Source: Patescibacteria group bacterium (GTDB taxonomy: Bacteria > Patescibacteriota > Microgenomatia > 0-14-0-10-38-17). Taken from it: a DNA stretch of 64,000 bases. Position 1 is the stretch's first letter. Each line of letters starts with the position of its first letter. The notes below the pieces were generated by a model that worked only from the letters and a program-made list of their open reading frames with translations, searched no databases and was not told where the DNA came from. Below are positions 1 to 64,000 of the stretch, piece by piece. The stretch is taken from NCBI GenBank assembly GCA_050953885.1, contig JBMNNJ010000001.1, positions 527,437 to 591,436 of the forward strand. The letters run 5' to 3'. A program made the translations under genes and the position numbers.

Positions 1-103
1 TCCCCGTATTTATTTTGGCCAAAAAAAGGAAGCCGAACTTATTGAAGCCTACGACTTAAACACCGACTTAAGCTTTACAAAACTTAAAGAACTTCTTTGT
101 CTT

Positions 104-616
104 TTGGACAACTCAAAAGTTGCCGTCCAAAATAAAGAAGAAATTCTTAACTCTCCCCTCCTGCTTCAAGGTAAAAATCCGCAAATTATTTTCGAAAGCC
201 TTAATAAAATTGGCGTCGGTAAACTCCATGGCGTTTCTCTTGAAGTGATTGAAAACCAATTCCGGGGAAAAATTTGGGAAAAGCCTCTTCGGGAAAACCA
301 CTCTCCTGCTTCTCGGGCGGCTGGTAAAATTTGGGAAAGCGTTAGCCAAGGAAGGTTTTATCAGGCTCGGCTATGGGTGGCTTGGTATGAAGAAGCAATA
401 AGAAGAGAGGGGGGATTTTTTGCCCCTCAATCAAGCTGCGGCACCACCCTTGCCTCCATATTAGCCCTAAACCCACAATCTTATTATGGACGGCCGTTTT
501 TTGGCTTGGAAATCATCCCCCGCGCCAAAGCCTGCCCGGCCTGCGGTTGGCCGCTTTTAACTCCCGTCCCCGTCGGCGGCCATTGCCCCCATTGCGGAAC
601 CGAAAGAAAATGTTAA
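104..616 (+). CDS. hypothetical protein with C-terminal zinc-ribbon (CPxCG...HCPHCG)
   Basis: ORF track; two Cys pairs at the C-terminus; no recognisable family. Confidence 0.3.
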   Translation: MDNSKVAVQNKEEILNSPLLLQGKNPQIIFESLNKIGVGKLHGVSLEVIENQFRGKIWEKPLRENHSPASRAAGKIWESVSQGRFYQARLWVAWYEEAIRREGGFFAPQSSCGTTLASILALNPQSYYGRPFFGLEIIPRAKACPACGWPLLTPVPVGGHCPHCGTERKC

Positions 617-625
617 AATAACCTT

Positions 626-1336
626 ATGGGTAAAGGGGGAAAACCTTTTTTCTCGGTCATCATCCCTGCCTTTAATGAGGAAAAAACCATTAGCCAAACC
701 CTAGGGTCCGTTTTGAGGCAAAACTTCCCGCGCCGCCAATATGAGATAATCGTCGTTAATAATAACTCCACCGATAAAACCGCCGCCATCGTTAAAAAAT
801 TTCCGGCGGTAAAATTAATTCACGAACCAAAGCAAGGCTATGTTTATGCTCTAAAGCGAGGCGCCAAAGAGGCCAGCGGAGAAATTTTGGTTTTCACCGA
901 CGCAGACACCATTGTTCCCCCCGATTGGCTTAACCAATACCAAAAAGCATACCAGAACCTAAGAGTAGTAATGGTTGGCGGAGCGGCTAATTTTCAGCCT
1001 AAATTTGGTCTCATTTTTTTAGTACAAGCTTTTCTTAATCTTTTTGGCTTCTTAACCAAAGTTGCTTCGGGCTTTAATTTTTCCCTCCGCCGCCACACTT
1101 ATGAAAAAATTGGCGGCCTTAACCCGCAAATTAACTTTCACGCCGACACCGATCTAATCCTGCGCGCCAAAAAAGAAGGTAGGGCCGTTTTTCTTTTAAA
1201 AAATCGGGTGATTACCTCCAGTCGTCACTACCGCGGCCTTGAGGGAATTGGCTATGTTGTTAAGGGGGCTATCAATGCTCTTTGGTTATTTTTATTTAAA
1301 AAAACCCTTTTTTGGCATTTTGGCGAAGTCCGCTAA
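626..1336 (+). CDS. family 2 glycosyltransferase
   Basis: N-terminal 'FSVIIPAFNEE' nucleotide-sugar binding start, DxD-like 'TDADT'; typical GT2 layout. Confidence 0.7.
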   Translation: MGKGGKPFFSVIIPAFNEEKTISQTLGSVLRQNFPRRQYEIIVVNNNSTDKTAAIVKKFPAVKLIHEPKQGYVYALKRGAKEASGEILVFTDADTIVPPDWLNQYQKAYQNLRVVMVGGAANFQPKFGLIFLVQAFLNLFGFLTKVASGFNFSLRRHTYEKIGGLNPQINFHADTDLILRAKKEGRAVFLLKNRVITSSRHYRGLEGIGYVVKGAINALWLFLFKKTLFWHFGEVR

Positions 1337-1717
1337 TTGTCAAAAAAAATAGAAAGTGCTAAACTAACAGCAATGACGCCTAAACTTTTAGCCCAGGTGG
1401 ATATCGGCCAAGAAACTAAAATTAACCCCACCCAGGGAATTAGCAGCCCTTCTCAATTCCAAACCATTGGGGGGTTAATTTCCGCCATTTTGCCTAACCT
1501 TTATGTGGCCGCGGGCTTGATTTTGCTTTTTTTCTTGATTTTTGGCGGCTTTATGGTTATATTAGGAGCAGGGAAGGGCGAAAGCCAGCAAGCCGAACAG
1601 GGCAAAAAAATTGTCACCCGCACCATAATCGGTTTCTTGATTATTTTTTTAAGTTACTGGATTATTCGCATTATAGAAATTATCACCGGAGTAAAGATTT
1701 TTAGTCCTTCGCTTTAA
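1337..1717 (+). CDS. T4SS pilin-like (VirB2/TrbC-like) small membrane protein, paralog 1
   Basis: ~120 aa, two hydrophobic helices flanking the conserved 'GGF.V..GAGKGE...A......IGFLIIF' core shared with six neighbouring paralogs. Confidence 0.5.
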   Translation: MSKKIESAKLTAMTPKLLAQVDIGQETKINPTQGISSPSQFQTIGGLISAILPNLYVAAGLILLFFLIFGGFMVILGAGKGESQQAEQGKKIVTRTIIGFLIIFLSYWIIRIIEIITGVKIFSPSL

Positions 1718-1734
1718 ATTACAAGACAAATTTT

Positions 1735-2103
1735 ATGGCTAGCAACAATAAAAAGATCGTACCTTTTTTAGCCGGGGTTGTGGGTGAAATCACTCCCCCT
1801 CCCATTGGCTATCCGGACATAGAAGCAGGCGGCTTGGGAAGTTTTTTGAACAATATTTTAATGTTAATCACCACCGTGGCCGGCCTTTTCGCCCTCTTTA
1901 ATTTTATTATGGCCGGTTTTGGTTATATGTCGGCCAACGGCGACGAAAAGAAAGTCCAACAGGCTTGGACAAAGATTTGGCAAAGCCTTCTAGGCTTAGG
2001 CATTGTGGCCACCGCTTTTCTAATTGCCGCCTTAGTTGGCTGGATTTTCTTTAAAGACCCCACCTTTATTATTAACCCAAAGATATATGGACCGGGGCAG
2101 TGA
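1735..2103 (+). CDS. T4SS pilin-like small membrane protein, paralog 2
   Basis: Motif 'AGFGYMSANGDEKK...LLGLGIV' between two TM helices. Confidence 0.5.
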   Translation: MASNNKKIVPFLAGVVGEITPPPIGYPDIEAGGLGSFLNNILMLITTVAGLFALFNFIMAGFGYMSANGDEKKVQQAWTKIWQSLLGLGIVATAFLIAALVGWIFFKDPTFIINPKIYGPGQ

Positions 2104-2417
2104 ACAAGGCAAGATACTAAGATACTGAGAGACACGATAAAGCAAATTCAAAAGTCAAAAGTCAAAAACAATAAATAAACTCAAATCGCAAAACGCAAAA
2201 CTCAAATCTACAACGCAAAACTTAAAACTTAAAAGACAAAAACAGAATTACAATTTAGAAATACAAATATTATTAAGCCCTAAAGTTTTTTAGTTTTGAG
2301 TTTTAACATGTAGTTTTGAGATTTGAGATTTGCGTTTTGAGTTTATTTTTCGTTTTCATTCGTGTCTTTTAATAATTTCTTAATTTCCTTTTTTTAACAA
2401 CTTAGCAATATAATTCT
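2104..2417. repeat. mosaic hairpin-forming intergenic repeat (contains 170-bp core element copy 1 at ~2177-2350)
   Basis: A-rich 'caaaagtcaaaa/aaactcaaat' arm, core 'gaaagacaaaaacagaattacaatttagaaatacaaatatta', then the complementary T-rich 'tttgagtttt' arm. Confidence 0.8.
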
Positions 2418-2795
2418 ATGTCCAATTATAATTTTCTTGCCCAAAGAGAAGTTCCTATTGCTCCCGATGGCGGGCTTTACGGACCTGGCCCCACAGCACC
2501 CACCACCTCCACCGGCCTAGGCGAAGGTATCGCTCATTTGATTTCCGTAGTTATCGGCCTCTTTACTTTAGTCGCCGGTCTTTGGTTTCTTTTTCAACTT
2601 ATTTTAGGCGGCTACGCTTATATGAGCGCCGGCGGCAACAAAGAAAAGGCGCAGGCTGCTAGTCAAAAAATTACCCAAGCTTTAATTGGCTTAGTGATTG
2701 TGGTTTTGGCTATCTTTATTATTAATCTCCTTGGCTATATTTTGGGCGTTGACTTCCTTGATATTATCGGGATTATCCAAAACTTAACTTTTTAA
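2418..2795 (+). CDS. T4SS pilin-like small membrane protein, paralog 3
   Basis: Motif 'GGYAYMSAGGNKEKAQAA...ALIGLVIVV'. Confidence 0.5.
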   Translation: MSNYNFLAQREVPIAPDGGLYGPGPTAPTTSTGLGEGIAHLISVVIGLFTLVAGLWFLFQLILGGYAYMSAGGNKEKAQAASQKITQALIGLVIVVLAIFIINLLGYILGVDFLDIIGIIQNLTF

Positions 2796-2804
2796 TATCC
2801 TAAG

Positions 2805-3140
2805 ATGAAACTGGCACAAGGCACAATATACAACCCTCTTCTACCCATAGAGCTTCAACAGCCACCGGCGCAGGCGCCAAATACTCTTCAGCATATTCTT
2901 TCCACCGCCATAACCCTGGCCTTAATTGGCGCCAGCGTTGTTTTTCTTTTTATTATCATCACCAGCGGCATTTCTTATATGACGGCGGGAGGAGATAAAG
3001 AAAAAAAGGTGGCCGCTTCTACCCGCCTTACCAATGGGGTTATCGGTTTGGCGATTGTTTTTTGCCTTTTTGCCTTTGCCCAACTTCTCTCTTCCCTTTT
3101 TGGCATCAATTTGTTAGAATTTACTATTCCCAGACTTTAA
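2805..3140 (+). CDS. T4SS pilin-like small membrane protein, paralog 4
   Basis: Motif 'SGISYMTAGGDKEKKVAA...GVIGLAIVF'. Confidence 0.5.
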   Translation: MKLAQGTIYNPLLPIELQQPPAQAPNTLQHILSTAITLALIGASVVFLFIIITSGISYMTAGGDKEKKVAASTRLTNGVIGLAIVFCLFAFAQLLSSLFGINLLEFTIPRL

Positions 3141-3158
3141 TTTTAAAATAAAAAGGAG

Positions 3159-3509
3159 GTGAAAAAAATGTTTAATGTTCTCGCTCAACAAGCAACCATC
3201 GACATTAATCCCGGAGAAGGATTTGAAGACATTGCCAACATTACCGTTGGTTCAATTTTAAGCGGCGCAATCCAATTGGTGTTAATCGTTGCCGCCCTTG
3301 TCTTTTTCTTTCTCTTAATTATCGGTGGTATCCGCTGGATGACGGCCGGAGGCGATAAGGAAAAAGCGGGCGCGGCTCGGGGCCAGCTCACCTCGGCTTT
3401 AATTGGCTTGGCAATTGTTTTTGCCGCTTGGGCTATTATCCGCTTAATCGAGGTTCTCTTCGGCGTTTCTATTATTAGCGGCTTTGAAATTCCCTCCTTT
3501 GTACCTTAA
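3159..3509 (+). CDS. T4SS pilin-like small membrane protein, paralog 5
   Basis: Motif 'GGIRWMTAGGDKEKAGAA...ALIGLAIVF'; perfect SD 'aaaggaggtg' 8 nt upstream. Confidence 0.55.
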   Translation: MKKMFNVLAQQATIDINPGEGFEDIANITVGSILSGAIQLVLIVAALVFFFLLIIGGIRWMTAGGDKEKAGAARGQLTSALIGLAIVFAAWAIIRLIEVLFGVSIISGFEIPSFVP

Positions 3510-3528
3510 TAACTTTTAAAACTTAAAA

Positions 3529-3903
3529 ATGTTATTAAAAAAGAAGGGGAGGAAAAAACAAGTGGCCGGACTTTTATTAGCGCAAGGTAGTGGGTGGCAG
3601 ACTAACGCTGATTATATCGCGGAAGGCGATGTGCCTACTATCTACGGCCTTGAGGCAATCGTGGCCAATATCCTCAATATTATTATCGGGTTGGCCGGGG
3701 TGGTTCTTTTGCTCATGCTAATAGGGGGTGGTTTTGGCTACATTACCTCTGGCGGTGATAAAGAAAAAGCGGCCAAGGCCAAAAACACCCTCACCTACGC
3801 CATTTTAGGCCTTTTGGTTATTTTGGGCGCTTGGCTAATTATCCGTTTAATCGAGGAATTTACCGGCTTAAATTTGCACATTTTCCAAATTCCCAAAATA
3901 TAA
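3529..3903 (+). CDS. T4SS pilin-like small membrane protein, paralog 6
   Basis: Motif 'GGFGYITSGGDKEKAAKA...AILGLLVIL'; stop overlaps the next start (TAATG). Confidence 0.5.
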   Translation: MLLKKKGRKKQVAGLLLAQGSGWQTNADYIAEGDVPTIYGLEAIVANILNIIIGLAGVVLLLMLIGGGFGYITSGGDKEKAAKAKNTLTYAILGLLVILGAWLIIRLIEEFTGLNLHIFQIPKI

Positions 3904-5900
3904 TGAAAAAGTTCCCCTTTGCCGTTAGCCTTTCCGTTTTTCTTTTCTTAGTGGCCGCAGAAGCTTGGGCAAATCCCCTTACTTATACTATTGAGTACCG
4001 AAACCGCAATATTTCTATTCCTGAAGAAAAGAAACAAGCGGTTATCAATCAAGCCCTAAAAAGTTGGCCAAATAGTAAAATTGAGATTAGCTGGGATTAT
4101 GTTTACAACAGCGCCATCAACCATAATTGGAATCCTGCTTTTGTTATTGCTCTCTGGATTGAAGAATCGGGAGCCAGCGGCGTTAGCGCTTATGATGTTG
4201 GTTGCTTAGGCGGATCACCCAATAATATTCCCAGCCAACTTAATTGCCTTTTTAGCCGCCCTTATGCTAACGAAACCTTCCGCACTTTTATGTGCAAATA
4301 TAGCGGAGAAAAAGAGGATTGCTACACCAATCCTAATTATAATTTTTTAAACAACCCCTATTTCCCTACCAACCTAGGCATTTGGTATTACCGGCTTGCC
4401 GGTAACGCCGGTCTGGGAGGTAGCGTTGGCGATGGCGGTGAGCCTACAGAACCGGGCGGCTCTTTTTATACCGAAGAAACAATTTTCTTAAAAGACAGCC
4501 TTGCCTCAAACGACCTTCTCCTCGACTACCGCTATTATCGCGAAGAAAGTCGCCCCACCCCCGCTCCTCCTCCCCCTAATATTTCTCCCGCCCCAAAAGT
4601 TCAGGGCGCTACAACAGAAAGAGGAACTAAATCGTTTGATGGGGAGTTAAATATCACCGAAGAGGGGAAAAACCTCCCTAATTTTAAAATAATGGAGGAA
4701 ACTTTATCTTTTTCTTTAGAAAGACTACTGCCGGAAAGTCTAAGAAAAGAATTATCAATTAATCCCCAAGAAATTAGCGGTAAGGCGCGGCACTTTGTCT
4801 ATGGCTTAAGCGAAAATGAAGGTAAGTTAGCGATCAATAGCGCCGCAGAAGGAATTCCCCGGGAAATTCCTGAAGAAAAAGCCGCCTTTCCCTCTTGGTG
4901 GGGCCAGCTGGTTGGGGAAAGCAAGGTAGTCTGCGGTCTTTTTAACACTTGCCCCGCCCCAGAAAGCCTTAAAATTAAAGTCGCCGCCGCTGACGAATAC
5001 AATCCTCCCGAAGGCCTCGGCCACCGAAACTCCTCTTCTTTGGTTGACGAAGAAAATCTTGATAACGAAGTCATTAGCTCTCACTTCACTATCATCAGCT
5101 TTTTTACCAGAATTATTGAGGAAATCACCGAATTCTTTGAATATTGGGGAGAAGTTCTTATCGCCAAAAAAGAAACCACCACTACCACCGCCTTAGCCGA
5201 AACACGGGCAATTGTCCCCGGCGGCGAGAATATCAGAGAAAACACTTCTTTTTTCAAAGGCTTCCTCCCCGCTTCGGCTATTCCTGCCCATCACAACTCG
5301 CCTCTAAAAGTAAGCGCCGATTATGAAGTTTCTTCAGGATACACCCTTATAGGAGAAGAGAAGCTGGAATATCATAATTTAGGCGCTACCCAAAGAAATT
5401 ATTGCTTGAGTCTTTGTTCACAATATCCAGCCGGCTTTAATATCAGCCAAATTGACCCCCTTTGCCCTTCTTGCCGTCCAGATGATTATCCTCTCGAAGG
5501 CTACGGCGATATTCCTTTAAGCAAAGAGCTGTGCCGATCCCCAAATGGGAAGATAAGACAAGAAGACGAAGAAGGAGAATGCCATTATTATGATCTCCCC
5601 AACGGAGCCAATGAGGGCTGTGAAGAAGGTCAGGATCCGGTTTGCGAAGGCGGGAGATGCAATCCTTATGAATTTTATACCGACGATTATATTAAAAAAT
5701 GCGGCACTACCCCTTGGTACGGAAGCTGTCGTGATGTTAATGTTTGCGAGTTGATGACCTTTGCTAAAAATCCCGCCGGCGGGTTTGGCGAATGCCAATA
5801 CGCCAACCCCACCGTTTGTGTTCGCACCGATCGTCTTAAGGTAGGCAAATGCGCTGCGGTTTGCAACTTGGCCTGTTGCGCGGAGCAGAAGAAAAAATAA
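3903..5900 (+). CDS. secreted cysteine-rich protein (start chosen at internal ATG 3903; signal peptide MKKFPFAVSLSVFLFLVAAEAWA)
   Basis: Signal peptide; about 30 Cys clustered in the C-terminal 180 aa; no known family. The ORF-track start at 3831 overlaps the previous gene. Confidence 0.45.
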   Translation: MKKFPFAVSLSVFLFLVAAEAWANPLTYTIEYRNRNISIPEEKKQAVINQALKSWPNSKIEISWDYVYNSAINHNWNPAFVIALWIEESGASGVSAYDVGCLGGSPNNIPSQLNCLFSRPYANETFRTFMCKYSGEKEDCYTNPNYNFLNNPYFPTNLGIWYYRLAGNAGLGGSVGDGGEPTEPGGSFYTEETIFLKDSLASNDLLLDYRYYREESRPTPAPPPPNISPAPKVQGATTERGTKSFDGELNITEEGKNLPNFKIMEETLSFSLERLLPESLRKELSINPQEISGKARHFVYGLSENEGKLAINSAAEGIPREIPEEKAAFPSWWGQLVGESKVVCGLFNTCPAPESLKIKVAAADEYNPPEGLGHRNSSSLVDEENLDNEVISSHFTIISFFTRIIEEITEFFEYWGEVLIAKKETTTTTALAETRAIVPGGENIRENTSFFKGFLPASAIPAHHNSPLKVSADYEVSSGYTLIGEEKLEYHNLGATQRNYCLSLCSQYPAGFNISQIDPLCPSCRPDDYPLEGYGDIPLSKELCRSPNGKIRQEDEEGECHYYDLPNGANEGCEEGQDPVCEGGRCNPYEFYTDDYIKKCGTTPWYGSCRDVNVCELMTFAKNPAGGFGECQYANPTVCVRTDRLKVGKCAAVCNLACCAEQKKK

Positions 5901-5919
5901 TTGCATTTTAAAAATTTTT

Positions 5920-7482
5920 GTGGTACTTTTAAACTATAAAAAGATGACCTTTTCTTTTTCTTGCAAACTTTCTTGCAAAAAACTATTTTTAGCTTTCTTT
6001 ATTTTTGGGACTGCTTTTCTTTTATTGGTCCCAAAAATAAAAGCGGTAAACGCTTATTACGAGCCGGGGACAGGCGGCGGGGTCGGCGGGAAAGTCGCTT
6101 CCTTTGAAGAAGCAGTTTACGAAACCAATGAATTTAACAACGAAAGCCATTCTTATGCCACCACCGAAAATATTATCCAAAGCCTCAACAATATGATTTT
6201 GGGTTGCGCCACTGAAACATGCGCAAATGCTTTAGCCTCAAAAGGTTTGCCTACCAACGGCGCCGTTGGCGCCGCCAGCGGCTTGATCGCCTCTCTTTAC
6301 GCCACCCCACCCGCCTCTTCTGCTTATTACTTGGCTGACTTGGGCCAGCGGCTTAATCTAACTCAATCGGTCTACGCCCAAGGAATCGGTTTTTCCGGCC
6401 TCAACCCTCTCTTGGATCTTTGGAAAGCGGCTCGCAACGTAGCCTACACTTTCTTTATTTTTGTCTTCCTAATTATTGGTTTTGCCATTATGTTTCGGGC
6501 CAAAATTAACCCCCAAACGGTGGTCACCATTCAAAGCGCCATCCCCAAGGCGGTGGTGGCCCTGATTTTGGTTACCTTTTCCTACGCCATCGCCGGGTTA
6601 ATGATTGATTTGATGTACCTCTCAATCGGTTTACTTTTTGGTCTTATCCCCGCTAATTTTAAAGCTTTTCTTCCTCATGGCAGCGATGTTACTCCTTATT
6701 ACACCGGCGGCTTTGGTGAGCTTATTCATAATGTTTGGGATGCCGGCTGGGGATCCTTCTGGAGAGTTCTTACCGAAGGTGTTGGTTGGACAGGACTAGG
6801 AGTTGATGCTGGCATAACAGGAATCGCTGCCGGTATCGCCGCACTGCTTTCCGGACCTACAGGCTGGGTTGCCCTAGCCACTGCCGTAGCTACCCCTATA
6901 CTATTAATATTCCTCGTCGCTATAATCGTTCTTTTCGCCACCGTCAAAATTTTTTGGGTGCTTTTGGTTTCTTATATCAACATCATCATTAGTATTTTGA
7001 TTGCCCCTATTCAGTTAATGCTTTCCGCCATCCCCGGCCAAAATACTTTTGGCCCCTGGATAAGCAATCTCTTAAAAAATATTCTTGTTTTTCCTGCCAC
7101 CGTCGGTATGTTTATTTTAGCCTTTATCCTCTCCGATCTTTCTAAAATAAGCGGTGATCAAAATCTTTGGGTGCCACCTCTTTTAGGTTTTTGGGGCGAA
7201 AAAACCAGTCAAGCAATCGGGGGGTTGTTAGGTTTTGGTATCATCTTGATGACCCCTAAAGTAGCTGATATAATCAAGAGTATGTTTGAGAAAAAGCCCT
7301 TCGCCGCCGGGACGGCGATAGGGGAAGCATTGGGACCGGCTAAGGGAATAGGAAAAGCCGCAGGATGGGTAGGGGTTAGTAGTGGCGCTGAAGCAATCAC
7401 GGCGGGCTGGAGTGGAGCAACGCAACCCCCAATAAAGAAGGGAGTCAGAACAATTCTCCAACGTACAAAAATAGTCCAATAA
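5920..7482 (+). CDS. polytopic membrane protein, VirB6/TrbL-like (contextual assignment)
   Basis: At least five long hydrophobic helices, Gly-rich loops, placed after the pilin genes in a T4SS-like locus. Confidence 0.4.
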   Translation: MVLLNYKKMTFSFSCKLSCKKLFLAFFIFGTAFLLLVPKIKAVNAYYEPGTGGGVGGKVASFEEAVYETNEFNNESHSYATTENIIQSLNNMILGCATETCANALASKGLPTNGAVGAASGLIASLYATPPASSAYYLADLGQRLNLTQSVYAQGIGFSGLNPLLDLWKAARNVAYTFFIFVFLIIGFAIMFRAKINPQTVVTIQSAIPKAVVALILVTFSYAIAGLMIDLMYLSIGLLFGLIPANFKAFLPHGSDVTPYYTGGFGELIHNVWDAGWGSFWRVLTEGVGWTGLGVDAGITGIAAGIAALLSGPTGWVALATAVATPILLIFLVAIIVLFATVKIFWVLLVSYINIIISILIAPIQLMLSAIPGQNTFGPWISNLLKNILVFPATVGMFILAFILSDLSKISGDQNLWVPPLLGFWGEKTSQAIGGLLGFGIILMTPKVADIIKSMFEKKPFAAGTAIGEALGPAKGIGKAAGWVGVSSGAEAITAGWSGATQPPIKKGVRTILQRTKIVQ

Positions 7483-7692
7483 TAGCATGCTCCAAAGAAC
7501 TAAAAAAGTCGCTGGAAAACTCCTTCTTTCTGCCATTTACAAAGAGGCGGCAAACCATTCAGCTAAAGGAAAAGAGCCGTGGAATACTGTAAGAAGACTG
7601 ACTAAAAAGAAAGCAGAACAAAAATAAGCCTACATTCATTAACGTAAATAAGCTTATTTTAACATCTCTTTCCCTCAAGACAAAACAATAAC

Positions 7693-9309
7693 TTATTTGT
7701 TCTTTCTCCCCTCATGTAGAGGAAGACATTCTTGTTTAGATAAGACATTTTGTATTGACTCCCATGCTTCACGAGAGTCAGAAAAAAATCCTGCCGTTTC
7801 ACAGGCCGCCTTCACATATTCAATAAGACCCTTAGAACTTCCTGCCCCCAAACTTTTAAGTAATCCATCTAAAATACCAGGAGCAACTACATCCGCTCTT
7901 CTATTTTTGCTTATTGTAGATGTTCCTAACGTTAACAATCTCCCTCCAATCAAATTTATTTTCAGTAATTTCTTTTCTTCATCATCCAAATCCCCCGTGC
8001 CTAATTGAATATCCTTATTAATCACCCTTAAGGCTTCAGGCGTTACTAATTCAGCCACCATATCTGGCAATTTATTTTCCCAAAAAATCTTTCTCACTCG
8101 ATTCTGCCTAAACATACAATAAAGCCAAGAGCTAAAGGCTGTTTCCGGAGTTTCTTTAAGTACATCCTTTAGGTTCTCCCCACCCATCCAGCGGTCAAAA
8201 ATAGATTTTTTTCCCCCTTTAGGCCCAACTTTGGTAGCATGCCAAAAATCAGTTGTTAAGCTGTCCGGAGCTGTCTGGGCCAAGACCGGTGGCCCTGCCG
8301 GTCTGCCCAGCCTTAAATCAGCTAAGGTCTTACCTCTAAAAAAGAAAAGTTTTATCAAATCAGATTGCTGCTCATTATAAAAAGTGCAATCTCCCTCTGG
8401 CTTTTCCCCTCTTTTATCCTTCTCGCCTCCCAACCAAACAGACAAGAGTGTTACTGTTGCCAAATGTTTGGCTAAAATAACCGCTCTCTTAGCTACAAAA
8501 GAATTCACACCTTCCTCGACTAATTGTTTCTCCAACATTTCCGCAAATTTCCTTCTCTCTTCTTCAGTGGAATCTTTTTCTTGTAGAATCTTAGTAAAAG
8601 TCGTTTCTATTTTTCTCCCCGCCGGTGTTTTTAATTCAACCCCAAGGTGTATATCTATTATAAGTCTCAATGCCCTCTCTGTCGCTGGACCATAATCGGG
8701 AGTTTCCAACAAATCTTTCATCATTGAAGGAGGCAAAGTCTCCAAATACGATGCACTTAAAAAAAGTCTTTCTGCATAAGTATCAACATCGCTTTCCAGG
8801 GGAGACCGTTGGGCAAAAACATTTTGAAGTCTAATCGCCGCTTCTACTTGATGAAGCACTTTCCCCCATTCTTCAGCTTCTTCTTCATTTTTTCTTTTCC
8901 TTTCTCCCTCACTCCCCATGCCTTCTCCTTTACTTTCTTCCCCAAAGGGTTGGCGTTGATATTTTCTAAGATAAGACTCTGGCAAACCGCCTATTCCCTG
9001 AAGGTGAATAGAAAATTTATCAGAATAAGCTCTCCTATTTAAAGCGTCAATAACCGGACGCACCGACCATGGCTCTATCGCCTCTGGTTTTTTCTCGTTG
9101 CTTTCTCTTGGAAATAACAGCTCAAAAATAATCACTTCTCTCCCGCCTTGTGGCGCAACTTCGGGATTACTAAGCATCTCCGCTATCCCCACCGATAACT
9201 CTCGCAACTTCATTTGCTCCTGCGTTAGCGCCTCTGGCCAACCAAGTTCCCCCTGGTTTACCTCTTCCGACGGTCTTCCTCCTGGTCTTTCTCCTTCAAC
9301 TCCTAGCAT
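7693..9309 (-). CDS. hypothetical cytoplasmic protein (acidic, no TM)
   Basis: Long ORF antisense to the T4SS-like genes; no recognisable motif. Confidence 0.5.
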   Translation of the reverse strand: MLGVEGERPGGRPSEEVNQGELGWPEALTQEQMKLRELSVGIAEMLSNPEVAPQGGREVIIFELLFPRESNEKKPEAIEPWSVRPVIDALNRRAYSDKFSIHLQGIGGLPESYLRKYQRQPFGEESKGEGMGSEGERKRKNEEEAEEWGKVLHQVEAAIRLQNVFAQRSPLESDVDTYAERLFLSASYLETLPPSMMKDLLETPDYGPATERALRLIIDIHLGVELKTPAGRKIETTFTKILQEKDSTEEERRKFAEMLEKQLVEEGVNSFVAKRAVILAKHLATVTLLSVWLGGEKDKRGEKPEGDCTFYNEQQSDLIKLFFFRGKTLADLRLGRPAGPPVLAQTAPDSLTTDFWHATKVGPKGGKKSIFDRWMGGENLKDVLKETPETAFSSWLYCMFRQNRVRKIFWENKLPDMVAELVTPEALRVINKDIQLGTGDLDDEEKKLLKINLIGGRLLTLGTSTISKNRRADVVAPGILDGLLKSLGAGSSKGLIEYVKAACETAGFFSDSREAWESIQNVLSKQECLPLHEGRKNK

Positions 9310-9416
9310 ATTTAACCTAGCAATAATTACTTATTTAAATAAATTCTACCATATTAAATATTTTCTCTCTAAAACCATTATATCACATTAAATTAATCAA
9401 TTTTTCCTATCACAGA

Positions 9417-11348
9417 CTACTGAATATCTAATCTTTCTCTTGCAAAAGCACCTCTTTTTTCAAGATAACCTAACGGGTGCTCTTTTAGTAAACTCTCAAA
9501 TACTAATCTATCCGTCACCCCAAATGGAGACGTTATTCCCCTCTTTTCCGGATTTCTCACCCCACCATAACCAGCATAAACTGCCCACACTTTCAAATTA
9601 TGAAAATGTCTTATTGCCGTCTCCTTCGAACTACCCCTCTCTTCGTAATATTCCTCAAGATTCCTTTCTAGTCTCAAAGTCCTGAAAATATCAAGAAGGG
9701 GTACAACCCACTCTCCTATTTTTTCTTCTCTCAAGGGCCTACCAGGGCTAAAGTATTCCAACAGTTCCACTGCTTCCTTCGAGATAAGAAAAAAATGATC
9801 TTCACTTGTAAGATTGCTCTGTGTTCTACTCCAGTCGATTTTTTCTTTTCTAAGCAATCTTTCCAATAAGCTTACTTTTCCTTGACTATCATCACTGTAA
9901 GTTTCCCAAAAACTTTTCATTGTGGTAACAGGATAACATTCTGGCACATAAATTAAAATTTTCCCTTTTTTTCCCTCAACCTCATAACGCCAAAACTGAG
10001 AAGGAGAGTTCGCCCCCTTAAATATAAAATCTTCTGCTTCCTTTCCCGTTTCCTTTTTTATTCTCTCAATCTGCAATACTCCCCACTTACCAAAAGCTCC
10101 CCACTCAAAACCATTTGCGCACTCATCTTCAAATCTTTCTTGAGGATGATAAACAGTCCGCAGGGCTTCGGAACACAACGCCGGAACCCAAGCATGCCGT
10201 TCTCTCAAATCCCTAGGGCCTTGCAAAGAGTATCGGCTATCAACTGACTCTATCAAGTTACTACACCATATCCAATTCCAGGCAATAGCATCAGCACTCT
10301 TAACCTTAATTCTAAGTTTTTGCCTTTCTTCCTCGCTCATTTGGCTTTCCATTTCCCGAGAAACACCAAAAACACTTCTTGCCAAATAATCCTGCAGTTT
10401 TTTCCTAAACTCATTAAGCTCCGCTCCTGATTCGCATTCTACTAAACAAAACTCTTCTTCCTCGCCACTCCCTTTATCTACAATCTTAGTCGTGCCATTT
10501 ATAATTTCATCAGCGTACCATTCCAAAGACTGCTTTACTCCCTCAATATTGTAAAGCCTTTCTGCCTGTTCAACCGTGTTTGTCAATTGTATCCAATCTA
10601 AATCTTCCGTCAACTCCTTTGGAGATGCATAATGTACTTTCTTCCAATAAGCCGCTCTGGCTAATTGCCAACGGGCATCCCAATCCCTACGCTCCTCAGA
10701 AGAAGCCTCTATATAAAACCGTGGCTCCATATTAGGAGTAAAACGCGTGTAAAAATCTTGTTGAAGCTCCACATCAACCCAACGCTCTTTCTCTTCTTCA
10801 GGAGGCAATTGAGAGTAGGCTTCTCTTGTTCTTTCATTATAACCAATAGCCATTTTTATTAAGTTTTCGGTGCTTTCTTGATTTTTTTGGGTTGACTTAA
10901 TTGTTTCTTCTTGTAAATCTTTCATTCTTCCCATAAATTTATCTAAACCGCTTAACTTTATCTCCGTGGGCATAGCCTTTTGGTTTACTTCTCCCCCCTC
11001 TTCTGACAATTCCTGCTCCCTTAATAATCTTTCCCTTTCCTCACCAAGCTCTCCGGCTAAAACCGACCATTCATCTTCAGGCACTTGCTCGTCAAGGCAC
11101 CAATCATCGCCTTTCCCTAAAAGTTTCCCCAAACCTTCCGGGGTTTGGTTGCGAGATTCCAACGCCAGCCGGCCTAAGCGTTGGAGCTTCTCGTTTCTGA
11201 TTGCCGCCTCTTGCAAAACTTTTTCTTCCTCGTCTTTTTTTGGCTCTATTAAACCCCGTAACCTTTCTTCAAAAGAAGGTTGCCTTGCCTGCTCTGCCGA
11301 TAATGGTCTTTCCTGTTCTGGTGTGGGCATAATTTCTCTTTCAACCAT
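9417..11348 (-). CDS. hypothetical cytoplasmic protein (Glu/Arg/Trp-rich)
   Basis: Long ORF; no recognisable motif. Confidence 0.5.
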   Translation of the reverse strand: MVEREIMPTPEQERPLSAEQARQPSFEERLRGLIEPKKDEEEKVLQEAAIRNEKLQRLGRLALESRNQTPEGLGKLLGKGDDWCLDEQVPEDEWSVLAGELGEERERLLREQELSEEGGEVNQKAMPTEIKLSGLDKFMGRMKDLQEETIKSTQKNQESTENLIKMAIGYNERTREAYSQLPPEEEKERWVDVELQQDFYTRFTPNMEPRFYIEASSEERRDWDARWQLARAAYWKKVHYASPKELTEDLDWIQLTNTVEQAERLYNIEGVKQSLEWYADEIINGTTKIVDKGSGEEEEFCLVECESGAELNEFRKKLQDYLARSVFGVSREMESQMSEEERQKLRIKVKSADAIAWNWIWCSNLIESVDSRYSLQGPRDLRERHAWVPALCSEALRTVYHPQERFEDECANGFEWGAFGKWGVLQIERIKKETGKEAEDFIFKGANSPSQFWRYEVEGKKGKILIYVPECYPVTTMKSFWETYSDDSQGKVSLLERLLRKEKIDWSRTQSNLTSEDHFFLISKEAVELLEYFSPGRPLREEKIGEWVVPLLDIFRTLRLERNLEEYYEERGSSKETAIRHFHNLKVWAVYAGYGGVRNPEKRGITSPFGVTDRLVFESLLKEHPLGYLEKRGAFARERLDIQ

Positions 11349-11687
11349 ATTGGTTTAGCTATAACAAACTTGGCCCGATTTTAGCAAAAAATATAGGAAA
11401 AAACAAGCTCGGCCCTTGCGCAGTTTCTTAGTTTGTTGTAAGCTAGAATTGTTTAAAGTTAAAAGTCAAAATTCAAAATGCAAAAAGTTAGCAACTCGCA
11501 ACTGGTAACCAGTAACTCGTAATAAGAAGCCAAGATTAAATAACAAAGAGTAAAATGCAAAACCAAGCCAAGAATTAAAAATGTCTTTGAATTTTGATTT
11601 AGGTTTTAATCTTTGCGCTTTGCTCTTTGCGCTTTTTTTATTACCTATTACGGACTACTGATTTTGACTTTTGAATTTTGAATTTTT
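11349..11687. repeat. mosaic hairpin-forming intergenic repeat
   Basis: Arms 'aaagtcaaaattcaaaatgcaaaa ... ttttgacttttgaattttgaattttt', with modules 'gttagcaactcgcaactggtaaccagtaactcgtaataagaa' and 'tttgatttaggttttaatctttgcgctttg'. Confidence 0.8.
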
Positions 11688-12533
11688 ATGGAACAGCATC
11701 CTATTCCTCAACACATTTCCTCCTATGAGTTTCGCCTTATCGGCGAGATGACGCTAGGACAGTTTGCCCGTGTGGCCGGCGGGGTTATCGTTGGTTTGCT
11801 TTTCTACGCTCTTCCTTTACCCGGTTTTATCAAGTGGTTCCTTGTTTTTCTTGCGGTGGGAGGAGGAGCAGCTTTTGCTTTTTTTCCCATTGAGGGCCGC
11901 CCCTTGGAAACCTGGATTTTGGCCTTCTTAAAATCAATTTATTCTCCCACCCAGTATGTCTGGCGAAAAAGCGTCGCCTCTTTTGACTTTCAAACCCGAA
12001 CGCCCTCTGCCGAAGAAGCCCTTCCTCCTTCCCCAGCCACAAAAACCCTTACCCCTCAAGAGTTGGCTCTTTTGCGCACTTTTGGACAGAAAGATACCGA
12101 TTTTTATAGTGAAGAGGAAATTAAAAAAGCCCAGGCGCTTCTTGCTCTTTATCAGCAACCCACCAAAGTAACCCCTCCTCCCCCCCCGGCGGGGGTTAAA
12201 AAAGAAGAAAAGGCCAAAGAGACTCGCTTTGAGGAAAACCTGCCTTTTCCCGCCCCGCCGGAAGAGCCGAATATTATCGTCGGTATGGTGATTGACAAAA
12301 ACGGCAAGATTGTGGAAGGAGCAATTATTGAGATCAAAAACCAAGAAGGGGAAACGATGCGGGCAATGAGAAGCAACAAGTTGGGTCAGTTTCGCACTGT
12401 TTCTCCTTTAGGTGATGGCGAATACCAAATTTCCTGCGAAAAAGAAGGACTTAATTTTGATATAATGAAAATTAAACTTGAAGGGAAAATCCTTCCACCT
12501 ATTGAAATAAGAGAAAAGCCATCGGCTCTATAG
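11688..12533 (+). CDS. PrgI/VirB3-like membrane protein with C-terminal carboxypeptidase-regulatory-like beta domain
   Basis: N-terminus 'IPQHISSYEFRLIGEMTLGQF' plus two TM helices resembles the PrgI family. C-terminus 'IIVGMVIDKNGKIVEGAIIEIKN...GQFRT' resembles the CarbopepD_reg fold. Sits directly upstream of VirB4. Confidence 0.4.
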   Translation: MEQHPIPQHISSYEFRLIGEMTLGQFARVAGGVIVGLLFYALPLPGFIKWFLVFLAVGGGAAFAFFPIEGRPLETWILAFLKSIYSPTQYVWRKSVASFDFQTRTPSAEEALPPSPATKTLTPQELALLRTFGQKDTDFYSEEEIKKAQALLALYQQPTKVTPPPPPAGVKKEEKAKETRFEENLPFPAPPEEPNIIVGMVIDKNGKIVEGAIIEIKNQEGETMRAMRSNKLGQFRTVSPLGDGEYQISCEKEGLNFDIMKIKLEGKILPPIEIREKPSAL

Positions 12534-12566
12534 GATCTATTAACCCTATATCAAATTTTTCAAAAA

Positions 12567-13337
12567 ATGCCAACCTCACCTGTCCGTGCCTCAACCCAAG
12601 AGGCCATTCCCATTGAAGACATTCGCGACAATTTAGTTATTTTAAAAGATGGCTCGGCGGCGCTGATTCTCCAAATAAGCGCCCTAAACTTTGACCTTCT
12701 TTCTCAAAGAGAACAGGAAGCGCTTATTTTTGCCTATGGCAGTCTTCTTAACTCCCTTAGTTTCTCAATCCAAATTTTTATTCGTTCGCAAAAAAAAGAC
12801 ATTACCGGCTACCTTAGTCTCTTGGAAAAGGCCAAAGATAATCAAAAAAATCCTCTTCTTAAGAAACTTATCACCGACTATCAAAAATTTATTAAAGAAG
12901 TGGTCACCAAAACAGAAATTTTGGATAAAAAATTTTATCTGGTGATTCCCTTTTCCTCACTTGAATTAGGAATAGGCGCGGCAACAAAAAGCCTTACCGC
13001 CAGTCTCCCTTTTTTTAAAAAATCTGCTCCCTCTCAAAAATTAGACTTAATTGAGGTTTCCCAAAAGGCGCAGACCTCACTTACCCCCAAGAGGGACCAT
13101 TTAATCAGGCTTTTTGCCCGCTTGGGGCTTTCTGCCCGCCAGCTCACCACCAACGAGCTTATTTACCTTTTCTTCCGTATTTACAATCCCAACGCCAAGG
13201 GGATTGAACCGGCCCTTACCAAAGAATATCTCTCGCCCTTAACCACCAGCGTTTTAACACCACCGAAAGAAGAAATCGCAAAGACAGAAAAGCCTGAAAC
13301 TCAAAATGAGAAGTCAGAAACAAAAGCGCCGCAGTAA
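12567..13337 (+). CDS. virB4: VirB4/TraE-family N-terminal domain (stand-alone ORF)
   Basis: 'IPIEDIRDNLVILKDGSAALILQISALNFDLLSQREQEALIFAYGSLLNSL.FSIQIFIRSQK' matches the Gram-positive VirB4/TrbE N-terminal region; ends in a low-complexity linker. Confidence 0.55.
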   Translation: MPTSPVRASTQEAIPIEDIRDNLVILKDGSAALILQISALNFDLLSQREQEALIFAYGSLLNSLSFSIQIFIRSQKKDITGYLSLLEKAKDNQKNPLLKKLITDYQKFIKEVVTKTEILDKKFYLVIPFSSLELGIGAATKSLTASLPFFKKSAPSQKLDLIEVSQKAQTSLTPKRDHLIRLFARLGLSARQLTTNELIYLFFRIYNPNAKGIEPALTKEYLSPLTTSVLTPPKEEIAKTEKPETQNEKSETKAPQ

Positions 13338-13798
13338 AGTCAAAAATCAAAATTTAAAAGTTTATCCGCCAGCTGGCGGATAAAATTCAAAATGAAAATG
13401 TAAAAAGTAAAAAGTTAGTAACTCGTAACTGGTAACCAGTAACTCGTAATAAGAAATCAAGATTAAATAGCAAATATCAAAATGCAAAACCAAGTTCAAA
13501 GACCAAAACTATAAATTAAATCTCAAAACGCAAATGACAAACTGCTCTGCCGGCAAGGCAGGTCTACATGGCAAATGTTAAAACTTTTTAAAGCTTAAGG
13601 TTATTTTTTTAGATTTTAGTTTTGAGTTGTAGTTTTGAGTTTTGACATTTGAGATTTAAGTTTATTTATTGTTTTTGAATTTTGATTTAGGTTCTAATCT
13701 TTGCGCTTTGCGTTTTACGCTTTTTTATTACTTATTACGAGTTACATATTACGGATTACTGATTTTTAATTTTGACTTTTGAATTTTGAATTTTTTTC
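13338..13798. repeat. mosaic hairpin-forming repeat lying between the two VirB4 halves
   Basis: Contains all modules: 'caaaa' arms, 'ccgccagctggcgg', the 'aactggtaaccagt' module, 'tgccggcaaggcagg', and ends 'ttttgaattttgaatttttttcATG'. Confidence 0.8.
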
Positions 13799-15631
13799 AT
13801 GCCCAATCCTCTTAACCAACTATTAGCAATAATCAAGCCTCCTAAAAAAGAAAGTCAGGCGGAGGCGGCCGCAGAAAAAGAAGGCGGCGACACCTTTGGC
13901 GCCGGCGTGCCCACCATTAAAGACATCATCGCCCCGGCCGCCATTGAAGTGGATTTTTCCTATCTTAAAATTGACAATAAATATTTACGGACTTTTTTTG
14001 TCGCCGGTTATCCCCGCTTTGTTTCCGCCAACTGGCTCTCGCCCCTGATTAATTTTGACCACACCTTGGATATTTCCATGTTTATTTATCCAGTGGAAAT
14101 AAAGGGAACCTTAGACGACTTGCGCCGGAAAATCGCCGAAATGGAAGCGGAAATTTCCACCGACATCCAGCGGGGCCGGGTGGTTGATCCCTCCACCCAA
14201 GCAAAATTAGAAGACGCCCTTGCCCTTCAAGAAGAGTTAGCCAAAGGAACAGAGCATTTTTTTCAATTTAGCCTCTATATCACCATTCCCGCTGATTCTC
14301 TTCAGGAATTGGAAGAGGTAAGTCGTGAAGTTGAAGCCACCTTGGGTTCGCTTTTAATTATTGCCAAAACGGCTAGCCTGCAAATGGAAGAAGGCTTTAA
14401 AACCACTCTCCCTTTGGGAGTTGATCTTTTAAATATTACCCGTAATATGGACACCACCTCACTAGCCACCACTTTCCCTTTTACTTCCTCAGAACTGACC
14501 GCCAACGAGGGGATTTTATACGGTGTTAACCAACATAATGGTTCTTTGGTTATTTTTGACCGTTTCAATTTGGAAAATTCTAATGCGGTTATTTTTGGCA
14601 AGTCCGGTTCGGGGAAAAGTTATCTGGTAAAACTTGAAGCCCTGCGCTCTTTAATGATGGGCACGGAGCTGATTATTATCGACCCCGAGGAAGAATACCA
14701 CCAGCTTTGTGAAGCAGTAGGAGGCGAGTATATTAAATTTGGTTTTGGCTCGCGGGCAAAAATCAACCCTTTTGATCTCCCCAGTCAGCAACTATCGTTT
14801 CCCGGCGAAAAAACCGAAAATGAACTTGGCTTCAAGCTTCTCTCTCTTCATTCGCTTTTAAAAATAATGTTAGGAGAGATGAGCGCTAACGAAGAAGCAA
14901 TTTTGGACCGAGCACTCGTGGCCGCTTATAAAAGCAAGGGAATCACTCCCGATCCCGCCACTTATGAACAGGAGCCGCCGCTTTTAGAAGATCTTTATAA
15001 AACTCTTTTGGGAATGGAAAGTAAAGAGGGTCAGCTTTTGGCTACCCGTTTGGAAAAATTTGTTAAAGGCTCGCTTACCGGCATTTTTGACCAGCATTCC
15101 AATGTTAACCTAAAAAATCCTTTTACGGTTTTTTCCTTAAAAGACGTCGAGGGCGACTTAAGGCCGGTGGTAATGTTTATTATCCTTGATTACATTTGGA
15201 CCAAGGTTAAGGCAGAGCTTAAAAAAAGAATCGTCATTGTTGATGAGGCGTGGTATTTAATGCGCTATCCTGATTCGGCCCAGTTTTTGGAATCTATCGC
15301 CAAAAGGGCGCGCAAGTATTATCTGGGGCTTTCCACTATCACCCAAGACGTTCCCGATTTTCTTTCTTCGCCCTATGGGGAATCAATTATCACCAATTCT
15401 TCTGTTCAAATTTTAATGAAACAGCATCCGGCCGCTATTGACCGCTTAGGCGAGGTTTTCTATCTTTCCGAGGGGGAGAAAAACTTCCTCCTCTCGGCCA
15501 ATATTGGCGAAGGGCTTTTCTTTGCCGGCGAAAACCATGTGGCCATTAAAGTCATCTCCTCCCCTCAAGAACATAAATTGGTTAGTTCCAGTCCGAAAGA
15601 GAAAATAAAAGAAACGACCAAAGAAAAATGA
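13799..15631 (+). CDS. virB4: VirB4/TraE-family ATPase, central and C-terminal domains
   Basis: 'FVAGYPRFVSANWLSPLINFDHTLDIS' VirB4 mid-region; Walker A 'GKSGSGKS'; Walker B 'IVIVDEAW'. Confidence 0.8.
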   Translation: MPNPLNQLLAIIKPPKKESQAEAAAEKEGGDTFGAGVPTIKDIIAPAAIEVDFSYLKIDNKYLRTFFVAGYPRFVSANWLSPLINFDHTLDISMFIYPVEIKGTLDDLRRKIAEMEAEISTDIQRGRVVDPSTQAKLEDALALQEELAKGTEHFFQFSLYITIPADSLQELEEVSREVEATLGSLLIIAKTASLQMEEGFKTTLPLGVDLLNITRNMDTTSLATTFPFTSSELTANEGILYGVNQHNGSLVIFDRFNLENSNAVIFGKSGSGKSYLVKLEALRSLMMGTELIIIDPEEEYHQLCEAVGGEYIKFGFGSRAKINPFDLPSQQLSFPGEKTENELGFKLLSLHSLLKIMLGEMSANEEAILDRALVAAYKSKGITPDPATYEQEPPLLEDLYKTLLGMESKEGQLLATRLEKFVKGSLTGIFDQHSNVNLKNPFTVFSLKDVEGDLRPVVMFIILDYIWTKVKAELKKRIVIVDEAWYLMRYPDSAQFLESIAKRARKYYLGLSTITQDVPDFLSSPYGESIITNSSVQILMKQHPAAIDRLGEVFYLSEGEKNFLLSANIGEGLFFAGENHVAIKVISSPQEHKLVSSSPKEKIKETTKEK

Positions 15632-15651
15632 GAAATTAAAAATTCGGTTTT

Positions 15652-18600
15652 ATGCCCGACCAAGATAAATTAATCCTTTCCCGCGAAACCGCCGCACATC
15701 TTCTTGAGGGAATCTCTTTTTTTAAAGAAAATCCCGCCGCCAAAGAATGGCAAAATTTAGATAAGAATCTTTTTATTTTTCTTTGCCGCGAACTTTGTCA
15801 ATTACCTGTCGAGGAAGAAGAAAATCTTAATGATTATCTTGCCCGTCTTGAGGATTTTTTAAAAAAAATCGTTAATGAAGAGCTCACCGCCCCTTCCCTG
15901 CCCCAAAATTTGGAAGAATTAGTTGAGGCTTGGGAAAAATTTTTGGCCCAAAAAGACGCCCAAGCGCCACCTCCTCCCAAAATAAATCTTCCCACCGTTG
16001 AAGACTGGATAAAAACTTTACAGGAAAAAAGGGTTCAGGAAGAGGTCGCCCCCCAAGTTGAAAAGGCGCTTGAAACCGCCGCTCCCCACCTTTCCTCCCA
16101 AGATAAGGCTGTTCTTGGAGAAAAGATAAGCGAAGAGATCGCCAAAACCCCCTTCCTTATCCTTCCCCGGGAAGAAAAAGAAGCGGTTGCCCAAAGGGTG
16201 GTTGAGAAAAGCCTTGAAGAAAAACAAATCCTTTTAGGAGAAGAACAAAGGCAACTGTTAACTAAGACAATGGTTAGTCCGGCGCCAACGCTTCCTTCCC
16301 AAAAGCAAGTGGTTAAGGAAATCGGAGACCAGGTAGAAAGTTTAGTAAGCCAGCATCTCCCCGACCTTTCTCCTGATCAAAAACAACTTCTCTCTCACCA
16401 GTTGGTTGAAGAAGTAATTACGCCGATAATTCCCCCCGAGGAGGCTTTTCTCAAGCCTTCGCTTTGGCTGGCCGAAGCCCCGGGGTTAAAAACACCTCCT
16501 GAAATAGCCGCTAAGGCAGAGACAATCATTGAAACCAGTGTCCCTCAAGCTTCAGGGGAACAAAAAGAAGCCTTAAAGAAAGAGGTTGAAAAAATCATTA
16601 GAGGAGAAGAAGAGCTTGGTCCGGCCACCAAAGAATGGCAGGAAACTTTTCGCCAGACACTGGCGAGAGAGGAAATAAAACCAAGGGTAGAAGCAGTTCT
16701 TGAAACCGCCGCTCCCCACCTTTCCTCCCAAGATAAGGCTGATCTTGGAGAAAAGATAAGCGAAGAGATCGCCAAAACTCCCTTCCTTACCCTTCCCCGG
16801 GAAGAAAAAGAAGCGGTTGCCCAAAGGGTGGTTGAGAAAAGCCTTGGGGAAAAACAAATCCTTTTGGGAGAAGAACAAAGACAGCTATTAACTAAGGCAA
16901 TGGTTAGTCCGGCACCAGCGCTTCCTCCAAAAGAAAGAGTCGTTAGAGAAATTATTACCCCACCTGTTTTTAAAAACTTTCAGGAACAAATCAAAGAAGC
17001 CCTAAAAATTTCTTTAGGAAAAGTTGAGCCGGAAACCATTAGCGAGGTGAGTCCCATTGTCAGCGAAGCGCTGGCGGTTAATCTTCCTTTCTTAACCCCC
17101 CAAGAATTAGCAAGCCTAAACCCTTCAGAAAAAGGCGAAATCGTGGAAAACACTATCGAGGCAGCCCTGCCGGATATTGGCGAATTTTTGGTCGCCAAAG
17201 GAATTAACCTTTCCCCCCAAGAAACTGCCAATTTTTTAGATCAGCTTACCATTGCCACAAATGATAATTTAGAAAAGCTCACCATTGTTCCGCCCGAAAA
17301 TCGTCTCCCCCAGGAAAAAATTACCAAAACCGAAGGAAGCGCCACCCCCGCCTTAGCCGCCCTCCTTCATCCCCGTCAAACCGCCACTCTCCTTTTTAAC
17401 CCCCAATTAAGAAGAAACCTTGAGGCTTTAGATAAAAACCCCTCCCTTCCTTTTAGTCTTACTGTTGAAGGAGAAGAGGCCTCGCCGGGAGAAAAAATTA
17501 AAAATATTTTTCTTCAAAAGGGAATTAATTTTCAAAGCGTTAATTTAGTCAAGCCCCTAAAAGAGGAAACCGAAAGCTTAATATTGGCCGCCAAGGGAAT
17601 TACCAGTGCCGACTTAAACTTGGCGATTAAGACAAGCCGGGAGGAAAACCGACCGGTTGAAGAAATTAGTAAATTAGAACAGCTTTTTGTCCGTCAGTTG
17701 GATTTTGAAAAAAAGTTTCCCCAGTTAGCCCAAAAATTTTATCGCCTAAGAAGAGCGCGTGAAGTTGTTTCCGGCCAGAAAAACGACCAAAAATTACCTT
17801 CCTGGCCTTTTGCCCAAATTAAAAGCCAAACTAACCTTGAAACAACAAGATGGAACTTTTTAAGAACTGCTAATCGTTTTTTGGAAAAAATAGGCTTGGT
17901 TAAAAAAGAGGAAAGTCCTTCAGGGAAAATTATCCAATCCTCTCTGGTTTGGTATTATCCCCAAAAAATTGGCCAGGCAATCTCCTCTTTTTGGCAAAAA
18001 ACAGGGATTGGCAAAACCATTAAATCTTGGTTTTCCCAACAAACTCATCGTTTTTGGCAAGGCGCTTTGGGACAAATAAGAGGATTTAGTAAAGCGGGAG
18101 TTAAAAAAGCGGCTCAGGAAGGCGCCAAAAAAGGGGTTGCCAAAGCCATCGCCTGGCTTTCTACCAAGCTGGCGGCCACCAAACTGGGGGCGGCTTTAGG
18201 CTCAATTGCCCCGGGAATAGGCAATGCGGTCGGCGCGGTAGTGGGATTTGTGGTTGATACCGGCGTCTCGCTTTTTAAAAAAGGCGGTGAATTTTTAGAA
18301 AAGCTTACCGGCGGCCAAACCGAAGCCGAACAAAAACTAAAAGCCGCTCTTGGCCCATTTTCTTTTCTGGTTTCCCCTTTAGTTTTAATTTTTATTATCG
18401 CCTTAGGCGCGCCACTTATCCTTGTTTTTTTAACTGTTACCAATATTGGTGGCGCTTTTTTGAGCCCGGCGGGGGGAGAAGAATTTGTCCCCCCGGGTAA
18501 TTCTCTCCCTCCTAATATTAACGGTCATTTATCGGAACAACTAGTTCAAATGTTTATTAACTGCGGTTTAGGAAACCCCGAGAGAGAAAATGCTACTATT

Positions 18601-19062
18601 TCTGTAAACAAAGGAAGCCTTTCTCGCTTTATAGACTGCATTGAGAACAGCGATCTAGACCCTTGGCAAAAAAACGCTCTCTCCGACAGGTTTGAAAGCA
18701 ATACTAATAAATTTTATTATTTTCAATGTGTTGGTTTTGTTTTTGGCGTGGAAGCTATCCAAGGAAGAATAATGCCTTCAAATGATGTTTGTTGGGCTAC
18801 CGCAAACCAGTGGGGCAAAGAAGAATGTTATAAAAATAGTCCTGAATATGAATTTTTAGGAAATGACTGCTCTGGAGTACAGCCCGGAACTATTGCTGTT
18901 TGGTTCGGCAGCACTACTGGTCATATCGGTATTATCACCGGCATAGAAGAAGAAGTAGGTGAGCGTCGATTCCGCTTTACCTCAGCATGGGGTAATAATG
19001 GTATTATTGATATCCGCTCTTTTCCCTGTAGTCAATTTGATGCTTTCATCAGACCTCGATAA
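15652..19062 (+). CDS. large T4SS-associated protein with internal tandem repeats, TM segments and C-terminal CHAP peptidoglycan hydrolase domain (VirB1/PrgK-like role)
   Basis: C-terminus 'FQCVGFVFG...GTIAVWFGSTTGHIGII' carries the CHAP Cys/His; two ~227-bp near-identical copies at 16069-16295 and 16699-16925. Confidence 0.55.
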   Translation: MPDQDKLILSRETAAHLLEGISFFKENPAAKEWQNLDKNLFIFLCRELCQLPVEEEENLNDYLARLEDFLKKIVNEELTAPSLPQNLEELVEAWEKFLAQKDAQAPPPPKINLPTVEDWIKTLQEKRVQEEVAPQVEKALETAAPHLSSQDKAVLGEKISEEIAKTPFLILPREEKEAVAQRVVEKSLEEKQILLGEEQRQLLTKTMVSPAPTLPSQKQVVKEIGDQVESLVSQHLPDLSPDQKQLLSHQLVEEVITPIIPPEEAFLKPSLWLAEAPGLKTPPEIAAKAETIIETSVPQASGEQKEALKKEVEKIIRGEEELGPATKEWQETFRQTLAREEIKPRVEAVLETAAPHLSSQDKADLGEKISEEIAKTPFLTLPREEKEAVAQRVVEKSLGEKQILLGEEQRQLLTKAMVSPAPALPPKERVVREIITPPVFKNFQEQIKEALKISLGKVEPETISEVSPIVSEALAVNLPFLTPQELASLNPSEKGEIVENTIEAALPDIGEFLVAKGINLSPQETANFLDQLTIATNDNLEKLTIVPPENRLPQEKITKTEGSATPALAALLHPRQTATLLFNPQLRRNLEALDKNPSLPFSLTVEGEEASPGEKIKNIFLQKGINFQSVNLVKPLKEETESLILAAKGITSADLNLAIKTSREENRPVEEISKLEQLFVRQLDFEKKFPQLAQKFYRLRRAREVVSGQKNDQKLPSWPFAQIKSQTNLETTRWNFLRTANRFLEKIGLVKKEESPSGKIIQSSLVWYYPQKIGQAISSFWQKTGIGKTIKSWFSQQTHRFWQGALGQIRGFSKAGVKKAAQEGAKKGVAKAIAWLSTKLAATKLGAALGSIAPGIGNAVGAVVGFVVDTGVSLFKKGGEFLEKLTGGQTEAEQKLKAALGPFSFLVSPLVLIFIIALGAPLILVFLTVTNIGGAFLSPAGGEEFVPPGNSLPPNINGHLSEQLVQMFINCGLGNPERENATISVNKGSLSRFIDCIENSDLDPWQKNALSDRFESNTNKFYYFQCVGFVFGVEAIQGRIMPSNDVCWATANQWGKEECYKNSPEYEFLGNDCSGVQPGTIAVWFGSTTGHIGIITGIEEEVGERRFRFTSAWGNNGIIDIRSFPCSQFDAFIRPR
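16069..16925 (+). repeat. two near-identical ~227-bp direct repeats (period ~630 bp) inside the 1136-aa CDS
   Basis: 'cttgaaaccgccgctccccacctttcctcccaagataaggctg...' repeated with only a few substitutions. Confidence 0.8.
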
Positions 19063-19085
19063 ATAAGTTATAATAAAATGGCCCA

Positions 19086-19763
19086 ATGAAAATAAACCGC
19101 AATTTAGCGATCTTAATCGTCTTTTTAGCTTTCCTGGCTACCCTGTTTTTGGGGCGGCAAATATTTTTTCCTCCCGGGGAAAAACTTCAGGTGGTAAATA
19201 CCACCCCCTTACCGGGTCAAAATAACATTCCCTTAAATCAAGAAATTGTTTTGGAATTTAATCAGGCAGTTAACCCCCAAGATCTCGTTTTTTCTTTTTT
19301 TCCCGAATTTCTTTTTGAAATTAAAAGCGAAAACCAAAAAATTATTATCAAACCTAAAGAAAGCCTTCTTCCTAAAAGCCAATATCGTCTGGAACTTAAA
19401 GATAAAAGCGATCATTCTCTTTTTTCTTTAGTTTTTGAAACCACCGGGGAAGAAATTGTCCCTTCTCCCTCTCTTTCTCTTTCGCCCCCACTAGAAGCAA
19501 CTACCGAAGGCAAGGGCGATCTTAATGCTCTTAAAGAAATGACTAAAGAACTTTATCAAAATTATCCTCTTTATGACTATACTCCCTACCGTACTCCCAC
19601 TTGGGTAACCGATTATTTAGAACCAAAAAAACTAATTATCATTTATAAAAAAGGAGAAAGTCTGCCAAGTATTCAGGAAGAAGTTTTTGCTTGGATACGA
19701 GAAAATAAAGTGGATCCTAAAACCCATCTTTATGTTTGGGAGGAAAGAGAAACCTTGCCTTAA
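19086..19763 (+). CDS. hypothetical membrane-anchored or exported protein
   Basis: N-terminal TM 'LAILIVFLAFLATLFLG'; no known family. Confidence 0.4.
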   Translation: MKINRNLAILIVFLAFLATLFLGRQIFFPPGEKLQVVNTTPLPGQNNIPLNQEIVLEFNQAVNPQDLVFSFFPEFLFEIKSENQKIIIKPKESLLPKSQYRLELKDKSDHSLFSLVFETTGEEIVPSPSLSLSPPLEATTEGKGDLNALKEMTKELYQNYPLYDYTPYRTPTWVTDYLEPKKLIIIYKKGESLPSIQEEVFAWIRENKVDPKTHLYVWEERETLP

Positions 19764-19765
19764 TT

Positions 19766-20893
19766 TTACTCCTCTTCTTGAAGTCTTACCGGCATAATCA
19801 CATGAGAAAAAGTGTTACCCTTGGGAAAGTAAAAAAGAGCCGGCGATAAAGAGTCGTTTAATTCCATTACCAACCGTTCTTCTTCTCCGGCTTCAACCAA
19901 ATCCAGTAAAAAACGAAAATTAAAGGCAATTTTTTGCTTTGGGCCGGCCGCTTGCGCTTCCAGCCGGCTTTTGGTTTCCCCCACCTGCGGCGAATTGGCA
20001 CTAATCACCAGCTCGTTTTCGCCAATATCAAGCTTAACAATATTAGCCGATTCGCGGGCAAAAATGGCCGCCATTTTTATGGCCCGCCGAAAATCTTCTT
20101 TTTCTAAAACTACTTTTGTTTTCCCCTCTTTAGGAATTACCTCCTCCACATTAGGAAAACTGCCTTCCAAAAGCCTTGAGGAAAGCTCAATGTTGGGAAG
20201 AAAAAAAACCGCCTGTTTTTCCTTATCGGAAAGACCCATTTCTATCTCTTCTTTTTCAATTTTAATCCGCCCCACTTCCGCCAAGGCGTTCGCCGGCACA
20301 ATAAATGTTTGCTCCTCCAAAGAAGAGGTTAGGCTGATTTTTTTTAAAGAAAGCCGATAGCCGTCGGTGGCGGCCAACTGACATTCTTTTCCTTTAATTT
20401 TAAATTGAATCCCGCCCAAAACCGGCCGGCTTTCATCGCTGGTGGCGGCAAAAACAGTTTCTTTAATTGCCTCATTTAAAACCGCTGTTTTAAAACTTAT
20501 TTTTGAAGAAGAAACGGTAGAGATCTGGGGAAATTCTTCCGCCGGCATCACCGGAAAAAGCGCCTGAAAACCGCCGCAGGCGGCCTCCAAACCTTCTTTT
20601 TTTAAAAAAAGATCAACTTTTCCCGCCGGCAGGGAATTAACAAATTCTAAAAAAGGGCGGGCCAAAACCGTGGTTCTCCCCTCCTCCTCAATTTTAGCCC
20701 CCAAAAAATAATTAATGCCCATTTCTAAATTGGTGGCGGAAATTTTTAGCCGGTTTTTTTCGGTTGCCAAAAGAATATTTCCTAAAACCGGCAATGTTGG
20801 TCGGCTGGGAAGAAAATGGGAAACCGTGGTGAGGGCAGAATTTAAATTTTCCTGAAGAAGAGTAAGCTTCATAATTAGATTGTTAGAATACAC
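19766..20893 (-). CDS. dnaN: DNA polymerase III beta sliding clamp
   Basis: 375 aa; 'MKLTLLQENLNSALTTVSHFLPSRPTLPVLGNILL'; three-domain length; directly downstream of dnaA. Confidence 0.85.
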   Translation of the reverse strand: MYSNNLIMKLTLLQENLNSALTTVSHFLPSRPTLPVLGNILLATEKNRLKISATNLEMGINYFLGAKIEEEGRTTVLARPFLEFVNSLPAGKVDLFLKKEGLEAACGGFQALFPVMPAEEFPQISTVSSSKISFKTAVLNEAIKETVFAATSDESRPVLGGIQFKIKGKECQLAATDGYRLSLKKISLTSSLEEQTFIVPANALAEVGRIKIEKEEIEMGLSDKEKQAVFFLPNIELSSRLLEGSFPNVEEVIPKEGKTKVVLEKEDFRRAIKMAAIFARESANIVKLDIGENELVISANSPQVGETKSRLEAQAAGPKQKIAFNFRFLLDLVEAGEEERLVMELNDSLSPALFYFPKGNTFSHVIMPVRLQEEE

Positions 20894-21552
20894 GAATTAA
20901 AACGAATGAGAAACGAATGGACACGAAAAAAAATGGCTGGCGCAAAAATAATTCAAAATGCAAAAGTCAAAATTCAAAATTGCAAGTCAAAAGTTAAAAG
21001 TTTTTTCGCTTTACTTTTTAATTTTATCCACCGACTGGCGGACAGAATCATTCTTGTAGCTGTCATTCCTGAATTAAATTCAGGACAGGCTCTGACGAAA
21101 GTCAGGATCGGCCTTAAAGCTTGACGCTTGAAACGCTTGAGGCTTGAATCGCTTTAATCGTTTAATGTTTTTACGTTTCAAACGTCTCCTGTATTTCAAG
21201 CATTTCACGCATGATTCTGAATCAAGTTCAGAATAACAATAAGGGTTAATCCGCAACAATTTAATCGTTTAACAATATAACAGTTATTATTATATCTTTA
21301 TAGTATTAGTTTTAGTAGGCAATGTCAATAAGTGGATTTAGACTGAAATTAACCATGATGTTAATGTTGGTTAATTAAATTTAGCGATTTTCCCCGTCTT
21401 TTTCTTTTTCATACCTTGTATTTTCTTTTCAGTTTTGGGTTTTTTTAGTGAGAAAAAACAAGGATAAAAAAGAATTTTTTGTGGAAAAAAATAAATAGTT
21501 TGTGGAAAACTAAATTTTTAGTTTTCCACAATTTAATAACATAATAACAAAT
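20894..21552. promoter_or_regulatory. candidate chromosomal origin (oriC) in the dnaA-dnaN intergenic region
   Basis: DnaA-box variants 'tttgtggaaaa' (x2) and 'ttttccacaa' at 21470-21535; 'ttatccacc' at 21018; AT-rich unwinding-like stretch 21240-21400. Confidence 0.55.
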
Positions 21553-22893
21553 TTAAATATTCAACTCCTTTCTTATTTTCACCACCCGATGACGGACGGT
21601 TTCATTGGTGGTAAATTCCTGATTAATTTTTTCAATCGCATGGATAACGGTGCTGTGGTCGCGGTTTCCCAAAAGCTCGCCAATTTTCATTAGCGGCAAA
21701 TTTAGGTCTTTTCTTAAAAGATACATGGCAATATGGCGGGCATTGACTAATTCTTTTTGGCGGCTTTTCCCGCAAAGGTCGCGGATTTTAAAAGAAAATT
21801 CCTTGGCGGTTTGGGAAAGCACTTTGCGGGGGGTAATTTTTTGGACCGTTTTTTGGGCTCGGCCGTAAAACTTACTGGCAAAATCCAAGGTCAGGGCTGT
21901 ATTTTCCGCCAGAGCGCGGGTTTTAAGTTGTAAAAGAGCGCCTTCAAGTTCACGGGCATTGCTTTCAATGGTTTGGGCTAAAAAGGAAAGCACTTCTTCG
22001 GGAACAGTAAAGCCCTTTTCCCCGGCCTTTTGCTTTAAAATTGCCAAGCGCATTTCATAGTCCGGAGACTGGATGTCAACGGTGAGGCCGCCCATGAAAC
22101 GGGAGGTAAGACGGTTTTCTAAGGGTTGGATTTCCTCGGGGCGGCGGTCGGAGGTTAAAACCACCTGCCGGCCAGCCAGATAAAGGAAATTAAAGGTATG
22201 GAAAAATTCCTCTTGGGAATATTCTTTGCCGGCAATAAATTGGACATCATCAATAAGTAAAACATCCACTTGGCGATATTTTTTTTTGAAATTGGTGATG
22301 GTTTTACTCTGGAGGGCGGCGACTAATTCGTTGGTAAAAGTTTCCGCGGTTGCGTAGAGGATGTTTAAGTCGGGATGTTTTTCGGCAATGGCATTGCCAA
22401 TGGCCTGAACTAAATGGGTTTTGCCCACTCCCACTCCTCCCCAGACAAAAAAGGGGTTATAGGCCTGGCCCGGGTTTTCCACGATCGCTTGGGCGGCGGC
22501 ATGGGCAAAATTATTGGAAGAGCCAACCACAAAGGAAGAAAAATTATAATAAGGAAGCAGGCCGGTTTTTGGGTTAAAACCTTCTTTTCTTTCTTTTTTT
22601 TCAAAAAGTGGCCCCATTTTTTCCGGTGTTTTTTTGGGCCGCTGGTTAATGGTAAAAACAAGACTGTTTTTTTCTCCGGTTTGGCGATCTAAGATTTCTT
22701 TAATTAAAGAATAATAGCGGCCCTCTACCAGTTCCTGAAGATAGGCGCTGGGACAACCGATGGTGGCAACATTATTTTCAAGCGATAAAAGTTGGATGGA
22801 GGAAAGAAGGGCCTGATAATTGGTTTTGGAAACGGCAATTTTCAACTCTTCCTGGACGTTTTCCCAAAGGGCGTTTTGATTCATTTTTTCCAA
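21553..22893 (-). CDS. dnaA: chromosomal replication initiator DnaA
   Basis: Walker A 'GGVGVGKTHL'; 'LLIDDVQFIAGKE'; C-terminal DnaA-box-binding HTH 'HSTVIHAIEKI'. A further box 'ttttccacaa' lies upstream at ~22945. Confidence 0.9.
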   Translation of the reverse strand: MEKMNQNALWENVQEELKIAVSKTNYQALLSSIQLLSLENNVATIGCPSAYLQELVEGRYYSLIKEILDRQTGEKNSLVFTINQRPKKTPEKMGPLFEKKERKEGFNPKTGLLPYYNFSSFVVGSSNNFAHAAAQAIVENPGQAYNPFFVWGGVGVGKTHLVQAIGNAIAEKHPDLNILYATAETFTNELVAALQSKTITNFKKKYRQVDVLLIDDVQFIAGKEYSQEEFFHTFNFLYLAGRQVVLTSDRRPEEIQPLENRLTSRFMGGLTVDIQSPDYEMRLAILKQKAGEKGFTVPEEVLSFLAQTIESNARELEGALLQLKTRALAENTALTLDFASKFYGRAQKTVQKITPRKVLSQTAKEFSFKIRDLCGKSRQKELVNARHIAMYLLRKDLNLPLMKIGELLGNRDHSTVIHAIEKINQEFTTNETVRHRVVKIRKELNI

Positions 22894-23006
22894 AATAGGC
22901 AGGAGGCTTAAGAAGGCAGGACTCTTTTAATAATAGCGAAGTTTTCCACAATTTGCAAGGGGCGGATCTATGTATCCGTCCGTTTTGATTTACAAACCCC
23001 AAAGAA

Positions 23007-23336
23007 TTATAACAGCTCTATTCCTAAAATTATTTCCAAAATTTGGACAATCCAGTAGCTTAGGAAAATAATTAAAAAACCAATTAAAGCATTGGTTATT
23101 TGCCCCTGGGCTTTTTTGGCCGCCTCCTCGTTGCCGGCGGCGGTAAGATAGCCGAAGCCGCCGATTAAAAGATAAATAAAGGTGGCGATGCCGGCCAAGG
23201 GGAAGATATAGATAAGCAGGCGGGAAACAATATCACCGATATTTTGCCATTGGGAAATGGGGGCGTTAGAAGGAATGCCGGAAATTTGAGAATAGTTAGG
23301 GATAGTGACGGCAGCAAGGTTTTGGACGAGTTTCAT
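23007..23336 (-). CDS. T4SS pilin-like small membrane protein, paralog 7
   Basis: 'GGFGYLTAAGNEEAAKKAQGQITNALIGFLIIFLSYWIVQILEI'. Confidence 0.5.
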   Translation of the reverse strand: MKLVQNLAAVTIPNYSQISGIPSNAPISQWQNIGDIVSRLLIYIFPLAGIATFIYLLIGGFGYLTAAGNEEAAKKAQGQITNALIGFLIIFLSYWIVQILEIILGIELL

Positions 23337-23691
23337 AAGAAAAAATTGTTAAAATACGCGAATGAAAACGAATAAAATTCAAAACGCAAAATTAAAAATC
23401 AGTAATCCGTAATATGCAACAAAAAAAGCGCAAAAAGCAAAGTGCAAAGATTAGAACCTAAATTAAAATTCAAAGATATTTTTAATTCTTGGCTTTGGTC
23501 TTTGAGCTTGGTTTTGCATTTTACTCTTTGCACTTTAATCTTGTTTTCTCACGAGTTACTAACTTTTTACTTTTTACATTTTCATTTTGATTTTATCCGC
23601 CAGCTGGAAGATTCGTCAGAATGACGAATCGCCTTGCGCATTACGAACCGCATACATTATACCTAATATTAGATATAAAATACAACCTTGC
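23337..23691. repeat. mosaic hairpin-forming intergenic repeat (inverted arrangement of the 11.4-kb modules, plus half of the 'ccgccagctgg' palindrome)
   Basis: 'cagtaatccgtaatatgc...gcaaagattagaacctaaat...cacgagttactaacttttt'. Confidence 0.75.
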
Positions 23692-24615
23692 CTACTCCAG
23701 CCCCGGCAGGCCCAAAATGTCAACGCCAATTAGCCGTAGGAGAAACAAAGAAAGGATGATAAAAATCAGGCCGGTAACGGCAGAGGTGATCGTTTCTTTA
23801 GCGCCTTGAATTTTTTGGGGATTGCCGGAGGAGGTCATTAGCTGGAAGCCGGAAAAAACGATCAGTCCAAAAGCGGCCAAGCCACCAAAGCCCAAAAGAT
23901 ATGGAAAAAGCCATTTCACCAAATCTATTGGGTCGGTGGGGATACAACCCAAGGCGGTTTGAACTCCCTTCCCCGAACCACAGGTTATGTTAGTTGTTCC
24001 CCTTGCGATTTCTTCTATTGCTTCTTCACCACCGCAAAACCACGCATCTCTGCTCCCTTTTATCTTAGATTTTTCACAAGGGCAACCTGTTGGACATGGC
24101 CGGCCGCCGCTTTTTGAGCAAGGCATACCGCATTCTAATTTCGTAGGGGAATCTTGCTCTTCAATTGAAAACGATATCTTTGTAATTAAGCCGTCGGAGG
24201 GGCAAGAATGCTCTCCGGTACTCTCAATCTCACACTCCAAAAGCTTAGCTTCATAATTGCCCGCCTCAAGGTAACGAGCCATTTTCATCTCCTGTGGCTG
24301 CAACGTTGCATTTTCGCTCCAGTGGAAGGATTCATAGTCTATCTCTTCCCCACCTTTATATATCTTTATAAAATATAGCCAATTACCAAAAGTGTCTTCG
24401 TTACAATTACTAACAGTTATTGTAACTTTATCCCCTTCGATTTGGTATCCCATGTCGCATGATAATTGGAGGGGTATGTTGTCTTGGCTAAAGACAGTCG
24501 AAAGATCAAGGCAGAAAAATAAAAAAAACCAAAAAATAACAACGCCACGCTTGATAAGGTTTTTAGGTATTAGTTTTAGAAGGGGTTTCATAGGCTGTTT
24601 AATTATTCTCATCAT
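23692..24615 (-). CDS. exported Cys-rich protein with C-terminal pilin-like domain
   Basis: N-terminal TM or signal peptide; Cys-rich middle; C-terminus 'FGLIVFSGFQLMTSSGNPQKIQGAKETITSAVTGLIFIILSLFLL' resembles the pilin paralogs. Confidence 0.45.
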   Translation of the reverse strand: MMRIIKQPMKPLLKLIPKNLIKRGVVIFWFFLFFCLDLSTVFSQDNIPLQLSCDMGYQIEGDKVTITVSNCNEDTFGNWLYFIKIYKGGEEIDYESFHWSENATLQPQEMKMARYLEAGNYEAKLLECEIESTGEHSCPSDGLITKISFSIEEQDSPTKLECGMPCSKSGGRPCPTGCPCEKSKIKGSRDAWFCGGEEAIEEIARGTTNITCGSGKGVQTALGCIPTDPIDLVKWLFPYLLGFGGLAAFGLIVFSGFQLMTSSGNPQKIQGAKETITSAVTGLIFIILSLFLLRLIGVDILGLPGLE

Positions 24616-25063
24616 AGCAAAAAAGGGGAAATTTTGGTAGGATTAAGATAGTCAAAAATCACAAGATCACAAGATCATAAAATCACAAGAGCATGAAATC
24701 ATGAAATCAAAAGAGCAAAAGAACAAAAGGCAACTGCTAAAATTATTGGCGCGGATTGAATAATCCATAATGGGTAATAAAAATCGCAAAGCGCAAATAT
24801 CAAAAATTAGAACCTAAATCAAAGTTCAAAAACAAAAGATAAACTCAAACCTCAAAACTCAAAACTCAAATCTACAACGCAAAACTTAAAACTTGAAAGA
24901 CAAAAACAGAATTACAATTTAGAAATACAAATATTAAGCCCTAAAGTTTTTTAGTTTTAAGTTTTAACATGTAGTTTTGCCATTTGCGTTTTGAGATTTG
25001 AGTTTATTTTTCGTGTCCATTCGTTTCTTATTCGCGCATTTTAGCTATTTATCTTACCACAAA
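24616..25063. repeat. mosaic intergenic repeat containing 170-bp core element copy 2 (~24841-25012)
   Basis: Same core 'gaaagacaaaaacagaattacaatttagaaatacaaatattaagccctaaag' with complementary arms. Confidence 0.8.
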
Positions 25064-26764
25064 ATGCCTAAAAAGCTGATTATTGTTGTCGTTCTTTTTG
25101 CCGCTCTTTTTTATTTTACCTCTTTTTCCCTTATTTTTGGGCAGACAAACGAGGAAATTGAAAAAGAGTTGGCCCAAATTGCCGAGGCCCTGCGGCTTTT
25201 GGAAATTGCCGAAAAACCCTTAAAAGAAGAGCTTTCTCAACTGCGGGTAAAATTGACGGATATTGAGAGGAGAATTAATAATGTTTCCTTAAGTATTGAC
25301 CGCCTTGAGGAAAGCATTAAAGAGCGAAGCCAAGATTTGGCCTATCAAAAAATGCTTTTTAACCAAAGAGTGAGAAACCAATATATCAAACAGCGCTCCT
25401 CTTCCTCTCCTCTTTTGCTTTTCTTAGCCACCGACGAGGCTATTGATTTAACCCAAGAAGTTTGGGCTAATCGGATGGTAGCCCGCCGCGATCAGGAAGA
25501 ATTGATTGAAATTGCCCAAAACCTTCTTGCTTTGCAAAAAGACAAGGAATTTTTAGAAAAAGAAAAAGTTAATTTGGCGGCGGTAAAAAAAACCTTTGCC
25601 TCGCGGGCTCAATTTTTGGAAGGAGAAATTAAAGGGGCGGAAAGTTATCGGGCCCAGCTTAACGCCCGCCAAAAAGAATTAATCGCCAAAAAGCTGGCCA
25701 GCCTTAATTTGCCCACCAGCTTAGGCGCCGGCCCCCTTTATTGTGTGGACGACAGGACCATTGACCCGGGTTTTCGGCCCGCCTTTGCCTTTTTTACCTT
25801 TGGCATTCCCCATCGGGTGGGGATGAATCAATATGGGGCGTTGGGTCGGGCCAAGGCGGGGCAAAACTATCACCAAATATTAGAAAGCTACTTTGCCGGC
25901 ATTAGTTTTGAGAAAATGGATCCAAATATGAGAATTAAGGTTCAGGGTTATGGAGAGATGGCCTTGGACGATTATCTTTTGGGAATTTACGAGATGCCCG
26001 GCAGTTGGCCAATTGAGGCCTTGAAGGCTCAGGTGGTGGCGGCGCGTTCCTATGCCCTCTCTTATACCGATAATGGCGCTAAGGAGATTTGCACCACTCA
26101 GGCTTGTCAAGTTTACAAAGGCGGCAATAAAGGGGGCGATTGGGAGAAGGCGGTGCGGGAAACTGCCGGCGAGGTGATGGTTTCGGGTGGGCAGGTGATT
26201 ACCGCCTGGTATGCTTCAACTGCCGGCGGCTACACTTATCGTTCTTCGGATGTGGGTTGGCAGGACCGGCCCTGGACTAAGAGGATGCAGGATACCACCG
26301 GCGCGGCTAATGGCTTTGGGGAGTTAATGGAGAAAGCCTATGACAAAGAATCACCTTGTTTTTACGCCGCCCAAGGCTGGCGAGCGCAGTACAATAAGTC
26401 GGCTTGGCTTAAAGCAGAAGAGGTGGCGGATATTGTTAACGCCATTCTTTTGGCTAAAGCCGACAGCGGTAGCCAAGACCATCTTTATCAACCCGACAAA
26501 CCCCATCCTTATGGCGGGGAAGTTTGGGATCAGGAGCGGGTAAAAAGCGAACTTCGTCAAAAAGGGATCACTCCTTTTAACCGGATTGATAACGCCTCGG
26601 TTAACGGGGTTGATTGGGGGGTAGGAAAAACCACCTCGATTAGTTTTTCCGGTGATGGCGGGAGCGTTTCTTTTTCCGGTGATGAGTTTAAAGATTATTT
26701 TAATCTGCGCGCGCCGGCCAATATCCAAATTGTCGGCCCGCTTTTTAATGTGGAGAAAAAATAG
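25064..26764 (+). CDS. SpoIID/LytB-domain protein with N-terminal TM and coiled coil
   Basis: 'YLLGIYEMPGSWPIEALKAQVVAARSYALSY...CTTQACQVYKGG' is a canonical SpoIID motif. Start taken at the ATG after the repeat; the ORF track starts at 24998. Confidence 0.7.
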   Translation: MPKKLIIVVVLFAALFYFTSFSLIFGQTNEEIEKELAQIAEALRLLEIAEKPLKEELSQLRVKLTDIERRINNVSLSIDRLEESIKERSQDLAYQKMLFNQRVRNQYIKQRSSSSPLLLFLATDEAIDLTQEVWANRMVARRDQEELIEIAQNLLALQKDKEFLEKEKVNLAAVKKTFASRAQFLEGEIKGAESYRAQLNARQKELIAKKLASLNLPTSLGAGPLYCVDDRTIDPGFRPAFAFFTFGIPHRVGMNQYGALGRAKAGQNYHQILESYFAGISFEKMDPNMRIKVQGYGEMALDDYLLGIYEMPGSWPIEALKAQVVAARSYALSYTDNGAKEICTTQACQVYKGGNKGGDWEKAVRETAGEVMVSGGQVITAWYASTAGGYTYRSSDVGWQDRPWTKRMQDTTGAANGFGELMEKAYDKESPCFYAAQGWRAQYNKSAWLKAEEVADIVNAILLAKADSGSQDHLYQPDKPHPYGGEVWDQERVKSELRQKGITPFNRIDNASVNGVDWGVGKTTSISFSGDGGSVSFSGDEFKDYFNLRAPANIQIVGPLFNVEKK

Positions 26765-26989
26765 AGTATAATATAGTCAAAAGTCAAAAATACACGAATT
26801 AAAACGAATTAGAAACGAATGAACACGAATGAGCGAATAATGTCATCCTGATGAAAATCAGGATCTGTCTTAATACTTACCAAAAACAGATTCTGTCCAC
26901 CAGCTGGCGGATTAACTTTTAATTTTTAAATTTTAGTTATAAGGATTAAGGAATAATTATAATTCTTATCAAAGATACCGTTAATCTTT
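26765..26989. repeat. mosaic intergenic repeat ('acacgaattaaaacgaat' module, 'atcctgatgaaaatcaggat' hairpin, 'ccaccagctggcgg')
   Basis: Shared modules with 20.9-kb and 61.3-kb regions. Confidence 0.7.
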
Positions 26990-27652
26990 ATGCCCGATCT
27001 TTATACCGCCTCGCCAAACACAAAAGTAGAAGCGCCCCAAAAAGAGGAAGAAAAAAAGCCAACAGCCAAAGTTCGTGTTTCCCCTTTCAAGAAAATTGTC
27101 AGCCAAAATCTTTCTCCAAAATGGGGGTTGGCCGTTAACCCTAAAAAGATTAAATTTGCCAGTCAGGAAAAGGATGAAGAAGTTTTGCTTTTAATCCGCC
27201 GCCACCCGATTACCAATTTACCTTGGGCGCTTGCTTTGGTTTTAATGATTTTTGCCCTGCCGGCCGCTTTTCATTTTCAGTGGCTGGCGCCTCTTCCTTC
27301 CAACTTTCAAATGGTGGTTGCCTTTGCTTGGCTGGCGCTGGCGTTGGCAATTTTTTGGGGCGGGTTTTTAAGCTGGTTTTTTAATGTTAATATTGTTTCC
27401 AGCAGAAGGGTAATTGATATTGATTTTTATAATCTTATTTATCGGGAGGTAACTGATGCGGAGGTGGAGAAAATTCAGGATGTCACCCATAAAATGGGCG
27501 GAATTTTTGGGTTAGTTTTCAATTATGGCGACGTGGTGATTCAAACCGCTGGCACCAAGCCGGAGATTGAGTTTTTAAAAGTTCCTCGGCCGGCGCAAAT
27601 CGCCGCGGTTTTACGCCAGATTAGAGAGGAAGCAGAGAAGGAGATAGGGTAA
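26990..27652 (+). CDS. membrane protein with bacterial PH (YdbS/bPH_2-like) domain
   Basis: Two TM helices followed by 'SSRRVIDIDF...GDVVIQTAG'. Confidence 0.35.
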   Translation: MPDLYTASPNTKVEAPQKEEEKKPTAKVRVSPFKKIVSQNLSPKWGLAVNPKKIKFASQEKDEEVLLLIRRHPITNLPWALALVLMIFALPAAFHFQWLAPLPSNFQMVVAFAWLALALAIFWGGFLSWFFNVNIVSSRRVIDIDFYNLIYREVTDAEVEKIQDVTHKMGGIFGLVFNYGDVVIQTAGTKPEIEFLKVPRPAQIAAVLRQIREEAEKEIG

Positions 27653-27790
27653 AGGCACTAAGATATTAAGAGACACGATAAAAAAATTCAAAATTTAAAA
27701 TTCAAAAGTCAAAAGTGCAAGTTAAAATTCAAAAGCAAAGCAAAAAAATTTTTAACTTTTAACTTGCAATTTTAAATTTATCAGATTTCT

Positions 27791-28030
27791 ATGGATAACC
27801 CCCAAAATTTGCTTAAATTATTTCAGGACTTTTCTCTTTGGTCGGTTTGGCGTGTTTTTCTTTTGGTCTATTTTTTAGGCTATTTAATTTTTAATCTTAT
27901 TTTAGGACGGCAAATCACCTTAATGAGTCAGCTTTTTGAGACAAACTTGAAAGGCTTGCTTAAAATTTTTAACTGGTTGCTTTTTGGTTTGGGGGTTTTG
28001 GGTTTTTTAATGGCTTTAACTTTGGGGTAA
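27791..28030 (+). CDS. small membrane protein, hypothetical
   Basis: 79 aa with two hydrophobic helices. Confidence 0.3.
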   Translation: MDNPQNLLKLFQDFSLWSVWRVFLLVYFLGYLIFNLILGRQITLMSQLFETNLKGLLKIFNWLLFGLGVLGFLMALTLG

Positions 28031-28084
28031 AAAGCGCCGGAGCGCGAGTTTTGGAAAAAAGAGGTGTTTATGATATGCTTTTAA

Positions 28085-29860
28085 GTGATGGCTGAAAACC
28101 AAAAAAATTGGGCCATTAAGGTAGGGAAAATTGTTGGTCCGCAAGACGAGACCCATTGGTCGCAAACCCATATTTTTGTGCCGCCGGAAAAAGAAAAGCG
28201 GGAGAAAAAGGGCTCTCTTTTGGCGGTTTTTTCTCTTACTGGCGAAAATTCTTTTCCTCCTGATTTGGGTAAAGAACTGATTTTTCGGCTTCAGGAAGAA
28301 TATTACGGTCGGGCTCAGGGCTGGCCGATGCAAAACCTAATGGCGGCGGTGGAGAAAGTGGCCGTTGAAGTAGAAGAAAGCCAGTTGGGAGTGGAACTGG
28401 AAATTACCGCGGCGGTTTTTTGGCAGGGAATTTGGTACTTTGTTACCAACGGCGCGGGGCGGGTTTACGTGAAGCGTGGCCCCACTCTCTCGGCGGTTTT
28501 GTCGGGTGAGGGGAAAATTTCCTCTTCATCAGGCAAGGCTGAAAAAGGCGACCTGATTCTTTTGGGTAATGATCTTTTTTTTCAAAATTTGCCAGCCGAA
28601 AGAGTGCGGCAGGCTTTGGAAAGTGCCAGTCCGGCGTTGGCGGCAGAAACATTAAGCCCCTTTTTGGTAAAAGAAGGGAGGCTGGGCGCAGCCGCTTTGG
28701 CGGTAAAATTGGAAGAAGAAGAGGCTAACGAAGAGGCAAGGACGGAGGAAGGAAAGAAGCGAGATTTTACGGGAATGAAAACAAAATTAGCAAGATATGG
28801 CAAGCCATTAGCTTTAGGACTTTTTGTTTTGCTTCTTATTGGGGCGGCTTTCTGGGGTATAGGAAAGAAAAAAGAAAGCAATTTATCAGAAAATCAAGAA
28901 ACCTTAAGACAAGTAGAAGAAAAAATTATTCAGGCGGAAGCCTTGACGGATCTTAATCCTCTTCAAGCAAAAACCATTTTGGAAGAGCAAAAGGCGGTTT
29001 TGGAAAAAGTTAGCGGCAACGAAGAGCTGGAAGCAAAAAAGAAGGATCTTGCGAACCGGCTGGAGCAACTTTTGGTTCAAGTCAGCAAGCCGAAAGAAGA
29101 AGCTCCTTTACCAGAAGAGGAGTGGCCGGTTTTTCTTGAAACAGAGGAAATAAGCGATGTGGCCAATTTAGGCAAAACCATTTACGTTCTTTCATTAGGG
29201 GCGGGAAAGATTTTGCAAATTGATTGGGAGGAAAAAACCAGCACCGTTTTTTTGGGTGATGAGAAAATCGGCAGGATGCGCTTTATTGTTCCCCAGCTTA
29301 ACAAAATGTTGCTTTTGGCCGATGACGGGGTTTATCAGGCCGACAAGAGTAAATTAAGCCCGATTATTGAAAAAGAGGAAAGTTGGGGGAAAATTGTGGG
29401 CATGAGTTCCTGGCTTGGTAATCTTTATCTTTTGGATAGCGCCAAAGACCAAATTTGGCAATATCCGGCGACGGCGAGCGGCTTTGGAGCGATTCAGGAG
29501 TGGATAAAAGAGAAGAAGCAGGATTTTTCCGATCAGGCAAAAATGACCATTGACGGCGCGGTTTGGATTGTTGACCAGGGCAAGGTTTTCCGTTATTGGA
29601 AAGGTTATGAGGAAAAAGTTTTTTCGCCCGAAGGATTGGGGAAGGAGGTCCTCCCCTACACCACCGCTGACTTTGACTCTCTTTATCTTTGGGATAAGGA
29701 AAAAGGGAAATTGGTTTTTTTAAACAAAGAAGACGGGAAAGTTACCGGTGAAAAGAATATTGGCCGGATTGAAGGAGGCAGCAGTTTTATTATTTCTCCT
29801 GACCAAACAATCGCCTTGATCGGCGCGGGGGAAAAGCTGGTAGAAATAGGGCTGAAGTAA
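28085..29860 (+). CDS. hypothetical protein with a central TM helix and coiled coil
   Basis: Long ORF; no recognised family. Confidence 0.45.
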   Translation: MMAENQKNWAIKVGKIVGPQDETHWSQTHIFVPPEKEKREKKGSLLAVFSLTGENSFPPDLGKELIFRLQEEYYGRAQGWPMQNLMAAVEKVAVEVEESQLGVELEITAAVFWQGIWYFVTNGAGRVYVKRGPTLSAVLSGEGKISSSSGKAEKGDLILLGNDLFFQNLPAERVRQALESASPALAAETLSPFLVKEGRLGAAALAVKLEEEEANEEARTEEGKKRDFTGMKTKLARYGKPLALGLFVLLLIGAAFWGIGKKKESNLSENQETLRQVEEKIIQAEALTDLNPLQAKTILEEQKAVLEKVSGNEELEAKKKDLANRLEQLLVQVSKPKEEAPLPEEEWPVFLETEEISDVANLGKTIYVLSLGAGKILQIDWEEKTSTVFLGDEKIGRMRFIVPQLNKMLLLADDGVYQADKSKLSPIIEKEESWGKIVGMSSWLGNLYLLDSAKDQIWQYPATASGFGAIQEWIKEKKQDFSDQAKMTIDGAVWIVDQGKVFRYWKGYEEKVFSPEGLGKEVLPYTTADFDSLYLWDKEKGKLVFLNKEDGKVTGEKNIGRIEGGSSFIISPDQTIALIGAGEKLVEIGLK

Positions 29861-30174
29861 AGAGACTAAGAGACTAAGATACTAAGATACACGATAAAAC
29901 AAATTCAAAATTCAAGATTCAAAAACAATAAATAAACTCAAATGTTAAATCGCAAAACGCAAAACTACAACTCAAATCTTAAAACTTGAAAGACAAAAAC
30001 AGAATTACAATTTAGAAATACAAATATTAATCCCTAAAGTTTTTTAGTTTTGAGTTTTAACATGTAGTTTTGCCATTTGCGTTTTGAGTTTTGAGATTAT
30101 CTTTCGTTTTCTCTTCGTGTCAATTTGTGTCTTCTAATAATTTAGCAATTTAACAGTTTGACAATTTAATTTTT
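29861..30174. repeat. mosaic intergenic repeat containing 170-bp core element copy 3 (~29931-30105)
   Basis: 'gatactaagat' module then the core with complementary arms. Confidence 0.8.
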
Positions 30175-30541
30175 TGGTGGAGATGGGGAGGAATGACCTC
30201 CCGTCCGAAAAAAACCCTTCTGAATTTCTCCAAGCTCAGTTAGCCTTTTAAATTTTCTTTTGGGATTTTAGCCGCTAACCGCTTTTTCCCAAAATAGCCT
30301 TTAATTCTCTGCTTTTTTCCTTAAGGCAAAGGGAAAAAGCGCCTCTTGCCTTGCGTTTTCACCTTCCCTGCCCCGACAAGAGGGGGAAAAGAAGATGTCT
30401 TTTCCTTACGCGAAAGCGTAATTCAAAGAGTAGTCGACATCATTGTCGGCATTCTTTTTTTGGTGAATTTTAACGGGGTGATCACCTTCCCCGGCTTGCC
30501 CTTCAGAACAGGCCTTTTCCGTCGATTCAAAGAGCATCCCC
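30175..30541 (-). ncRNA. ssrA: tmRNA (SsrA)
   Basis: Minus-strand 5' 'GGGGATGCTCTTTGAATCGACGG' is close to the E. coli tmRNA 5' end. 3' 'GGACGGGAGGTCATTCCTCCCCATCTCCACCA' has an encoded CCA and a G3:U acceptor pair. Tag ORF 'GCC GAC AAT GAT GTC GAC TAC TCT TTG AAT TAC GCT TTC GCG TAA' gives ADNDVDYSLNYAFA*. Confidence 0.8.
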
Positions 30542-30712
30542 AAAAATCGCCCTATGGGCGAGGAATTTCGAATTACAAATCACAAATTCCAAACAAATTC
30601 TAAATTCTAATTTTCAAATTTAAAAAAATGGATTACATTTCATTCGCTCATTCGTGTTTATTCGTTTCCCATTCGCGTCTTTTAACAATGAAACAATATG
30701 GCAATGTAATTT

Positions 30713-31114
30713 CTATTTTAGAATAGTTGCTTTTCCTTTTCCGACCCTCTTCTTTTTTCTCCCCAACCCCACTTTCAGTTTAATTAAGTTGTTCTTATTA
30801 TACCACTCTAAGGCTAGAGGGGTCAATTTTTGTTGTTTGTTTTTATTATGAAGAGCTAAAATTTCCTTTTTTTTTAGAAGCAGCTTTCGGTGGCGGCGGG
30901 GATCAGGCGGGTTAAGGCCGGCCGCTGGTTGATAAGGGGCAATATAGGCATTTTCCAAAAAAGCCTCGCCCTTTCTGATAGTAATAAGGCTTTGATCAAG
31001 ATTCCCCTGTCCGGCGCGTAAGCTTTTTACCTCCGGTCCGGTCAGTGCCACGCCGGCCTCAAGTTCATCTAAAATTAAATAATCGCGATAGGCTTTATGG
31101 TTTTTGATGAGCAT
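30713..31114 (-). CDS. smpB: SsrA-binding protein SmpB
   Basis: 'KNHKAYRDYLILDELEAGVALTGPEVKSLRAG...DPRRHRKLLLKKKEI'. Confidence 0.85.
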   Translation of the reverse strand: MLIKNHKAYRDYLILDELEAGVALTGPEVKSLRAGQGNLDQSLITIRKGEAFLENAYIAPYQPAAGLNPPDPRRHRKLLLKKKEILALHNKNKQQKLTPLALEWYNKNNLIKLKVGLGRKKKRVGKGKATILK

Positions 31115-31299
31115 GATAAAAAACTCAAAACTTAAATCTAAAAAAAAACAACTTTAAGCTTTAAAAAGTTTTAACATTTGCCATGTAGATTTGAGATTTG
31201 CGATTTAAGTTTGCCATTAAACTGTCAACCATTTGTTATTTTTTTATTTCTTCGTGTTGTTTATCTTTGTCTCGTGCTTATATTATACTTTATCTACCG
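31115..31299. repeat. mosaic intergenic repeat fragment
   Basis: 'gccatgtagatttgagatttgcgatttaagtttgcc' module. Confidence 0.55.
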
Positions 31300-31998
31300 A
31301 TGCCTTTTTCTTTACTTGATATTTTCTATCCCCGTCATTGTTTGTTTTGCGGCCGGAAGGGCAGTTTTTTCTGTCCCGATTGCTTTTCAAAAAAGCCCTT
31401 GATCCCTTTCCAAATCTGTCCTATTTGCCAGCGGCCTAGTTTTTCCGGCCAAACTCACCCTTCCTGCCAAACAAAATTTAATTTAAACGGCCTGATCAGT
31501 CTTTTCTCCTACCCCCCTTTTTCCTCGGCAATTAAAAAAATAAAGTATCGGCCTTATTATTTTGCCGCCATAGAAGAACTGATGGTAAGGGTGGGCCCCA
31601 TTTTAAAAAACGAGGCAAGTTTTGGGCGATGGCGGCGATTTATCAAGGAGTGGCCGGCGGTGGTGGTTCCCTTGCCCTTGGCGGCGGGTCGGGAAAAAGA
31701 GCGGGGTTTTAATCAGGCCGAACTAATGGGCCGATTTTTGGCCTCTTTTTTCAAGCTTCCCTTTGATAATCATCTTCTTTGGCGGGTAAAAGAAACCTGG
31801 CCGCAATCTTTATTAAGCAAGAAGGAAAGAAAAGAAAACGTTAAAAACGCTTTTGCGGTTTTGCCGGGGAAACGTTGCCCCCAGGCGGTACTTTTGGTGG
31901 ATGATGTTTGGACCAGCGGTGCCAGTCTTAAGAATGCCGCCTCTGCCTTGAAACATCACGGCGCTTCCTTGGTTTGGGGCCTCACTCTTTGCCGGTAA
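31300..31998 (+). CDS. comFC: ComF family protein (ComFC-like phosphoribosyltransferase; DNA uptake)
   Basis: N-terminal double zinc finger 'CLFCG...CPDC...CPICQ...HPSCQ'; C-terminal PRTase 'VLLVDDVWTSGASL'. Start moved to the internal ATG at 31300. Confidence 0.7.
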   Translation: MPFSLLDIFYPRHCLFCGRKGSFFCPDCFSKKPLIPFQICPICQRPSFSGQTHPSCQTKFNLNGLISLFSYPPFSSAIKKIKYRPYYFAAIEELMVRVGPILKNEASFGRWRRFIKEWPAVVVPLPLAAGREKERGFNQAELMGRFLASFFKLPFDNHLLWRVKETWPQSLLSKKERKENVKNAFAVLPGKRCPQAVLLVDDVWTSGASLKNAASALKHHGASLVWGLTLCR

Positions 31999-31999
31999 G

Positions 32000-32073
32000 T
32001 GCGCCTGGCCGGATTTGAACCGGCACTTTTTGGCTCCGGAGGCCAACGCTTTATCCAGTTAAGCTACAGGCGC
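32000..32073 (-). tRNA. tRNA-Arg (anticodon CCG)
   Basis: Cloverleaf: acceptor GCGCCUG/CAGGCGC, anticodon loop CUCCGGA, T-arm GCCGG-UUCAAAU-CCGGC. Confidence 0.8.
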
Positions 32074-32078
32074 GAAAG

Positions 32079-32166
32079 CGGAGGGAGGGAGATTCGAACT
32101 CCCGTGGGCCGTAGGGCCCGCAAGGTTTTCGAGACCTGCCAGATAAGCCACTCCTGCATCCCTCCA
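32079..32166 (-). tRNA. type-II tRNA with long variable arm, probably Ser (anticodon CGA)
   Basis: Acceptor GGAGGGA/UCCCUCC, T-arm GGGAG-UUCGAAU-CUCCC, variable arm GGGCC-CUAC-GGCCC, loop CUCGAAA; anticodon-stem folding partly ambiguous. Confidence 0.55.
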
Positions 32167-32263
32167 AAGCAAGATACTAAGGGACTAAGATACTAAGAAA
32201 TAAGAATAAAATTTTTCTTCTCCCCGGGTTTCTTTGTATCGGGTATCTTTGTATTTTACCTAG

Positions 32264-32337
32264 TGCGCCTGGGGCGATTTGAACGCCCAACCGCCAGCTC
32301 CGCAAGCTGATGCTCTATCCAGTTAAGCTACAGGCGC
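32264..32337 (-). tRNA. tRNA-Arg (anticodon reads GCG)
   Basis: Acceptor GCGCCUG/CAGGCGC, anticodon arm UCAGC-UUGCGGA-GCUGG, T-arm GGGCG-UUCAAAU-CGCCC. Confidence 0.7.
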
Positions 32338-32754
32338 AAAAGAAAAGTTAAAAGTTAATCCGCCAGCTGGCGGATTAAAAATCAAAAATCTAGCGCAAAG
32401 CGCAAAGATTAAAACGCAAAACCAAGCTCAAAGACCAAAACCATAAACTGAATCTCAAAACGCAGATGGCAAGCTTAAATCTCAAAACTACATGTTAAAA
32501 CTCAAAACTAAAAAACTTTAGGGCTTAATATTTGTATTTCTAAATTGTAATTCTGTTTTTGTCTTTCAAGTTTTGAGTTTTGCGTTGTAGTTTTGCGTTT
32601 TGCGATTTGAGATTTGAGTTTATTTATTATTTTTGAACTTTGATTTAGGTTTTGATCTTTGATATTTGCACTTTGCGTTTTTTTATTACGAATTTTGCGT
32701 ATCTTTCTTATTATATCAAACCTCACTTGCAAAACGCCAAAAGTTTGTTATACA
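32338..32754. repeat. mosaic intergenic repeat containing an inverted copy (copy 4, ~32471-32630) of the 170-bp core element and 'taatccgccagctggcggatta'
   Basis: Reverse complement of the core 'taatatttgtatttctaaattgtaattctgtttttgtctttc'. Confidence 0.8.
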
Positions 32755-33321
32755 ATGACTTTAATGGCCGAAGAAGAAAAACCCGCCCCAAAACTTGAAA
32801 AGAGCGATATTCGTTTTAAGGAAATTTTTTCCTGGGAAGCGCCGGAAAGGCCCTTCAAAAGAAGAAGTAAGGAATTTTGGACCACCCTTCTTTCACTGGT
32901 GCTTTTAATTTCTTTAATTCTTTTTTTCGCCAAAGAATATTTCTTAATTGCCACCATTTTTGCCCTCGTTTTTCTTTTTTATATTCTTTCTACCCGCCCG
33001 CCTCAAAAGATTACTTACAAAATTACCAATCAAGGGATTTTTTGGGGGCAGACAAAATATGAATGGCCGGTTTTGCACTCTTTTTGGGTTGAGAGCGACG
33101 ACGGGCAGGCAGTTTTAAAAGTGAGCACTTATCTTTCTTTCCCGCGGCAGTTGATTTTACCTTTAGGCGATCAGGATGAAAAAGCCTTGCGAGAAGTTTT
33201 GGAGAATTTTTTACCCTACGAACAGCCGGAGCCTACTTTTATTGAGAAGGCCACCAATTGGCTTGCTAAAACTTTTCCTTTGGAAGGAAAGCCTCAGGAA
33301 CCGCCGCAAGGGGGAAAATAA
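32755..33321 (+). CDS. hypothetical membrane protein
   Basis: Start placed at the ATG after the repeat (the ORF-track start at 32659 lies inside the repeat); two TM helices. Confidence 0.4.
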   Translation: MTLMAEEEKPAPKLEKSDIRFKEIFSWEAPERPFKRRSKEFWTTLLSLVLLISLILFFAKEYFLIATIFALVFLFYILSTRPPQKITYKITNQGIFWGQTKYEWPVLHSFWVESDDGQAVLKVSTYLSFPRQLILPLGDQDEKALREVLENFLPYEQPEPTFIEKATNWLAKTFPLEGKPQEPPQGGK

Positions 33322-33354
33322 CCTCTTTATTAACCGCTTCTTGATATAATTATA

Positions 33355-35136
33355 GTGATGAGTCAGATTGACGAGGTTTTGGCCAAAACGGATATCGTGG
33401 AATTAATCGGCAGTTATTTGCCTTTAAAAAAAGCCGGCCGTAATTTTAAAGCCCTCTGCCCTTTTCATGCCGAAAAAACTCCTTCTTTTATTGTTTCCCC
33501 CGAACGGCAAATTTTTAAATGTTTTGGCTGTCAAATTGGCGGAAACGCGCTTAAATTCTTAATGGAGTATGAAAAAATGGATTTTGGCGAGGCGCTGCGG
33601 TTTTTGGCTCAAAGAGCAGGGATTACCCTAAGAGATTATCGGCCCGGACCTCAAGAGGCCAAGCGGGAGCGCCTCTTGCAACTTAATCATCTGGCGGCCG
33701 AACTTTATCATTTTTTGCTTACTGAGCATCGGGCGGGCGAGCCGGGCCGGAAATATTTAGCCCAAAGAGGGATTAAGAAAGAAACAATTGAGGAATTTAA
33801 CCTTGGTTATGCCCCACTCCGCCGTAATTTACTGGAGGAATTTTTGGTGGGCAAAAAGGGATTTAGCCGGGAAGAGCTGGAGCTTTCCGGTTTAGTTTTT
33901 AAGAACAACAAAGGCCAATTGGGAGATCGGTTTTTCCAGCGCCTTATTTTCCCCTTAACTGACCAGCGGGGTAATGTTTTGGGTTTTTCCGGGCGGTTAA
34001 TTTCCCCCCGTGAGGGTACGGGTAAATATATTAACACCCCCGAAACGCCGCTTTACCATAAAAGCCAAATGCTTTTTGGTTTGGCGCAGGCAAAGGAGGC
34101 AATTCGGCAGGAGAAGAAAGTTTTGGTGGTGGAAGGAGAGTTTGATATGATTTCCCCCTATCAGGCGGGGATTAAAAATGTGGTGGCCATTAAAGGCAGT
34201 GCCTTAACCGAAGAGCAAGTGAAGCTTTTACATCGTTTTAGCGAGGAGATTCTTTTGGCTTTAGATGAGGATAGCGCCGGCGACGCGGCGACGCGGCGGG
34301 GAATTCAGGTGGCCTTAAATGAAGGCCTGAATGTTTTGGTGGTTTCGCTTTTAGGCAAATATAAGGATCCGGATGAGGCGGTGCGGGCGGATTTGGATTT
34401 TTTTAAACAGAGAATGGCGGCGGCAGTGCCGGTTTTTGATTTTTTTATTGCCTCGGCCCTGAAGCGTTTTGACATTAACTCGGCTTGGGGGAAAAAGCAG
34501 GTGGTTGAGGATTTGGCGCCCATCCTTTCCGGCGTTGAAGATGAGGTTTTACTCTCTTCCTATGTTAAGCAAATGGCCTCGGCTCTAAAAATTGGCGAGG
34601 AGGCAATTTTTGCCAAAATCGCCAAGACAAACGAAATGTCTTCGGGAAATAATTTTAGAAAGAGGGAGGATTTAGCCTTAACAGAGAAAAAAGAAAACCG
34701 ACAGGAGGTTTTGGCCCACTATTTTTTGGCTCTTTGTTTTCAAACCCATCGCGAGGAGGCGCTTTTAACGCCCGGCCTTGAGGAATGGCTTGATAATCCC
34801 GGCTATCGGCGCTTAATTAAAGCCTTGAACCAGTTTATGGGAAAAGAAAAAAAATTTTCTTCTTCTGGTTTTTCCCAGAAGTTAGCGCCGGAGCTAAAAG
34901 AAATTTTTGACGAGTTTTATTTAACTCCCCTGCCGGAGAAATTAACCGATCCGTCAGAGCAGGAAAAAGAAATTAATCGGGTTTTGGATGAATTAAAAAA
35001 ACTTTATTTAAGAAAACGTTTGGAAAAATTAACCCAAGAATTAGAGATAAAAGAGAAGGCAGGCGAGGAAAAAACCCTGACCGTGCTTGAGGAAAAAATT
35101 AGCCAAACCCTAAAAGAGCTGAAAATGGAGAGCTGA
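33355..35136 (+). CDS. dnaG: DNA primase
   Basis: CHC2 zinc finger 'CPFHAEKTPSF...CFGCQIGGN'; TOPRIM 'VLVVEGEFDMIS...LALDEDSAGDAATRRG'. Confidence 0.85.
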   Translation: MMSQIDEVLAKTDIVELIGSYLPLKKAGRNFKALCPFHAEKTPSFIVSPERQIFKCFGCQIGGNALKFLMEYEKMDFGEALRFLAQRAGITLRDYRPGPQEAKRERLLQLNHLAAELYHFLLTEHRAGEPGRKYLAQRGIKKETIEEFNLGYAPLRRNLLEEFLVGKKGFSREELELSGLVFKNNKGQLGDRFFQRLIFPLTDQRGNVLGFSGRLISPREGTGKYINTPETPLYHKSQMLFGLAQAKEAIRQEKKVLVVEGEFDMISPYQAGIKNVVAIKGSALTEEQVKLLHRFSEEILLALDEDSAGDAATRRGIQVALNEGLNVLVVSLLGKYKDPDEAVRADLDFFKQRMAAAVPVFDFFIASALKRFDINSAWGKKQVVEDLAPILSGVEDEVLLSSYVKQMASALKIGEEAIFAKIAKTNEMSSGNNFRKREDLALTEKKENRQEVLAHYFLALCFQTHREEALLTPGLEEWLDNPGYRRLIKALNQFMGKEKKFSSSGFSQKLAPELKEIFDEFYLTPLPEKLTDPSEQEKEINRVLDELKKLYLRKRLEKLTQELEIKEKAGEEKTLTVLEEKISQTLKELKMES

Positions 35137-35299
35137 AGAGGTATAATAAGTAAAGTTAAAATTCAAAAGTCAAAAGTCAAAATTGCAAGTCAAAAGTCAA
35201 AAGTTTTTTACTTTACTTTTTAATTTTAACTTGTACTTTTGACTTTTAAATTTTGAATTTTGAATTTTAATTTCATTCGTGTATTTTAAAACATAAAAC
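35137..35299. repeat. mosaic intergenic hairpin repeat
   Basis: 'aaattcaaaagtcaaaagtcaaaattgcaagtcaaaagtcaaaagtttttt ... ttgacttttaaattttgaattttgaatttt'. Confidence 0.75.
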
Positions 35300-36424
35300 A
35301 TGGCTAAAAAATTAAGCAAGAATAAAACCAGCACCCTTTCCCCGACTAAAGACATCCTCTCGCCTGCGGCAAGGGATTTATTGGCGCGAGGTAAAGATGA
35401 AGGGTTTTTAACCCAAGACGATGTGTTGGCGGTTTTTCCTGATGCGGAAAACCGTCTGGAGGAATTAGACGAGTTTTATAACCAAGCCCTTAGGGAAGGG
35501 GTGGATATTTTTGAGGCGATTGATCTTGAAGAGGCCGGGGAAGAAGATTTTGAAAAGCTAAGCCGTCAAATTGAGGAGCTGACTCTTCAGCAAAATGAGC
35601 CGCTGGATCCGGTGCGCAATTATTTGCGGGAAATTGGTCGGGTACCCCTTCTTAAGACTGATGAAGAGTATGAGTTAGCCAAAAAAGTGGCTGAGGGATC
35701 GCGGGAAGCAAAGCAGAAGTTAATTGAGGCAAATTTACGGCTGGTGGTTTCTATTGCCAAGCGCTATATTGGCCGGGGCCTGCCGTTTTTGGATTTGATT
35801 CAGGAGGGCAATAAAGGGCTGATCAGGGCGACCGAAAAATATGACTATCGGCGGGGTTTTAAATTTTCTACCTATGCCACCTGGTGGATTCGGCAGGCGA
35901 TTACCCGGGCCATTGCCGATCAGGCGCGGACGATTCGCATTCCGGTGCATATGGTGGAAACAATTAATAAGGTTTATCGTGCCACCCGTCAGCTGACACA
36001 AAAATTAGGTTATGAGCCAAGCGCGGCAGAAATTGCCCAAGAGCTTGACATCCCCGTCTCTAAGGTAAAGACGGTTTTTAAAATTTCCCAAGGCACGGCT
36101 TCTCTTCAAGCGCCGGTAGGCGAGGATGGTGATTCGGTTTTGGGCGATTTTATTGAGGATTCGGTGCAACTTTCGCCCTATGAGGAGGCTTCGCGAGAGC
36201 TTTTAAAAGAAAACATCGACGAAGTGCTTTCCTCGCTTACCGATCGGGAGGCCAAAGTTTTGCGGATGAGATTTTCTCTTGACGGCGATCAACCCCACAC
36301 CTTGGAAGAAGTGGGCCGTCATTTTGGCGTTACCCGGGAGCGGATTCGCCAAATTGAAGCCAAAGCCCTGCGCAAGCTAAAGCACCCCTCCCGCCGCCAT
36401 AAACTTCAGGATTATTTGGATTAA
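35300..36424 (+). CDS. rpoD: RNA polymerase sigma-70 factor
   Basis: Region 2 '[50 protein letters not shown]'; region 4 HTH '[20 protein letters not shown]'. Confidence 0.9.
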
Positions 36425-36593
36425 AAACTGCCTTACCAAAAGACGCGAATTAACGAGTAATGGGCGCGCCCTGAAGCGCGCTAATCCATTCTATTCTGAC
36501 CGCATTATTTAACTTGTACAGAGAAAAAATTTAGGCTGGATGAAGTGGTATTTTAAACGAGAAGTTGTTATAATGCGAGTTAATAATTTGATA

Positions 36594-36646
36594 TTCCTCG
36601 GTAGCTTGGTTGGTAGACCTGCCTGCCGGCAGGCAGGGCGTCCGCC
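36594..36646 (+). pseudogene. partial duplicate of tRNA-Asn 5' half (positions ~1-31) carrying a 20-nt perfect palindrome insertion (36618-36637, 'cctgcctgccggcaggcagg')
   Basis: 'ttcctcggtagcttggttggtagac[cctgcctgccggcaggcagg]gcgtccgcc' versus genuine tRNA 'tcctcggtagctcagttggtagagcgtccgcc' at 36918. Confidence 0.6.
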
Positions 36647-36668
36647 GTTGTTTTTGTATGATTTAAGT

Positions 36669-36914
36669 ATGTATTATGTTTATGTGATAAAAAGTGAAAA
36701 AGACAATAGTCTTTATAAGGGGATTACTAACTGCCTATCAAGGAGGTTGAAAGAACATAATTTGGGGAAAAATCAATCAACAAAAAGTAAAATTCCTTAT
36801 GTTTTGGTTTATCATGAGACGGTTGATAACAGGATGAAAGCGAGAGAAAGAGAAAAGTGGTTTAAAAGTGGTGAGGGCAGAGAGTTTTTGAGAAAAATTA
36901 TTTTAGAAAAGTGA
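36669..36914 (+). CDS. small GIY-YIG nuclease (COG2827/UPF0213-like, tRNA-adjacent type)
   Basis: 'YYVYVIKSEKDNSLYKGITNCLSRRLKEHNLGK...IPYVLVYHETVDNRMKAREREKWFK'. Start at internal ATG 36669; the ORF-track N-terminus would read through the tRNA fragment. Confidence 0.7.
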   Translation: MYYVYVIKSEKDNSLYKGITNCLSRRLKEHNLGKNQSTKSKIPYVLVYHETVDNRMKAREREKWFKSGEGREFLRKIILEK

Positions 36915-36917
36915 TAT

Positions 36918-36990
36918 TCCTCGGTAGCTCAGTTGGTAGAGCGTCCGCCTGTTAAGCGGCTGGTCGGAGGTTCGAGTCCTCCCCGAGGAG
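36918..36990 (+). tRNA. tRNA-Asn (anticodon GTT)
   Basis: Acceptor UCCUCGG/CCGAGGA, D-arm GCUC-AGUUGGUA-GAGC, loop CUGUUAA, T-arm GGAGG-UUCGAGU-CCUCC. Confidence 0.8.
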
Positions 36991-37176
36991 CACGGTCTTT
37001 CTTACTCAAAACAGAAAAGCAAGTTTAGTTTATCCTTAAAATACTTCAAAAACCTATTGAAGAGTGTGAGCTTTTATTTTCTCTGGAAAATAGCTCCTAA
37101 AAGTTGTTTTAGGAGAGACGGTAAATACGTTTTTTGTCAAAGCTTCAAAAAAGCAATAGAAAAATAATAGCTTTGT

Positions 37177-38265
37177 TTGGGAAAAATGATACAATATGGT
37201 GGAGATATGGGCAAGAAAGACAAAAGTTCGGCTAAAAACAAGGCCTCTTGGCATTATTTCTGGTTTTGGCTTTTAACATTAGGCTTTTTTTGGCTAATTC
37301 TATTTGCTGTAAAATTTGATTTTTCAGAAAACTCCTCTGGAGCTTGGCTAGTTTTATTTCTCCTAAATATCCTTTTAGGGATAGTTTTCTTCTTAAGATT
37401 TATTGGTAACCTTTTTCAATCTTTTAAAAATAAAGATAAAAAAGAACCCATAAGGTATGGTTTTGCCGCTTTAGCTTTAATAATTTTATTCTTTACTTCT
37501 TTCTATACAGCTTCCCCTATTGCCAAGGCCTACTTCGCCCTGTCAAGTAGCGAAGTTAAGGGAGAACAAACAGCTAATGATCCCGCCAAACTTTCTCAGC
37601 CTGTAGAAGAAGCTAGTAGCGAAAAATCAAAACCCTCGATAAACAACAGTAATAGCGTCAATATCAATACGGTTGAGTGTATTGGCCCTGACGGGAAACA
37701 TTTTGATACAACTCTAGAGGAATGTACAGCCTTAAATGAAAAATGGGGTGAAGAAGTAAATTATATGGTTGATTGCCCAATTCATCAAAGTTGTGGTGGG
37801 GGGACCAAAAGAATGGCTAAAAAAGAGTGTGATAATTCTATTTGTTGTGAGGTTGGCGGAGTTTGGGAGCTGTACCTTTCTAAAACTGCTTGTCAACAGG
37901 CTCAAGATAAATATTGGAAAGATTATTATGATGATCTTTATGGTAAGGAGAGCAAGGAGTGGGAGGAAGAGCTTAATGGGAGATATAGTAATTCATCCAA
38001 TAACGAAAATATCCCCTATTCAGTCCCTCAAAACCCAGTTCCTGCCAACACCCCTATACCAACAGTAAAAGCGGATAATAATTATGCGAACTTAAGATGT
38101 AAAGGAGATGTTCGTCGTTGGCTGGAGACTCAAAAGAGTTTATTACGGCAATATGCGAGAGCGAAGAACATGCTAAATAGTAGCTGGTATGATTATGGAG
38201 TTTTTAGATTGGAAAGGGAAGCAAAAAATAAATTAGACGAATGCGATATTCTCTATCCTGTCTAA
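37177..38265 (+). CDS. membrane protein with extracytoplasmic Cys-rich domain, hypothetical
   Basis: Three or four N-terminal TM helices, then 14 Cys in about 120 aa. Confidence 0.4.
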   Translation: MGKMIQYGGDMGKKDKSSAKNKASWHYFWFWLLTLGFFWLILFAVKFDFSENSSGAWLVLFLLNILLGIVFFLRFIGNLFQSFKNKDKKEPIRYGFAALALIILFFTSFYTASPIAKAYFALSSSEVKGEQTANDPAKLSQPVEEASSEKSKPSINNSNSVNINTVECIGPDGKHFDTTLEECTALNEKWGEEVNYMVDCPIHQSCGGGTKRMAKKECDNSICCEVGGVWELYLSKTACQQAQDKYWKDYYDDLYGKESKEWEEELNGRYSNSSNNENIPYSVPQNPVPANTPIPTVKADNNYANLRCKGDVRRWLETQKSLLRQYARAKNMLNSSWYDYGVFRLEREAKNKLDECDILYPV

Positions 38266-38353
38266 AGGTATTGAGAAAATTGCGATCGTTGTTCCTTATA
38301 ATTTTTAGTAAAATGATTTAAAGTATAGTTGTTGATATTTTTTATAAGCTTTT

Positions 38354-38662
38354 ATGAATAAAGAAATACAGAAAAGAAAACTTTTTTCTAAAAATAAAAA
38401 GACAAATTTGATTTTATTGATAGCGGGTCTGTTGGGGTTTATTAGCGGTGGTGCTGCAATTCAGTTTCCTGGACTAGTTGCGTTGATTGGCGGTGTTGGG
38501 GGATTAATTAAAAACAGGAAAATTGATGAAAAAGACAAAAAAATGCCTTGGGTGGTTTTGGTTTCGATTATTTTATTAGTTGTTGGTGTTATATCTCTCC
38601 TTGTGCTTTTTCTGATTAACCCAATTGAATCAATAGAGAGGTCAAGGCAGTTAGCTAACTAG
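38354..38662 (+). CDS. small membrane protein, hypothetical
   Basis: Two TM helices. Confidence 0.35.
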   Translation: MNKEIQKRKLFSKNKKTNLILLIAGLLGFISGGAAIQFPGLVALIGGVGGLIKNRKIDEKDKKMPWVVLVSIILLVVGVISLLVLFLINPIESIERSRQLAN

Positions 38663-38691
38663 ATTTTTAAGCAGTTAGTTTTCAATATTAG

Positions 38692-38991
38692 ATGAGTCTC
38701 AAAAAGCCTTCAATAATTGCTGGTGTTCTTCTTCTCCTTGCCATTCCCCCTATTTGGCCCTATGGTTATTATATTTTTCTTCGTTGGGTTATTTTTATTA
38801 CTTCAATAATTGTCGCTTGGGGATTCTATAAATCAAAACTAACCGCTTGGACATTTATTTTTGGGGCAATAGCCTTTTTGTTTAATCCAATAGCTCCAAT
38901 TTACTTGACTAAAAGCAACTGGATTACCATAGATTTTGTTTCGTCAATTTTTTTCTTTTTGGCAGCGTATTCAGCAAAGAAAAAAACATGA
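38692..38991 (+). CDS. small membrane protein, hypothetical
   Basis: Three hydrophobic helices; overlaps the next gene by 4 nt. Confidence 0.35.
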   Translation: MSLKKPSIIAGVLLLLAIPPIWPYGYYIFLRWVIFITSIIVAWGFYKSKLTAWTFIFGAIAFLFNPIAPIYLTKSNWITIDFVSSIFFFLAAYSAKKKT

Positions 38992-39980
38992 AAAAACTTT
39001 TATTGGTTTTGCTAGAAATATCTTTAGCCACGTTATGGTTGTTTAACTTCTGTGCAGGAATAGTGGGTGGGGCGTGGCTTTTGCTTTCTGGTGGATGGAA
39101 AATAGTTATTTTGGGGCTACTAATCTCAATTATCATGCCCTGGGCATATACCATAGCCCTTCTCCCAGCTTTCCCAATTACACTACTCTTGGCGAAAGTA
39201 GTTGAGAAAAAAAGTAGATTTTGGGTTTCTATGTTAGGATTTATTGTTGGTAGTTATCAATACCTCATATTGGCATTATGGGCGACGCTTGCTTTTGGGT
39301 GGTTTGTACTTGAATTTGAGGGCGGTTATTCACCTATTGCATTGATTTTATGGGGATACTCGGTTGTTATGGGGCCAATCGGTTACATGGCTTCAAAGGA
39401 AGTTTCTGATTCTACAGGAACTACGCTTGGGGTTCTATTCACCCAAATTTCATATATCACATTAGCAGTCAATTACCTTGTGGGTGGCAGTATAGAACAG
39501 GGCTACTTAATAGTGTGGCTCTTCCTGATTGTTTTTGCAGTGTTAGTTGTGTCGGTTCTTAATTTGGCTTTTCCCAAAAAAGCAGAGATCTCAGAAACCA
39601 CTTTGCCCATCATCGAGGATGGAAGAAAATATCCTACGTATTTTTCTAGATTGTTTAACGGAAGAATTAACAGAACAAGCTTTCTAATTGGAAATATTAT
39701 TATTTATGCGGTGGTTATTGCCCTAGTGTTCGTTTTAAATGAAACATTTTATAACATTGCAGCATATACAATCACGATAGTTTATAGTCTTTCTTTTTAT
39801 ATCAGGAGACTGCATGACTTAGGGAAAAGCGGTTGGTATATGTTGATAGGCCTAATCCCTCTTGCTAATTTAATCTTCTTGTTTTGGTTGCTACTCGCAT
39901 TGGGGCAAAATACTACCAACAAGTTTGGGAAACAGCCCTCAAAAGGAGTCAATATCAAAGAAATTTTAGCATTTGAATAA
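38988..39980 (+). CDS. polytopic membrane protein with C-terminal DUF805 domain
   Basis: 'RRLHDLGKSGWYMLIGLIPLANLIFLFWLLLALGQ' is the DUF805 signature. Confidence 0.5.
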   Translation: MKKLLLVLLEISLATLWLFNFCAGIVGGAWLLLSGGWKIVILGLLISIIMPWAYTIALLPAFPITLLLAKVVEKKSRFWVSMLGFIVGSYQYLILALWATLAFGWFVLEFEGGYSPIALILWGYSVVMGPIGYMASKEVSDSTGTTLGVLFTQISYITLAVNYLVGGSIEQGYLIVWLFLIVFAVLVVSVLNLAFPKKAEISETTLPIIEDGRKYPTYFSRLFNGRINRTSFLIGNIIIYAVVIALVFVLNETFYNIAAYTITIVYSLSFYIRRLHDLGKSGWYMLIGLIPLANLIFLFWLLLALGQNTTNKFGKQPSKGVNIKEILAFE

Positions 39981-40074
39981 TTTATGAACTAAACAATGAA
40001 TAGTGGGGTGGACTAAAAAGCTAGATATAGTTCTTTTTGTCTAAAAAGGTACTCTTTTAACCACTGTCTCATTC

Positions 40075-40290
40075 GAGTATCATCCAAGCGCGGGAGCCAA
40101 GCTTGACGAGAGGCCGAATCGGCTATCTTGTCAAAAGGATTTACCTAGTCAAATCGGACTTTTTGCTCTTTAACTCTAAGCCCTGAAGCACCATCTTCAA
40201 AAGCAGCCGTTTTTCGTGGGCTTCAGAACTTTCAAACACTTTCCCAGCGTTTTCAGCCAGTTTTAGCAGGTAAGATGAGGTTACATAGTA
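40075..40290. repeat. island repeat family R, copy 1
   Basis: 'gacgagaggccgaatcggctatcttgtcaaaaggatttacctagtcaaatcggacttttt...ctctaagccctgaagcaccatcttcaaaagcagccgtttttcgtgggcttcag'. Confidence 0.7.
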
Positions 40291-40500
40291 TTCCTCGTCG
40301 GCAAATTGTAGCTTCTCAATTTTCTTATTGATTGCCTTCTGTTTTGCCCGATACCCTTTTCGTTTTTTCTCTATAGTAGCTCTCAGTAATTTTCCGCTGC
40401 CTGGCGAATTGTTAAAAATTTTGGTAACCCTTTCTTAGCCCTCTGTAGATCTCAATAAAATTATACAAAAAACCAGGGTAAAATGGTATTATCAAAGTGA

Positions 40501-41541
40501 ATGAAAAAACATAATTTTCCTTGCCTTGTTCATGCCACTTTAATCTCTGCCCTTGTTTTGGCTTTATATTCCCTCTGGTTTGTCCTTCTTGACCGCAGGT
40601 TTGTTTTCCTCTATGGACATTTGCATAGCACTCCGTTTGATTTCAGGACTGTCAGTCGCTACTGGATGACTGGTTTGGTAGCAAGCGGTGCAGTTTTAAT
40701 CGCTTGCACAATCGTCAATCTGGTTATCAAAAAAGTGCGTCATGATTATCAACTGCCCGATTGGAAGGTAGTTTGGAAATATACCTGTTTAATTACGGCT
40801 TTACCTGTTTTTATTATCCTCACTTTTGTCGGTAAACCCCCAATACCCGCCTTGCTGTCTCTCTGGACTTTGGTAGTCCTTTTCGCTTCTTTAAGGCTGG
40901 CTTTGTATACCAGTAGCTTTATTGTTAATAACTTTCGCCAGTCAGTTTTTGCTTTCTTTGATGGTTTAGCCTTGATACCGATATTGCAGTTGCTTCCTCT
41001 TTCTTTTGATTATGGTTTGAGGAAAGCATTTCCACCAGTTACAGTAATCGCTCCACTGGTTATTATCTTGGTAGGATTATTTTGGTTGTGGATTATGACT
41101 TTGTTTTACAAGCGCTTCAAGCAGCCCTTTACTTCTTCAATAAATATCTTTCTCTCTGGCTTGGTTTCCACCTACCTTCTTTTGCCGCTTCTGCATTATG
41201 TTAACTCCCGCCCTGGATATATCAGGTATCTTTCCGATAGCGCTAACTTCTTTGCCAACGAAGTTTGGCTTCAGATAACTACTTTCCTGGTGGCTACTGG
41301 TGTTCTTTGGTGGATTGGTAAATGGAGAAAAAACAACGATTTCAATCCTGTCAAAAGCTTGCTGTTTTGGCTAACCCTACTTACTGTTGTCGGCTTCCTA
41401 ATAACGAATGTAACCGCAGGCAAGGAAACAGATATTTGGGTTTGTAAAAATGACCAGTGGGTAAAACAAGGCAACCCACCTTATGAAAAGCCTTTTGATG
41501 AGGAATGTGGGATAATTGATAAAGCATTCGAGGGATTATGA
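40501..41541 (+). CDS. polytopic membrane protein (at least eight TM helices), hypothetical
   Basis: Hydrophobicity pattern only. Confidence 0.4.
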   Translation: MKKHNFPCLVHATLISALVLALYSLWFVLLDRRFVFLYGHLHSTPFDFRTVSRYWMTGLVASGAVLIACTIVNLVIKKVRHDYQLPDWKVVWKYTCLITALPVFIILTFVGKPPIPALLSLWTLVVLFASLRLALYTSSFIVNNFRQSVFAFFDGLALIPILQLLPLSFDYGLRKAFPPVTVIAPLVIILVGLFWLWIMTLFYKRFKQPFTSSINIFLSGLVSTYLLLPLLHYVNSRPGYIRYLSDSANFFANEVWLQITTFLVATGVLWWIGKWRKNNDFNPVKSLLFWLTLLTVVGFLITNVTAGKETDIWVCKNDQWVKQGNPPYEKPFDEECGIIDKAFEGL

Positions 41542-41924
41542 AAATAAATCTTAGTTTCCTAAGCCCCGACCTTTGAACACATTGCTGTCGCTTGTTATAT
41601 TCTCATTGCCCCTTCTTCGAGAAAGAGCCAGGCTGCCAGATGGCGCGATTATTGAGGTTATTTATTACCGCCCAATCTTTCTTTTACCTCTTATTTTTAA
41701 ATGCAGGATTGGTATCCCTTCTTTTTGATGATTGGTTTCTTCCTGGTTATTTACTTTTCCGCCTTCCTGGTTGTGGCTATTCTTCACACACAATTACACA
41801 CCCGATGTGCAACAGATTACTCCTGTTTGGAAGAGAGCAAACAAGTCAAAAGGCTAAAAACCTATTAACTTCCTTGTTTTTAAACTCAGGATATTCGAGG
41901 TAGTTTACTCAGTCTGTTCTTCGA

Positions 41925-42130
41925 AAAACATACCATCGCTAGAGCCAACTTTGACGAGAGGCCGAATCGGCTATCTTGTCAAAGGGGTTTATCCAGTTAT
42001 ATCGGACTTTTTTACCCTTTATCTCTAAGTTCTGAAGTGCCATCTTCAAAAGCAGGCGTTTTCCGCGAACTTCATTCGGCAGGTGTTAAGCTATTCCACC
42101 TGGAAGGTGGAAATCACTTTAGAAAACGGC
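41925..42130. repeat. island repeat family R, copy 2
   Basis: 'gacgagaggccgaatcggctatcttgtcaaaggggtttatccagttatatcggactttttt...ctctaagttctgaagtgccatcttcaaaagcaggcgttttccgcg'. Confidence 0.7.
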
Positions 42131-42230
42131 GGCATGAATTTGGGAGATGAAAACTGGCCAATAAGGTACTATAAAGAAGTGCTGAGTGCCAGTTGAGCAA
42201 AAATTAAAACTCTGTTAACATACAACCAGA

Positions 42231-42809
42231 ATGAAATATATAGAGAAGGAAATAAAGTTTGAGATAAAGGATTTGCCGAAGCTTATTGATTGCTTAAAAA
42301 AGAACGGTGCGAAATTCCTAAATGAATCTAAAGAAAGAACGATCAGGCTAGATACTTCAGACGGCGCTTTGGAAAAAAAGGGCGTATTCCTTCGAGTAAG
42401 AGCGGGAAACAAGAACACAATCACGCTTAAAGAGAAGGTTGGTGATGACAGAGATGTTAGGGCAAGAAAGGAAACGGAATTTGAGATTAAGGATGTGGAT
42501 GCAATGGCATATATCTTAGAAAGATTAGGCTTTGACTATCTTCGGATTATGGAAAAATACAGAATTAATTTGGAATATAAGGGAACAAAGCTATCCATAG
42601 ATGAATTATCTATCGGATTTTACCTCGAAATTGAAGGGCCCGAAAGAAAGATTGAAGCGGTTGCCGAGGAATTGGGCTTTGATCTAAAAGAGAAAATACT
42701 GGTGACGTATTGGGATATTCTTGAAGAGTTTAACAAAAGGGATAAAACAAAAAGGAAAGATATCGTTTTCCCCAAAGAGTACCAGCCCAAACTTTTGGGG
42801 GCATACTGA
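42231..42809 (+). CDS. CYTH-domain protein (CyaB-like class IV adenylyl cyclase / triphosphatase fold)
   Basis: 'EKEIKFEIKD...GVFLRVR...ITLKEKVGDD...EFEIKDVD...LSIDELSIGFYLEIEGPE' alternating acidic beta-strands. Confidence 0.55.
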   Translation: MKYIEKEIKFEIKDLPKLIDCLKKNGAKFLNESKERTIRLDTSDGALEKKGVFLRVRAGNKNTITLKEKVGDDRDVRARKETEFEIKDVDAMAYILERLGFDYLRIMEKYRINLEYKGTKLSIDELSIGFYLEIEGPERKIEAVAEELGFDLKEKILVTYWDILEEFNKRDKTKRKDIVFPKEYQPKLLGAY

Positions 42810-42924
42810 AAGGCTTGTCCACCCGGAAAGTGTCTTAGCTTGACACCTGGAGTATATTTAGTTGTGTTTTATTACCAAGGAGTAAAAATATGCCAAGTGT
42901 GAACCTGGGACACCTGGAAGGTGT

Positions 42925-43060
42925 ATTTACCAACTTTTTGCCATCAAGCCTTAAGCCCTGAAGGAAGTGTCACCTTCAAAAGTAGCCGTTTTTCGTGGAC
43001 TTCAGAACTTTCAAACAACTTACCTGTGTTTTGGGCAAGCTTCAGAAAGTTGGCTTATTC
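42925..43060. repeat. island repeat family R, copy 3 (partial)
   Basis: 'ttaagccctgaaggaagtgtcaccttcaaaagtagccgtttttcgtggacttcagaactttcaaaca'. Confidence 0.65.
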
Positions 43061-43119
43061 ATTTTCTGATTGGTATAATGTCTTCATATAGTTAAACAAA
43101 TTTTGTTTACCGAAAGAAG

Positions 43120-43308
43120 GTGAATAAAATAATGAGTATTCGAAAGGAAGTATTGTCAATGATTCCTAGTGAGGTTATAGGGCCTTCTGGGCAAGAAAGA
43201 TTGGGTCTCGAGCAAATAGGGTTGAAAGAATTATGTTCAAAGACTGACTTTATGAGTACCAAGAGAGGAGGTAGGGAGCCAGGGGTTAGGAAATGGGGAA
43301 GAGGATAA
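43120..43308 (+). CDS. small ORF (62 aa), speculative precursor peptide
   Basis: Preceded by 'gaaggtg' SD-like sequence; directly upstream of the PqqD-like gene; otherwise unsupported. Confidence 0.15.
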   Translation: MNKIMSIRKEVLSMIPSEVIGPSGQERLGLEQIGLKELCSKTDFMSTKRGGREPGVRKWGRG

Positions 43309-43404
43309 GAGAAATTAAAAGAAGATTAAATTAGTGAGTGTGCCATGGTTAACACTTAAGGCGTAAGCTGTTTTAAAGGCAAGTCTTTTAAATTCTTAGT
43401 TAAT

Positions 43405-43677
43405 ATGTATTTTAAATTAAACAAGGACTCAATAATTTTCCTGGATTCTGATGCGCAAGAAGGTTACAAAACAATAGCCTATGACTGGAAGAATGATAAA
43501 ATTTTAGAAATCTCCCCTCCTCTTTATCATATTTTAAAAGCTTTAGATTCTTCAGGATCAGCGACCGAAGAAGATTTAGAAAAATGGATTAACACTTTTT
43601 CCGCTAACGATAATTCTGTAAAAAAAGCGATAGCTGATTTAATTGAGAGAGAGATAATTAACAAGTATGAATACTAA
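43405..43677 (+). CDS. PqqD-like small protein (putative RiPP recognition element)
   Basis: 90 aa; 'IIFLDSDAQEGYKTIAYDWKN...LYHILKAL' resembles the PqqD family; overlaps the next gene by 11 nt. Confidence 0.3.
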   Translation: MYFKLNKDSIIFLDSDAQEGYKTIAYDWKNDKILEISPPLYHILKALDSSGSATEEDLEKWINTFSANDNSVKKAIADLIEREIINKYEY

Positions 43678-45289
43678 TTTTACTTTTACTTTTTCGCCAA
43701 GTACATCCTCGCTTGAACAATTAAGCAAACAGCTTAAAGATGTTATTTTGCCGGCAAAGGTATTTATTGAGAACAAAGAGATGGCTGTCTGGGGCTATTT
43801 TTCAAGCTACAGGCCTGAAATATCTGAAAACAGTTTGGCTGACGAGTTAAAAAAATACGGCTTTGGGCGAATTGCAAACAGCGATTGTGATTATCTTTTG
43901 TTTGTCTGGGACAAACAAACCAAAAAACTAATGGTGGGGCTTGATAATATAATGAGCATTTCATGTTACTTCACTATCTTAGACAACCAAATTGTCTTTT
44001 CTTCAAGTTTTTCGGAAATTAAAAACACCGTCTCTTACCATCAACCATTAATAGCTGACTTGGACGGCTTATTAACATATGTAACAAACGGAATGCATTC
44101 AACGGAACGGACCATCCTTGATTCAGTAAAATCAATTCCTCCTGGAAGCGTGGTTGATTTTGTTTTTGAACCTGGTATCTCGTATCAAATAAGCTCTTGT
44201 GTTGATATTGACGGTTTTCTTAATTCTTTGCCTAAAGACGAATTTAAAGATGAAAAAGAGTTTGCAAAGGCGCTGGAGTTAGTCTTAACGGATGCGGTGG
44301 CGCGCCGTTTGGAAAAAATTCCGCAAGGGACCCATATTGGCTGTGAAATCTCAAGTGGTTTTGACTGCACTTTGGTTGCTTATATCATGGCCAAGCTTAT
44401 TGGTCCGGAGAATTTTTATTGTTATTCGTTTTATTTTCCAGAAGGTTATGGTACAGAAAGTTTGGCAGTTATTCGCAAATTTGCAGATAAACATTCTCTG
44501 CAGTTAAGAGCGGTAGAGCTTAATCCCAAAGAGGGCTATGCACGGGATTATTTCAAACTTTGGGAAAATGATGATCTTTTGCAACTGCGCGCTGATTACT
44601 TCGGCGATTATATAAAATTATTAGAGAAATATACCCCTCGTTTACTTTTTACTGGCCAACACGGGGATGAGACTTATTCTCTTAAGGAATTGCTGTTGAC
44701 CGCAAAATATAATCGCCAGATGAGTTATTTTGATAATGTCTGGTGGTTGAAAAAGGATAACCAGGCTGTGCTTTATACACAAAAGGGCTTGGATTTGCTA
44801 CTTGATAGGGAGAGATTTAATAGCCGAGGAAGGTATCCTGTGTTTTATTCAGACATTAATTTAGCAGAGACAGCCTTGATAGATCAAGTCTATAGGAATT
44901 TTGGAACTCGCGAGGTGTCCCCTTATTTGGATTTGCAGGTGCTGTCGGTGGGAATAAGGCGAGGTTCGAAAAAGAAAGAAATAAAGGATGAGAAACAGCT
45001 CTATTTTCGATATCTTGATCATATATTTATTCCCGAGATGTTTATTCCCAAAAGGGGAGGAACAGAATTCGCTTTGGATTTTCCGAGAAATCAAAAAACT
45101 TTAATATCTTGGGTAATGGAGAATTCTGTTTTAGCCCAATCTGGGTTGATAGATCCTAAAAAGATTATGCAGATGATGGCCAATAAAAATAGCCCCCTTT
45201 ACAAAGACGCGTTTGTGGCTTTAGCTTTCGAATATTTGGTGAGGGCAGATTGGTATTTAATCAAGAACAAAATAAGTCTGCCGATATGA
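43667..45289 (+). CDS. asparagine-synthetase-like (AsnB family) ATP-dependent amidotransferase/cyclase-like protein
   Basis: Degenerate PP-loop 'EISSGFDCTLVAYIM'; N-terminal domain without Cys1 resembles lasso-cyclase-type AsnB homologs; size 540 aa. Confidence 0.4.
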   Translation: MNTNFTFTFSPSTSSLEQLSKQLKDVILPAKVFIENKEMAVWGYFSSYRPEISENSLADELKKYGFGRIANSDCDYLLFVWDKQTKKLMVGLDNIMSISCYFTILDNQIVFSSSFSEIKNTVSYHQPLIADLDGLLTYVTNGMHSTERTILDSVKSIPPGSVVDFVFEPGISYQISSCVDIDGFLNSLPKDEFKDEKEFAKALELVLTDAVARRLEKIPQGTHIGCEISSGFDCTLVAYIMAKLIGPENFYCYSFYFPEGYGTESLAVIRKFADKHSLQLRAVELNPKEGYARDYFKLWENDDLLQLRADYFGDYIKLLEKYTPRLLFTGQHGDETYSLKELLLTAKYNRQMSYFDNVWWLKKDNQAVLYTQKGLDLLLDRERFNSRGRYPVFYSDINLAETALIDQVYRNFGTREVSPYLDLQVLSVGIRRGSKKKEIKDEKQLYFRYLDHIFIPEMFIPKRGGTEFALDFPRNQKTLISWVMENSVLAQSGLIDPKKIMQMMANKNSPLYKDAFVALAFEYLVRADWYLIKNKISLPI

Positions 45290-45895
45290 GGTGTAGACGG
45301 GATTGAAAAGGAGGTTTTTTATCGGGAATACCGAAAATACTCGGCTTTAGAAAGAAAATTAAGAGGAAATAACATTTGTATTAGAGGTTTAAAAATCTAT
45401 CTACCTCTTTGCTTACAAATTCAGGATATTCCAGCTCTTTAGTCTAGTCTGTCCTTCGGAAAACATATTTAGTCCGCCGTAGATTTTAGCTTTAGCGAAG
45501 GAGACCCATTATTCGAGCCTATTGCACACCCCTATCCCACACCTATTGCCCGATGTGCAACAGATACGGCACATCGGCAAGATCAGTTTTCCCAGGTTAA
45601 ATGTTTAATCTTCTCCAACTCTTTCTGATAATTGACTTGATTAAAAATAAATCTCTGGTTAAATTAAAAAACGATTTTCCTATTTATCCCGATGTGCAAG
45701 GGGTAAATCACATCGGGTGCGAAGCAGTGGCGTGAACTTGTAGGGTAGATTTTACCCCCGCTTCGTACTTATTTGGTCAACAGGGGCAAGTTAAATTCTC
45801 CCTAGTAAAATTGTTTAAATTTATGCTAAAATTTAGTTGTTGTTATCAAGAGGCTTTTTAAGAAAGCCGCAAGAATAATTTTTTAAAATAAATAT

Positions 45896-46330
45896 ATGTG
45901 TCCTGTTTGTACCGTGGGCGTGGCGGCGGGGTTGGGTTTATCTCGCTGGCTTAAAGTTGACGATGCCATTTCCGGTCTTTGGATTGGGGCTTTAATTTTG
46001 GCCTTGGCTATTTGGTTTTGGCGATGGCTTTACCAAAAGAAGGCCCAGAAACCGTTTAGCGCCCTCTTGCTTTTGGTGGTGGCTTTTTGGCTTTTAACTT
46101 TTCTTCCCCTTAATTATGCCGGCATTCTTGAGGACTGCCGCCCTCTTTGGGGGATGAATCGCTTAATTTTAAGTTCAATTATTGGCGTGTTGGTGGCGCT
46201 CTTGGGCATTTTGCTTGATAAAGATATTAGAGCCGGCAAAAAAGGCAAGGCGGCCTTCCCTTACCAAAAAGTGGTTTTGCCCCTTACCCTTCTTCTTTTG
46301 GCCAGCTTGATGATGGCCTTAGTTTCTTAA
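45896..46330 (+). CDS. membrane protein, hypothetical (four TM helices)
   Basis: Hydrophobicity pattern; N-terminal CPVC. Confidence 0.35.
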   Translation: MCPVCTVGVAAGLGLSRWLKVDDAISGLWIGALILALAIWFWRWLYQKKAQKPFSALLLLVVAFWLLTFLPLNYAGILEDCRPLWGMNRLILSSIIGVLVALLGILLDKDIRAGKKGKAAFPYQKVVLPLTLLLLASLMMALVS

Positions 46331-46338
46331 TTAAAACG

Positions 46339-46860
46339 ATGAATAAAGAGGAACTTTTAAAAAAAGTTAAAAATTTTAAAGAGAGCGACAAGGTTGATCT
46401 TTCTTCGAAAGAGGATTTAGCGGTGGCGGTGATGAATCTTATTAGCATCGAGGAGCATCTTTTCTTTACCTACAATAAAACCGGCGATAAGAAATATTTA
46501 GGTTTATTAAAAGAAGTCAGAGAAGGGCGCAAAAAGTATCTGGCCCAGATTGTTAAAAATCCCAAGGGAGAGCTTTGGTGCATTTCCAAGCATTTGTTGA
46601 GCGCTTCGATGAGGTTGATGGAGGTGGGCACCAAGAAATTAAATGAAGGAGAGGAAAAAGAGGCGAAGGAACTTTTTGAAAAAAGTTATGATCTTTGGAA
46701 TATTTTTTGGGGGCTTAACTTAGGCTTAATTGAGGCAAAAGATGTGCTGGCCGAAGAGGATGAGAAAGAAGAGATTAAGCTTGGGGAAGGGAAAAAGGTT
46801 TCCGTTTTTGCCAAATTGGGAGATGTTATCCAAAAAGTTTTGGATTGCTGTCGGGAGTAA
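46339..46860 (+). CDS. hypothetical protein
   Basis: ORF only. Confidence 0.35.
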   Translation: MNKEELLKKVKNFKESDKVDLSSKEDLAVAVMNLISIEEHLFFTYNKTGDKKYLGLLKEVREGRKKYLAQIVKNPKGELWCISKHLLSASMRLMEVGTKKLNEGEEKEAKELFEKSYDLWNIFWGLNLGLIEAKDVLAEEDEKEEIKLGEGKKVSVFAKLGDVIQKVLDCCRE

Positions 46861-47336
46861 AACAAAGTTTAGGTTATCCCCTTTTCCCCTCAATTTTAGT
46901 TTTAAGAATGAAAAGCCCGGTTTGTCAAAGAGATGGTTTCGGTTGCGGCATTGCCTGCCTTGCTTTTATAACCGGCAGGTCCTACGAGAAGATCGCGGAA
47001 GGATTAGATAAAGAAAAAGCCAAAACAGAAGGTTTTTCTTGTCGGGAATTAATTGCTTATTTGAAAAGTTTAGGATACCGGGCGGAGTACCATTATCTTA
47101 ACCAAAAGTGGCGAAAAAAGATTTATCGGGAGAAAGCGATTGTTTTTCTAAAACGAAGCAAAAAATTTCCTTCCGGTCATTATCTTGCTCGCTATCATAC
47201 TTTTTGGATGGATCCTTGGCTTAATTTCTCAAAAGAAAAAAGCTTGGTATTGGCCAAAGCAGGTTTTAGAAAAAGACTGCCGGGAAAGCCAATTTACGGC
47301 ATTTTTGTGACCGGACCGCAGAAAGTGAAAACATAA
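46845..47336 (+). CDS. peptidase C39-like (papain-fold) cysteine protease domain protein
   Basis: 'CQRDGFGCGIACLAFITGRSYEKI...GFSCRELIAYLKSLGY' carries the Gln/Cys catalytic-site pattern of the C39-like family. Confidence 0.45.
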   Translation: MLSGVKQSLGYPLFPSILVLRMKSPVCQRDGFGCGIACLAFITGRSYEKIAEGLDKEKAKTEGFSCRELIAYLKSLGYRAEYHYLNQKWRKKIYREKAIVFLKRSKKFPSGHYLARYHTFWMDPWLNFSKEKSLVLAKAGFRKRLPGKPIYGIFVTGPQKVKT

Positions 47337-47438
47337 TATTCCCAAGAAGACCTATTATTTTGGATCGTTCTGGAGGTTAAGATACGACGTGACGGGGACA
47401 AAATTTATCATGCTGACTTGCCAGCTGGCGGGTCGGCC

Positions 47439-47510
47439 TCTTTGTATAATGTTTAGATCTTGAATCAGGCTCAGAGTCTGCCCTGAATCTAACTCAGGGA
47501 TGACATTTAT
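47439..47510 (+). promoter_or_regulatory. conserved promoter/leader element copy 1 (extended -10 'tTGtATAATg' plus hairpin 'ccctgaatcta.ctcaggga')
   Basis: About 70 nt nearly identical to 53637-53710. Confidence 0.45.
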
Positions 47511-47762
47511 GCCCTAACCGCATAATATTTATACGAAAAATGTCGGCTAAAAATCAAACGAAAAGGAATTGGTGGAGATAAAAACTTCTTGAAGCGGACT
47601 TTATGGCGGGAGTTGTTTTTTAATTTTAAAAGAAATACGCTATTTTTAGCAATGGATAATAATCAGGCTAATTAAGCCGGCCAAATAAATCAGGCGCCGA
47701 GGGAAAATCAGTTTTCAAAGATTCTGGACGGGGCGGGAAGATATCTTTTCGGCCTTTTTCTT

Positions 47763-47978
47763 TTGGCGCTGCCGATGCTGATTATTATTTTGGTGAAGGG
47801 AAAACCTCTTCAATTTTTGTTTTTGGCTGCCTTAACGCCGCCGCTTAACCTTATTGTCGTGCCGCCGATTATTATTGGTTTGTATTTTATGCTTTCCGGC
47901 AAACTAAGGGCACGCTTGGATATCACTCTGCTGATTCTTTACGCCCTTCTTCTTTTTGGACTTGTAAAGCTGGAATAA
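47763..47978 (+). CDS. small membrane protein, hypothetical
   Basis: 71 aa with two TM helices. Confidence 0.25.
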   Translation: MALPMLIIILVKGKPLQFLFLAALTPPLNLIVVPPIIIGLYFMLSGKLRARLDITLLILYALLLFGLVKLE

Positions 47979-47997
47979 AGTGTTTATGCTTCTTGGT

Positions 47998-49365
47998 TTA
48001 GGGTTGATAGAGATCTAAAATCTTCTTGCCGATTTCGGCGTTGAAGCCGGAGAAAGCTTTTTGACCAACAAAAATAATCGGGTAATAACCAAAAGAAGAA
48101 GAAACGCCTTCGCTTTTATTACCAACGGCCTGTTTTTTCTCCTCCAGTTTTTGGGTAAAATCGGCTTCTTCTATAAGATACTCCTCAAAGGGAATATTTT
48201 GGTCCTTGAAAAATTCTTTGGCCTCAAGACACATCGGGCCGCTATTGTTGTGAAACATTAAAACTTCTGCCGCCCCTTCAGCCTCTTCTTTTTCTGGCGC
48301 GGGCGTTTCTTTTGATTCCTCGTTCGTTTTTGGCCAATATTTTCCTACCTCATCGACGGCGCAAGGATTAGCGATATTTTCCTCCTCGTCATAAGAAACA
48401 AGCGGCCTGATTTTTTCCGGTGTATAAGGGGCGGTGCGGTTTTGGGGGATTTGCCAGCCGGGTAAAACTACCACCTCATTCTGGGCCAGCTCATCAATGG
48501 TTACCCACTCCACTTCTTCATTGTCAAAAAAATTCAGCCACATTTGATACCACGGCTTTTTAAGGCCGCCAATATAGGTATGGGAAACCGGAGTAATCTG
48601 GCTCTGCCGAAGGGCCGCCTTAAGCTCCGCCAGCATATCATCCGGCGTTCCTCCCCGCTCGTAGTAACTATAATCGCAAAGACTGCCGTATTTAAATTTA
48701 ATGGAAGGAATGTTAGAGACAGAAACCACTTTGACATCAGGATACTCCTCGGCCTGATAAACCGTGGCTTTGGTGTCGGTGGTGCCCCGGGCAAAAAGAT
48801 AAGGGATACCCAACTCTTGCGCCACTTCGATTGTGGTTAAATCAGTGCCCATATAACGAGCCGAGATAATCCTTAGAGGCTGGCCGGTGCAGGCCTCAAT
48901 GCGTTCTTTCAAGTTAACAATCGCTTTTTTTTGCTCTTCATAGGGTTTATCCCAAAAAGGGGCTTCCAAGCTTGAACCGGCAATTTCTAAATTATAGGGG
49001 AGTAACTTTTTAACATCTTCGCAATTTTTTTCAATAAAATCCGCCCCCACCATTAGATAACCATGAATCCCCCGCCGGTAAAGCTCGTTAACAAAATTAG
49101 CCAAACCAACCGTGTCTTTCATCTCAATTAAAATCATCAGCCCTTTCGGAGGAGGATAAAGCCGCGTCGATGGTGTTGCCTGATAAGTTTTTGCTTCATA
49201 AAGCTCATCTTGACAAAGCGCTAAATCTTTTTTTAAAGAAGCCAAGGCGGAGGAAGAAAAAAGACCGGTGATTAAAAAGATCAGCAAAAGGCAAAGAAGG
49301 ATAATTTCTTTTTGTTCTTTTTCCATTTCTGCTTTCAGTTTAACATTTATTTTTCCCTTTGCCAA
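47998..49365 (-). CDS. exported or membrane-anchored protein with C-terminal glutaredoxin-like domain; possible divergent polysaccharide deacetylase fold
   Basis: N-terminal TM; C-terminus 'VLMFHNNSGPMCLEAKEFFKDQNIPFEEYLIEE' is thioredoxin-fold-like with a single Cys. Confidence 0.35.
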   Translation of the reverse strand: MAKGKINVKLKAEMEKEQKEIILLCLLLIFLITGLFSSSALASLKKDLALCQDELYEAKTYQATPSTRLYPPPKGLMILIEMKDTVGLANFVNELYRRGIHGYLMVGADFIEKNCEDVKKLLPYNLEIAGSSLEAPFWDKPYEEQKKAIVNLKERIEACTGQPLRIISARYMGTDLTTIEVAQELGIPYLFARGTTDTKATVYQAEEYPDVKVVSVSNIPSIKFKYGSLCDYSYYERGGTPDDMLAELKAALRQSQITPVSHTYIGGLKKPWYQMWLNFFDNEEVEWVTIDELAQNEVVVLPGWQIPQNRTAPYTPEKIRPLVSYDEEENIANPCAVDEVGKYWPKTNEESKETPAPEKEEAEGAAEVLMFHNNSGPMCLEAKEFFKDQNIPFEEYLIEEADFTQKLEEKKQAVGNKSEGVSSSFGYYPIIFVGQKAFSGFNAEIGKKILDLYQP

Positions 49366-49458
49366 ATTACGCCGGCGCCGGCAATAGGGGGGCTCACCGT
49401 CCGTGGCAATTTAACAATTTATTCGTCATTTTCCATTCCAGTAAGCTATAATATAGAT

Positions 49459-49716
49459 ATGAAAAAATTAGCGCCTCTTTTTAAAGAAAAGCCCTATCTT
49501 GCCTGGGATGTAAAAGATAAGGGGGGTTTATCGGAAAAAAGTATTTTAGAACATATTTTAAATTACGGCAATTGGGACGACTATTTGGCGGCCGAAAAAA
49601 CTTTTGGTTTAAAAAAAACCAAAGCTTTCTATGAGGAGCTTAAAAACAAAAAAAGAGTTAACTTAAGGCCGCAGACCATCAATTATTTTGATTTATACTT
49701 TAAAAAATATGCATGA
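49459..49716 (+). CDS. small protein, putative partner (antitoxin-like) of the downstream nucleotidyltransferase
   Basis: Overlaps the downstream gene by 8 nt; start taken at internal ATG. Confidence 0.3.
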   Translation: MKKLAPLFKEKPYLAWDVKDKGGLSEKSILEHILNYGNWDDYLAAEKTFGLKKTKAFYEELKNKKRVNLRPQTINYFDLYFKKYA

Positions 49717-50320
49717 GGAAGTGCTTTCAGAAAAGCAAAAAAAACTTTTACCGCTTTTAAAAAGCTTCTCGGACAACTTTGGCTTGGTGGGCGGCACCGC
49801 CGTTGCCCTACAAATAGGCCACCGCCGCTCAATCGATTTTGACCTTTTTACTCTTAAAAAACTGGCGGGCGAAAATATTCGCGAGATTGTTAGGGAAAAA
49901 TACCCGATTCAGGAAATTATTACTGATGAGCCTAATGAACTTTCCCTGGCCGTTGAGGATGTAAAAATTACTTTTCTCAAGTATCCTTTTAAGATCAAAT
50001 TTTCCAAACCGTTTAAAGATATTATTAGCTGTCCTGACCTTCTCACTCTGGGGGCCATGAAAGCTTTTAGCTTAGGCCGGCGGGCGAAGTGGAAAGACTA
50101 TGTTGACCTTTATTTTATCTTTAAAAGCATCTCATTTGCCCAAATTGCCAAAAAAGCCCAAGTCCTGTTTGGAGGGGAATTTAACGAAAAGCTTTTTCGC
50201 GAGCAATTGGCTTATTTTGAAGACATTGATTATTCGGAAACAATTGACTATATGAGGGGGTTTGAAACAGAGGAGAAAGCCATAAAAGAAGAGTTAAAAA
50301 GGGTAAGTCTTCAGCGATAA
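49709..50320 (+). CDS. AbiEii/AbiGii-family nucleotidyltransferase (type IV toxin-like)
   Basis: 'FGLVGGTAVALQIGHRRSIDFDLFT' matches the DUF1814/AbiEii N-terminal motif. Confidence 0.55.
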   Translation: MHEEVLSEKQKKLLPLLKSFSDNFGLVGGTAVALQIGHRRSIDFDLFTLKKLAGENIREIVREKYPIQEIITDEPNELSLAVEDVKITFLKYPFKIKFSKPFKDIISCPDLLTLGAMKAFSLGRRAKWKDYVDLYFIFKSISFAQIAKKAQVLFGGEFNEKLFREQLAYFEDIDYSETIDYMRGFETEEKAIKEELKRVSLQR

Positions 50321-50586
50321 GAGAACCACCTTGTTAACAAATTACACCTCTGGTAATAAAAACTGGTTCTTCCCGCTTATACCAACATCGCCACGAATAT
50401 TCTCACTCTCCCGCACTAAATTGCTATATAGCAATTTAGTCTTTGAATAAGTTAAAACACACCCGTAAATAATATTGCTATCGCAAAAGTACTTAACTTA
50501 TACAAGGGCTTGACAAACCGCCTCCTTGTTGTTATTATGAATAAGTATTCACTATATTATTTAATAACAAAAGGAGGTGAGGAAAG

Positions 50587-50832
50587 ATGCCAGGATTTGA
50601 CGGCACCGGCCCAACAGGAACAGGTCCACTTACCGGCCGGGGTTTCGGCCCTTGCGGTTTGGGTTTGGGCTGGAGGAAAAGATTTGGCGCGGGGCGAGGC
50701 TTGGGAAGATATTTCCGCTGGAGTTGGCCCACTACCCGCGAGGACCAGGAAAAAGCTCTTGCCGATTACAAGAAAGCGCTTGAAGAAGAAATGGAAGATG
50801 TGGAAAAGGAACTTGCTGACTTGCAAAAGTAA
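50587..50832 (+). CDS. DUF5320-like glycine-rich small protein
   Basis: 'MPGFDGTGPTGTGPLTGRGFGPCG' plus C-terminal coiled coil; perfect SD 'aaaggaggtgagg'. Confidence 0.5.
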   Translation: MPGFDGTGPTGTGPLTGRGFGPCGLGLGWRKRFGAGRGLGRYFRWSWPTTREDQEKALADYKKALEEEMEDVEKELADLQK

Positions 50833-50920
50833 GCGCTGAGAATAAAGTCCCTACCTTGTCTGGTTTTTTTATCCTAAATAGCCCAAGGTAGGGACTTACC
50901 GTATTATAATATAGTTAATT

Positions 50921-51199
50921 ATGCCCAGAAGAAAAATTCCCCGCCGTGTTCGGTTTAAACCAAATGTTTATTATTTTAAACCCCAAGGGATTCCCCTGCG
51001 GTTTCTTGAAGAGATCGTCTTATTCCCCGATGAGCTTGAGGCTTTAAAACTCTACGAAGTTGACGGCTTGGCGCAAACCGCCGCGGCTAAAAAAATGAAA
51101 ATATCTCAGCCGACCTTTGCCAGAATATTAGAAAGCGCCAATAAAAAAATTGCCCAGGCGATCATTGCGGGAAAAGCAATTAGAATCGAAGAAAAATGA
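50921..51199 (+). CDS. DUF134/UPF0251 predicted DNA-binding protein
   Basis: 'PRRVRFKP.VYYFKPQGIPL..LEEIVL..DELEALKLYEVDGL.Q..AAKKM.ISQPTFARIL' sigma-region-4-like HTH. Confidence 0.55.
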   Translation: MPRRKIPRRVRFKPNVYYFKPQGIPLRFLEEIVLFPDELEALKLYEVDGLAQTAAAKKMKISQPTFARILESANKKIAQAIIAGKAIRIEEK

Positions 51200-52317
51200 A
51201 AAAGAAATTACTTGCTTTTCTTTTCCTATTGCCGGCCTTTTTTTCTCTTAGCGGCGCTCTTGTTTTTGCCCAAGGTGAAGGGGTTAGTCAACCGCCCCAA
51301 GAAGAAACCCTTGAAGCGGTGGTAGAAAAAATAGCGGAAGAAAAACAGATTAAGCCTTTAGGGGCAGAAAACTTTCAGCTTTATCAAAAACTGGAACTTT
51401 TGGTCACGAAAGGCTCTTTAAAAGATAAGAAAATTATTGTTGAAAACGGCAATTTGCCGGCGGCCAATAGCTTAAGGTATAAGGTTGGCGACAAGGTAAT
51501 GGTTAGTTTTAACAAGGATTTTGAGGGCAACGACAGTTTTTATATCACGGATTATATCAGGCGGGAATCATTGGCTTGGCTTTTCTTAATCTTTGCCGTC
51601 TTGGCGATCGTTGTTGCCAGAGGACGCGGGGTGGCCTCAATTATTGGTATGGGGGTTTCCTTTTTGATTATTTTTGTCTTTATTCTTCCCAAAATTGCTA
51701 CGGGCAAAAATCCAGTTTTGATCGTTATTTTAGGCTCGTTGGTGATTATCCCCATCACTTTTTTCCTTTCCCATGGTTTTAATAAAAAAACCTTAGTCGC
51801 CATGGGTGGAACGCTGATTGCCCTAATTATTACCGGAATTTTGGCTAATATTTTTGTGGAAGCCGCCAAACTCACCGGTTTTGCCTCTGAAGAAGCAGGG
51901 TTTTTACAAGTGGCCAAAGGGGGAGTAATTAACATGAAAGGTCTTCTTTTGGCCGGAATTATCATCGGCCTTTTGGGGGTTCTGGACGACGTGACCGTTT
52001 CTCAGGCGGCGATTGTTTTTCAACTTAAAGAAGCCAATAACAGACTGAAATTTAACCAGCTTTACCAGCGGGCGATGAGGGTGGGGCAGGATCATATTGC
52101 CTCAATGATTAACACCCTTATTTTAGTTTACGCCGGCGCTTCCTTGCCGCTCCTGCTTCTTTTTATTGACAGCCCTCGCCCTTTTTTAGAAGTAGTTAAT
52201 TATGAAATTATTGCCGACGAGGTGGTCCGCACCTTGGTGGGCAGTATTGGCCTTATCTTAGCCGTCCCTCTTACCACCCTCATTGCTTCTTTAGCGGTAA
52301 GCGCGGAAAAAAAATAA
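51196..52317 (+). CDS. YibE/F-like polytopic membrane protein
   Basis: Signal peptide, about 110-aa N-terminal domain, then about 7 TM helices; overlaps DUF134 gene by 4 nt. Confidence 0.4.
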   Translation: MKKKLLAFLFLLPAFFSLSGALVFAQGEGVSQPPQEETLEAVVEKIAEEKQIKPLGAENFQLYQKLELLVTKGSLKDKKIIVENGNLPAANSLRYKVGDKVMVSFNKDFEGNDSFYITDYIRRESLAWLFLIFAVLAIVVARGRGVASIIGMGVSFLIIFVFILPKIATGKNPVLIVILGSLVIIPITFFLSHGFNKKTLVAMGGTLIALIITGILANIFVEAAKLTGFASEEAGFLQVAKGGVINMKGLLLAGIIIGLLGVLDDVTVSQAAIVFQLKEANNRLKFNQLYQRAMRVGQDHIASMINTLILVYAGASLPLLLLFIDSPRPFLEVVNYEIIADEVVRTLVGSIGLILAVPLTTLIASLAVSAEKK

Positions 52318-52510
52318 GAAGTTCTTAAGTTTTTCTTCTCTGGCAATGAGCTCTCCTGCCACGCCCGCCGGTATTTCTTCCTTAAGCTAATACTGATTAC
52401 TAATCCCTACATTTTAGGTAAGCAAAACTTCAGGGGCAAAATTTTAACCAAAATTAAAATTGGAAATTTTGCGTTTTAAAAGCTTTAGGTTTAAAATAGG
52501 CTTTTTGAAC

Positions 52511-53113
52511 ATGAACGAAAGACGAATTGGCCACCAAGAACGACCGATTACTAACGAAATCCTCTGGAAAGAAAGGGCTTTTTTTGCTCGTCGCGTTTTA
52601 GGGCAAGGAGGCACTTTTGTTGGCGTTGGCCGACCGGAAAAAGTTTATCAGCAGGGAAAAATTTTAATGGCAACTCAAATTTTTGGCTGTGACTTAGACG
52701 AAAAAATTTTAACCGAATACCGAAAGTTTGCCCGTCTTAAAAGCAACTTTAGTTTTTTGGAAGGCGACATTTTAGCCGAAAAACAAAAAGAAGCGATTAG
52801 GCAATTAAGAGAAAGCCATGCTCCTTTAGTGGTTGATTTTGCAAATCTTTTTAACTGGGAGCAAAAATCGCCGAAAAAATTGTTAGATTTTTGTTGTCAA
52901 GTTAAGCCAGAAATGATCTTTTTAAGCGATTTTCCCAACGGTCCTCTCTTTGCCGCCGTAGAAAAATCTTTACCAGCAAATAGCTCTTTTCGGGGCTTGC
53001 TCGAAGAAGATTTTGACCCCCGTTCTTGCCCAAAAGCCGCTTTTTCTCTGCGCGCCATAGCCTTACCTTTAGAAAATAACTTTATAGAAAAAGTGGCCGC
53101 CTTGGTGGATTAA
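52511..53113 (+). CDS. hypothetical protein
   Basis: ORF, start at internal ATG; no motif. Confidence 0.3.
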   Translation: MNERRIGHQERPITNEILWKERAFFARRVLGQGGTFVGVGRPEKVYQQGKILMATQIFGCDLDEKILTEYRKFARLKSNFSFLEGDILAEKQKEAIRQLRESHAPLVVDFANLFNWEQKSPKKLLDFCCQVKPEMIFLSDFPNGPLFAAVEKSLPANSSFRGLLEEDFDPRSCPKAAFSLRAIALPLENNFIEKVAALVD

Positions 53114-53636
53114 GAAAAAACAGCTTAGGGGTGGTTTGTTGTTAGCTTCGAAGATAAAAATTATCAGGGGAATAACTGTTATTTCAGGAAGGTAAAATTT
53201 CAAAAAGGACAAAAGCGCTCCCACAGCATACTTGTTTTTCAAAGCCTCCTCGTCAACTTCCACCAAATTTTCTGCCAGCAAGCCTTTGAAAATTAATTCG
53301 TCGGAGAATGTTTGTCCAAAAAGTGTCTCCCAACTGAAAAGACTGGTAAGCACCTTGAAGTTTCCTTTTTCCAAAGGAGAAAAAATCCAAATTAGCGGGG
53401 AAAATGAAGTTTCCCGCGGCCGCGTTTTTCCGTCTTGGGCTTATCCGGTCGGAGGCGGGCTGATAGTGGCGGGCTTGGCTTTTATTTTGATAAAATATCG
53501 AAAAAGCAAAGTGGTGAAAGCGCTTGGGAAGGCGGCAAGAGGTGAATTGCTATTTCCCCCTCTGGCAAAAAAGGCTAAAGTATTTAAAAATAATTAAACG
53601 AAACTTACATAGTTTGTTATGTTGAATTCAACTCAG

Positions 53637-53710
53637 CATCTTTGTATAATGTTTCAGATTCTGAACGAAGTTCAGGGCCTGCCCTGAATCTAATTCAGGG
53701 ATAAAATTTA
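53637..53710 (+). promoter_or_regulatory. conserved promoter/leader element copy 2, upstream of the MazG-like gene
   Basis: 'ctttgtataatgtttcagattctgaacgaagttcagggcctgccctgaatctaattcaggga'. Confidence 0.45.
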
Positions 53711-53729
53711 TGTTCCAATAATAAAAACG

Positions 53730-54059
53730 ATGGACTTTAGAGACTATCAAAAGCTTTCCCGCAAAACGGCCATTTATCCCCAAAAAGGGAAAAACTTTAT
53801 CTACCCTACTCTAGGCCTGGCTGGTGAAGCCGGCGAGGTGGCGGAGAAAATTAAAAAAGTTTTAAGGGATAATCAGGGGATTATTGACCAACCCAAAAAA
53901 GAGGAAATTGCCAAGGAGTTAGGGGATGTGCTTTGGTATCTGGCGCAAATTGCCACCGAGTTGGGCCTTTCGCTGGAGGAAGTGGCGAAGGGCAATCTTA
54001 AGAAACTAAGTTCAAGGCAAAAAAGAAAGCGGCTTTCTGGAAGCGGAGATAATCGTTAG
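53730..54059 (+). CDS. MazG-like nucleotide pyrophosphohydrolase
   Basis: 'FRDYQKLSRKTAIYP...LGLAGEAGEVAEKIKK...ELGDVLWYLAQIA' MazG/EEXXE motifs. Confidence 0.65.
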   Translation: MDFRDYQKLSRKTAIYPQKGKNFIYPTLGLAGEAGEVAEKIKKVLRDNQGIIDQPKKEEIAKELGDVLWYLAQIATELGLSLEEVAKGNLKKLSSRQKRKRLSGSGDNR

Positions 54060-54350
54060 GCTCTTGACAAATACTATTTGACGGGGCCACCAGGACAACA
54101 GAGCGCCGCCTCTTTTTTATCGGTAAACCAGCCTACCCTAGTTCTTTGACGCGGAGTAAACCGCTGCCCACCAGCATCACCTCGCCTTCGGCGCAGGAAG
54201 CCAGTGTCGGCAATTACATCCAAAACATTAAGGGTAATTATGCTGATTAATTTAAAAAGATGGCCTTAAATTGGCGGTTGATTTCCGATGGGTGTTTGGG
54301 ATAGAATAAAAAGCAATTAGTTAGAAGTTAAAGGAGGTGAAATAATAAAA

Positions 54351-54608
54351 ATGAGTTATAACTTAACAAGCGATGCGGAAAAGCAAACGGAGGAGGCCAA
54401 AAACTTGGCGCGCGCCAGGCAGTCTTTAATTGAAGAGCTTGACGCCATTAATGTTTATGAAGAGCGTTTTCAGGCCAGCAATGACGAAGAATTAAAGAGA
54501 ATTCTGGCGCATAATCGTGATGAGGAAAAAGAGCACGCGGCGATGCTGGTTGAATATCTAAAAGAAAAAGACGCGACTTTCAAGAGGATGTTTGAAGAGC
54601 ATGACTAA
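54351..54608 (+). CDS. small ferritin-like (EExxH) protein
   Basis: 'LIEELDAINVYEER...RDEEKEHAAMLVEYL'; perfect SD 'taaaggaggtgaaa'. Confidence 0.3.
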   Translation: MSYNLTSDAEKQTEEAKNLARARQSLIEELDAINVYEERFQASNDEELKRILAHNRDEEKEHAAMLVEYLKEKDATFKRMFEEHD

Positions 54609-54697
54609 AACTTAAAAAGAGATTTGTTTCTCTTAAAGCTTGCTTAAAAAGGGGGAACGTTTTTAAAAAACAATTAGAGTTTTATTAAAGGTTAGTT

Positions 54698-55966
54698 ATG
54701 AGTTTGGAGAGAGAAAGAAGAGAACAAGAGCAATCGCCTTCGCCAATAGTTTTTTTTCTTCACGCCTATCAGCCGCCGCGCGAGCTTTATTTTGTCAACA
54801 ATGGCCACGGGGAAACGCTTCAAATTTATCCCGAGATTAACGAACAAATTTACCGAGAGGTTTATCGGCCAATTTTAGTTGATTCGGAAGAAAGATTTCC
54901 CCAAGGGATGGTTTTTTCCTTCTACTCTACCCTGCGGGAATGGATGAAAAGCACTCACCCTGATGATTTTGAGAAAATGGTTGATCTTGTTGGCAGGCAA
55001 AAAGACCGGGAATATCAAGTTTTAGGAGACCCTTTTATTCACGCGATTTTACCCCTTTTACCCGAAGACGATCAAAGGCTTCTTTTAGATTTGGGGCAGA
55101 AAGCTTTTAGGGAGGATTTTGGTTTTACCCCTAAAGGCTTGTGGCTTCCGGAAACAGCGATTAGTTCGGCCACTTTAGACAAGGCTAAGGAAGTTGGCTA
55201 TGAATTTGTTGCTTTGCGAGACGATCAAATAGTCTTCCCGCCGGGGGTAAAAAAAGAACAGCCGGTATTTGTTTCTTTGCCATCAGGAGAAAAGATGGGG
55301 GTTTTTTGGTTTGAGACTTCGGAAAGCGGCAAAGTTGCCTTTGATGATGGGGAAACAATTAGCGCCGATAATTTTCTGGAAAGATGCCAAAATAGCCAAG
55401 AGCAACTGGCGGTGGGGGTGGATATGGAAACCTTTGGCCATCATAAGCCCGGTCGGGAAAAATTTTTACTGGAAGCTCTTTCTCCGGCGGTTTTAACTTC
55501 CCACCGTATTGCCCCCTTAAACTTAAGAGAAGCCTTGGCAAAGCCAAGCGGAGAAAAAACATTTGTTGGGTTGGTGGAGGATTCCAGTTGGAGTTGTCCG
55601 CACCTGCTGGGTCGGTGGCGGGGAACTTGTTCTTGCGATTCTCCTTCGGAAGCGGTTCTGGCCGAGAAAAGAAAACTTTATGAAGAATTAGCCGCTTTTA
55701 ATAGCGAGTTTCAAATTAGTAGGGGTCAGGAAAGCGATTTTATAAAAAGAGTCTTGCGGGCAAGAGAGGATCTTTTTGCCGGCAGGAATTTTGAGGCTAA
55801 ATTTTGTTTCGGATTAACAGATGAAGAAAAGAAACAATATTTAGGTAAGCTCTACTCTCTTTTGGGTTTTACCAGTTGCGGTTGGTTTTGGGGAGGGGAT
55901 AATCGTCGGGAAAGAATGATTACCCAAAAAGCACTGGAAACATTAGAAACAATAGCGAGCGAATAA
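54698..55966 (+). CDS. hypothetical protein, possibly GH57-like glycoside hydrolase
   Basis: 'FFLHAYQPPRE', 'GLWLPETAIS', 'DMETFGHH' resemble GH57 conserved regions; weak. Confidence 0.3.
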   Translation: MSLERERREQEQSPSPIVFFLHAYQPPRELYFVNNGHGETLQIYPEINEQIYREVYRPILVDSEERFPQGMVFSFYSTLREWMKSTHPDDFEKMVDLVGRQKDREYQVLGDPFIHAILPLLPEDDQRLLLDLGQKAFREDFGFTPKGLWLPETAISSATLDKAKEVGYEFVALRDDQIVFPPGVKKEQPVFVSLPSGEKMGVFWFETSESGKVAFDDGETISADNFLERCQNSQEQLAVGVDMETFGHHKPGREKFLLEALSPAVLTSHRIAPLNLREALAKPSGEKTFVGLVEDSSWSCPHLLGRWRGTCSCDSPSEAVLAEKRKLYEELAAFNSEFQISRGQESDFIKRVLRAREDLFAGRNFEAKFCFGLTDEEKKQYLGKLYSLLGFTSCGWFWGGDNRRERMITQKALETLETIASE

Positions 55967-56021
55967 TTAGATAGTAAGGTAGGACTTGCTTTTAGGTTGT
56001 AAATTGTGTACTCTTAACTAG

Positions 56022-56831
56022 ATGTTAAACCAAGAAACGAATTCTTCCATGGCAGGATTTTGGGGAAAAAAGTCAACGCTGGTGAATGTTTTTCTGGCCG
56101 TTTTGATTATTTTTGCGGTGGCCTTAACCGTTTCCACCGTCGTGGGGATACAAAATAAAATTAAGGAAGGAAGATATATTGGTCAGGAGATTGAAACCAA
56201 AAATACGCTGGTGGTTTCCGGTCGTGGCGAGGTTTACGGTAAGCCTGATTTGGCCTTAATTTCTTTTGCGGTTTCCTCCGAGGCAAAAACAGTGGCCGAG
56301 GCCATGGCCCAAAACAGCCAAAAGATGAACGCGGTGATTGCTTTTGTTAAGAGCCAAGGCATAGAAGATAAGGATTTAAAAACCACCACCTTTAGCCTTC
56401 GTCCTCGCTATGAATGGCGCGAGGATCTTTCTCCCCAGCGGCAGTTGATAGGTTATGAAGCGCGCCAGGAATTGGAGGTAAAAGTGCGGGCAATGGATAA
56501 AATCGGCAGCCTTATTGAAGGAGCCACCGCCGCTGGTGCCAATCAGATAGGCGATCTGCAGTTTACGATTGATAATCGGGAAGAGCTGGAGAGGGAGGCG
56601 CGAGAAGAAGCGGTGAAAAATGCCAAGGATAGGGCCAAAGAGCTGGCTTCTCTTTTAGGAGTGAACTTGGTGCGAATTACTAATTTCAGTGAAAAGAGCC
56701 AGGCGCCAACCTATTCTTTGCAAACTTTTGGTGCTTTGGAAGCAACAACTGACGAGAAAGAAGCGCCGCAAATAGAGACAGGGGAAAATAAAATTGAAAT
56801 TACGGTAAGCATTACTTATGAAATTAATTAG
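56022..56831 (+). CDS. SIMPL/DUF541 (BP26-like) periplasmic protein
   Basis: TM anchor then 'LVVSGRGEVYGKPDLALISFAVSSEAKTVAEAMAQNSQKMNAVIAFVKSQGIEDKDLKTTTFSLRP'. Confidence 0.7.
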   Translation: MLNQETNSSMAGFWGKKSTLVNVFLAVLIIFAVALTVSTVVGIQNKIKEGRYIGQEIETKNTLVVSGRGEVYGKPDLALISFAVSSEAKTVAEAMAQNSQKMNAVIAFVKSQGIEDKDLKTTTFSLRPRYEWREDLSPQRQLIGYEARQELEVKVRAMDKIGSLIEGATAAGANQIGDLQFTIDNREELEREAREEAVKNAKDRAKELASLLGVNLVRITNFSEKSQAPTYSLQTFGALEATTDEKEAPQIETGENKIEITVSITYEIN

Positions 56832-56950
56832 TCGAAACGGATTTTTAAAAAAAGAAAGAAACCTCACATTCTCTTCTCTAACTCCCCAGAGGCCTTGGCG
56901 TAATTATTTGACAAAAGCACTAAAATAATCTTAGATAAAGTTTATCTTTT

Positions 56951-57712
56951 ATGGGAGAAGAAAAAAAATTAGTCAGTGTTATTATCCCCGCCTTCAACGA
57001 GGAGAAAACAGTGGCGGAAGTGGTTAAGGTTTGCCTAAAGACGCCCGAAGTGGGAGAGATAATTGTTGTCAACGATGGCTCGCAGGATAAAACCAAGGAA
57101 AGGCTTCAGGTTTTTAGAGATAAAGATAAAATTAAGGTGGTTAATCTTCCCAAAAACCGCGGCAAGGGTTATGCTGTGGCCCAAGGAATTAAAAGAGCGC
57201 GTTATGATTACCTCCTTTTTTTAGATGCCGATTTAATTAATCTTCAGCCGTATTATCTTTCTTCTTTGTCTTGGCCGGTGTTGAATGATCAGGCCGATAT
57301 GACGATTGCCGCCCCCTCTTTTTTCTACAGCCCCTATTATCTTTCTTGGCCTCTTTCCGGTCAGCGCTGTTTGAAGAAAATTTTTTTTAGTAAGGAAACA
57401 GTTGAAAAAATGGAAAAGACGGGTTATGGTTTAGAAGTTTTCCTTAATGAATTGATGAAAAAGAAAAGAATTGTCGTGGTGCCCTGGGTTTCTGGTAAGC
57501 CGCTTCATCTTAAGAAAGTTAAGAAACAACAAAATTGGATGAAGGCCTATGTGAAGGAGAACTTTCAGGTTTTCCGCCAAACAATTGCCAACCAGCGCTC
57601 TTCTTATCAGGAAAAAATGAAAACAGGTTTTCTCCGTAGTTTAGCTGACTACCTTAAGGTTAACTATCAGCGTTTAAAGGACTACCTTTTAGAGGAAGAG
57701 CTAGAAGAATAG
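56951..57712 (+). CDS. family 2 glycosyltransferase (Dpm1/GtrB-like)
   Basis: 'VSVIIPAFNEEKTVAEVV...IIVVNDGSQDKT...LFLDADL'. Confidence 0.7.
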   Translation: MGEEKKLVSVIIPAFNEEKTVAEVVKVCLKTPEVGEIIVVNDGSQDKTKERLQVFRDKDKIKVVNLPKNRGKGYAVAQGIKRARYDYLLFLDADLINLQPYYLSSLSWPVLNDQADMTIAAPSFFYSPYYLSWPLSGQRCLKKIFFSKETVEKMEKTGYGLEVFLNELMKKKRIVVVPWVSGKPLHLKKVKKQQNWMKAYVKENFQVFRQTIANQRSSYQEKMKTGFLRSLADYLKVNYQRLKDYLLEEELEE

Positions 57713-58710
57713 TTAAGAAGAGAAAAAATTTCGTTTTGAGCCTGAAAAGAGCGGAAAAGCACCCTTAAAGTAGGGATAATGAGCTGGCTTTGGTAACAGT
57801 TGAGAGCCTTTCTTTTTTTAGCTATTTGTTCTTTTGATAGCCAAAAGCTGAACCAGCCTTCCCCTTTTGGGCTGACTTGTCGAGGAGGAAACAAAATTTT
57901 ATTTTTCTTTTTTAGGCCTGGCGGGTAAACACGGAAAAAATTGAAAATTCTTAGGTGGATCGGATATTGGTAGAGAGTTCCCTGCCAGCGAATTGCTTTT
58001 AAGGCTTTTTTGATAAAAAGGGCAACGGCTTGATGATCGGGATTGCTCTCTTTCTGATGGGGAGCAAAAATAACTGTGGGCTGAAATTCTTCGATGACGT
58101 CTTTAATGTCTTTAGCAAGATTTTCTCCGCGGTATTCCTGTGAAGTATCTGGCGAGTGGTCAAGTTTTGTTGTTTGGCTGGCAATTAATTTTTTTGGTTT
58201 TTTCCATAAAGAAGAGAGGACTCCGTCGGGATAATCCCAAAAAAGCAGGTTATTTTCTTGCCCGCCTAAAGCTTTGATTGCCCTTTTGGCTTCTTCTTCT
58301 CTTACCCGGCTGGTTTCAATAAATTTTTCCGGCAAAAACCTGACTTTTTTATCCTTTAAAAAAAGAGAGGGGTTGCCATTACCGCGGGTAACAAAAACAA
58401 TTTTAAGGGGATTTTTTTGGGCTAAAAGTTGGCTGATCAGGCCGCCGGCGGCAAGAGTTTCGTCGTCAGGATGGGGGGAAAAGAAAAGCACCCGTTCCTT
58501 TCTTTTTATTTTTAGCAAAGAAAGGGAAGGCTTTTTTGAACGCGAGAGCCAACCTTCTAAAAAGCCAATTCCTCCTGAAAGAAAAATCAGAAAGAGAACA
58601 AGCCATCCTAAGATTAAGGCAAAACTATTGGCAAGACTTGGGAAAGGAAGACCGCTTATTTGGGAGAAAAAAGCCATTCCTAAACTGATTACCAGTAAGA
58701 TTTTTATCAT
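57682..58710 (-). CDS. PIG-L/LmbE family N-acetylglucosaminyl deacetylase with N-terminal TM
   Basis: 'VLFFSPHPDDETLAAGGLI...NPDHQAVA'. Confidence 0.7.
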   Translation of the reverse strand: MIKILLVISLGMAFFSQISGLPFPSLANSFALILGWLVLFLIFLSGGIGFLEGWLSRSKKPSLSLLKIKRKERVLFFSPHPDDETLAAGGLISQLLAQKNPLKIVFVTRGNGNPSLFLKDKKVRFLPEKFIETSRVREEEAKRAIKALGGQENNLLFWDYPDGVLSSLWKKPKKLIASQTTKLDHSPDTSQEYRGENLAKDIKDVIEEFQPTVIFAPHQKESNPDHQAVALFIKKALKAIRWQGTLYQYPIHLRIFNFFRVYPPGLKKKNKILFPPRQVSPKGEGWFSFWLSKEQIAKKRKALNCYQSQLIIPTLRVLFRSFQAQNEIFSLLNYSSSSSSKR

Positions 58711-58762
58711 TAAGTTCCTATTTTAACATTTTGCCTTATTTTTTAAGATATAATGATTAGTA

Positions 58763-59533
58763 ATGACTTATTTTCAAGCCTTTATTCTTTCCCTGGTTGA
58801 GGGGATTACCGAATTTTTGCCTGTTTCCTCAACCGGCCATCTGATTTTAGTAAGCCACCTTTTGGGTCTTGCCCAAACGGAATTTTTAAAAAGTTTTGAA
58901 ATCATTATCCAATTGGGGGCAATTTTGGCGGTGGCCGTTTTATACTGGCGCACTTTGTTTTCCAGCCGCCGCCTGCTTCTCCGGGTGCTTATCGCCTTTA
59001 TCCCCACCGGCCTGATTGGTTTTTTTGCTTATCCGTTGGTGAAGGGTTTTCTTCTTGGTAATCTTCAGATAGTGATTGTTTCCCTTGCTTTAGGGGGGAT
59101 CTTAATGCTGGCTCTGGAGGACTTCTTTAGCCAAAGAAAGCGTCAGAAGAAAATTAAAGACTTAAACCTAGCTCAAGTTTTTTTAATCGGTGTGGCCCAA
59201 TCTCTTGCTTTGGTCCCCGGGGTTTCCCGGGCAATGGTAACGATTTTTGCCGGTCTGGGGACGGGCTTGAGCCGCAAAAGCGCCACCGAGTTTTCTTTTC
59301 TTTTGGCCATCCCCACCATGGTGGGGGCCGCGGGTCTTGATTTGGCAAAAGTAGGTTTTTCTTTCACACGTCAGGAGTATTTGATTTTGCTGGTGGGCTT
59401 TTTGGGAGCTTTTCTGGCGGCGCTTTTAACAATTAAAGCCTTGACTGGCTTTGTTAAGAGCCATTCTTTTCGGATTTTTGCTTTCTACCGGATTATTTTG
59501 GCTTTTGTTTTTTGGTTTTTCTTGGGCCGCTAA
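58763..59533 (+). CDS. uppP: undecaprenyl-diphosphatase
   Basis: 'AFILSLVEGITEFLPVSSTGHLIL' canonical BacA/UppP N-terminus; about 8 TM helices. Confidence 0.85.
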   Translation: MTYFQAFILSLVEGITEFLPVSSTGHLILVSHLLGLAQTEFLKSFEIIIQLGAILAVAVLYWRTLFSSRRLLLRVLIAFIPTGLIGFFAYPLVKGFLLGNLQIVIVSLALGGILMLALEDFFSQRKRQKKIKDLNLAQVFLIGVAQSLALVPGVSRAMVTIFAGLGTGLSRKSATEFSFLLAIPTMVGAAGLDLAKVGFSFTRQEYLILLVGFLGAFLAALLTIKALTGFVKSHSFRIFAFYRIILAFVFWFFLGR

Positions 59534-59577
59534 AGCTTTAAAGCACTTATTTTTGTTCTACCGCTTTCTTTTCTTTC

Positions 59578-60591
59578 TTGGGTAAGAAGAATATAATGGA
59601 AAAATTAAAAATGATTGGCAAGTTAAAAAAAGCAACGATTTTTTTGGGAGTTTTTGTTTTGGGAGTGGCTTTGGGCGCTTTAGGGGAAAAGCTTTTAACC
59701 AAAAAAGAAGAAGAAAATGTTTTTTTCCGCCAGCGCCAGTCGGAGTATCAATTCATTAATCCCCTGCTTGACTTTGCTCCCCTTGAAGAAACCAGACGGG
59801 GGGATTTAGTTTTTTTAAGAAAAAAGCTGGAAGAGTTAATCAATACGGCTGTTAAAAGTAACAAGGCTTCCCAAGTGGGCATTTATTTTCAAGAACTAAA
59901 TTCCGGCGCCTGGATTGGTCTTGGCGAGAGAGAAAAATTTGCTCCCGCCAGCCTCCTTAAAGTTCCTTTAATGATTGCTTATCTAAAAGTTGCCGAAGAG
60001 GATCCCGATTATCTTTACCAAGAGATAGAATATCAGCCCCAGGAGGCGCTTTCCCAAAATATTCCGCCGGAAAAGCAATTAGTGGCGGGCCAATCTTATT
60101 CAATTGGCAATCTTATTAGGCGGATGATTGTTTATTCCGACAATCAGGCGCTGGAGATCTTGGCGGACAAAATTGAAAAAAATAAATTGGCGGAAGTTTA
60201 TGCCGATTTAGGCTTAAAGGTGCCGGCAGATGAGGCGGAGGAGAACTTTATCACCGTCAAAGACTATGCCGCTCTTTTCAGGATTCTTTATAACGCCTCT
60301 TATCTTAGCCGCGAGATGTCGGAGAAGGCGCTTAAATTATTAAGCGAAGTGGTTTATGAGGATGGTTTGGTCGCTGTCCTGCCTGAAGGGATTAAGGTGG
60401 CCCATAAATTTGGCGAGCGGGCTTATGAGGAAAGCGGGGTAAAACAATTTCACGATTGCGGGATTATTTATTACCCCGGCAAGCCCTACCTGCTTTGCGT
60501 AATGACCCGTGGAGACGATTTTAACGCTCTTCAGGGAATTGTGCGGCAAGTTTCCCAGACTGTTTATCAAACTATTAGCCTTAATAATTAG
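59578..60591 (+). CDS. class-A beta-lactamase-like serine hydrolase, membrane anchored
   Basis: 'FAPASLLKVPLM' (SxxK), 'YSDNQA' (SDN), 'AHKFGE'. Confidence 0.55.
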   Translation: MGKKNIMEKLKMIGKLKKATIFLGVFVLGVALGALGEKLLTKKEEENVFFRQRQSEYQFINPLLDFAPLEETRRGDLVFLRKKLEELINTAVKSNKASQVGIYFQELNSGAWIGLGEREKFAPASLLKVPLMIAYLKVAEEDPDYLYQEIEYQPQEALSQNIPPEKQLVAGQSYSIGNLIRRMIVYSDNQALEILADKIEKNKLAEVYADLGLKVPADEAEENFITVKDYAALFRILYNASYLSREMSEKALKLLSEVVYEDGLVAVLPEGIKVAHKFGERAYEESGVKQFHDCGIIYYPGKPYLLCVMTRGDDFNALQGIVRQVSQTVYQTISLNN

Positions 60592-60613
60592 CTCTCGGTT
60601 TTGCCCGCCTGGC

Positions 60614-61057
60614 TTAATTTGTTTTTGTTTTTAGTCCGGGTGGTTGGTGCGGGCGGCGAGAAGCTTCCATCAGTTTTTGGTCTAAGCTTTTTAAGGCGAT
60701 GTTTTTTCGAGACGAGAGAAAGACATAGGCGGCATCATAAAAAGAAAGGTTTTCACCCAGGCTAATGGCCAGAGTTTCTTCATAATTAATCTCCTCGTAA
60801 ATTATTGGCAATCTTAAAAAAGCTTCTAAAAGCTTTACCCCCGTGTTTTTGGCGAGTCTTTTTTGCTTAATGGCCGATCTTAGGGCATTGGCCACTTCAT
60901 ATCGCAGTAGGCTTGGGGCAAGAAAGTCAACCGCGCCTTTTTCAAAAGAAGAAAATAACTTTTTAATCTTTGGCCTTGCGGCCTCGTCCGGAAGCAGTTT
61001 TGCCAAGATAATGCTGGCGTCAACAACAACTTTTTTAGTATTTTCGGCCATCTTCAA
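60614..61057 (-). CDS. vapC: PIN-domain toxin (VapC-like)
   Basis: 'VVVDASIILAKLLPDE...', acidic residues spaced as in PIN domains. Confidence 0.65.
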   Translation of the reverse strand: MKMAENTKKVVVDASIILAKLLPDEAARPKIKKLFSSFEKGAVDFLAPSLLRYEVANALRSAIKQKRLAKNTGVKLLEAFLRLPIIYEEINYEETLAISLGENLSFYDAAYVFLSSRKNIALKSLDQKLMEASRRPHQPPGLKTKTN

Positions 61058-61277
61058 CTAATTTTTTATAATCAATCCCCTTTGTTTTGGCTTGGGCGGA
61101 GAGGTTTTCTATTTCTTCCAGGATTTGTTGGCGGGAATTGGCGGCTTGATAATCATAGAAAGCCCTTATCGCCCTTCTTATTAATTCGCCCATTGATTTG
61201 TTTTCTTTTTCAGCCAAACGCGACAAGAGAGCGTAATCAGTTTCGGTGAGCAAGAGGTTAGTTCTTTTGGTAAGCAT
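61035..61277 (-). CDS. ribbon-helix-helix antitoxin (VapB/CopG-like)
   Basis: 'TNLLLTETDYALLSRLAEKENKSMGELIRRAI'; overlaps the PIN gene by 23 nt. Confidence 0.55.
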   Translation of the reverse strand: MLTKRTNLLLTETDYALLSRLAEKENKSMGELIRRAIRAFYDYQAANSRQQILEEIENLSAQAKTKGIDYKKLVEDGRKY

Positions 61278-61464
61278 AATATTAAAGTAACATATTACTT
61301 AATGACTGTCAAGAGAAGAAATTAATAATCGTTAAACTGTTAGGAACACGAATTAATACGAATGAGTGAACAAAATGTAGGAGCGCCCCTTGTGGGCGCC
61401 CGACCATGTGGGCGGAAATAAGCCCCCAACGGGTGATTCATAAATCACCCCTACCATGATTAGT

Positions 61465-61737
61465 TTAAGAAACAGCCGGCTTTTGGTAGCTTTCAAAGGC
61501 GGCGGCGGCTTGGGGGTTGACCAACCGGAGGGAAGACAAAACCTTTTCCCTGATAGCGGCGGTGCGAACAAAGCCTTTAGCGGCGTTAGCTGCCGCCCAA
61601 TTTTCTACTTCTTGGGCAATGCTTTCTGCTTCCTGATCGGTGGCGCCGGCGGCAATAAGACTTTGGCGGATTTTATTGGCGTCAAATTCTTCCAGCCGGC
61701 CGTCTCTTTTTTGCACCCGAATACTCATTTTTCTCAC
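61465..61737 (-). CDS. stand-alone ATP-cone domain protein
   Basis: 'IRVQKRDGRLEEFDANKIRQSLIAAGA' ATP-cone consensus. Confidence 0.5.
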   Translation of the reverse strand: MRKMSIRVQKRDGRLEEFDANKIRQSLIAAGATDQEAESIAQEVENWAAANAAKGFVRTAAIREKVLSSLRLVNPQAAAAFESYQKPAVS

Positions 61738-61977
61738 CCCCCTTTGTTTAGGATACTAAGATATTAAGATACAAAGAGACTAAGATACTAAGAACACAAG
61801 GCATGATACACGATACAAAGAAATACGAGACAGGATGGTTTCTATCCTGTTTTATCCTGTAAACATCCTGTTTAATCCCGTGTGCTTCGCTAGCAGCTTA
61901 TTTCCAGCTTACCCCATTTTTTTGCCAAAAGCAATTTTGGCCGCTGGCCTTTGGGAAAATGATAAAATGAGTTTTAA

Positions 61978-62865
61978 ATGAAACCAGTAGTTAGCTATTC
62001 GGTTATTATTACTGCTTTTCGGGAGGAAAAAACTATTGGTCGGGCCATTGAAGCGATTTTGCCGCAAATTGATTTTTCCAAGGCCGAGCTTTGGGTGGCG
62101 GCGCCGGATGAGGCTACCCTCAAGGTGGCGAAAAACTACCCGCAGGTTAAAACCCTAAAAGATGAGGGGAAAGGCAAGCCGGCGGCGCTTAATCTGGCGG
62201 TTTCAAAAGCCGGCGGAGAAGTTTTAGTTTTAACCGATGGCGATGTTTGGCTGGGAAAGGAGGCATTGGAAAAGATTTTGGCGGTCTTTAAAAATCCCAA
62301 AGTCGGTTTGGCCACCGGTCAACCAAAGCCGGTTAATAAAAGAGATTCTCTTTTTGGTTTCTGGGCGTTCTGCTTAACCGGCGCCGCTCACCAAATAAGG
62401 CTTAAAAGAAGTGCCGCCGGAGATTATTTTGACGGCTCCGGCTATCTTTTGGTGATAAGAAAAAAGTATTGGTCACCGGTTCCGCCTTCTTTATTAACCG
62501 AGGATGTTTTTTTCTCCCAAGAGGTTTGGGAAAAGGGAGGAAAATTGGTCTACGTGCCCCAAGCGGTAGTTTGGGTTAAATTTCCCACTAATTTTTCCGA
62601 CTGGAAAAAGCAAAAGGTGCGCTCGGTGGGTGGGGCGGCGCAAAAGAGAAAAGATTTGCCTTCAATGCGCGGTTTTAAAAATGAATTAAAAGAAAGCCTT
62701 TTTCTTTTAACTCTCCCCTCCTCCTTTAAGGAGTGGCTTTGGCTTTTGCTTCTTTTTTTAGCCCGGCTTTACCTTTGGCTTTTAATTTTTTGGAAGCTAA
62801 AGATACGGCAGTTACCGCAGGAGAAAATTTGGCTAAGAACAGAGAGCACAAAGATGATAGAATAG
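61978..62865 (+). CDS. family 2 glycosyltransferase
   Basis: 'YSVIITAFREEKTIGRAI...VLVLTDGDVWL'. Confidence 0.65.
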   Translation: MKPVVSYSVIITAFREEKTIGRAIEAILPQIDFSKAELWVAAPDEATLKVAKNYPQVKTLKDEGKGKPAALNLAVSKAGGEVLVLTDGDVWLGKEALEKILAVFKNPKVGLATGQPKPVNKRDSLFGFWAFCLTGAAHQIRLKRSAAGDYFDGSGYLLVIRKKYWSPVPPSLLTEDVFFSQEVWEKGGKLVYVPQAVVWVKFPTNFSDWKKQKVRSVGGAAQKRKDLPSMRGFKNELKESLFLLTLPSSFKEWLWLLLLFLARLYLWLLIFWKLKIRQLPQEKIWLRTESTKMIE

Positions 62866-62871
62866 AAATTA

Positions 62872-63993
62872 ATGAGGGCTATTGTTTTGGGAGGAGAAAG
62901 AAAGGATGCCGCTTCGCTTTACCGCCGGCGGCTAATTGTTACCAATTTGGCGGATTTTCGCGTCCAGCTTTTAAACCCCTCTCCCGGCCGGCCGCCGCAG
63001 ACTTCCCCACCTCCCCCTCTTTTTCCCCAACTTTTTTACCAAGAAGAAGAAAAATTTTTGGAAAAGGCGGATTTGGTAATTGCCGACTTAACCAAGAGTG
63101 ATTTTAAAACTGGTTTTTTAGTCTCCAAGGCTTTAGGCTTGCAAAAACCGGTTTTAGGCCTTTTTTGGCAAGAAAAGGAAACAAAAATGCCCGCTTTTGA
63201 TGAGGATTGGCAAAAAAAAGAGCAATTTTTTTGGGAAAGTTTTAACGAGCAAAATATCCGCTCTTTACTGCGCCATTTTTTAAGTTTTTGCCGCCGAAAA
63301 AAACGTTTTTGGGGGAAGCTAATTGCTATTGAGGGAGTGGATGGGTCGGGGAAAAGCACCCAAGCCAGAAAACTTTTTGCCTATTTTAAAAAAAAGGGTC
63401 TAACGGCCAAAATTATTGATTTTCCCTGTTATAAAACTTCTTTTTATGGCCAAATGGTCGGTCGTTTTCTTCAGGGGGAATTTGGCTCACCGCTGGAGGT
63501 TAACCCCTATTTTGCCTCCCTGCCCTATGCTCTTGACCGTCTTGGGGCAAAAGACCAAATTGAGGATTGGTTGCGGGGTGGTTGCTTGGTGATCGCCAAC
63601 CGCTACGCCCCCTCAAACCTTGCCTATCAGGGAGCGCGGTTAAAAGGCAAGAAAGAACAGGAAAAATTTTGGGACTGGGCAGAGCAAATGGAGTATCAGG
63701 TTAACAAAATTCCCCGCGAGGAGGTGGTGGTTTTTCTTCACCTGCCGGCGAGAGTAAGCCAGAAACTTGCTTTTAAGCGCTTTAAAAAAACAGGTAAAAG
63801 CGACGCCTACGAAAAAAATTTGCCTTATCTTGAGGCGGTAGAAAAAGCTTATCTAAAATTAGCCAAGCGGTCCCCCCATTGGTTAACCATTGAATGCCTT
63901 TCTTCGACAGGGGATAAGATTTTGCCGCCAGCGGAAATTAAAAGAAAATTATTCAAGGGCTTGAAGAGAGAAAGATTGTTAAGTAGAATATAG
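62872..63993 (+). CDS. tmk: thymidylate kinase with ~145-aa N-terminal nucleoside-2-deoxyribosyltransferase-like extension
   Basis: C-terminal 'IAIEGVDGSGKSTQ' P-loop plus Tmk lid; N-terminus 'ADLVIADLTKSDFKTGFLVSKALGLQKPVLGLF' is Rossmann-like. Confidence 0.65.
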   Translation: MRAIVLGGERKDAASLYRRRLIVTNLADFRVQLLNPSPGRPPQTSPPPPLFPQLFYQEEEKFLEKADLVIADLTKSDFKTGFLVSKALGLQKPVLGLFWQEKETKMPAFDEDWQKKEQFFWESFNEQNIRSLLRHFLSFCRRKKRFWGKLIAIEGVDGSGKSTQARKLFAYFKKKGLTAKIIDFPCYKTSFYGQMVGRFLQGEFGSPLEVNPYFASLPYALDRLGAKDQIEDWLRGGCLVIANRYAPSNLAYQGARLKGKKEQEKFWDWAEQMEYQVNKIPREEVVVFLHLPARVSQKLAFKRFKKTGKSDAYEKNLPYLEAVEKAYLKLAKRSPHWLTIECLSSTGDKILPPAEIKRKLFKGLKRERLLSRI

Positions 63994-64000
63994 ATAAATT

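Follow-up and report, generated by a model that had tools for sequence, protein, structure and literature searches.

In type IV secretion systems of the pGO1/pSK41 type (MPF_FATA class), a VirB4-N-terminus homologue of ~200-260 aa, TrsD, is encoded directly upstream of an ATPase of ~600-660 aa, TrsE(VirB4). The TrsD and VirB4 pair has already been described in Patescibacteria (Quinonero-Coronel et al., 2025; PMC12102498), where TrsD is the most abundant component of the type IV secretion system, with 1,664 copies adjoining virB4, and is essential in Ca. Southlakia epibionticum (PMC12102498). The secretion system itself is reported to be essential for the epibiotic lifestyle of these bacteria. 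In the pGO1/pSK41 and the patescibacterial systems alike, the pair stands between a VirB3/PrgI-like gene upstream and a gene for a cell-wall hydrolase downstream, and the patescibacterial clusters are chromosomal and lie near dnaN/dnaA (PMC12102498). The locus that we describe here shares this gene order and chromosomal setting; unlike its described counterparts, whose two genes overlap or abut, it carries 461 nt of repeat sequence between them.

The locus is part of a 64-kb stretch of DNA, hereafter the window, and is a standard chromosomal Patescibacteria type IV secretion cluster with the order prgI/virB3 - trsD - virB4 - CHAP hydrolase, all on the plus strand and sited a few kb from dnaN/dnaA. 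The first gene of this conserved cluster encodes a PrgI/VirB3-like membrane protein (11688-12533; Pfam PrgI, E=1.5e-7) with a C-terminal CarboxypepD_reg-like domain (E=3.8e-7), and it was found upstream of trsD in all relatives examined. The TrsD-like gene (12567-13337, 256 aa; hereafter the N-ORF) and the VirB4 ATPase gene (13799-15631, 610 aa; the C-ORF) follow. As proposed in the initial annotation, these two ORFs sum to 866 aa and occupy different reading frames (12567 mod 3 = 0 versus 13799 mod 3 = 2). The low-complexity sequences quoted there for the tail of the first and the head of the second were correct, and so was the placing of a repeat between them (13338-13798), a mosaic palindromic element of 461 bp. 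Starting 20 nt after virB4, a 1136-aa protein (15652-19062) carries a C-terminal CHAP domain (Pfam, E=2.1e-6); it is the VirB1/PrgK-like cell-wall hydrolase of the cluster, and its gene is syntenic in relatives.

The C-ORF belongs to the CD1110 family of VirB4 ATPases. It matched NF045971 (CD1110 VirB4) with 395.8 bits (E=3.8e-118), above the curated cut-off of 325 bits, and Pfam P-loop_TraG with E=1.3e-30, and its ATPase domain aligned to the structure 4AG5 in the PDB (E=1.7e-46). The Walker A motif GKSGSGKS (14597-14620, plus strand; residues 267-274) aligned to the P-loop of 4AG5, and the Walker B motif IVIVDEAW (15230-15253, plus strand) corresponds to residues 478-485. The C-ORF covers positions 186-734 of NF045971, compared with 3-735 for the fused protein of a relative (P0263). 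The sole part missing from it is thus the N-terminal ~185 positions of the profile, which are provided by the separate N-ORF.

Kinship of the N-ORF to VirB4 is shown by profiles and fold, because a sequence search against PDB chains returned only matches at chance level (E>=0.04). The N-ORF matched NF045975 (VirB4_plasma) at profile positions 102-281 (E=1.5e-9), VirB4_CagE at positions 5-124 (E=4.8e-4) and Pfam TraC_F_IV (E=0.0027), and in a Foldseek search with its AlphaFold model the 14 best PDB matches were all R388 TrwK/VirB4. The match to TrsD (NF041427) spans positions 14-142 of 201 (E=2.9e-9) at 37 bits, far under the curated NCBIfam cut-off of 200 bits; to judge from this score, the protein is therefore distantly related to the TrsD subfamily of staphylococci and by that model no member of it. 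PF26593 was not reported for the N-ORF in our Pfam scan, and precomputed annotation assigns it to homologues of 92-95% identity. This TraC-like family is annotated on every equivalent of the neighbour gene, including the 256-aa gene in same-species contigs (L010, L011). On NF045975 the two ORFs cover positions 102-281 and 269-891, so that jointly they span the full VirB4 profile with no conserved segment absent. The assignment of the VirB4 N-terminal domain to the first ORF and of the ATPase part to the second is thus borne out.

The division into two genes is not particular to this genome. In about 75 related Microgenomatia species, trsD and virB4 are two separate genes with no repeat, and most of them overlap by 4 nt (ATGA) or stand 1-5 nt apart. 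Across 80 GTDB species loci, the distance between the genes was mostly -4 to +5 nt, two loci were fused, and gaps above 100 nt were limited to three relatives (L006, L014, L051) and the present species. Three further loci (L021, L046, L087) had been scored as falsely large by automatic measurement, owing to N-masked stretches or missed ATGA starts, and were corrected by reading the sequences. In neighbourhoods of relatives with the order prgI-trsD-virB4-hydrolase, the trsD/virB4 gaps were +2, -4, and +1 nt. The best 120 homologues of each ORF all stand alone, with lengths of 162-294 aa among the matches to the N-ORF and 574-775 aa among those to the C-ORF, and an ATPase motif occurs in only one of 149 N-domain cluster representatives (50% identity). 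Plasmids of Bacillota are split likewise: in Pontibacillus the two genes overlap by 11 nt, and in Mesobacillus a trsD gene is annotated. Because a few lineages carry fused genes (L077, L078, P0263), the polarity of the split within Patescibacteria rests on parsimony and the Bacillota outgroups, which point to an ancestral pair. Programmed bypassing or frameshifting that would fuse both ORFs was considered and rejected: the overlapping genes of relatives are separate, each with its own stop and start.

The start codon of virB4 and its basic N-terminal head (M-x-x-L-x-x-L-h-K-K...) are kept in relatives without the repeat, and the repeat therefore did not provide them; by this comparison of sequences, the start and the head (residues 1-35, a basic linker) are ancestral. 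The C-terminal end of the TrsD-like protein differs in this respect. Its conserved core comprises residues 1-227, and in alignments conservation stops after LTKEYxxPL. The tail (residues 216-256; 13212-13334, plus strand) is low-complexity, lineage-specific and predicted to be disordered (pLDDT <50), and is ~22 aa longer than in relatives with overlapping genes. A stretch within it (13301-13325) weakly resembles heptads of the repeat (13387-13411, 72%). The trsD tail may thus be of repeat origin, on a similarity of ~72% that is statistically insecure in such A-rich low-complexity sequence.

The spacer itself (13338-13798) is a 461-nt imperfect palindrome of mosaic build, whose left arm is rich in A and whose right arm is rich in T. 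Degenerate 7-nt units make up both arms, in which GC hairpins are embedded, and TRF found periods of 7, 13, and 14 nt only. As RNA, it is predicted to fold at -128.8 kcal/mol (z = -7.5), a value equalled by none of 100 shuffled sequences. Elsewhere in the window, pieces of it recur in both orientations, at 80-95% identity, and occupy 11 or more intergenic regions. One shorter copy (11454-11686), with left and right arm modules and the centre missing, lies directly upstream of prgI; its segment 11454-11567 is 86% identical to 13381-13494, and 11582-11686 is 80% identical to 13670-13773. The left arm also contains a perfect GC-rich palindrome, TTTATCCGCCAGCTGGCGGATAAA (13361-13384), of which a variant occurs at 32355-32378; this is the lone terminator-like hairpin of the spacer, and it has this form only on the minus strand, on which no gene terminates there. 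A metagenome scan with the 22-nt core of this palindrome found it exactly in 20 contigs of unrelated contexts, none of which had trsD or virB4 beside it and only one of which (L110) had the heptad arms, a result that says little on the distribution of the repeat family. A known RNA family, an intron or a riboswitch was rejected as the identity of the spacer, given that no Rfam model matched at the gathering threshold; under permissive settings the best match was an Enterococcus sRNA at a sub-threshold E=0.19.

The repeat is lineage-specific, being missing from the loci of the ~75 other species, and the spacer lengthens with closeness of relationship, from 70 to 126 and 222 nt in relatives, and reaches 461 nt in the window. 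Between the window and one close relative (L006), the outermost ~57 nt of the left end of the spacer and ~30 nt of its right end are nearly identical, with dS of 0.45-0.76 in the flanking genes. When a second relative (L014) is included, the three share their outer ends at this site and differ in the interiors, and no target duplication was recognisable in this three-way comparison. Spacers at other operon positions also differ among close relatives, and in L006 modules of the repeat occur elsewhere in the operon.

Taken together, we consider it highly probable (about 90%) that the split into TrsD and VirB4 is ancestral and that the repeat later filled the junction between two genes that were already separate. 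The TrsD-like protein represents that portion of full-length VirB4 which is N-terminal and lies near the membrane and VirB3, and the CD1110-family ATPase represents the rest, in an ancient arrangement that is common to pGO1-like systems of Bacillota and older than the repeat. The abutment or ATGA overlap of the genes in nearly all Microgenomatia implies translational coupling, which is a prediction. In the present species and its nearest relatives, the junction has been colonised by fast-evolving, self-complementary repeats of A-rich and T-rich 7-nt units and has grown from ~0 to 70, 126, 222, and finally 461 nt. Once the stop/start overlap was broken, trsD would have read into A-rich sequence derived from the repeat, acquiring its K/E/T/Q-rich tail and present stop. 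The element may have been tolerated because it folds on itself: in the RNA stem that is predicted, the region of the trsD stop codon (13336-13338) is base-paired with the run of U before the virB4 AUG (13795-13797), an arrangement that would keep stop and start juxtaposed and could allow a terminating ribosome to re-initiate at virB4. In L014 the predicted stem leaves stop and start unjoined. Co-transcription, coupling, and a role of the hairpin are predictions only. Recombination or slippage between existing copies, and not the movement of a discrete transposon, probably accounts for the spread of the repeat. More speculatively, these heptad-built, 5'-A-rich/3'-T-rich self-complementary repeats might form a class, hitherto undescribed, of intergenic elements with fast turnover in Shapirobacteria-like Patescibacteria, which would expand within operons as one long hairpin keeping stop and start juxtaposed (long-range termination-reinitiation) and may carry a portable AT-rich leader before several start codons; we regard this generalisation as doubtful.

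The initial annotation had read the locus differently, as a repeat inserted into the inter-domain linker of a single-gene VirB4, supplying a stop and a new start and leaving either a functional two-piece protein or a recently disrupted gene. Such a recent insertion could draw on the position of the repeat exactly at the domain boundary, on the low-complexity tail of the first ORF adjoining it, and on the rare fused TrsD-VirB4 genes elsewhere in Microgenomatia. It is very improbable, and is refuted on the terms that the initial annotation itself had set, in view of the same split without a repeat in related species; further evidence against it is the split on Bacillota plasmids, the virB4 start and head kept in repeat-free genomes, the earlier publication of the TrsD and VirB4 split (PMC12102498), and the strong purifying selection on both halves. 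With dN/dS of 0.08-0.15 in the TrsD-like gene and 0.03-0.05 in virB4, a recently disrupted gene is excluded and a functional two-piece VirB4 is upheld. What survives of the insertion is secondary: the repeat was inserted or expanded at the junction after the genes were already separate, and the present stop, with the low-complexity tail, may be derived from it, although it did not cause the split and the new start was not its contribution. Equally improbable is a spacer produced by assembly, through a mis-join or a collapsed repeat between adjacent genes. The repeat is indeed multi-copy in the genome, and two contigs of the same species (L012, L013) begin inside the spacer. Against this, two JGI metagenomes, which stem from different samples and were assembled independently (L010, L011), cross it with 100% identity over the 461 nt and flanks (531/531 columns), and related species have shorter homologous spacers at the same trsD-virB4 site.

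It is less improbable, though still unlikely, that the repeat is a selected regulatory module that uncouples virB4 from trsD and gives it its own promoter or 5' leader, possibly with a hairpin for processing or stability. The last 27 nt of the right arm (13769-13795) recur with 100% identity immediately before the prgI start codon (11661-11687), and the near-identity of the spacer ends with L006 despite the divergence of the flanking genes would fit such a role, as would the promoter/terminator scan, which predicted no plus-strand intrinsic terminator in the spacer. AT-rich leaders are moreover the norm in this genome because it does not use Shine-Dalgarno sites. However, the same scan detected no sigma-70-like promoter in the spacer, and the interior of the element is wholly different among the three close relatives (461, 126, 222 nt). 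The presence of the same modules at other operon positions in L006 is more like selfish or neutral dynamics, and gene conversion among copies can account for the conserved ends. The least probable of the readings that we weighed is a TIGR/CRISPR-like guide-RNA array, or else a gene for some other structured non-coding RNA. CPR bacteria are reported to contain TIGR arrays, which are not easily recognised from sequence (PMC12045711), and the spacer region is highly structured. These arrays are nevertheless built of tandem ~36-nt units that combine edge and loop repeats with dual spacers (PMC12045711), whereas the spacer is one long dyad with neither a 36-nt periodicity nor tandem units. Copies of the element are scattered among a dozen intergenic sites and not gathered into one array beside an effector gene, no Nop-domain Tas gene adjoins the spacer, whose flanks are the TrsD-like gene and virB4, and the Rfam search reported above likewise speaks against it.

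With the ancestral split as the preferred reading, the apparent split VirB4 is the canonical TrsD and VirB4 of Patescibacteria, and the false lead of a fresh disruption or a new split is removed. The two-gene organisation was already known, and the expansion of a repeat between normally coupled genes is a minor curiosity. For annotators, such loci should not be recorded as pseudogenes, and the TrsD-like gene supplies the seemingly missing VirB4 N-terminal domain. The series of gaps of 0, 70, 126, 222, and 461 nt in near-identical operons also offers a natural test of how far coupling and expression tolerate such spacers where initiation does not use Shine-Dalgarno sites.

Among known repeats, the spacer resembles the REP/BIME and MITE-like elements (E. 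coli BIMEs, Neisseria Correia, Rickettsia palindromic elements) in being multi-copy, strictly intergenic and imperfectly palindromic, modular or mosaic, present in both orientations, and variable between close relatives. Fixed ends, or terminal inverted repeats with target duplications as in MITE-like repeats, were not identified in the comparison of the window, L006, and L014, and no RAYT or other transposase associated with the repeat came to light in the 64-kb window, short of a systematic screen of its ORFs. The spacer differs from the Rickettsia elements in not lying in-frame inside coding sequence. Unlike in all of these, the arms are made of degenerate 7-nt units, and it is invariably the 5' arm that is A-rich and the 3' arm that is T-rich.

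Compared with TrsD of the pGO1/pSK41 type, the N-ORF is diverged, as its profile score indicates, and has gained a lineage-specific disordered tail. With full-length VirB4 (R388 TrwK; CD1110 of Clostridioides/Bacillota elements) the pair shares the complete profile, distributed here over two polypeptides instead of one, and the model of the N-ORF matches the N-terminal region of TrwK. In R388, the VirB4 N-terminal domain contacts VirB3, VirB8, and the membrane (PMC12857230), and by analogy the TrsD-like protein would be the part making these contacts. At the junction, the ~10-aa linker of the fused relative P0263 is replaced here by a 49-aa tail on one protein and a 35-aa head on the other.

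The two ORFs at 12567-13337 and 13799-15631 are both on the plus strand, in different frames and 461 nt apart, as the initial annotation described. The first (N-ORF, TrsD-like, 256 aa) has a weak TraC_F_IV match, and the second (C-ORF, VirB4 ATPase, 610 aa) matches P-loop_TraG, AAA_10, and DUF87. They are preceded by a PrgI/VirB3-like gene (11688-12533) and followed by the gene of a CHAP-domain protein of 1136 aa (15652-19062), with the spacing prgI-33-trsD-461-virB4-20-CHAP (in nt). Minus-strand dnaN and dnaA come after the cluster, and the cumulative GC-skew minimum of the window falls at ~21 kb; the T4SS cluster of Patescibacteria is often found near dnaA/dnaN (PMC12102498). The CHAP-domain gene itself contains a 254-nt direct duplication (16069-16322 vs. 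16699-16952, 91% identity, 630 nt apart), which gives two near-identical protein segments (…VEKALETAAPHLSSQDKA…). Directly 5' of prgI, close relatives carry a PF05635 (23S_rRNA_IVP-family) gene (L006:2773-3171, L007:2635-3009); the window has none there, and a 339-nt repeat-bearing intergenic region (11349-11687) is present instead.

Together the two ORFs correspond to a whole VirB4, as originally proposed, since they cover full-length VirB4 profiles in a complementary manner. On NF045975, the N-ORF covers profile positions 102-281 and the C-ORF 269-891; on NF045971, the C-ORF covers positions 186-734 with 395.8 bits, above the 325-bit cut-off. P0263, a fused TrsD-VirB4 relative of 787 aa, spans positions 3-735 of the latter profile, and such fusion is rare among relatives. 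Alignment with P0263 showed every conserved segment to be present; at the junction, the split proteins have a tail and a head, both variable, in place of the ~10-residue linker of the fused protein. The C-ORF possesses Walker A and Walker B motifs and aligns with 4AG5, a structure of the VirB4 C-terminal domain (E=1.7e-46). In the AlphaFold model of the N-ORF, the core is predicted with confidence and residues 216-256 are disordered; R388 TrwK/VirB4 chains make up the best 14 PDB matches of this model (probability 0.77-1.00).

A two-gene VirB4 is already known. TrsD, with its prototype in pGO1, is remotely homologous to the N-terminus of VirB4. It is reported to be the most abundant T4SS component of Patescibacteria (2,272 homologues, 1,664 adjoining virB4) and is listed among the essential genes of Ca. 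Southlakia epibionticum (PMC12102498). The best 120 database homologues of each ORF are all stand-alone, being 162-294 aa long for the N-ORF and 574-775 aa for the C-ORF. An exhaustive search among 50%-identity cluster representatives recovered 2,264 proteins matching the N domain; only one of the 149 best (P0263) contains an ATPase motif, and ~100 of these 149 (P0241-P0389) have instead long C-terminal tails of up to ~500 aa. Low complexity and an enrichment in Q, N, P, S, and T characterize these tails; the window protein, whose tail is short, stands at the small end of this widespread variable feature. In the relatives whose neighborhoods were compared, the gene order is prgI-trsD-virB4-hydrolase, and the trsD/virB4 junction measures +2, -4, or +1 nt. 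A survey covered 80 loci of different GTDB species, in which three seemingly large gaps proved to be artefacts and were corrected by eye. The junction mostly lies between -4 (an ATGA overlap) and +5 nt and exceeds 100 nt only in L006, L014, L051, and the window species. Bacillota plasmids carry the same split: in Pontibacillus, the gene of a hypothetical protein and that of a CD1110 VirB4 overlap by 11 nt, and in Mesobacillus an annotated trsD is located 22 nt upstream of the ATPase.

Two of the 80 loci are fused. L078:1877-4381, from a Microgenomatia-like MAG, encodes an 834-aa in-frame TrsD-VirB4 fusion, and together with P0263 it shows that the split or fused state is evolutionarily labile. 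The other, L077:2739-7493 (Candidatus Amesbacteria GW2011_GWA1_47_20, LCOA01000014.1), is a single 1584-aa ORF joining PrgI/VirB3-like, TrsD-like, and VirB4 parts; an intein-like insertion of ~590 aa interrupts it directly after the GSGKS of Walker A, with the extein continuing at ...VHN|SYLVKLE. Because a survey of Patescibacteria T4SS reported no VirB3-VirB4 fusions (PMC12102498), L077 may be an exception.

The initial annotation attributed the split to a repeat inserted in the inter-domain linker, supplying a stop and a new start. A mosaic repeat of 461 nt is indeed present between the ORFs (13338-13798), and it is not an assembly error, since two independent JGI metagenome assemblies of the same species (L010, L011) match the window in all 531 aligned columns across it. 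However, a causal role of the repeat in the split is refuted: homologues, neighborhoods, the species survey, outgroups, and the literature agree on an ancestral split that exists without it, which the initial annotation had itself named as a finding that would refute its reading. Neither did the repeat supply the virB4 start, as this start, like the basic head that follows it, is ancestral and also found in repeat-free relatives (window, MPNPLNQLLAIIKPPKK; L007, MVDLSNLLTKIKPAAK; repeat-free relatives, MISLKNLTKRGKK and MNLTDLIKKTKK). The repeat is rather a secondary insertion at the junction, being absent from the other ~75 species loci and variable in close relatives.

A recently disrupted gene had been offered as another reading. 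In pairwise comparisons of the window with the related loci L006, L014, and L007, dN/dS was 0.08-0.15 in the N gene and 0.03-0.05 in the C gene, at dS values of 0.45-2.6. Both genes are therefore maintained by selection, and recent disruption is excluded. What stands of the original interpretation is a two-piece VirB4, which these substitution rates indicate to be functional, with the repeat added secondarily; the repeat as cause of the split does not.

Most likely, the TrsD-like protein and VirB4 act jointly as one VirB4. In R388, the N-terminal VirB4 subdomain contacts VirB3, VirB8, and the membrane (PMC12857230), and by analogy the TrsD part would supply the subdomain making these contacts. 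The ATGA overlap of most relatives implies translational coupling there. In the window, a predicted mRNA stem pairs the trsD stop region (13336-13338) with the U-run before the virB4 AUG (13795-13797), and also 13331-13333 with 13800-13802; the same geometry is predicted in L006, not in L014. Because the base of this predicted stem joins the trsD stop and the virB4 start, a ribosome terminating at trsD would melt it beside the start, which could preserve coupling and account for the tolerated insertions. The extra ~22 residues of the trsD tail may represent read-through into repeat-derived A-rich sequence, to which similarity is weak, perhaps dating from after the ancestral stop/start overlap broke. 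The missing Shine-Dalgarno motif before virB4 is normal here, because almost no gene in the window has one within 22 nt of its start. TATAAT-like boxes occur 7-15 nt 5' of several start codons (e.g., 2418, 19086, 33355, 58763; starts are those of the longest ORFs, so approximate). Together, these features suggest short-leader or leaderless mRNAs.

The spacer forms an extended, imperfect palindrome that contains numerous inverted-repeat pairs (RNA MFE -128.8 kcal/mol, z = -7.5); its A-rich left and T-rich right arms both consist of degenerate 7-nt units. It matched no Rfam family, and neither a plus-strand terminator nor a sigma-70-like promoter was predicted in it; a TIGR array was rejected on periodicity and architecture. 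The spacer is lineage-specific and fast-changing. The same junction measures 126 nt in L006 (VirB4 96% identical), ~222 nt in L014 (97%), with yet another mosaic, and 70 nt in L007 (81%), with a different short-unit repeat. L006 and the window have the outermost ~57 nt of the left end and ~30 nt of the right end in common but differ in the interior; the L006 operon gaps are 34, 126, and 388 nt, and the central modules of the window spacer sit 3' of virB4 there. In L014, the prgI-trsD gap is 167 nt. Few enlarged trsD-virB4 spacers occur in other Microgenomatia (L035:1675-1761, L030:4304-4352, L047:4181-4232, L007:4930-5001), made of short tandem 7-8-nt units such as CTTCAAT x5, ATTAGAC/ATTAGAA, and CTAAAAT/CTAAAGT; short-unit repeats may thus be a general route of intergenic DNA growth in this group. 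Expansion of this junction by repeats amounts to a small, lineage-specific curiosity.

Sequences matching parts of the spacer with 80-95% identity, in both orientations, are present in 11 or more further intergenic regions located between 2 and 35 kb. A shortened form of the palindrome occupies 11454-11686, just 5' of prgI, and the 27 nt that immediately precede the prgI ATG are an exact copy of 13769-13795. Besides 11349-11687, repeat-bearing regions are 2104-2417, 20894-21552, 23337-23691, 24616-24997, 26765-26989, 27653-28084, 29861-30174, 31115-31197, 32338-32658, and 35137-35299. Their 5' half is always A-rich and their 3' half T-rich, with 7-nt units AAAGTCA, AAACGCA, GTAACTC / TTTTGAG, CTTTGCG, and ATTTTGA. 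They are concentrated in that half of the window which surrounds dnaN/dnaA and the GC-skew minimum, 36-64 kb being nearly free of them. The window also encodes a tmRNA and four tRNAs (Arg-CCG, Ser-CGA, Arg-GCG, Asn-GTT; 30175-30541 (-), 31999-32337 (-), 36918-36991 (+)), and repeats of this family flank the tmRNA and the tRNA cluster. The 22-nt perfect palindrome TTATCCGCCAGCTGGCGGATAA is found at 13363-13384, with a variant at 32355-32378, and exact copies occur in 20 metagenome contigs (L096-L115) of varied GC content and context, usually as the core of a longer hairpin; several copies are terminator-like, and heptad arms are found only in L110. We found no defined ends or target duplications and came across no transposase in the 64-kb window; these repeats probably spread by recombination or gene conversion together with slippage among 7-nt units. 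The spacer behaves as a member of a multi-copy family of mosaic extragenic palindromes, and in this it resembles REP/BIME or MITE elements.

Follow-up and report, generated by a model that had tools for sequence, protein, structure and literature searches.

A GIY-YIG nuclease gene and a 20-nt hairpin in a partly duplicated tRNA-Asn locus of Patescibacteria: a probable selfish cassette

In the REP/RAYT systems short GC-rich palindromes are dispersed between genes and flank the gene of their cognate nuclease; the REPs are species-specific, and the RAYTs are HUH/Y1 enzymes. SegB is a GIY-YIG homing endonuclease of the phages T4 and T6 whose gene lies among same-strand tRNA genes and which recognises the conserved T-psi-C stem-loop (PMC2330249, PMC13096335). 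The same sources describe intronless homing and a tandem amplification that depends on both nuclease and recombination, with units composed of a tRNA and a truncated nuclease gene (PMC2330249, PMC13096335). For the small UPF0213 proteins of the GIY-YIG superfamily, a survey from 2006 lists fusions with methyltransferases only, one of these being a TrmH homologue (PMC1564403). Here we describe a locus in which a UPF0213-like gene lies between a tRNA-Asn and a partial copy of that tRNA. The window denotes the whole stretch of DNA that was analysed (64,000 nt of contig JBMNNJ010000001.1 of a Patescibacteria group bacterium), and numbers preceded by L denote the loci and relatives compared with it.

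Anatomy of the tRNA-Asn locus

An initial annotation had pointed to the tRNA-Asn, a partial upstream copy, a perfect 20-nt palindrome and a GIY-YIG ORF in the gap between the copies, and all four are confirmed (Table 1). The downstream tRNA-Asn(GTT), placed at 36918-36991 by ARAGORN and at 36918-36990 by Rfam (RF00005, 69.2 bits, model positions 1-71), has the complete cloverleaf and the covariance-model match that define a tRNA. The left copy differs from it by two mismatches in the D-loop, while in strain L005 the copy is identical to the tRNA. After the palindrome (PAL) the copy resumes with gcgtccgcc (36638-36646), equivalent to tRNA positions 24-32, followed by gtt (36647-36649), which would be the anticodon if T33 has been deleted. 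The duplication of the 5' part of the tRNA is real, but the extent first given, about 31 nt, is too short, since it reaches about position 36. The last codons of the ORF and its TGA stop, which ends 3 nt ahead of the tRNA, fall in the duplicated tRNA leader, whose similarity reaches into 36903-36917 (repeat family D1). A repeat scan recovers both blocks (D1, 38 nt at 84%; D4, 15 nt at 87%) as well as the 10+10 palindrome, and the upstream similarity is significant in a formal alignment of the tRNA with its own flanks (Smith-Waterman score 48, best of 30 shuffles 21).

Table 1. Features of the tRNA-Asn locus, in window coordinates
Feature	Position	Strand	Basis and remarks
TGTTATAAT, extended -10 promoter box	36566..36574	+	original tRNA-Asn promoter; same 9-mer in L091, L092, L254, L257
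Pseudo-tRNA 5' piece: leader gatat 36590-36594, tRNA positions 1-23 36595-36617	36590..36617	+	direct reading, repeat scan, Smith-Waterman
PAL CCTGCCTGCCGGCAGGCAGG, 20-nt perfect palindrome	36618..36637		clean insertion between tRNA positions 23 and 24
Pseudo-tRNA continuation, end of duplicated segment	36638..36649	+	positions 24-32 plus gtt; 11/12 identical to L091
Short 5' UTR, pseudo-tRNA to start codon	36650..36668	+	19 nt; 15/19 positions kept with L091
GIY-YIG nuclease gene, 81 aa, UPF0213/YhbQ-Slx1 branch	36669..36914	+	Pfam PF01541
tRNA-Asn(GTT), intact functional copy	36918..36991	+	ARAGORN, Rfam; 323 bp downstream of original position

In L091 and L092 the 9-mer TGTTATAAT immediately precedes the fragment, and in L254 and the intron-bearing L257 it immediately precedes the tRNA itself. 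From this position we infer that it now drives the fragment, the ORF and the tRNA as one co-transcribed unit; since the cassette has no promoter of its own, the ORF would be expressed by read-through from the tRNA promoter. The box is absent from the list of a simple sigma-70 scan because no good -35 is present. The sigma-70/terminator scan lists no promoter-like or terminator-like site on the + strand, so that PAL is not listed as an intrinsic terminator, and the T-run after PAL begins 12 nt past the stem. A 124-aa ORF starting at 36540 was considered as the gene and rejected, since the homologues begin with MYYVYV and TGTTATAAT is located downstream of that ATG.

As the proposed folding check confirms, PAL forms a hairpin with an 8-bp stem and a 4-nt loop (RNA and DNA folding of the leader); the overall z-scores of the leader (-0.35 and -1.32) are not significant, and the PAL hairpin alone stands out. 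PAL is unique in the window even when 3 mismatches are allowed, with a chance expectation of zero. When 35000-38500 is compared with Rfam at E up to 1, the tRNA is the sole match, and leader and hairpin are assigned to no family.

A displaced tRNA fragment could also stem from an attL/attR-type duplication by an integrase-borne island, with the GIY-YIG gene as cargo. The tRNA-Asn is an island hot spot, with large serine recombinase genes directly after the tRNA in L007 and L091, and the suggestion that the locus marks the left edge of an AT-rich island holds only in part: the DNA downstream of the tRNA is strain-variable and carries serine-recombinase elements in these two, but no att repeat was found in the window. 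For 36590-36917, however, such an origin is refuted by size and gene content and deserves next to no credence: the duplication comprises the leader and the 5' end of the tRNA, the unit measures only about 330 bp and holds no recombinase ORF of the kind that defines an island, the recombinase islands lie on the opposite (3') side of the tRNA, and a 3' tRNA-Asn repeat was searched for elsewhere in the window and not found. A search of the window for a second GIY-YIG gene gave none.

The small ORF had been called a GIY-YIG gene with its stop next to the tRNA, and the PF01541 match (48.1 bits with a cut-off of 22.6, E=1.5e-12, residues 1-67) places it firmly in this superfamily. Y5, Y16, G18, R26, H30, E50 and K66 are invariant among 29 homologues and E62 nearly so, which predicts an intact catalytic core. 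The relatives in the PDB are 1ywl (1.5e-16), 1zg2 (1.9e-16), SLX1 (8e-6 to 2e-4) and I-TevI (6e-3), and PHROG endonuclease families give weak matches (E=2.5e-4 and 8.7e-3). As a stand-alone 81-aa domain with no extra domain the protein belongs to the UPF0213/YhbQ-Slx1 branch; it has neither the C-terminal DNA-binding region nor the membership in phage Seg families that characterise Seg-type enzymes, and its PDB relatives are on the Slx1 side. Since Slx1 is a structure-specific nuclease, this relationship suggests the recognition of a hairpin or a branch. The protein family is very large, with 32,706 cluster representatives at E up to 1e-3 in a library of 1.84 billion proteins.

Occupied and empty sites in relatives and across phyla

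An unoccupied site, which the initial annotation had looked to related genomes to provide, is found in L254 (Ca. Shapirobacteria, RpoD 91% identical), where an identical tRNA-Asn follows TGTTATAAT and fragment, PAL and ORF are all absent. The more distant relatives L091, L092 and L095 carry the full cassette in the same layout as the window, their fragments matching their own, differing tRNA sequences, and the fragment of L095 stops at the same tRNA position as that of the window despite the different tRNA sequence. The window, L091 and L092 on the one side and L254 on the other thus display the presence/absence polymorphism at one conserved site that is expected of a homing gene. Within the species no empty site was found, all contigs with an identical GIY-YIG gene or an identical RpoD being occupied, and relatives with about 80% RpoD identity are occupied as well. 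In this lineage the cassette is of long standing and has reached fixation in the species, so that the empty site may reflect loss by recombination between the repeats; L254 may represent such a secondary loss instead of a never-occupied state. In the comparison with L091, a dN/dS of 0.06 at a pS of 0.69 indicates strong purifying selection on the ORF. PAL is retained at 20/20 positions, the fragment 24-36 at 11/12 and the 5' UTR at 15/19, while the remaining spacer is unalignable; PAL and 5' UTR are therefore kept where synonymous sites are near saturation.

The layout extends far beyond these relatives. Homologous GIY-YIG loci, found with a 9-sequence alignment, comprise 80 loci from many phyla. 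A same-strand tRNA lies at most 60 nt downstream or 150 nt upstream in 44/53 loci of the clade of the window, and with the clustering of PAL and the breakpoints at GG(A)TAG in the D-loop this points to a conserved host sequence as target, as for homing genes. Nine tRNA isotypes carry the layout (Arg, Leu, Asn, Phe, His, Ser, Cys, Lys and Ala). The 5' part of the tRNA is repeated upstream of the ORF in more than 25 loci, whereas the 3' part is repeated downstream where the tRNA lies upstream of the ORF, and the boundary between fragment and ORF differs among loci, from about position 26 to 57 of the tRNA. Three tandem units of 327 bp are found in L032, and arrays are also present in L026, L059 and L037. 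In 10/53 loci, and also in L091 and L092, the stop codon of the ORF is formed by U8-A9-G10 of the tRNA, so that ORF and tRNA must share a transcript. Cultured carriers include Leeuwenhoekiella blandensis MED217, Flavobacterium sp. SUN052, Algoriphagus sp., Mangrovibacterium marinum DSM 28823 and Luteirhabdus pelagi. The arrangement is undescribed in the searchable literature, a scope that leaves out many subscription papers, so that this absence is no proof; as a layout shared by many tRNA genes across bacterial phyla it appears to be previously unreported and looks like a widespread selfish DNA cassette.

Two other origins of the fragment and the gene can be weighed against these data. According to the first, a group I intron with a GIY-YIG homing endonuclease once split the anticodon loop, the fragment being the old 5' exon and the tRNA having been restored later. 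In the window, L091 and L095 the fragment indeed extends to about position 36, close to position 35/36, the known insertion site in Patescibacteria (bioRxiv 10.1101/2025.07.03.662931), and a genuine group I intron interrupts this tRNA-Asn in L257 and L259 (Rfam RF00028, 75.9 bits in L257). However, with L257 as positive control, 35000-38500 contains no RF00028 match at E up to 1, and the earlier statement that the window holds no group I intron is correct, even though a relative has one in this very tRNA. Moreover, the start codon follows the fragment at a distance of just 19 nt, 3 nt lie between the stop and the tRNA, what stands downstream is an entire tRNA with a leader copy of its own and not a 3' exon, the fragment ends vary at other tRNAs, and the endonucleases reported for tRNA-Asn introns of Patescibacteria are of the HNH and not the GIY-YIG type (bioRxiv 10.1101/2025.07.03.662931). 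A decayed intron is already largely refuted and very improbable.

According to the second, the nuclease and its structured leader are a domesticated host gene that serves the cell (e.g. in tRNA-locus maintenance or integration hot spot defence) and is simply inherited. Species-wide fixation and strong conservation of ORF, leader and PAL are as compatible with domestication as with an active selfish element; the occupation of all contigs of the species and of the relatives with about 80% RpoD identity, the fact that protein subclades follow the tRNA isoacceptor, and published fusions or operons of Slx1-like GIY-YIG domains with tRNA methyltransferase homologues (PMC1564403) speak in the same direction. 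What makes a host function improbable is that L254 does without the cassette at an identical tRNA, that arrays contain copies with internal stop codons (L032) and pseudogenes occur (L011), that the cassette sits at many different tRNAs scattered across phyla, and that the C-terminus and stop codon of the ORF come from whichever tRNA sequence follows.

The 20-nt hairpin and the nuclease clade

The identical 20-mer adjoins about 30 of the 80 distant homologues and is base-for-base the same from Flavobacteria to Patescibacteria. Allowing up to 2 mismatches, PAL occurs within 150 nt of the ORF in 31/53 loci of the clade compared with 0/28 of the others (Fisher p=2e-8), and its density is 1.43 per kb near the ORF but 0.028 per kb more than 450 nt away. 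Some variants preserve the hairpin through symmetric double changes (e.g. L023, CCTGACTGACGTCAGTCAGG), and other protein subclades have different hairpins, among them TCCGCC..GGCGGA. Each of the 41 copies that were mapped is a clean insertion of 20 nt into the spare tRNA copy; 21 of them are placed at positions 21/22 and 9 at 23/24, in the context GG(A)TA/G or GGTAGA/G (the slash marks the insertion point). PAL had first been seen as an interruption of the upstream copy, and it has indeed been inserted, yet not by chance: it is a conserved partner of one GIY-YIG clade, though widespread without the gene.

This wider distribution bears on the view that two independent things meet at the locus, i.e. 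that the ORF was inserted with a tRNA duplication, while PAL is a common REP-like hairpin that lands in dispensable, hairpin-forming DNA and has no functional tie to the nuclease. Among 85 exact PAL sites in metagenome contigs only 4 lie at most 400 nt from a GIY-YIG gene and 8 at most 700 nt from a tRNA, PAL-bearing tRNA fragments occur without any ORF in L174 and L130, and in L037 complete tRNA copies carry two PALs with no ORF in between. PAL is also frequent within AT-rich mosaic repeats or at the tips of longer inverted repeats; the link once drawn to the mosaic repeats at 13555 is plausible in this respect, as exact PAL occurs in mosaic repeats of the same style in other genomes. Yet PAL is confined to one protein clade although 13/28 non-clade loci adjoin tRNAs too, other subclades have hairpin types of their own, its enrichment beside the ORF is 51-fold relative to the rest of the same loci, and it is unchanged relative to L091 while synonymous sites differ at 69%. 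An unconnected PAL is unlikely on these grounds.

A bolder view takes PAL itself as the smallest class of mobile DNA known so far, a non-coding 20-nt hairpin moved in trans by a dedicated clade of Slx1-like GIY-YIG proteins of about 80 aa. Without duplicating its target it would insert cleanly into tRNA-derived and other intergenic DNA, either at GG(A)TAG words or where hairpin loops have their 3' border, and the tRNA-nested gene would correspond to a "master copy" as in REP/RAYT, with a different nuclease fold. We regard this as possible but doubtful. One contig from the population of the window itself, L003, carries a second PAL nested in the first, which, unless an assembly artefact, would be a snapshot of ongoing movement. 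PAL is rare in viral contigs (35 stretches in 2.9 million). Insertion of the whole in one piece at a constant tRNA position, PAL forming its end, was also considered and is incomplete as an account, since the ORF boundary varies and PAL may lie on either side of the ORF or twice in one tRNA copy.

A probable selfish tRNA-gene cassette and its analogues

The arrangement is probably best explained by a selfish, homing-type cassette with an Slx1/UPF0213-like GIY-YIG gene that resides in a tRNA gene, rides on the tRNA promoter and is accompanied by a cognate hairpin. The basis of this reading is formed by the anatomy, the co-variation of hairpin type and protein clade and the purifying selection, and the initial proposal of a mobile, tRNA-targeting GIY-YIG cassette with partial target duplication is supported by the comparative data, i.e. 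by the empty site, the recurrence at many tRNAs and phyla and the tandem arrays. The unoccupied locus consists of the promoter followed by the tRNA-Asn, and the occupied form of promoter, leftover piece with PAL at 23/24, UTR, ORF, second leader and complete tRNA. The nuclease would cut the DNA of tRNA genes at GG(A)TAG, a conserved word of the D-loop near positions 21-23, and recombinational repair off an occupied allele or a neighbouring copy would spread the cassette; the same repair would keep the fragment matched to its tRNA and now and then yield tandem arrays. PAL might be the hairpin that the nuclease clade recognises or carries, and its presence would wreck the target word in the spare copy. 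The leftover tRNA piece (leader and positions 1-36) would be disabled by PAL, and the RNase P cut at the 5' end of the tRNA would create the 3' end of the message. Since the duplication preserves a working tRNA, the insertion would be cheap for the host. Two points are less easily accommodated: an 81-aa domain has no separate DNA-binding module, so that sequence-specific cutting of duplex tRNA genes is not obvious, and the regenerated tRNA retains the proposed target word, so that self-cutting would need to be tolerated or rare.

If the cassette reading is true, a very large uncharacterised protein family would gain a concrete role as selfish colonisers of tRNA genes by target duplication and not by an intron. 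It would also explain many stray tRNA fragments, as well as the spurious N-terminal extensions LPAGRQ/PACRQA on annotated proteins. PAL can be tested as a candidate, either for the structure that a nuclease recognises or for a minimal mobile element, and the cultured carriers make experiments feasible.

The known systems share single traits with the cassette. UPF0213/YhbQ and eukaryotic Slx1 have the minimal GIY-YIG fold of the window protein and are its best structural relatives, but the 2006 survey mentions for them neither the tRNA-gene nesting nor the palindrome partner present here (PMC1564403). Group I introns in tRNA-Asn, one of which occupies this locus in relatives, are likewise selfish insertions that leave tRNA function intact and use the tRNA promoter (PMC13011429; bioRxiv 10.1101/2025.07.03.662931); they restore function by RNA splicing, whereas here it is kept at the DNA level by partial gene duplication, with no ribozyme. 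tRNA-regenerating integrative elements, whose attP includes part of the tRNA, similarly leave an intact copy and a displaced fragment as direct repeat, but they rely on tyrosine or serine recombinases, extend over kilobases and in most cases duplicate the 3' end, while the present unit has about 330 bp, no such recombinase and a duplicated 5' end. As in REP/RAYT, PAL is dispersed, enriched at the gene and of a type that co-varies with the protein lineage; by contrast, the nuclease is a GIY-YIG protein and no HUH/Y1 (IS200/IS605-type) transposase, PAL is identical across phyla, and its mobilisation in trans is putative.

The closest tested analogue is SegB. Both nuclease genes are embedded among tRNA genes, and the arrays of L032, L026, L059 and L037 resemble the products of the amplification described for SegB. 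SegB, however, belongs to the I-TevI/UvrC-like branch and the window protein to the 81-aa UPF0213/Slx1 branch, and SegB is a phage protein while the cassettes are chromosomal and found in many bacterial phyla. The consulted parts of the SegB sources mention neither a partial tRNA duplication around the gene nor a conserved palindrome (PMC2330249, PMC13096335), and the target they give is the T-loop, compared with a putative D-loop word here. If the cassette reading holds, the principle embodied by SegB, a GIY-YIG nuclease acting at a conserved tRNA motif with tandem amplification, would extend from phages to bacterial chromosomes across phyla.

The tRNA-Asn locus and its state in relatives

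An upstream partial copy of tRNA-Asn carrying a perfect 20-nt palindrome (PAL) was described in the initial annotation, and is borne out by sequence reading and by a repeat search, which recovered both tRNA repeat blocks. When formally aligned, the similarity of the tRNA to its own flanks lies above chance (local alignment score 48, compared with at most 21 for shuffles). The GIY-YIG ORF was likewise found in the gap where it had been placed, with 3 nt between the end of its stop codon and tRNA-Asn. PAL occurs once in the window, even when 3 mismatches are allowed. A 124-aa frame starting at 36540 was rejected as an artefact: homologues start with MYYVYV, and a conserved promoter box lies 3' of that ATG. 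A GC hairpin, GCGCGCCCTGAAGCGCGC, at 36464-36481, 40 nt past the rpoD stop, may be the rpoD terminator; it was not called by the terminator scan.

Features of the tRNA-Asn locus, in window coordinates
Feature	Position	Evidence
Promoter box TGTTATAAT	36566-36574	Also present in L254 (relative with empty site)
Leader 'gatat' of upstream copy	36590-36594	Sequence reading
tRNA positions 1-23 of upstream copy, 2 D-loop mismatches	36595-36617	Sequence reading
PAL, perfect palindrome CCTGCCTGCCGGCAGGCAGG	36618-36637	Sequence reading; 10+10 palindrome in repeat search
tRNA positions 24-32 of upstream copy	36638-36646	Sequence reading
'gtt' of upstream copy, the anticodon if T33 is deleted	36647-36649	Sequence reading
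GIY-YIG ORF, 81 aa	36669-36914	Pfam E=1.5e-12
tRNA-Asn(GTT), intact	36918-36991	ARAGORN; Rfam tRNA model, 69.2 bits

RpoD matches place the organism in Candidatus Shapirobacteria, within Patescibacteria. Within the species, the cassette (the PAL-interrupted tRNA fragment, the ORF and the intact tRNA) is present in all contigs with an identical nuclease or an identical RpoD. Two relatives with RpoD ~80% identical, L091 and L092, keep the order dnaG, rpoD, fragment with PAL, GIY-YIG gene and tRNA-Asn. A further relative, L095, has the unit from fragment with PAL to tRNA-Asn in rearranged surroundings, with rpoD ~2 kb downstream on the opposite strand. The proposed search of related genomes for an empty site yielded one in L254 (GCA_018052565.1, RpoD 91% identical), where box TGTTATAAT and a short leader precede a tRNA-Asn identical in sequence to that of the window, and fragment, PAL and ORF are all absent from the locus. 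In the window the box immediately precedes the fragment, which therefore holds the original position, with the ORF and the intact tRNA downstream; we infer that all three are co-transcribed as one unit. Because the cassette geometry is common to more distant relatives, L254 may have lost the cassette precisely, through recombination of its direct repeats, instead of never having had it. In either case the locus is polymorphic.

Comparison of the window with L091 points to constraint: the ORF shows a pN of 0.105 and a pS of 0.687 (dN/dS 0.06), and PAL is identical at 20/20 positions, while fragment positions 24-36 match at 11/12, the UTR at 15/19 and the 5' piece at ~19/23; the rest of the rpoD-tRNA spacer is not alignable. 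The fragment mirrors lineage-specific changes of its own tRNA, namely a D-loop indel (L091, L092) and a different anticodon stem (L095), and in strain L005 the two D-loops are the same, which indicates concerted evolution of both copies.

Other elements are found at the same tRNA. In L257 and L259 (RpoD 79% identical) a group I intron splits the anticodon loop of tRNA-Asn (L257 3405-3716: RF00028, 75.9 bits, E=2e-19), so that ARAGORN misses the gene; these introns match the recently described tRNA-Asn 35/36 group I introns of Patescibacteria (bioRxiv 10.1101/2025.07.03.662931; PMC13011429). L257, L259 and L092 have a second GIY-YIG gene, from another clade (78-92 aa, MWYLYVLNCD...; L092 1608-1940, L257 3786-4112), just 3' of tRNA-Asn, and beyond it the tRNA 3' end is repeated ('gagtccaagccgaggagc'). 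PAL is absent at this gene in L092 and L257, and the arrangement is a mirror image in which the 3' end is duplicated. Large serine recombinase genes with Resolvase, Recombinase and Zn_ribbon_recom domains lie directly 3' of tRNA-Asn in L007 (285-1901, same species) and L091 (3282-4811), and in the window this side holds unrelated, AT-richer genes (37-40 kb, GC 0.34-0.38). The 3' flank is an island site of variable content, and the cassette, intron, second GIY-YIG gene and recombinases together mark tRNA-Asn as a hot spot for selfish DNA of several kinds.

Recurrence at other tRNA genes

A scan of one genome per species gave 80 loci, with proteins 45-68% identical, from Bacteroidota, Patescibacteria, Planctomycetota, Omnitrophota, Bdellovibrionales, MAGs labelled Gammaproteobacteria and others. 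A same-strand tRNA is adjacent in 44 of the 53 loci of the clade of the window protein, at most 60 nt downstream in 35 and at most 150 nt upstream in 11. The adjacent tRNAs are of nine isotypes, most commonly Arg, and protein subclades track the tRNA isoacceptor. The stop codon of the ORF is formed by U8-A9-G10 of the tRNA in 10 loci, as well as in L091 and L092. More than 25 loci have a second copy of the leader and of roughly the first 20-23 nt of the downstream tRNA, 40-90 nt 5' of the start codon. When the intact tRNA precedes the ORF, what comes after the ORF is the 3' part of that tRNA or an entire copy interrupted by PAL (order in L048: tRNA, ORF, leader with 1-21, PAL, 22-76, trailer). 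The place in the tRNA where the ORF boundary falls differs between loci, from about position 26 to about position 57.

In cultured Leeuwenhoekiella blandensis MED217 (L032 1050-2141), the intact tRNA is preceded by three tandem 327-bp units, each comprising a tRNA-Arg 5' part with PAL in the anticodon loop and a GIY-YIG ORF; the ORF of the first unit is broken by an internal stop. This strain would make a good experimental system. Tandem arrays also occur in L026, L059 and L037. At L037 1880-2200 whole tRNA-Arg(TCT) copies, each with a terminator, follow the intact gene in tandem with no ORF between them, and carry two PALs, at 21/22 and at 37/38, the canonical intron position. A Val fragment (1-21, PAL, 22-37; L174 1-150) and an Ala T-arm fragment with PAL (L130 232-420) stand beside intact tRNAs without a GIY-YIG gene; either they derive from the cassette by deletion, or PAL landed there independently.

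The palindrome with and without the nuclease gene

Although their proteins are only ~50% identical, about 30 of the 80 loci share exactly the same 20-mer, placed 7-80 nt before the ORF or immediately after it. With clades taken from a neighbour-joining tree, PAL (at most 2 mismatches) was found within 150 nt in 31/53 loci of the window's clade versus 0/28 others (Fisher p=2.4e-8), and its density is 1.43 per kb beside the ORF versus 0.028 per kb more than 450 nt away. PAL appears to be a partner of this GIY-YIG clade and not an accident; it may be a recognition structure, a passenger or an independent element. A separate small subclade has TCCGCC..GGCGGA hairpins in its place. The variant of locus L023, CCTGACTGACGTCAGTCAGG, carries two symmetric double changes that keep the hairpin, and other variants are shifted in register with a 6-bp stem kept. 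For 41 copies mapping to an intact tRNA next to them was possible, and every one is a clean 20-nt insertion, free of duplication or deletion: 21 lie at 21/22 (GGATA/G, GGTA/G), nine, including that of the window, at 23/24 (GGTAGA/GC), and three at 9/10-10/11, where the word GGTAG is also present; a few are in the anticodon, variable or T loops. GIY-YIG enzymes make a 2-nt staggered cut, which the 2-nt offset between the main sites would fit.

PAL is far commoner than the GIY-YIG gene. An exact scan of metagenome contigs found it in at least 120 contigs, and among the matches listed (85 sites in 80 contigs examined) a GIY-YIG gene lies within 400 nt of 4/85 sites and a tRNA within 700 nt of 8/85. 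Direct repeats of at least 8 nt between the flanks occur at 24% of sites versus 3.5% of shuffles, and inverted repeats of that length at 11% versus 2.8%. Gene-free copies are intergenic and often lie at the tip of longer inverted repeats or in 'mosaic' repeats rich in AT, of the type seen at 13300-13800 and 32380-32560 in the window. PAL is rare in viral contigs. The mosaic repeats of the window are AT-rich and intergenic, with GC hairpin modules (TCCGCCAGCTGGCGGA at 13365 and 32359; CTGCCGGCAAGGCAG at 13547), and the 32380-32560 block is directly upstream of a tRNA-Arg/Ser/Arg cluster (31999-32337, minus strand). The TCCGCC..GGCGGA hairpin type goes with a different GIY-YIG subclade in other genomes; the window holds no second GIY-YIG gene.

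PAL is also polymorphic within the window's own population. Among the 11 contigs spanning the PAL region, out of 13 carrying the ORF, six (L001, L002, L004, L006, L009, L010) have CCTGCCTGCCGGTAGGTAGG, in which two C residues of the 3' arm are replaced by T. Read as RNA, the changed positions would form two G-U wobble pairs, and as DNA they would be mismatched, a hint that the hairpin may be important as RNA. In L003 (same species, 468-507) a second PAL is nested within the first after CCGG (CCTGCCTGCCGG + CCTGCCTGCCGGCAGGCAGG + CAGGCAGG), which is either a recent insertion polymorphism or an assembly artefact. REP/RAYT systems consist of a hairpin-flanked cognate gene plus dispersed orphan hairpins, and by analogy the PAL system appears similar, having a cognate gene flanked by a hairpin and many orphan hairpins elsewhere.

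The nuclease and its comparison with known systems

A profile built from 29 homologues, in which Y5, Y16, G18, R26, H30 and E50 are invariant, matched the UPF0213 structures 1ywl and 1zg2 (E ~1e-16) and eukaryotic SLX1 (E ~1e-5) far better than I-TevI (6e-3), so that the window protein is a minimal GIY-YIG domain of the Slx1/YhbQ type, standing alone, and not an enzyme of the phage Seg/I-TevI type that carries a DNA-binding tail; PHROG matches were weak. The family has 32,706 representatives (50% identity) at E <=1e-3 in a library of 1.84 billion proteins. Spurious N-terminal extensions on annotated homologues are translated PAL (LPAGRQ, PACRQA) or tRNA genes (VELAD, GSNP, FES) in at least 17 of 44 cases (library matches P0160-P0300), showing that automated gene calls routinely run on into the tRNA piece upstream.

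We lean towards reading the unit as a selfish, homing-type cassette that invades tRNA genes, over four less likely rivals (an independent hairpin, a domesticated gene, an intron wreck and an integrase att repeat); it would survive because the partial duplication regenerates the tRNA, and would be expressed from the tRNA promoter. Neither GIY-YIG genes nested in duplicated tRNA genes nor PAL are described in the searchable full text, the coverage of which is incomplete, so that this is absence of evidence only; neither the nested arrangement nor PAL was found in the 2006 GIY-YIG superfamily survey or in the SegB, Patescibacteria intron and tRNA-fragment papers. The closest experimentally characterised analogue is phage SegB, a GIY-YIG endonuclease that is encoded in a tRNA cluster, targets the conserved T-psi-C motif, performs intronless homing and drives recombination-dependent tandem amplification of tRNA and truncated segB (PMC2330249; PMC13096335). 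Compared with SegB as described there, the window protein is of the minimal Slx1 type, the cassettes are chromosomal and distributed across phyla, and they have a fixed partial duplication and a conserved hairpin. The cassette is classified as a variant of free-standing homing endonucleases at tRNA genes, a kind already known, and the PAL system could be something more distinct.

Follow-up and report, generated by a model that had tools for sequence, protein, structure and literature searches.

Among the closest described systems are the ssrA-GIs of Dehalococcoides, low-GC islands that build up as tandem arrays downstream of a gene for a small stable RNA, with a serine recombinase of ~540 aa encoded on the reverse strand directly beside attL and with decayed members in the array that lack the integration module (McMurdie et al. 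2011, PMC3146451). Hudson et al. (2015, PMC4383910) describe tRNA-linked islands as 'usually ... catalyzed by tyrosine integrases'. At the far end of islands of this Islander type lies a displaced piece of the tRNA 3' end, tens of nucleotides long. A further comparison is offered by archaeal integrases of the SSV1 type, in which attP lies inside the int gene and integration partitions the gene; these enzymes belong to the tyrosine recombinases and lose a large, essential portion of the protein through the split.

The window, i.e., the whole stretch of 64,000 nucleotides from a Patescibacteria group bacterium that was analyzed, contains an AT-rich island beside a tRNA-Asn gene. Very probably, this island is the decayed remains of successive integrations of small elements using a large serine recombinase (LSR). 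It is a genomic island of an ordinary kind, produced by a family of CPR integrases specific for tRNA-Asn, of which our literature searches returned no description. Like the ssrA-GIs, the locus combines low-GC tandem islands beside a stable RNA with a reverse-strand serine recombinase and decayed members. The ssrA-GIs, however, target the tmRNA T-loop with a 20-bp repeat and use a DsiA/DsiB recombinase pair, whereas the target here is the last 7 nt of tRNA-Asn and a single recombinase is found in L113 and L118; the intact relatives examined showed no additional small recombinase of the DsiA/CcrA-like kind. The locus also differs in its host (Patescibacteria), in an attachment site apparently inside the integrase frame, and in that only pseudogene 3' ends are left in the window. 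With Islander-type islands it shares a tRNA-abutting position, deviant composition, cargo, tandem accretion and decay, but the enzyme is an LSR, the core spans just 7-16 nt, and what marks the far end is the tail of the integrase itself. The SSV1-type systems are similar in having the site inside the integrase ORF, a tRNA target and ORF pieces at opposite element ends; here, in contrast, the exchange would affect only the last 35-40 codons, while the intact catalytic, recombinase and zinc domains remain beside the tRNA.

The island differs from the host in GC, GC3 and tetranucleotide usage. An AT-richer block with different codon use had been noticed by eye in the first-pass annotation, and both observations were borne out. 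GC is 0.376 in 36992-45895 compared to 0.423 for the remainder, the lowest value among all sliding windows of the same size (minimum exactly at 37001), and non-overlapping windows have a mean of 0.420 (sd 0.006). GC3 was 0.35 in 9 island ORFs vs. 0.44 in 51 others (Mann-Whitney p=1.6e-4), and the tetranucleotide distance to the window mean, a check proposed earlier, peaked at 233-268 at 36-46 kb and was 108-207 elsewhere. The AT bias could come partly from membrane-protein content, although GC3 is low too. The non-membrane CYTH, RRE and AsnB-like genes are also AT-rich. The block begins at 36992, directly beside tRNA-Asn (36918-36991). Its right boundary, previously placed at ~45850, is instead at 45518/45519, or at most 45767. 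Host mosaic repeats are indeed missing from the island, as had been stated, but this is neither island-specific nor diagnostic: all copies found lie within 2.1-35.3 kb or 61.3-61.8 kb, and the 15 kb that follow the island are likewise free of them. The features of the locus are as follows.

36595-36646, plus strand: displaced 5' half (positions 1-32) of tRNA-Asn (repeat D8 and sequence)
36669-36914, plus strand: GIY-YIG nuclease gene (PF01541, E=4.5e-12)
36918-36991, plus strand: functional tRNA-Asn(gtt), the island anchor (ARAGORN; Rfam, 69.2 bits)
36992-40052, plus strand: segment A, the most AT-rich part (GC 0.34-0.38), with four membrane-protein genes
40053-40099, plus strand: 3' part of a pseudo-tRNA-Asn, anticodon loop to CCA (alignment and junction sequence)
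40100-40440, minus strand: integrase relic 1, residues ~389-493 of a 529-aa LSR
40501-41541, plus strand: 346-aa polytopic membrane protein of no family, cargo left in the middle element
41852-41938, minus strand: native tail of type b, joined to a relic, RWYVFRRTD*VNYLEYPEFKNKEVNRFLA (tail tblastn, E=3e-9)
41942-42076, minus strand: integrase relic 2, residues ~445-489 (tblastn, 76% identity, E=9e-16)
42075-42963, plus strand: 889-bp insertion with a CYTH gene, splitting the second relic (comparison with L182)
42964-43095, minus strand: integrase relic 3, residues ~425-458 (tblastn, 85% identity, E=6e-8)
43132-45289, plus strand: three-gene cargo cassette (Pfam, NCBIfam, RRE fold)
43132-43308, plus strand: 58-aa peptide, conserved in L182 and L184
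43405-43677, plus strand: 90-aa RiPP recognition element, RRE (AF2 fold)
43667-45289, plus strand: 540-aa AsnB-like enzyme (Pfam)
45384-45518, minus strand: tail of type b alone, no integrase body, with a 38-nt hairpin insert at 45468-45505
45519-45767, no strand assigned: variable spacer with two hairpins (45549-45577 and 45688-45716)

We show that the integrase relics derive from LSR genes. The first-pass annotation had described a private repeat family of ~200 bp and no visible integrase. The three repeat copies are real (40056-40271, 41904-42074 and 42933-43050; ~79-82% identical) but they are 3' ends of LSR genes and no repeat family, and it is as this repeat that the integrase survives, pseudogenized. 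Six-frame translation gave ...LAENAGKVFESSEAHEKRLLLKMVLQGLELKSKK and VRFD*VNPFDKIADSASRQAWL... on the minus strand. The translation had 102 homologues, all from Patescibacteria. P0102 extends into PF13408 Zn_ribbon_recom (32.2 bits, cutoff 25.3). A profile search returned 2634 matches, including proteins of 485-540 aa with Resolvase, Recombinase and Zn_ribbon_recom domains, where the relic match is the extreme C-terminus. An intact 529-aa integrase matched the window by tblastn only at 40082-40395, 41942-42076 and 42965-43045. Relic 1, which is 69% identical to the L118 integrase (tblastn, E=2.9e-31), contains one frameshift and one in-frame stop, and stops or frameshifts are present in all relic copies of the window. 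The catalytic Resolvase domain with its serine nucleophile is absent, as only residues ~389-493 survive and tblastn gave no other match in the 64 kb. Relic 2 (3' half) and relic 3 (5' half) are one second relic that has been split; the two are continuous in L182. The total is two LSR relics, both on the minus strand and reading toward tRNA-Asn, as in 39 intact loci.

The second relic is split by the CYTH insertion, which is the later of the two: L182 positions 9383-9634 correspond to 41824-42074 of the window and 9594-11438 to 42964-44842. The CYTH gene itself lies at 42231-42809 (PF01928, E=1e-14). Bordering the insertion are duplicated relic sequence (~41-68 nt) and 30-nt direct repeats containing a hairpin (42080-42109 and 42894-42923), as seen from repeats D4, D5 and D9 and from the hairpin fold. 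L182 and L183 are an independent replicate of the arrangement, in which tRNA-Asn on the plus strand is followed by minus-strand relics and the same cassette (84% nucleotide identity) lies beside an unsplit relic and tail. The setting in which the cassette and relic of L182 adjoin tRNA-Asn is unrelated, with gmk upstream in place of rpoD.

Full-length relatives (485-540 aa) were found in dozens of Patescibacteria contigs, and we show a link between this LSR family and tRNA-Asn. Of the 79 metagenome loci retrieved, 39 have an integrase whose 3' end overlaps that of tRNA-Asn(gtt) in antisense, tRNA-Gln being used instead in two further loci, and fragments P0059 and P0053 have the same antisense overlap with tRNA-Asn. 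L113, L114 and L118 have exact terminal overlaps of 123-127 nt, typical of circular assemblies. These contigs, 6.4-7.6 kb long, lack a tRNA and encode an integrase with a contiguous, conserved native tail of 35-40 codons, alongside Rep-like, HTH and restriction-modification genes. In 11 measured loci (L108, L110, L115, L132, L137, L143, L145, L148, L150, L151 and L158), the tail occurs by itself 6-11 kb upstream of an intact integrase that abuts the tRNA and is encoded on the same strand; several further loci have such a piece in a comparable upstream position. Both end-overlapping (circular-type) and integrated forms are thereby shown to exist elsewhere. The attP, attL, attR and attB sequences all contain TGGCTCC, and in L110 the tRNA 3' end recurs as a 16-nt direct repeat at a distance of 7.4 kb. 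The separation of the tails fits a crossover in this 7-nt core, the complement of the GGAGCCA end of the tRNA.

These observations suggest a route by which the array may have formed. The elements would be small (about 6-11 kb), integrative and plasmid-like, and would use an LSR with the attachment site within the 3' end of its reading frame, in the order body, ...ASRQxWL, then the conserved tail of 35-40 residues. Recombination would occur within TGGCTCC, matching the last 7 nt of tRNA-Asn, where we infer the crossover position. Upon integration, the integrase body would come to point into the tRNA in antisense, with the native tail left by itself at the far end; further integrations in tandem would then bring body and tail together again at junctions within the array. 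How many integrations took place, and in which order, is likewise what we infer.

Short motifs that had been noted near the relics are real, with CCCGATGTGCAA occurring three times vs. 0.19 expected and a 78-nt pair at 41855-41932 and 45390-45467. The 'aaa.tcaggatattc' motif is the native integrase tail, antisense of EYPEF. The tail at 41852-41938 runs into relic 2 via the core TGGCTCT and putatively forms an attP-like internal junction. At 45384-45518, tail b stands alone and thus marks the distal, attR-type junction of the array. This piece corresponds to attR-type pieces of L108, L110 and others. In L110 the gene next to it is AsnB-like; in L090, L179 and L180 it is Erm-like. L090, a 95%-identical strain, departs from the window exactly at 45518/45519, has a different 98 nt in place of the spacer 45519-45767, and shares host sequence with the window again from 45768.

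At the tRNA-proximal end, the GIY-YIG gene sits between the displaced tRNA 5' half and the intact tRNA-Asn. It is a separate small insertion outside the integrase array, and the same gene is directly 5' of tRNA-Asn in L100, L105, L109, L123, L132 and L142; tRNA 5'-half repeats are also present in L100, L121 and L142. The displaced copy, interrupted by a 20-nt palindrome (CCTGCCTGCCGGCAGGCAGG, 36618-36637), had a Smith-Waterman score of 45 vs. a shuffle mean of 17.3, reached by 0 of 2000 shuffles. The resident tRNA-Asn ends in GGAGC-A without an encoded CCA. The pseudo-tRNA at 40053-40099 is joined to relic 1 via the core GGGAGCCA, a fusion that is probably an attL-type junction. Compared with tRNA-Asn of L123, L142 and L149 it scored 37 vs. 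15.6 ± 3.0, reached by 0 of 3000 shuffles, whereas 133 of 3000 reached its score against the resident gene; it represents another allele. It also extends to the anticodon loop, exceeding the 7-16-nt core found at other loci. Its different allele and long extent mean that it is not explained by simple displacement from the present gene, which counts against the array explanation.

Segment A encodes membrane proteins of 362 and 102 aa, DUF6804 and DUF805. It contained no integrase or tail trace, and tblastn with element core genes matched nothing there. No relic directly follows the resident tRNA-Asn (tblastn), which also counts against an array. The segment may have been brought in by the same integration route; a DUF6804 homologue (55% identity) in L101 lies within a decayed element upstream of an intact integrase.

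On the minus strand, the block runs from host DNA through tail b (45518-45384), the peptide/RRE/AsnB-like cassette, relics 3 and 2 split by CYTH, tail b (41938-41852), the 346-aa membrane protein, relic 1, the pseudo-tRNA (40099-40053) and four membrane-protein genes to the functional tRNA-Asn. It thus holds at least two decayed elements, the 3-kb tRNA-proximal segment and the later CYTH insertion. The relics, the joined and lone tails, the junctions and the strain divergence at 45518/45519 together argue for a decayed tandem array. Replication, excision and catalytic integrase sequences are gone, and the array is therefore fixed and immobile; its intact ORFs are cargo only. Serine integrases are not expected to target attL, which makes the formation of tandem arrays hard to account for and counts against the explanation. 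The island was present in every contig of the same population (99.8-100% identical) and no empty site was found among them, which counts against the explanation as well. L090 is the only close variant and carries an Erm-like gene instead of the AsnB-like gene left of the same tail-only piece, its contig ending 1 kb into the island; for GTDB relatives, RpoD identity is merely 60-66%.

Foreign DNA was integrated at tRNA-Asn, as initially proposed, but not as one element. The picture of a single, recent, still mobile tRNA-Asn element, with its integrase outside the window or too divergent, agrees with the tRNA-adjoining position and deviant composition of the block. It is already contradicted by the two independent relics and two tail pieces that subdivide the block, by the stops or frameshifts in all relics, by the fixation of the island in all conspecific contigs and by a relic spacing of 1-2.5 kb vs. 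6-11 kb in intact elements; no Rep, HTH or catalytic integrase sequence was present (tblastn), and we give this reading very little credence. A degraded prophage, the least probable of the alternatives, would also leave a tRNA-adjacent block with an integrase remnant, but the island proteins had no PHROG structural, packaging or lysis match, only matches to a membrane 'moron' and two families of unknown function and weak GIY-YIG endonuclease matches. In addition, the integrase family is absent from IMG/VR except for one 28%-identity match, and its intact relatives are plasmid-like (Rep-like, HTH and restriction-modification genes; circular-type contigs).

A native, vertically inherited membrane-protein region, with low GC from hydrophobic coding and relaxed selection and with regulatory or RNA repeats, is highly improbable. 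Five ORFs are polytopic membrane proteins, no presence/absence polymorphism occurs within the species and no Rfam family besides the tRNA was found. Yet the repeats translate to an LSR C-terminus at 69-85% amino-acid identity, GC3 is lowered and not GC1 and GC2 alone, the non-membrane genes share the AT bias, a 95%-identical strain has other cargo at the distal junction, and the same cassette and relic occur by a tRNA-Asn at gmk. Slightly less improbable, but still very unlikely, is that the C-terminal fragments were kept as useful, e.g., in the form of small proteins, made up of the coiled-coil and the last zinc-domain strands, that shield the tRNA-Asn site by blocking integrases that arrive. 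Among the best 150 profile matches, only 12 are ≥400 aa, although many database 'fragments' may look short merely because contigs are short, which inflates the fragment count. Many fragments are called as intact 87-aa ORFs from the same internal Met, and fragments persist beside tRNA-Asn on long chromosomal contigs; however, 87 aa is what an ORF caller yields at the first ATG after truncation, and all window copies are disrupted. The 3' ends survive because the adjoining essential tRNA shields neighboring DNA from deletion, with no function needed.

Among the genes of the locus, Pfam confirmed GIY-YIG, DUF6804, DUF805, CYTH and Asn_synthase, in agreement with the CYTH and AsnB-like genes named earlier. 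Five of the six membrane proteins then proposed are clearly multi-pass, including the DUF805 protein; the sixth (41592-41903) is doubtful, having one hydrophobic segment and overlapping integrase-tail sequence. PADLOC detected 0 defence families across all 10 island proteins. The PqqD-like assignment fails by Pfam but holds by structure: the AF2 model (pLDDT 84) has an RRE fold, with the lasso B1/RRE protein TbiB1 (5v1v_A; prob 1.0, TM 0.60) as the best PDB match and RRE-containing RiPP enzymes as all the next matches. As in lasso clusters, a small peptide gene precedes a PqqD-like RRE and an Asn-synthetase-like enzyme without an N-terminal Cys. Unlike lasso clusters, the cassette has no B2 transglutaminase-like leader peptidase, here or in L182-L185, and the peptide C-terminus (KRGGREPGVRKWGR) is without the Gly/Ala-x6-8-Asp/Glu ring geometry. 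The AsnB-like enzyme matches PF00733 (29 bits, cutoff 21), whereas the lasso cyclase model NF033535 is far below its cutoff (23.8 vs. 525 bits). A C39-like gene at 46845-47336 is host DNA, also present in L090. The cassette adjoins the relic in L182 and is a tandem duplicate in L184/L185. In one sample, an 803-bp deletion within the AsnB-like gene is ongoing decay.

The block next to the tRNA-Asn(gtt) gene, whose call at 36918–36991 held, differed in composition from its surroundings. GC content was 0.376 in 36992–45895 vs. 0.423 for the remaining window (~42% for the whole window), the lowest value among all sliding windows of equal length (the minimum begins at 37001); non-overlapping windows gave a mean of 0.420 with a standard deviation of 0.006. 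One-kilobase bins between 37 and 46 kb ranged from 0.34 to 0.41. Tetranucleotide distance to the window mean peaked in four 4-kb bins at 36–46 kb (233–268 × 10^-3, vs. 108–207 elsewhere). Third-position GC was 0.35 in nine island ORFs vs. 0.44 in 51 ORFs outside (Mann–Whitney p = 1.6e-4), which argues that the amino-acid composition of membrane proteins does not by itself account for the AT bias. The first-pass annotation had described an AT-richer block with different codons, and all three measures agreed. Its GIY-YIG, DUF6804, DUF805, CYTH, and Asn_synthase assignments were reproduced as Pfam matches. Of the six membrane proteins it counted, five ORFs were clearly polytopic but the sixth (41592–41903) was doubtful. 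The island does lack the host mosaic repeats, but these are missing throughout 35.3–61.3 kb, so their absence is not island-specific. These intergenic repeats consist of 8-nt-periodic units (TTTGAGAT / TTTGCGTT and AAGATACT / AAGAGACT), with at least 10 copies per family, found in the window only in 2100–35270 and 61340–61810.

Three copies of a private repeat and two short motifs had also been reported, and all were present above chance. The copies did not prove to be a repeat family of the island's own and, contrary to the earlier statement that no integrase was visible, they are by homology the 3′ remnants of pseudogenised genes for large serine recombinases (LSRs). No ORF of at least 60 aa covered them. 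Minus-strand translation of copy 1 had to pass one frameshift and one in-frame stop (...KKRKGYRAKQKAINKKIEKLQFADEEYYVTSSYLLKLAENAGKVFESSEAHEKRLLLKMVLQGLELKSKK / VRFD*VNPFDKIADSASRQAWLPRLDD...), and copies 2 and 3 yielded overlapping portions of the same peptide. This relic peptide had 102 homologues, every one a short ORF of patescibacterial or metagenomic origin; two of them (P0053 and P0102) reached N-terminally into a zinc ribbon (YYHCTQY.GKHG); P0102 passed the PF13408 Zn_ribbon_recom threshold. A profile search of 1.84 billion representatives returned 2634 matches. Among the best 150 of these, 12 were at least 400 aa long and aligned at their extreme C-terminus. Four of the five long matches scanned (P0104, P0118, P0122, and P0136) contained Resolvase, Recombinase, and Zn_ribbon_recom domains, and the fifth (P0124) contained Zn_ribbon_recom alone. 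An intact 529-aa member matched the window by tblastn in three places only:

40082–40395, minus strand: relic 1, residues 389–493
41942–42076, minus strand: relic 2, residues 445–489
42965–43045, minus strand: relic 3, residues 432–458

The identification as LSR 3′ ends follows from these matches and from the domain content of the long homologues. Pfam returned nothing relevant for the spliced relic peptide, since no Pfam model covers the LSR C-terminal extension. By tblastn, no other core gene of the intact elements left a trace in the window, and a permissive Rfam scan of 36400–46000 found the real tRNA alone.

For two fragment ORFs among the homologues (P0059 and P0053), the opposite strand carries an overlapping tRNA-Asn(gtt) gene. 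A metagenome scan with full-length P0104 as the query returned 79 loci. In 39/79, tRNA-Asn(gtt) lies on the opposite strand and its 3′ end is overlapped by the integrase 3′ end; 2/79 use tRNA-Gln, and most of the remaining loci stopped at a contig edge. The recurrent C-termini ...WLPGxDSNLRP arise from antisense translation of GGTTCGAATCC...GGAGCCA. Viral contigs searched with P0104 gave a single match, at 28% identity. Three contigs of 6.5–7.7 kb (L113, L114, and L118) had exact terminal overlaps of 123–127 nt, the usual signature of circular assembly. Their genes specify Rep-like (390 aa), SpoVG-like, and HTH (67 aa, excisionase-like) proteins alongside a restriction-modification pair and the serine integrase; across the integrase loci, Rep-like genes were present in 53/79 and HTH genes in 55/79. 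A tRNA scan found none in L113, and no tRNA stood at the integrase end of any of the three contigs, where the integrase instead runs on after ...SRQSWL into a conserved tail, PLKDLFCNHKLEFDISLNDLKIAF.... In L152, P0019, and P0106, the integrase continues without a break into a second tail type (tail b), (E/x)(K/R)WxxFRxxDWxxxLEYPE(F/L)TxK.... In integrated loci, bodiless tails lay on the same strand 6–11 kb upstream of an intact, tRNA-abutting integrase (separation measured in 11 loci: L108, L110, L115, L132, L137, L143, L145, L148, L150, L151, and L158), and in several further loci a solitary tail occupied a comparable upstream position. The four kinds of junction aligned as follows:

Free form (L118): CGTCAATCT-TGGCTCC-CCCTAAAGG
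Integrase/tRNA junction (L110): CAAGCT-TGGCTCC-TCGGGTAGGATTCGAACC
Distal junction (L110): GAAGGA-TGGCTCC-CCCTAAAAG
Unoccupied tRNA (L006): GAAC-TGGCTCC-TCCTCGAGGATTCGAACC

All four had the core TGGCTCC in common, and in L110 the tRNA 3′ end is present as a 16-nt direct repeat with its copies 7.4 kb apart. From the shared core, the separation of the tails, and this repeat, we infer that recombination takes place within or beside TGGCTCC, which is complementary to the last seven tRNA bases. On integration, the body of the integrase would stay beside the tRNA, and its last 35–40 codons would be moved to the other end of the element. These elements form a coherent serine integrase family with hundreds of members in public metagenomes, in both end-overlapping (circular-type) and integrated forms. 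The family appears to target specifically the final 7 nt of the patescibacterial tRNA-Asn gene, with the attachment site inside the integrase frame. Tandem arrays were found in the window and in L110, L123, L164, and L182; serine integrases are not expected to take attL as a target. The resident tRNA-Asn ends in GGAGC-A-CGG (36988–36994) and does not encode CCA, and GGAGCCA, equal to the integrase core, ends nearly all other retrieved tRNA-Asn genes. Because of this difference, the present resident site may be a poor target for the integrase.

Read in the direction of the integrase, the window contains the following pieces:

45767–45519: spacer of 249 nt, hairpin-bearing
45518–45384, minus strand: tail b without a body, interrupted by a 38-nt hairpin insert (45505–45468) and abutting the AsnB-like 3′ end
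45289–43132: cargo, comprising a 58-aa ORF, a 90-aa protein, and a 540-aa AsnB-like gene
43095–42964, minus strand: relic 3, one half of the second relic
42076–41942, minus strand: relic 2, the other half of the second relic
40440–40100: relic 1, preceded by a 346-aa membrane protein
40052–36992: segment A, the tRNA-proximal part, with four membrane-protein genes and the lowest GC

Relics 2 and 3 are halves of one relic, since it is unbroken in L182, a contig that holds the cargo cassette at 84% nucleotide identity. Relative to L182, the CYTH gene lies within an 889-bp insertion (42075–42963), which has a 41–68-nt diverged target duplication of relic sequence and, near its ends, 30-nt direct repeats that each contain a CACCTGGAAGGTG hairpin. 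Relic 2 passes via TGGCTCT into another tail b (41938–41852), leaving body and tail contiguous, as would be expected at the junction of two tandem elements. The reported motif aaa.tcaggatattc is the antisense of the EYPEF codons in this tail. The other motif, CCCGATGTGCAA, occurred three times (0.19 expected) at 41801–41829, 45549–45577, and 45688–45716, and two of the copies supply the 5′ arms of hairpins with a 9-bp stem (z = −4.9 and −3.8) in the spacer, which L090, a strain 95% identical to the window, lacks. A bodiless tail b also stands beside a cargo gene in L110 (AsnB-like) and in L179 and L180 (Erm-like).

Relic 1 is joined through TGGCTCC to 47 nt resembling the 3′ two-thirds of tRNA-Asn, from the anticodon loop to CCA, and containing a 5-nt insertion (an alignment gap). 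This pseudo-tRNA scored 37 against the tRNA-Asn allele of L123, L142, and L149, compared with 15.6 ± 3.0 for shuffles (0/3000 reached the score); its match to the resident tRNA was weak, and 133/3000 shuffles reached that score. The relic 1 tail had no match among the fetched loci. Owing to the 5-nt insertion, WLPRLD is followed by DTRMRQW and not by SNQGPIA, and the tail is explained as frameshifted antisense tRNA. As for the allele mismatch, either the middle element came with its donor's attL or the resident gene has since been replaced. Other candidate tRNA remnants were rejected. Positions 40020–40052, considered as the 5′ part of a complete pseudo-tRNA, were not significant. The score of 45468–45530 as a displaced tRNA-Asn 3′ half was reached by 1718/2000 Smith–Waterman shuffles, and that of its L090 counterpart by 404/2000. 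No integrase trace was found in segment A, and no relic directly follows the functional tRNA.

The cargo forms a three-gene cassette, which also occurs at L184 916–5235 and L182 9762–11438. The 90-aa protein had no Pfam match; its AlphaFold model, built from a 14-sequence alignment (pLDDT 84), was structurally closest to the lasso-peptide B1 protein TbiB1 (prob 1.0, TM 0.60), and the next matches (McbB, MadB, TbtB, TruD, and CteB) all contain RiPP recognition elements. The upstream peptide ORF is conserved (58 aa in the window and 55–58 aa across loci), with the C-terminus KRGGREPGVRKWGR. The AsnB-like protein, which has no Cys2, meets the Pfam Asn_synthase threshold and falls far under the lasso cyclase model, and no B2 leader peptidase was found within the cassette. 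The cassette is tandemly duplicated in L184/L185 and adjoins ATP-grasp (MvdD-like) genes in L182. A PADLOC scan of the island proteins returned nothing, and a PHROGs scan nothing phage-like. We read the cassette as RiPP-like, related to lasso systems but not a member of them, and it may represent an undescribed type of RiPP in Patescibacteria.

The island was present in contigs 99.8–100% identical to the window from at least seven other samples; two contigs stop at relic 1. One sample (JGI 3300053716; L085 8676–9898) carried at 45794–45798 an IS of 1223 bp that encodes a 370-aa rve_3/HTH_32 transposase and has a 5-bp target duplication; it is absent from the window and the other samples. In another (JGI 3300065810; L092), 803 bp are deleted inside the AsnB-like gene (43938–44740), and contig L093 ends there too; some of the population is losing this cargo gene. 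Given its presence in all conspecific contigs together with these structural variants, the island is old and fixed in the species, and its erosion is continuing. The 95% identity of L090 applies to the shared downstream DNA. This strain shares the bodiless tail b; to the left, an Erm-like 23S methyltransferase gene replaces the AsnB-like gene, and to the right, it departs from the window exactly at 45518/45519, with homology resuming at 45768. A 99%-identical relative of the L090 Erm-like protein was found only on contigs of up to 1.3 kb. In the remoter Erm loci L179–L181, which are not at tRNA-Asn, a tail-b piece directly follows the gene.

The nearest genomes by RpoD (Shapirobacteria/Microgenomates) were only 60–66% identical, so GTDB relatives are too distant for a synteny test. 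A tRNA-Asn lies just downstream of rpoD in L002, L004, and L006 and in a Saccharimonadales genome (L037), which argues that the anchor tRNA is ancestral at this position. Nothing beyond this adjacency is shared with the RpoD relatives, and the sequence that follows differs everywhere. L182/L183 contains a plus-strand tRNA-Asn, minus-strand relics, and then the cassette 9 kb downstream; with gmk, not rpoD, upstream, it is an independent replicate of the window architecture.

The interpretation of foreign acquisition at tRNA-Asn was thus right. As a decayed genomic island the block is ordinary, and what makes it interesting is the integrase family that it reveals. Integrases that target tRNA genes are almost always tyrosine recombinases. 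An attachment site within the integrase ORF is a hallmark of SSV1-type archaeal tyrosine integrases, whose integration separates a large part of the protein, whereas in the Patescibacteria family just the last 35–40 codons are exchanged. The formation of classical tRNA islands is usually put down to tyrosine integrases (PMC4383910). The nearest described system to the window array is that of the Dehalococcoides ssrA genomic islands, which are low-GC, tandem, located downstream of tmRNA, and in some cases decayed, each encoding beside attL a reverse-strand serine recombinase of ~540 aa (PMC3146451). The literature searched, of incomplete coverage, contained no description of serine-recombinase elements at tRNA-Asn in Patescibacteria, which does not establish novelty.

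That the tail exchange is functional in a family of small integrative plasmids that spans the CPR and that, separately, the protease-less cassette specifies an undescribed Patescibacteria RiPP class is, taken together, improbable in our estimation. If true, the integrase frame spans its own attachment site, a conserved 35–40-residue tail is kept only in the free element, and the integrated enzyme gains an antisense-tRNA tail. The tail would then be a built-in sensor of integration state, setting the direction of recombination or the stability of the integrase. 

With the relics identified as LSR 3′ ends, the previously unexplained AT-rich block and its private repeat become a record, dated by its decay, of how a single tRNA gene was invaded repeatedly, and the cargo genes of the block can be told apart. 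Patescibacteria have tiny genomes and few known mobile elements, and we know of no genetic tools for them; a compact site-specific serine integrase with a universal target could therefore be a practical engineering handle. The family also helps explain how reduced genomes gain restriction-modification systems, resistance-type methyltransferases, and peptide-modification cassettes.

Other insertions were observed nearby. An insertion of ~270 bp (36595–36917), with GIY-YIG as its sole gene, lies between the intact tRNA and a displaced tRNA-Asn 5′ copy, which consists of positions 1–32 plus 15 nt of upstream flank. GIY-YIG genes also stand directly 5′ of tRNA-Asn in L100, L105, L109, L121, L123, L132, and L142, in some cases with exact tRNA 5′-half repeats (33 nt in L100), and adjoin other tRNAs in L006 and L164. 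The layout suggests a further type of mobile element, one targeting the 5′ side of tRNA genes. A Shapirobacteria locus (L181 2647–6383; GCA_002788935.1) has five separate GIY-YIG genes in 4 kb beside an Erm-like gene. A 6.1-kb segment (47512–53652) encodes a 455-aa deacetylase/glutaredoxin-like protein, AbiEii-like, DUF5320, DUF134, and YibE/F proteins, and a 217-aa protein. Direct repeats of ~60–106 nt (47452–47511 and 53653–53712; 80% identical) flank the segment, and L090, which lacks it, retains a single repeat copy. The segment represents another island of the insertion/deletion type. Short GC-rich palindromic inserts interrupt otherwise homologous sequence in tail b (45468–45505; GTCCGCCGTAG...GCGAAGGAGAC), in L110 (4105–4128; the related CCGTAGCCTTGGCGAAGGA), and, 20 nt long, in the displaced tRNA 5′-half copy (36618–36637; CCTGCCTGCCGGCAGGCAGG), and seem to behave like tiny mobile hairpins.
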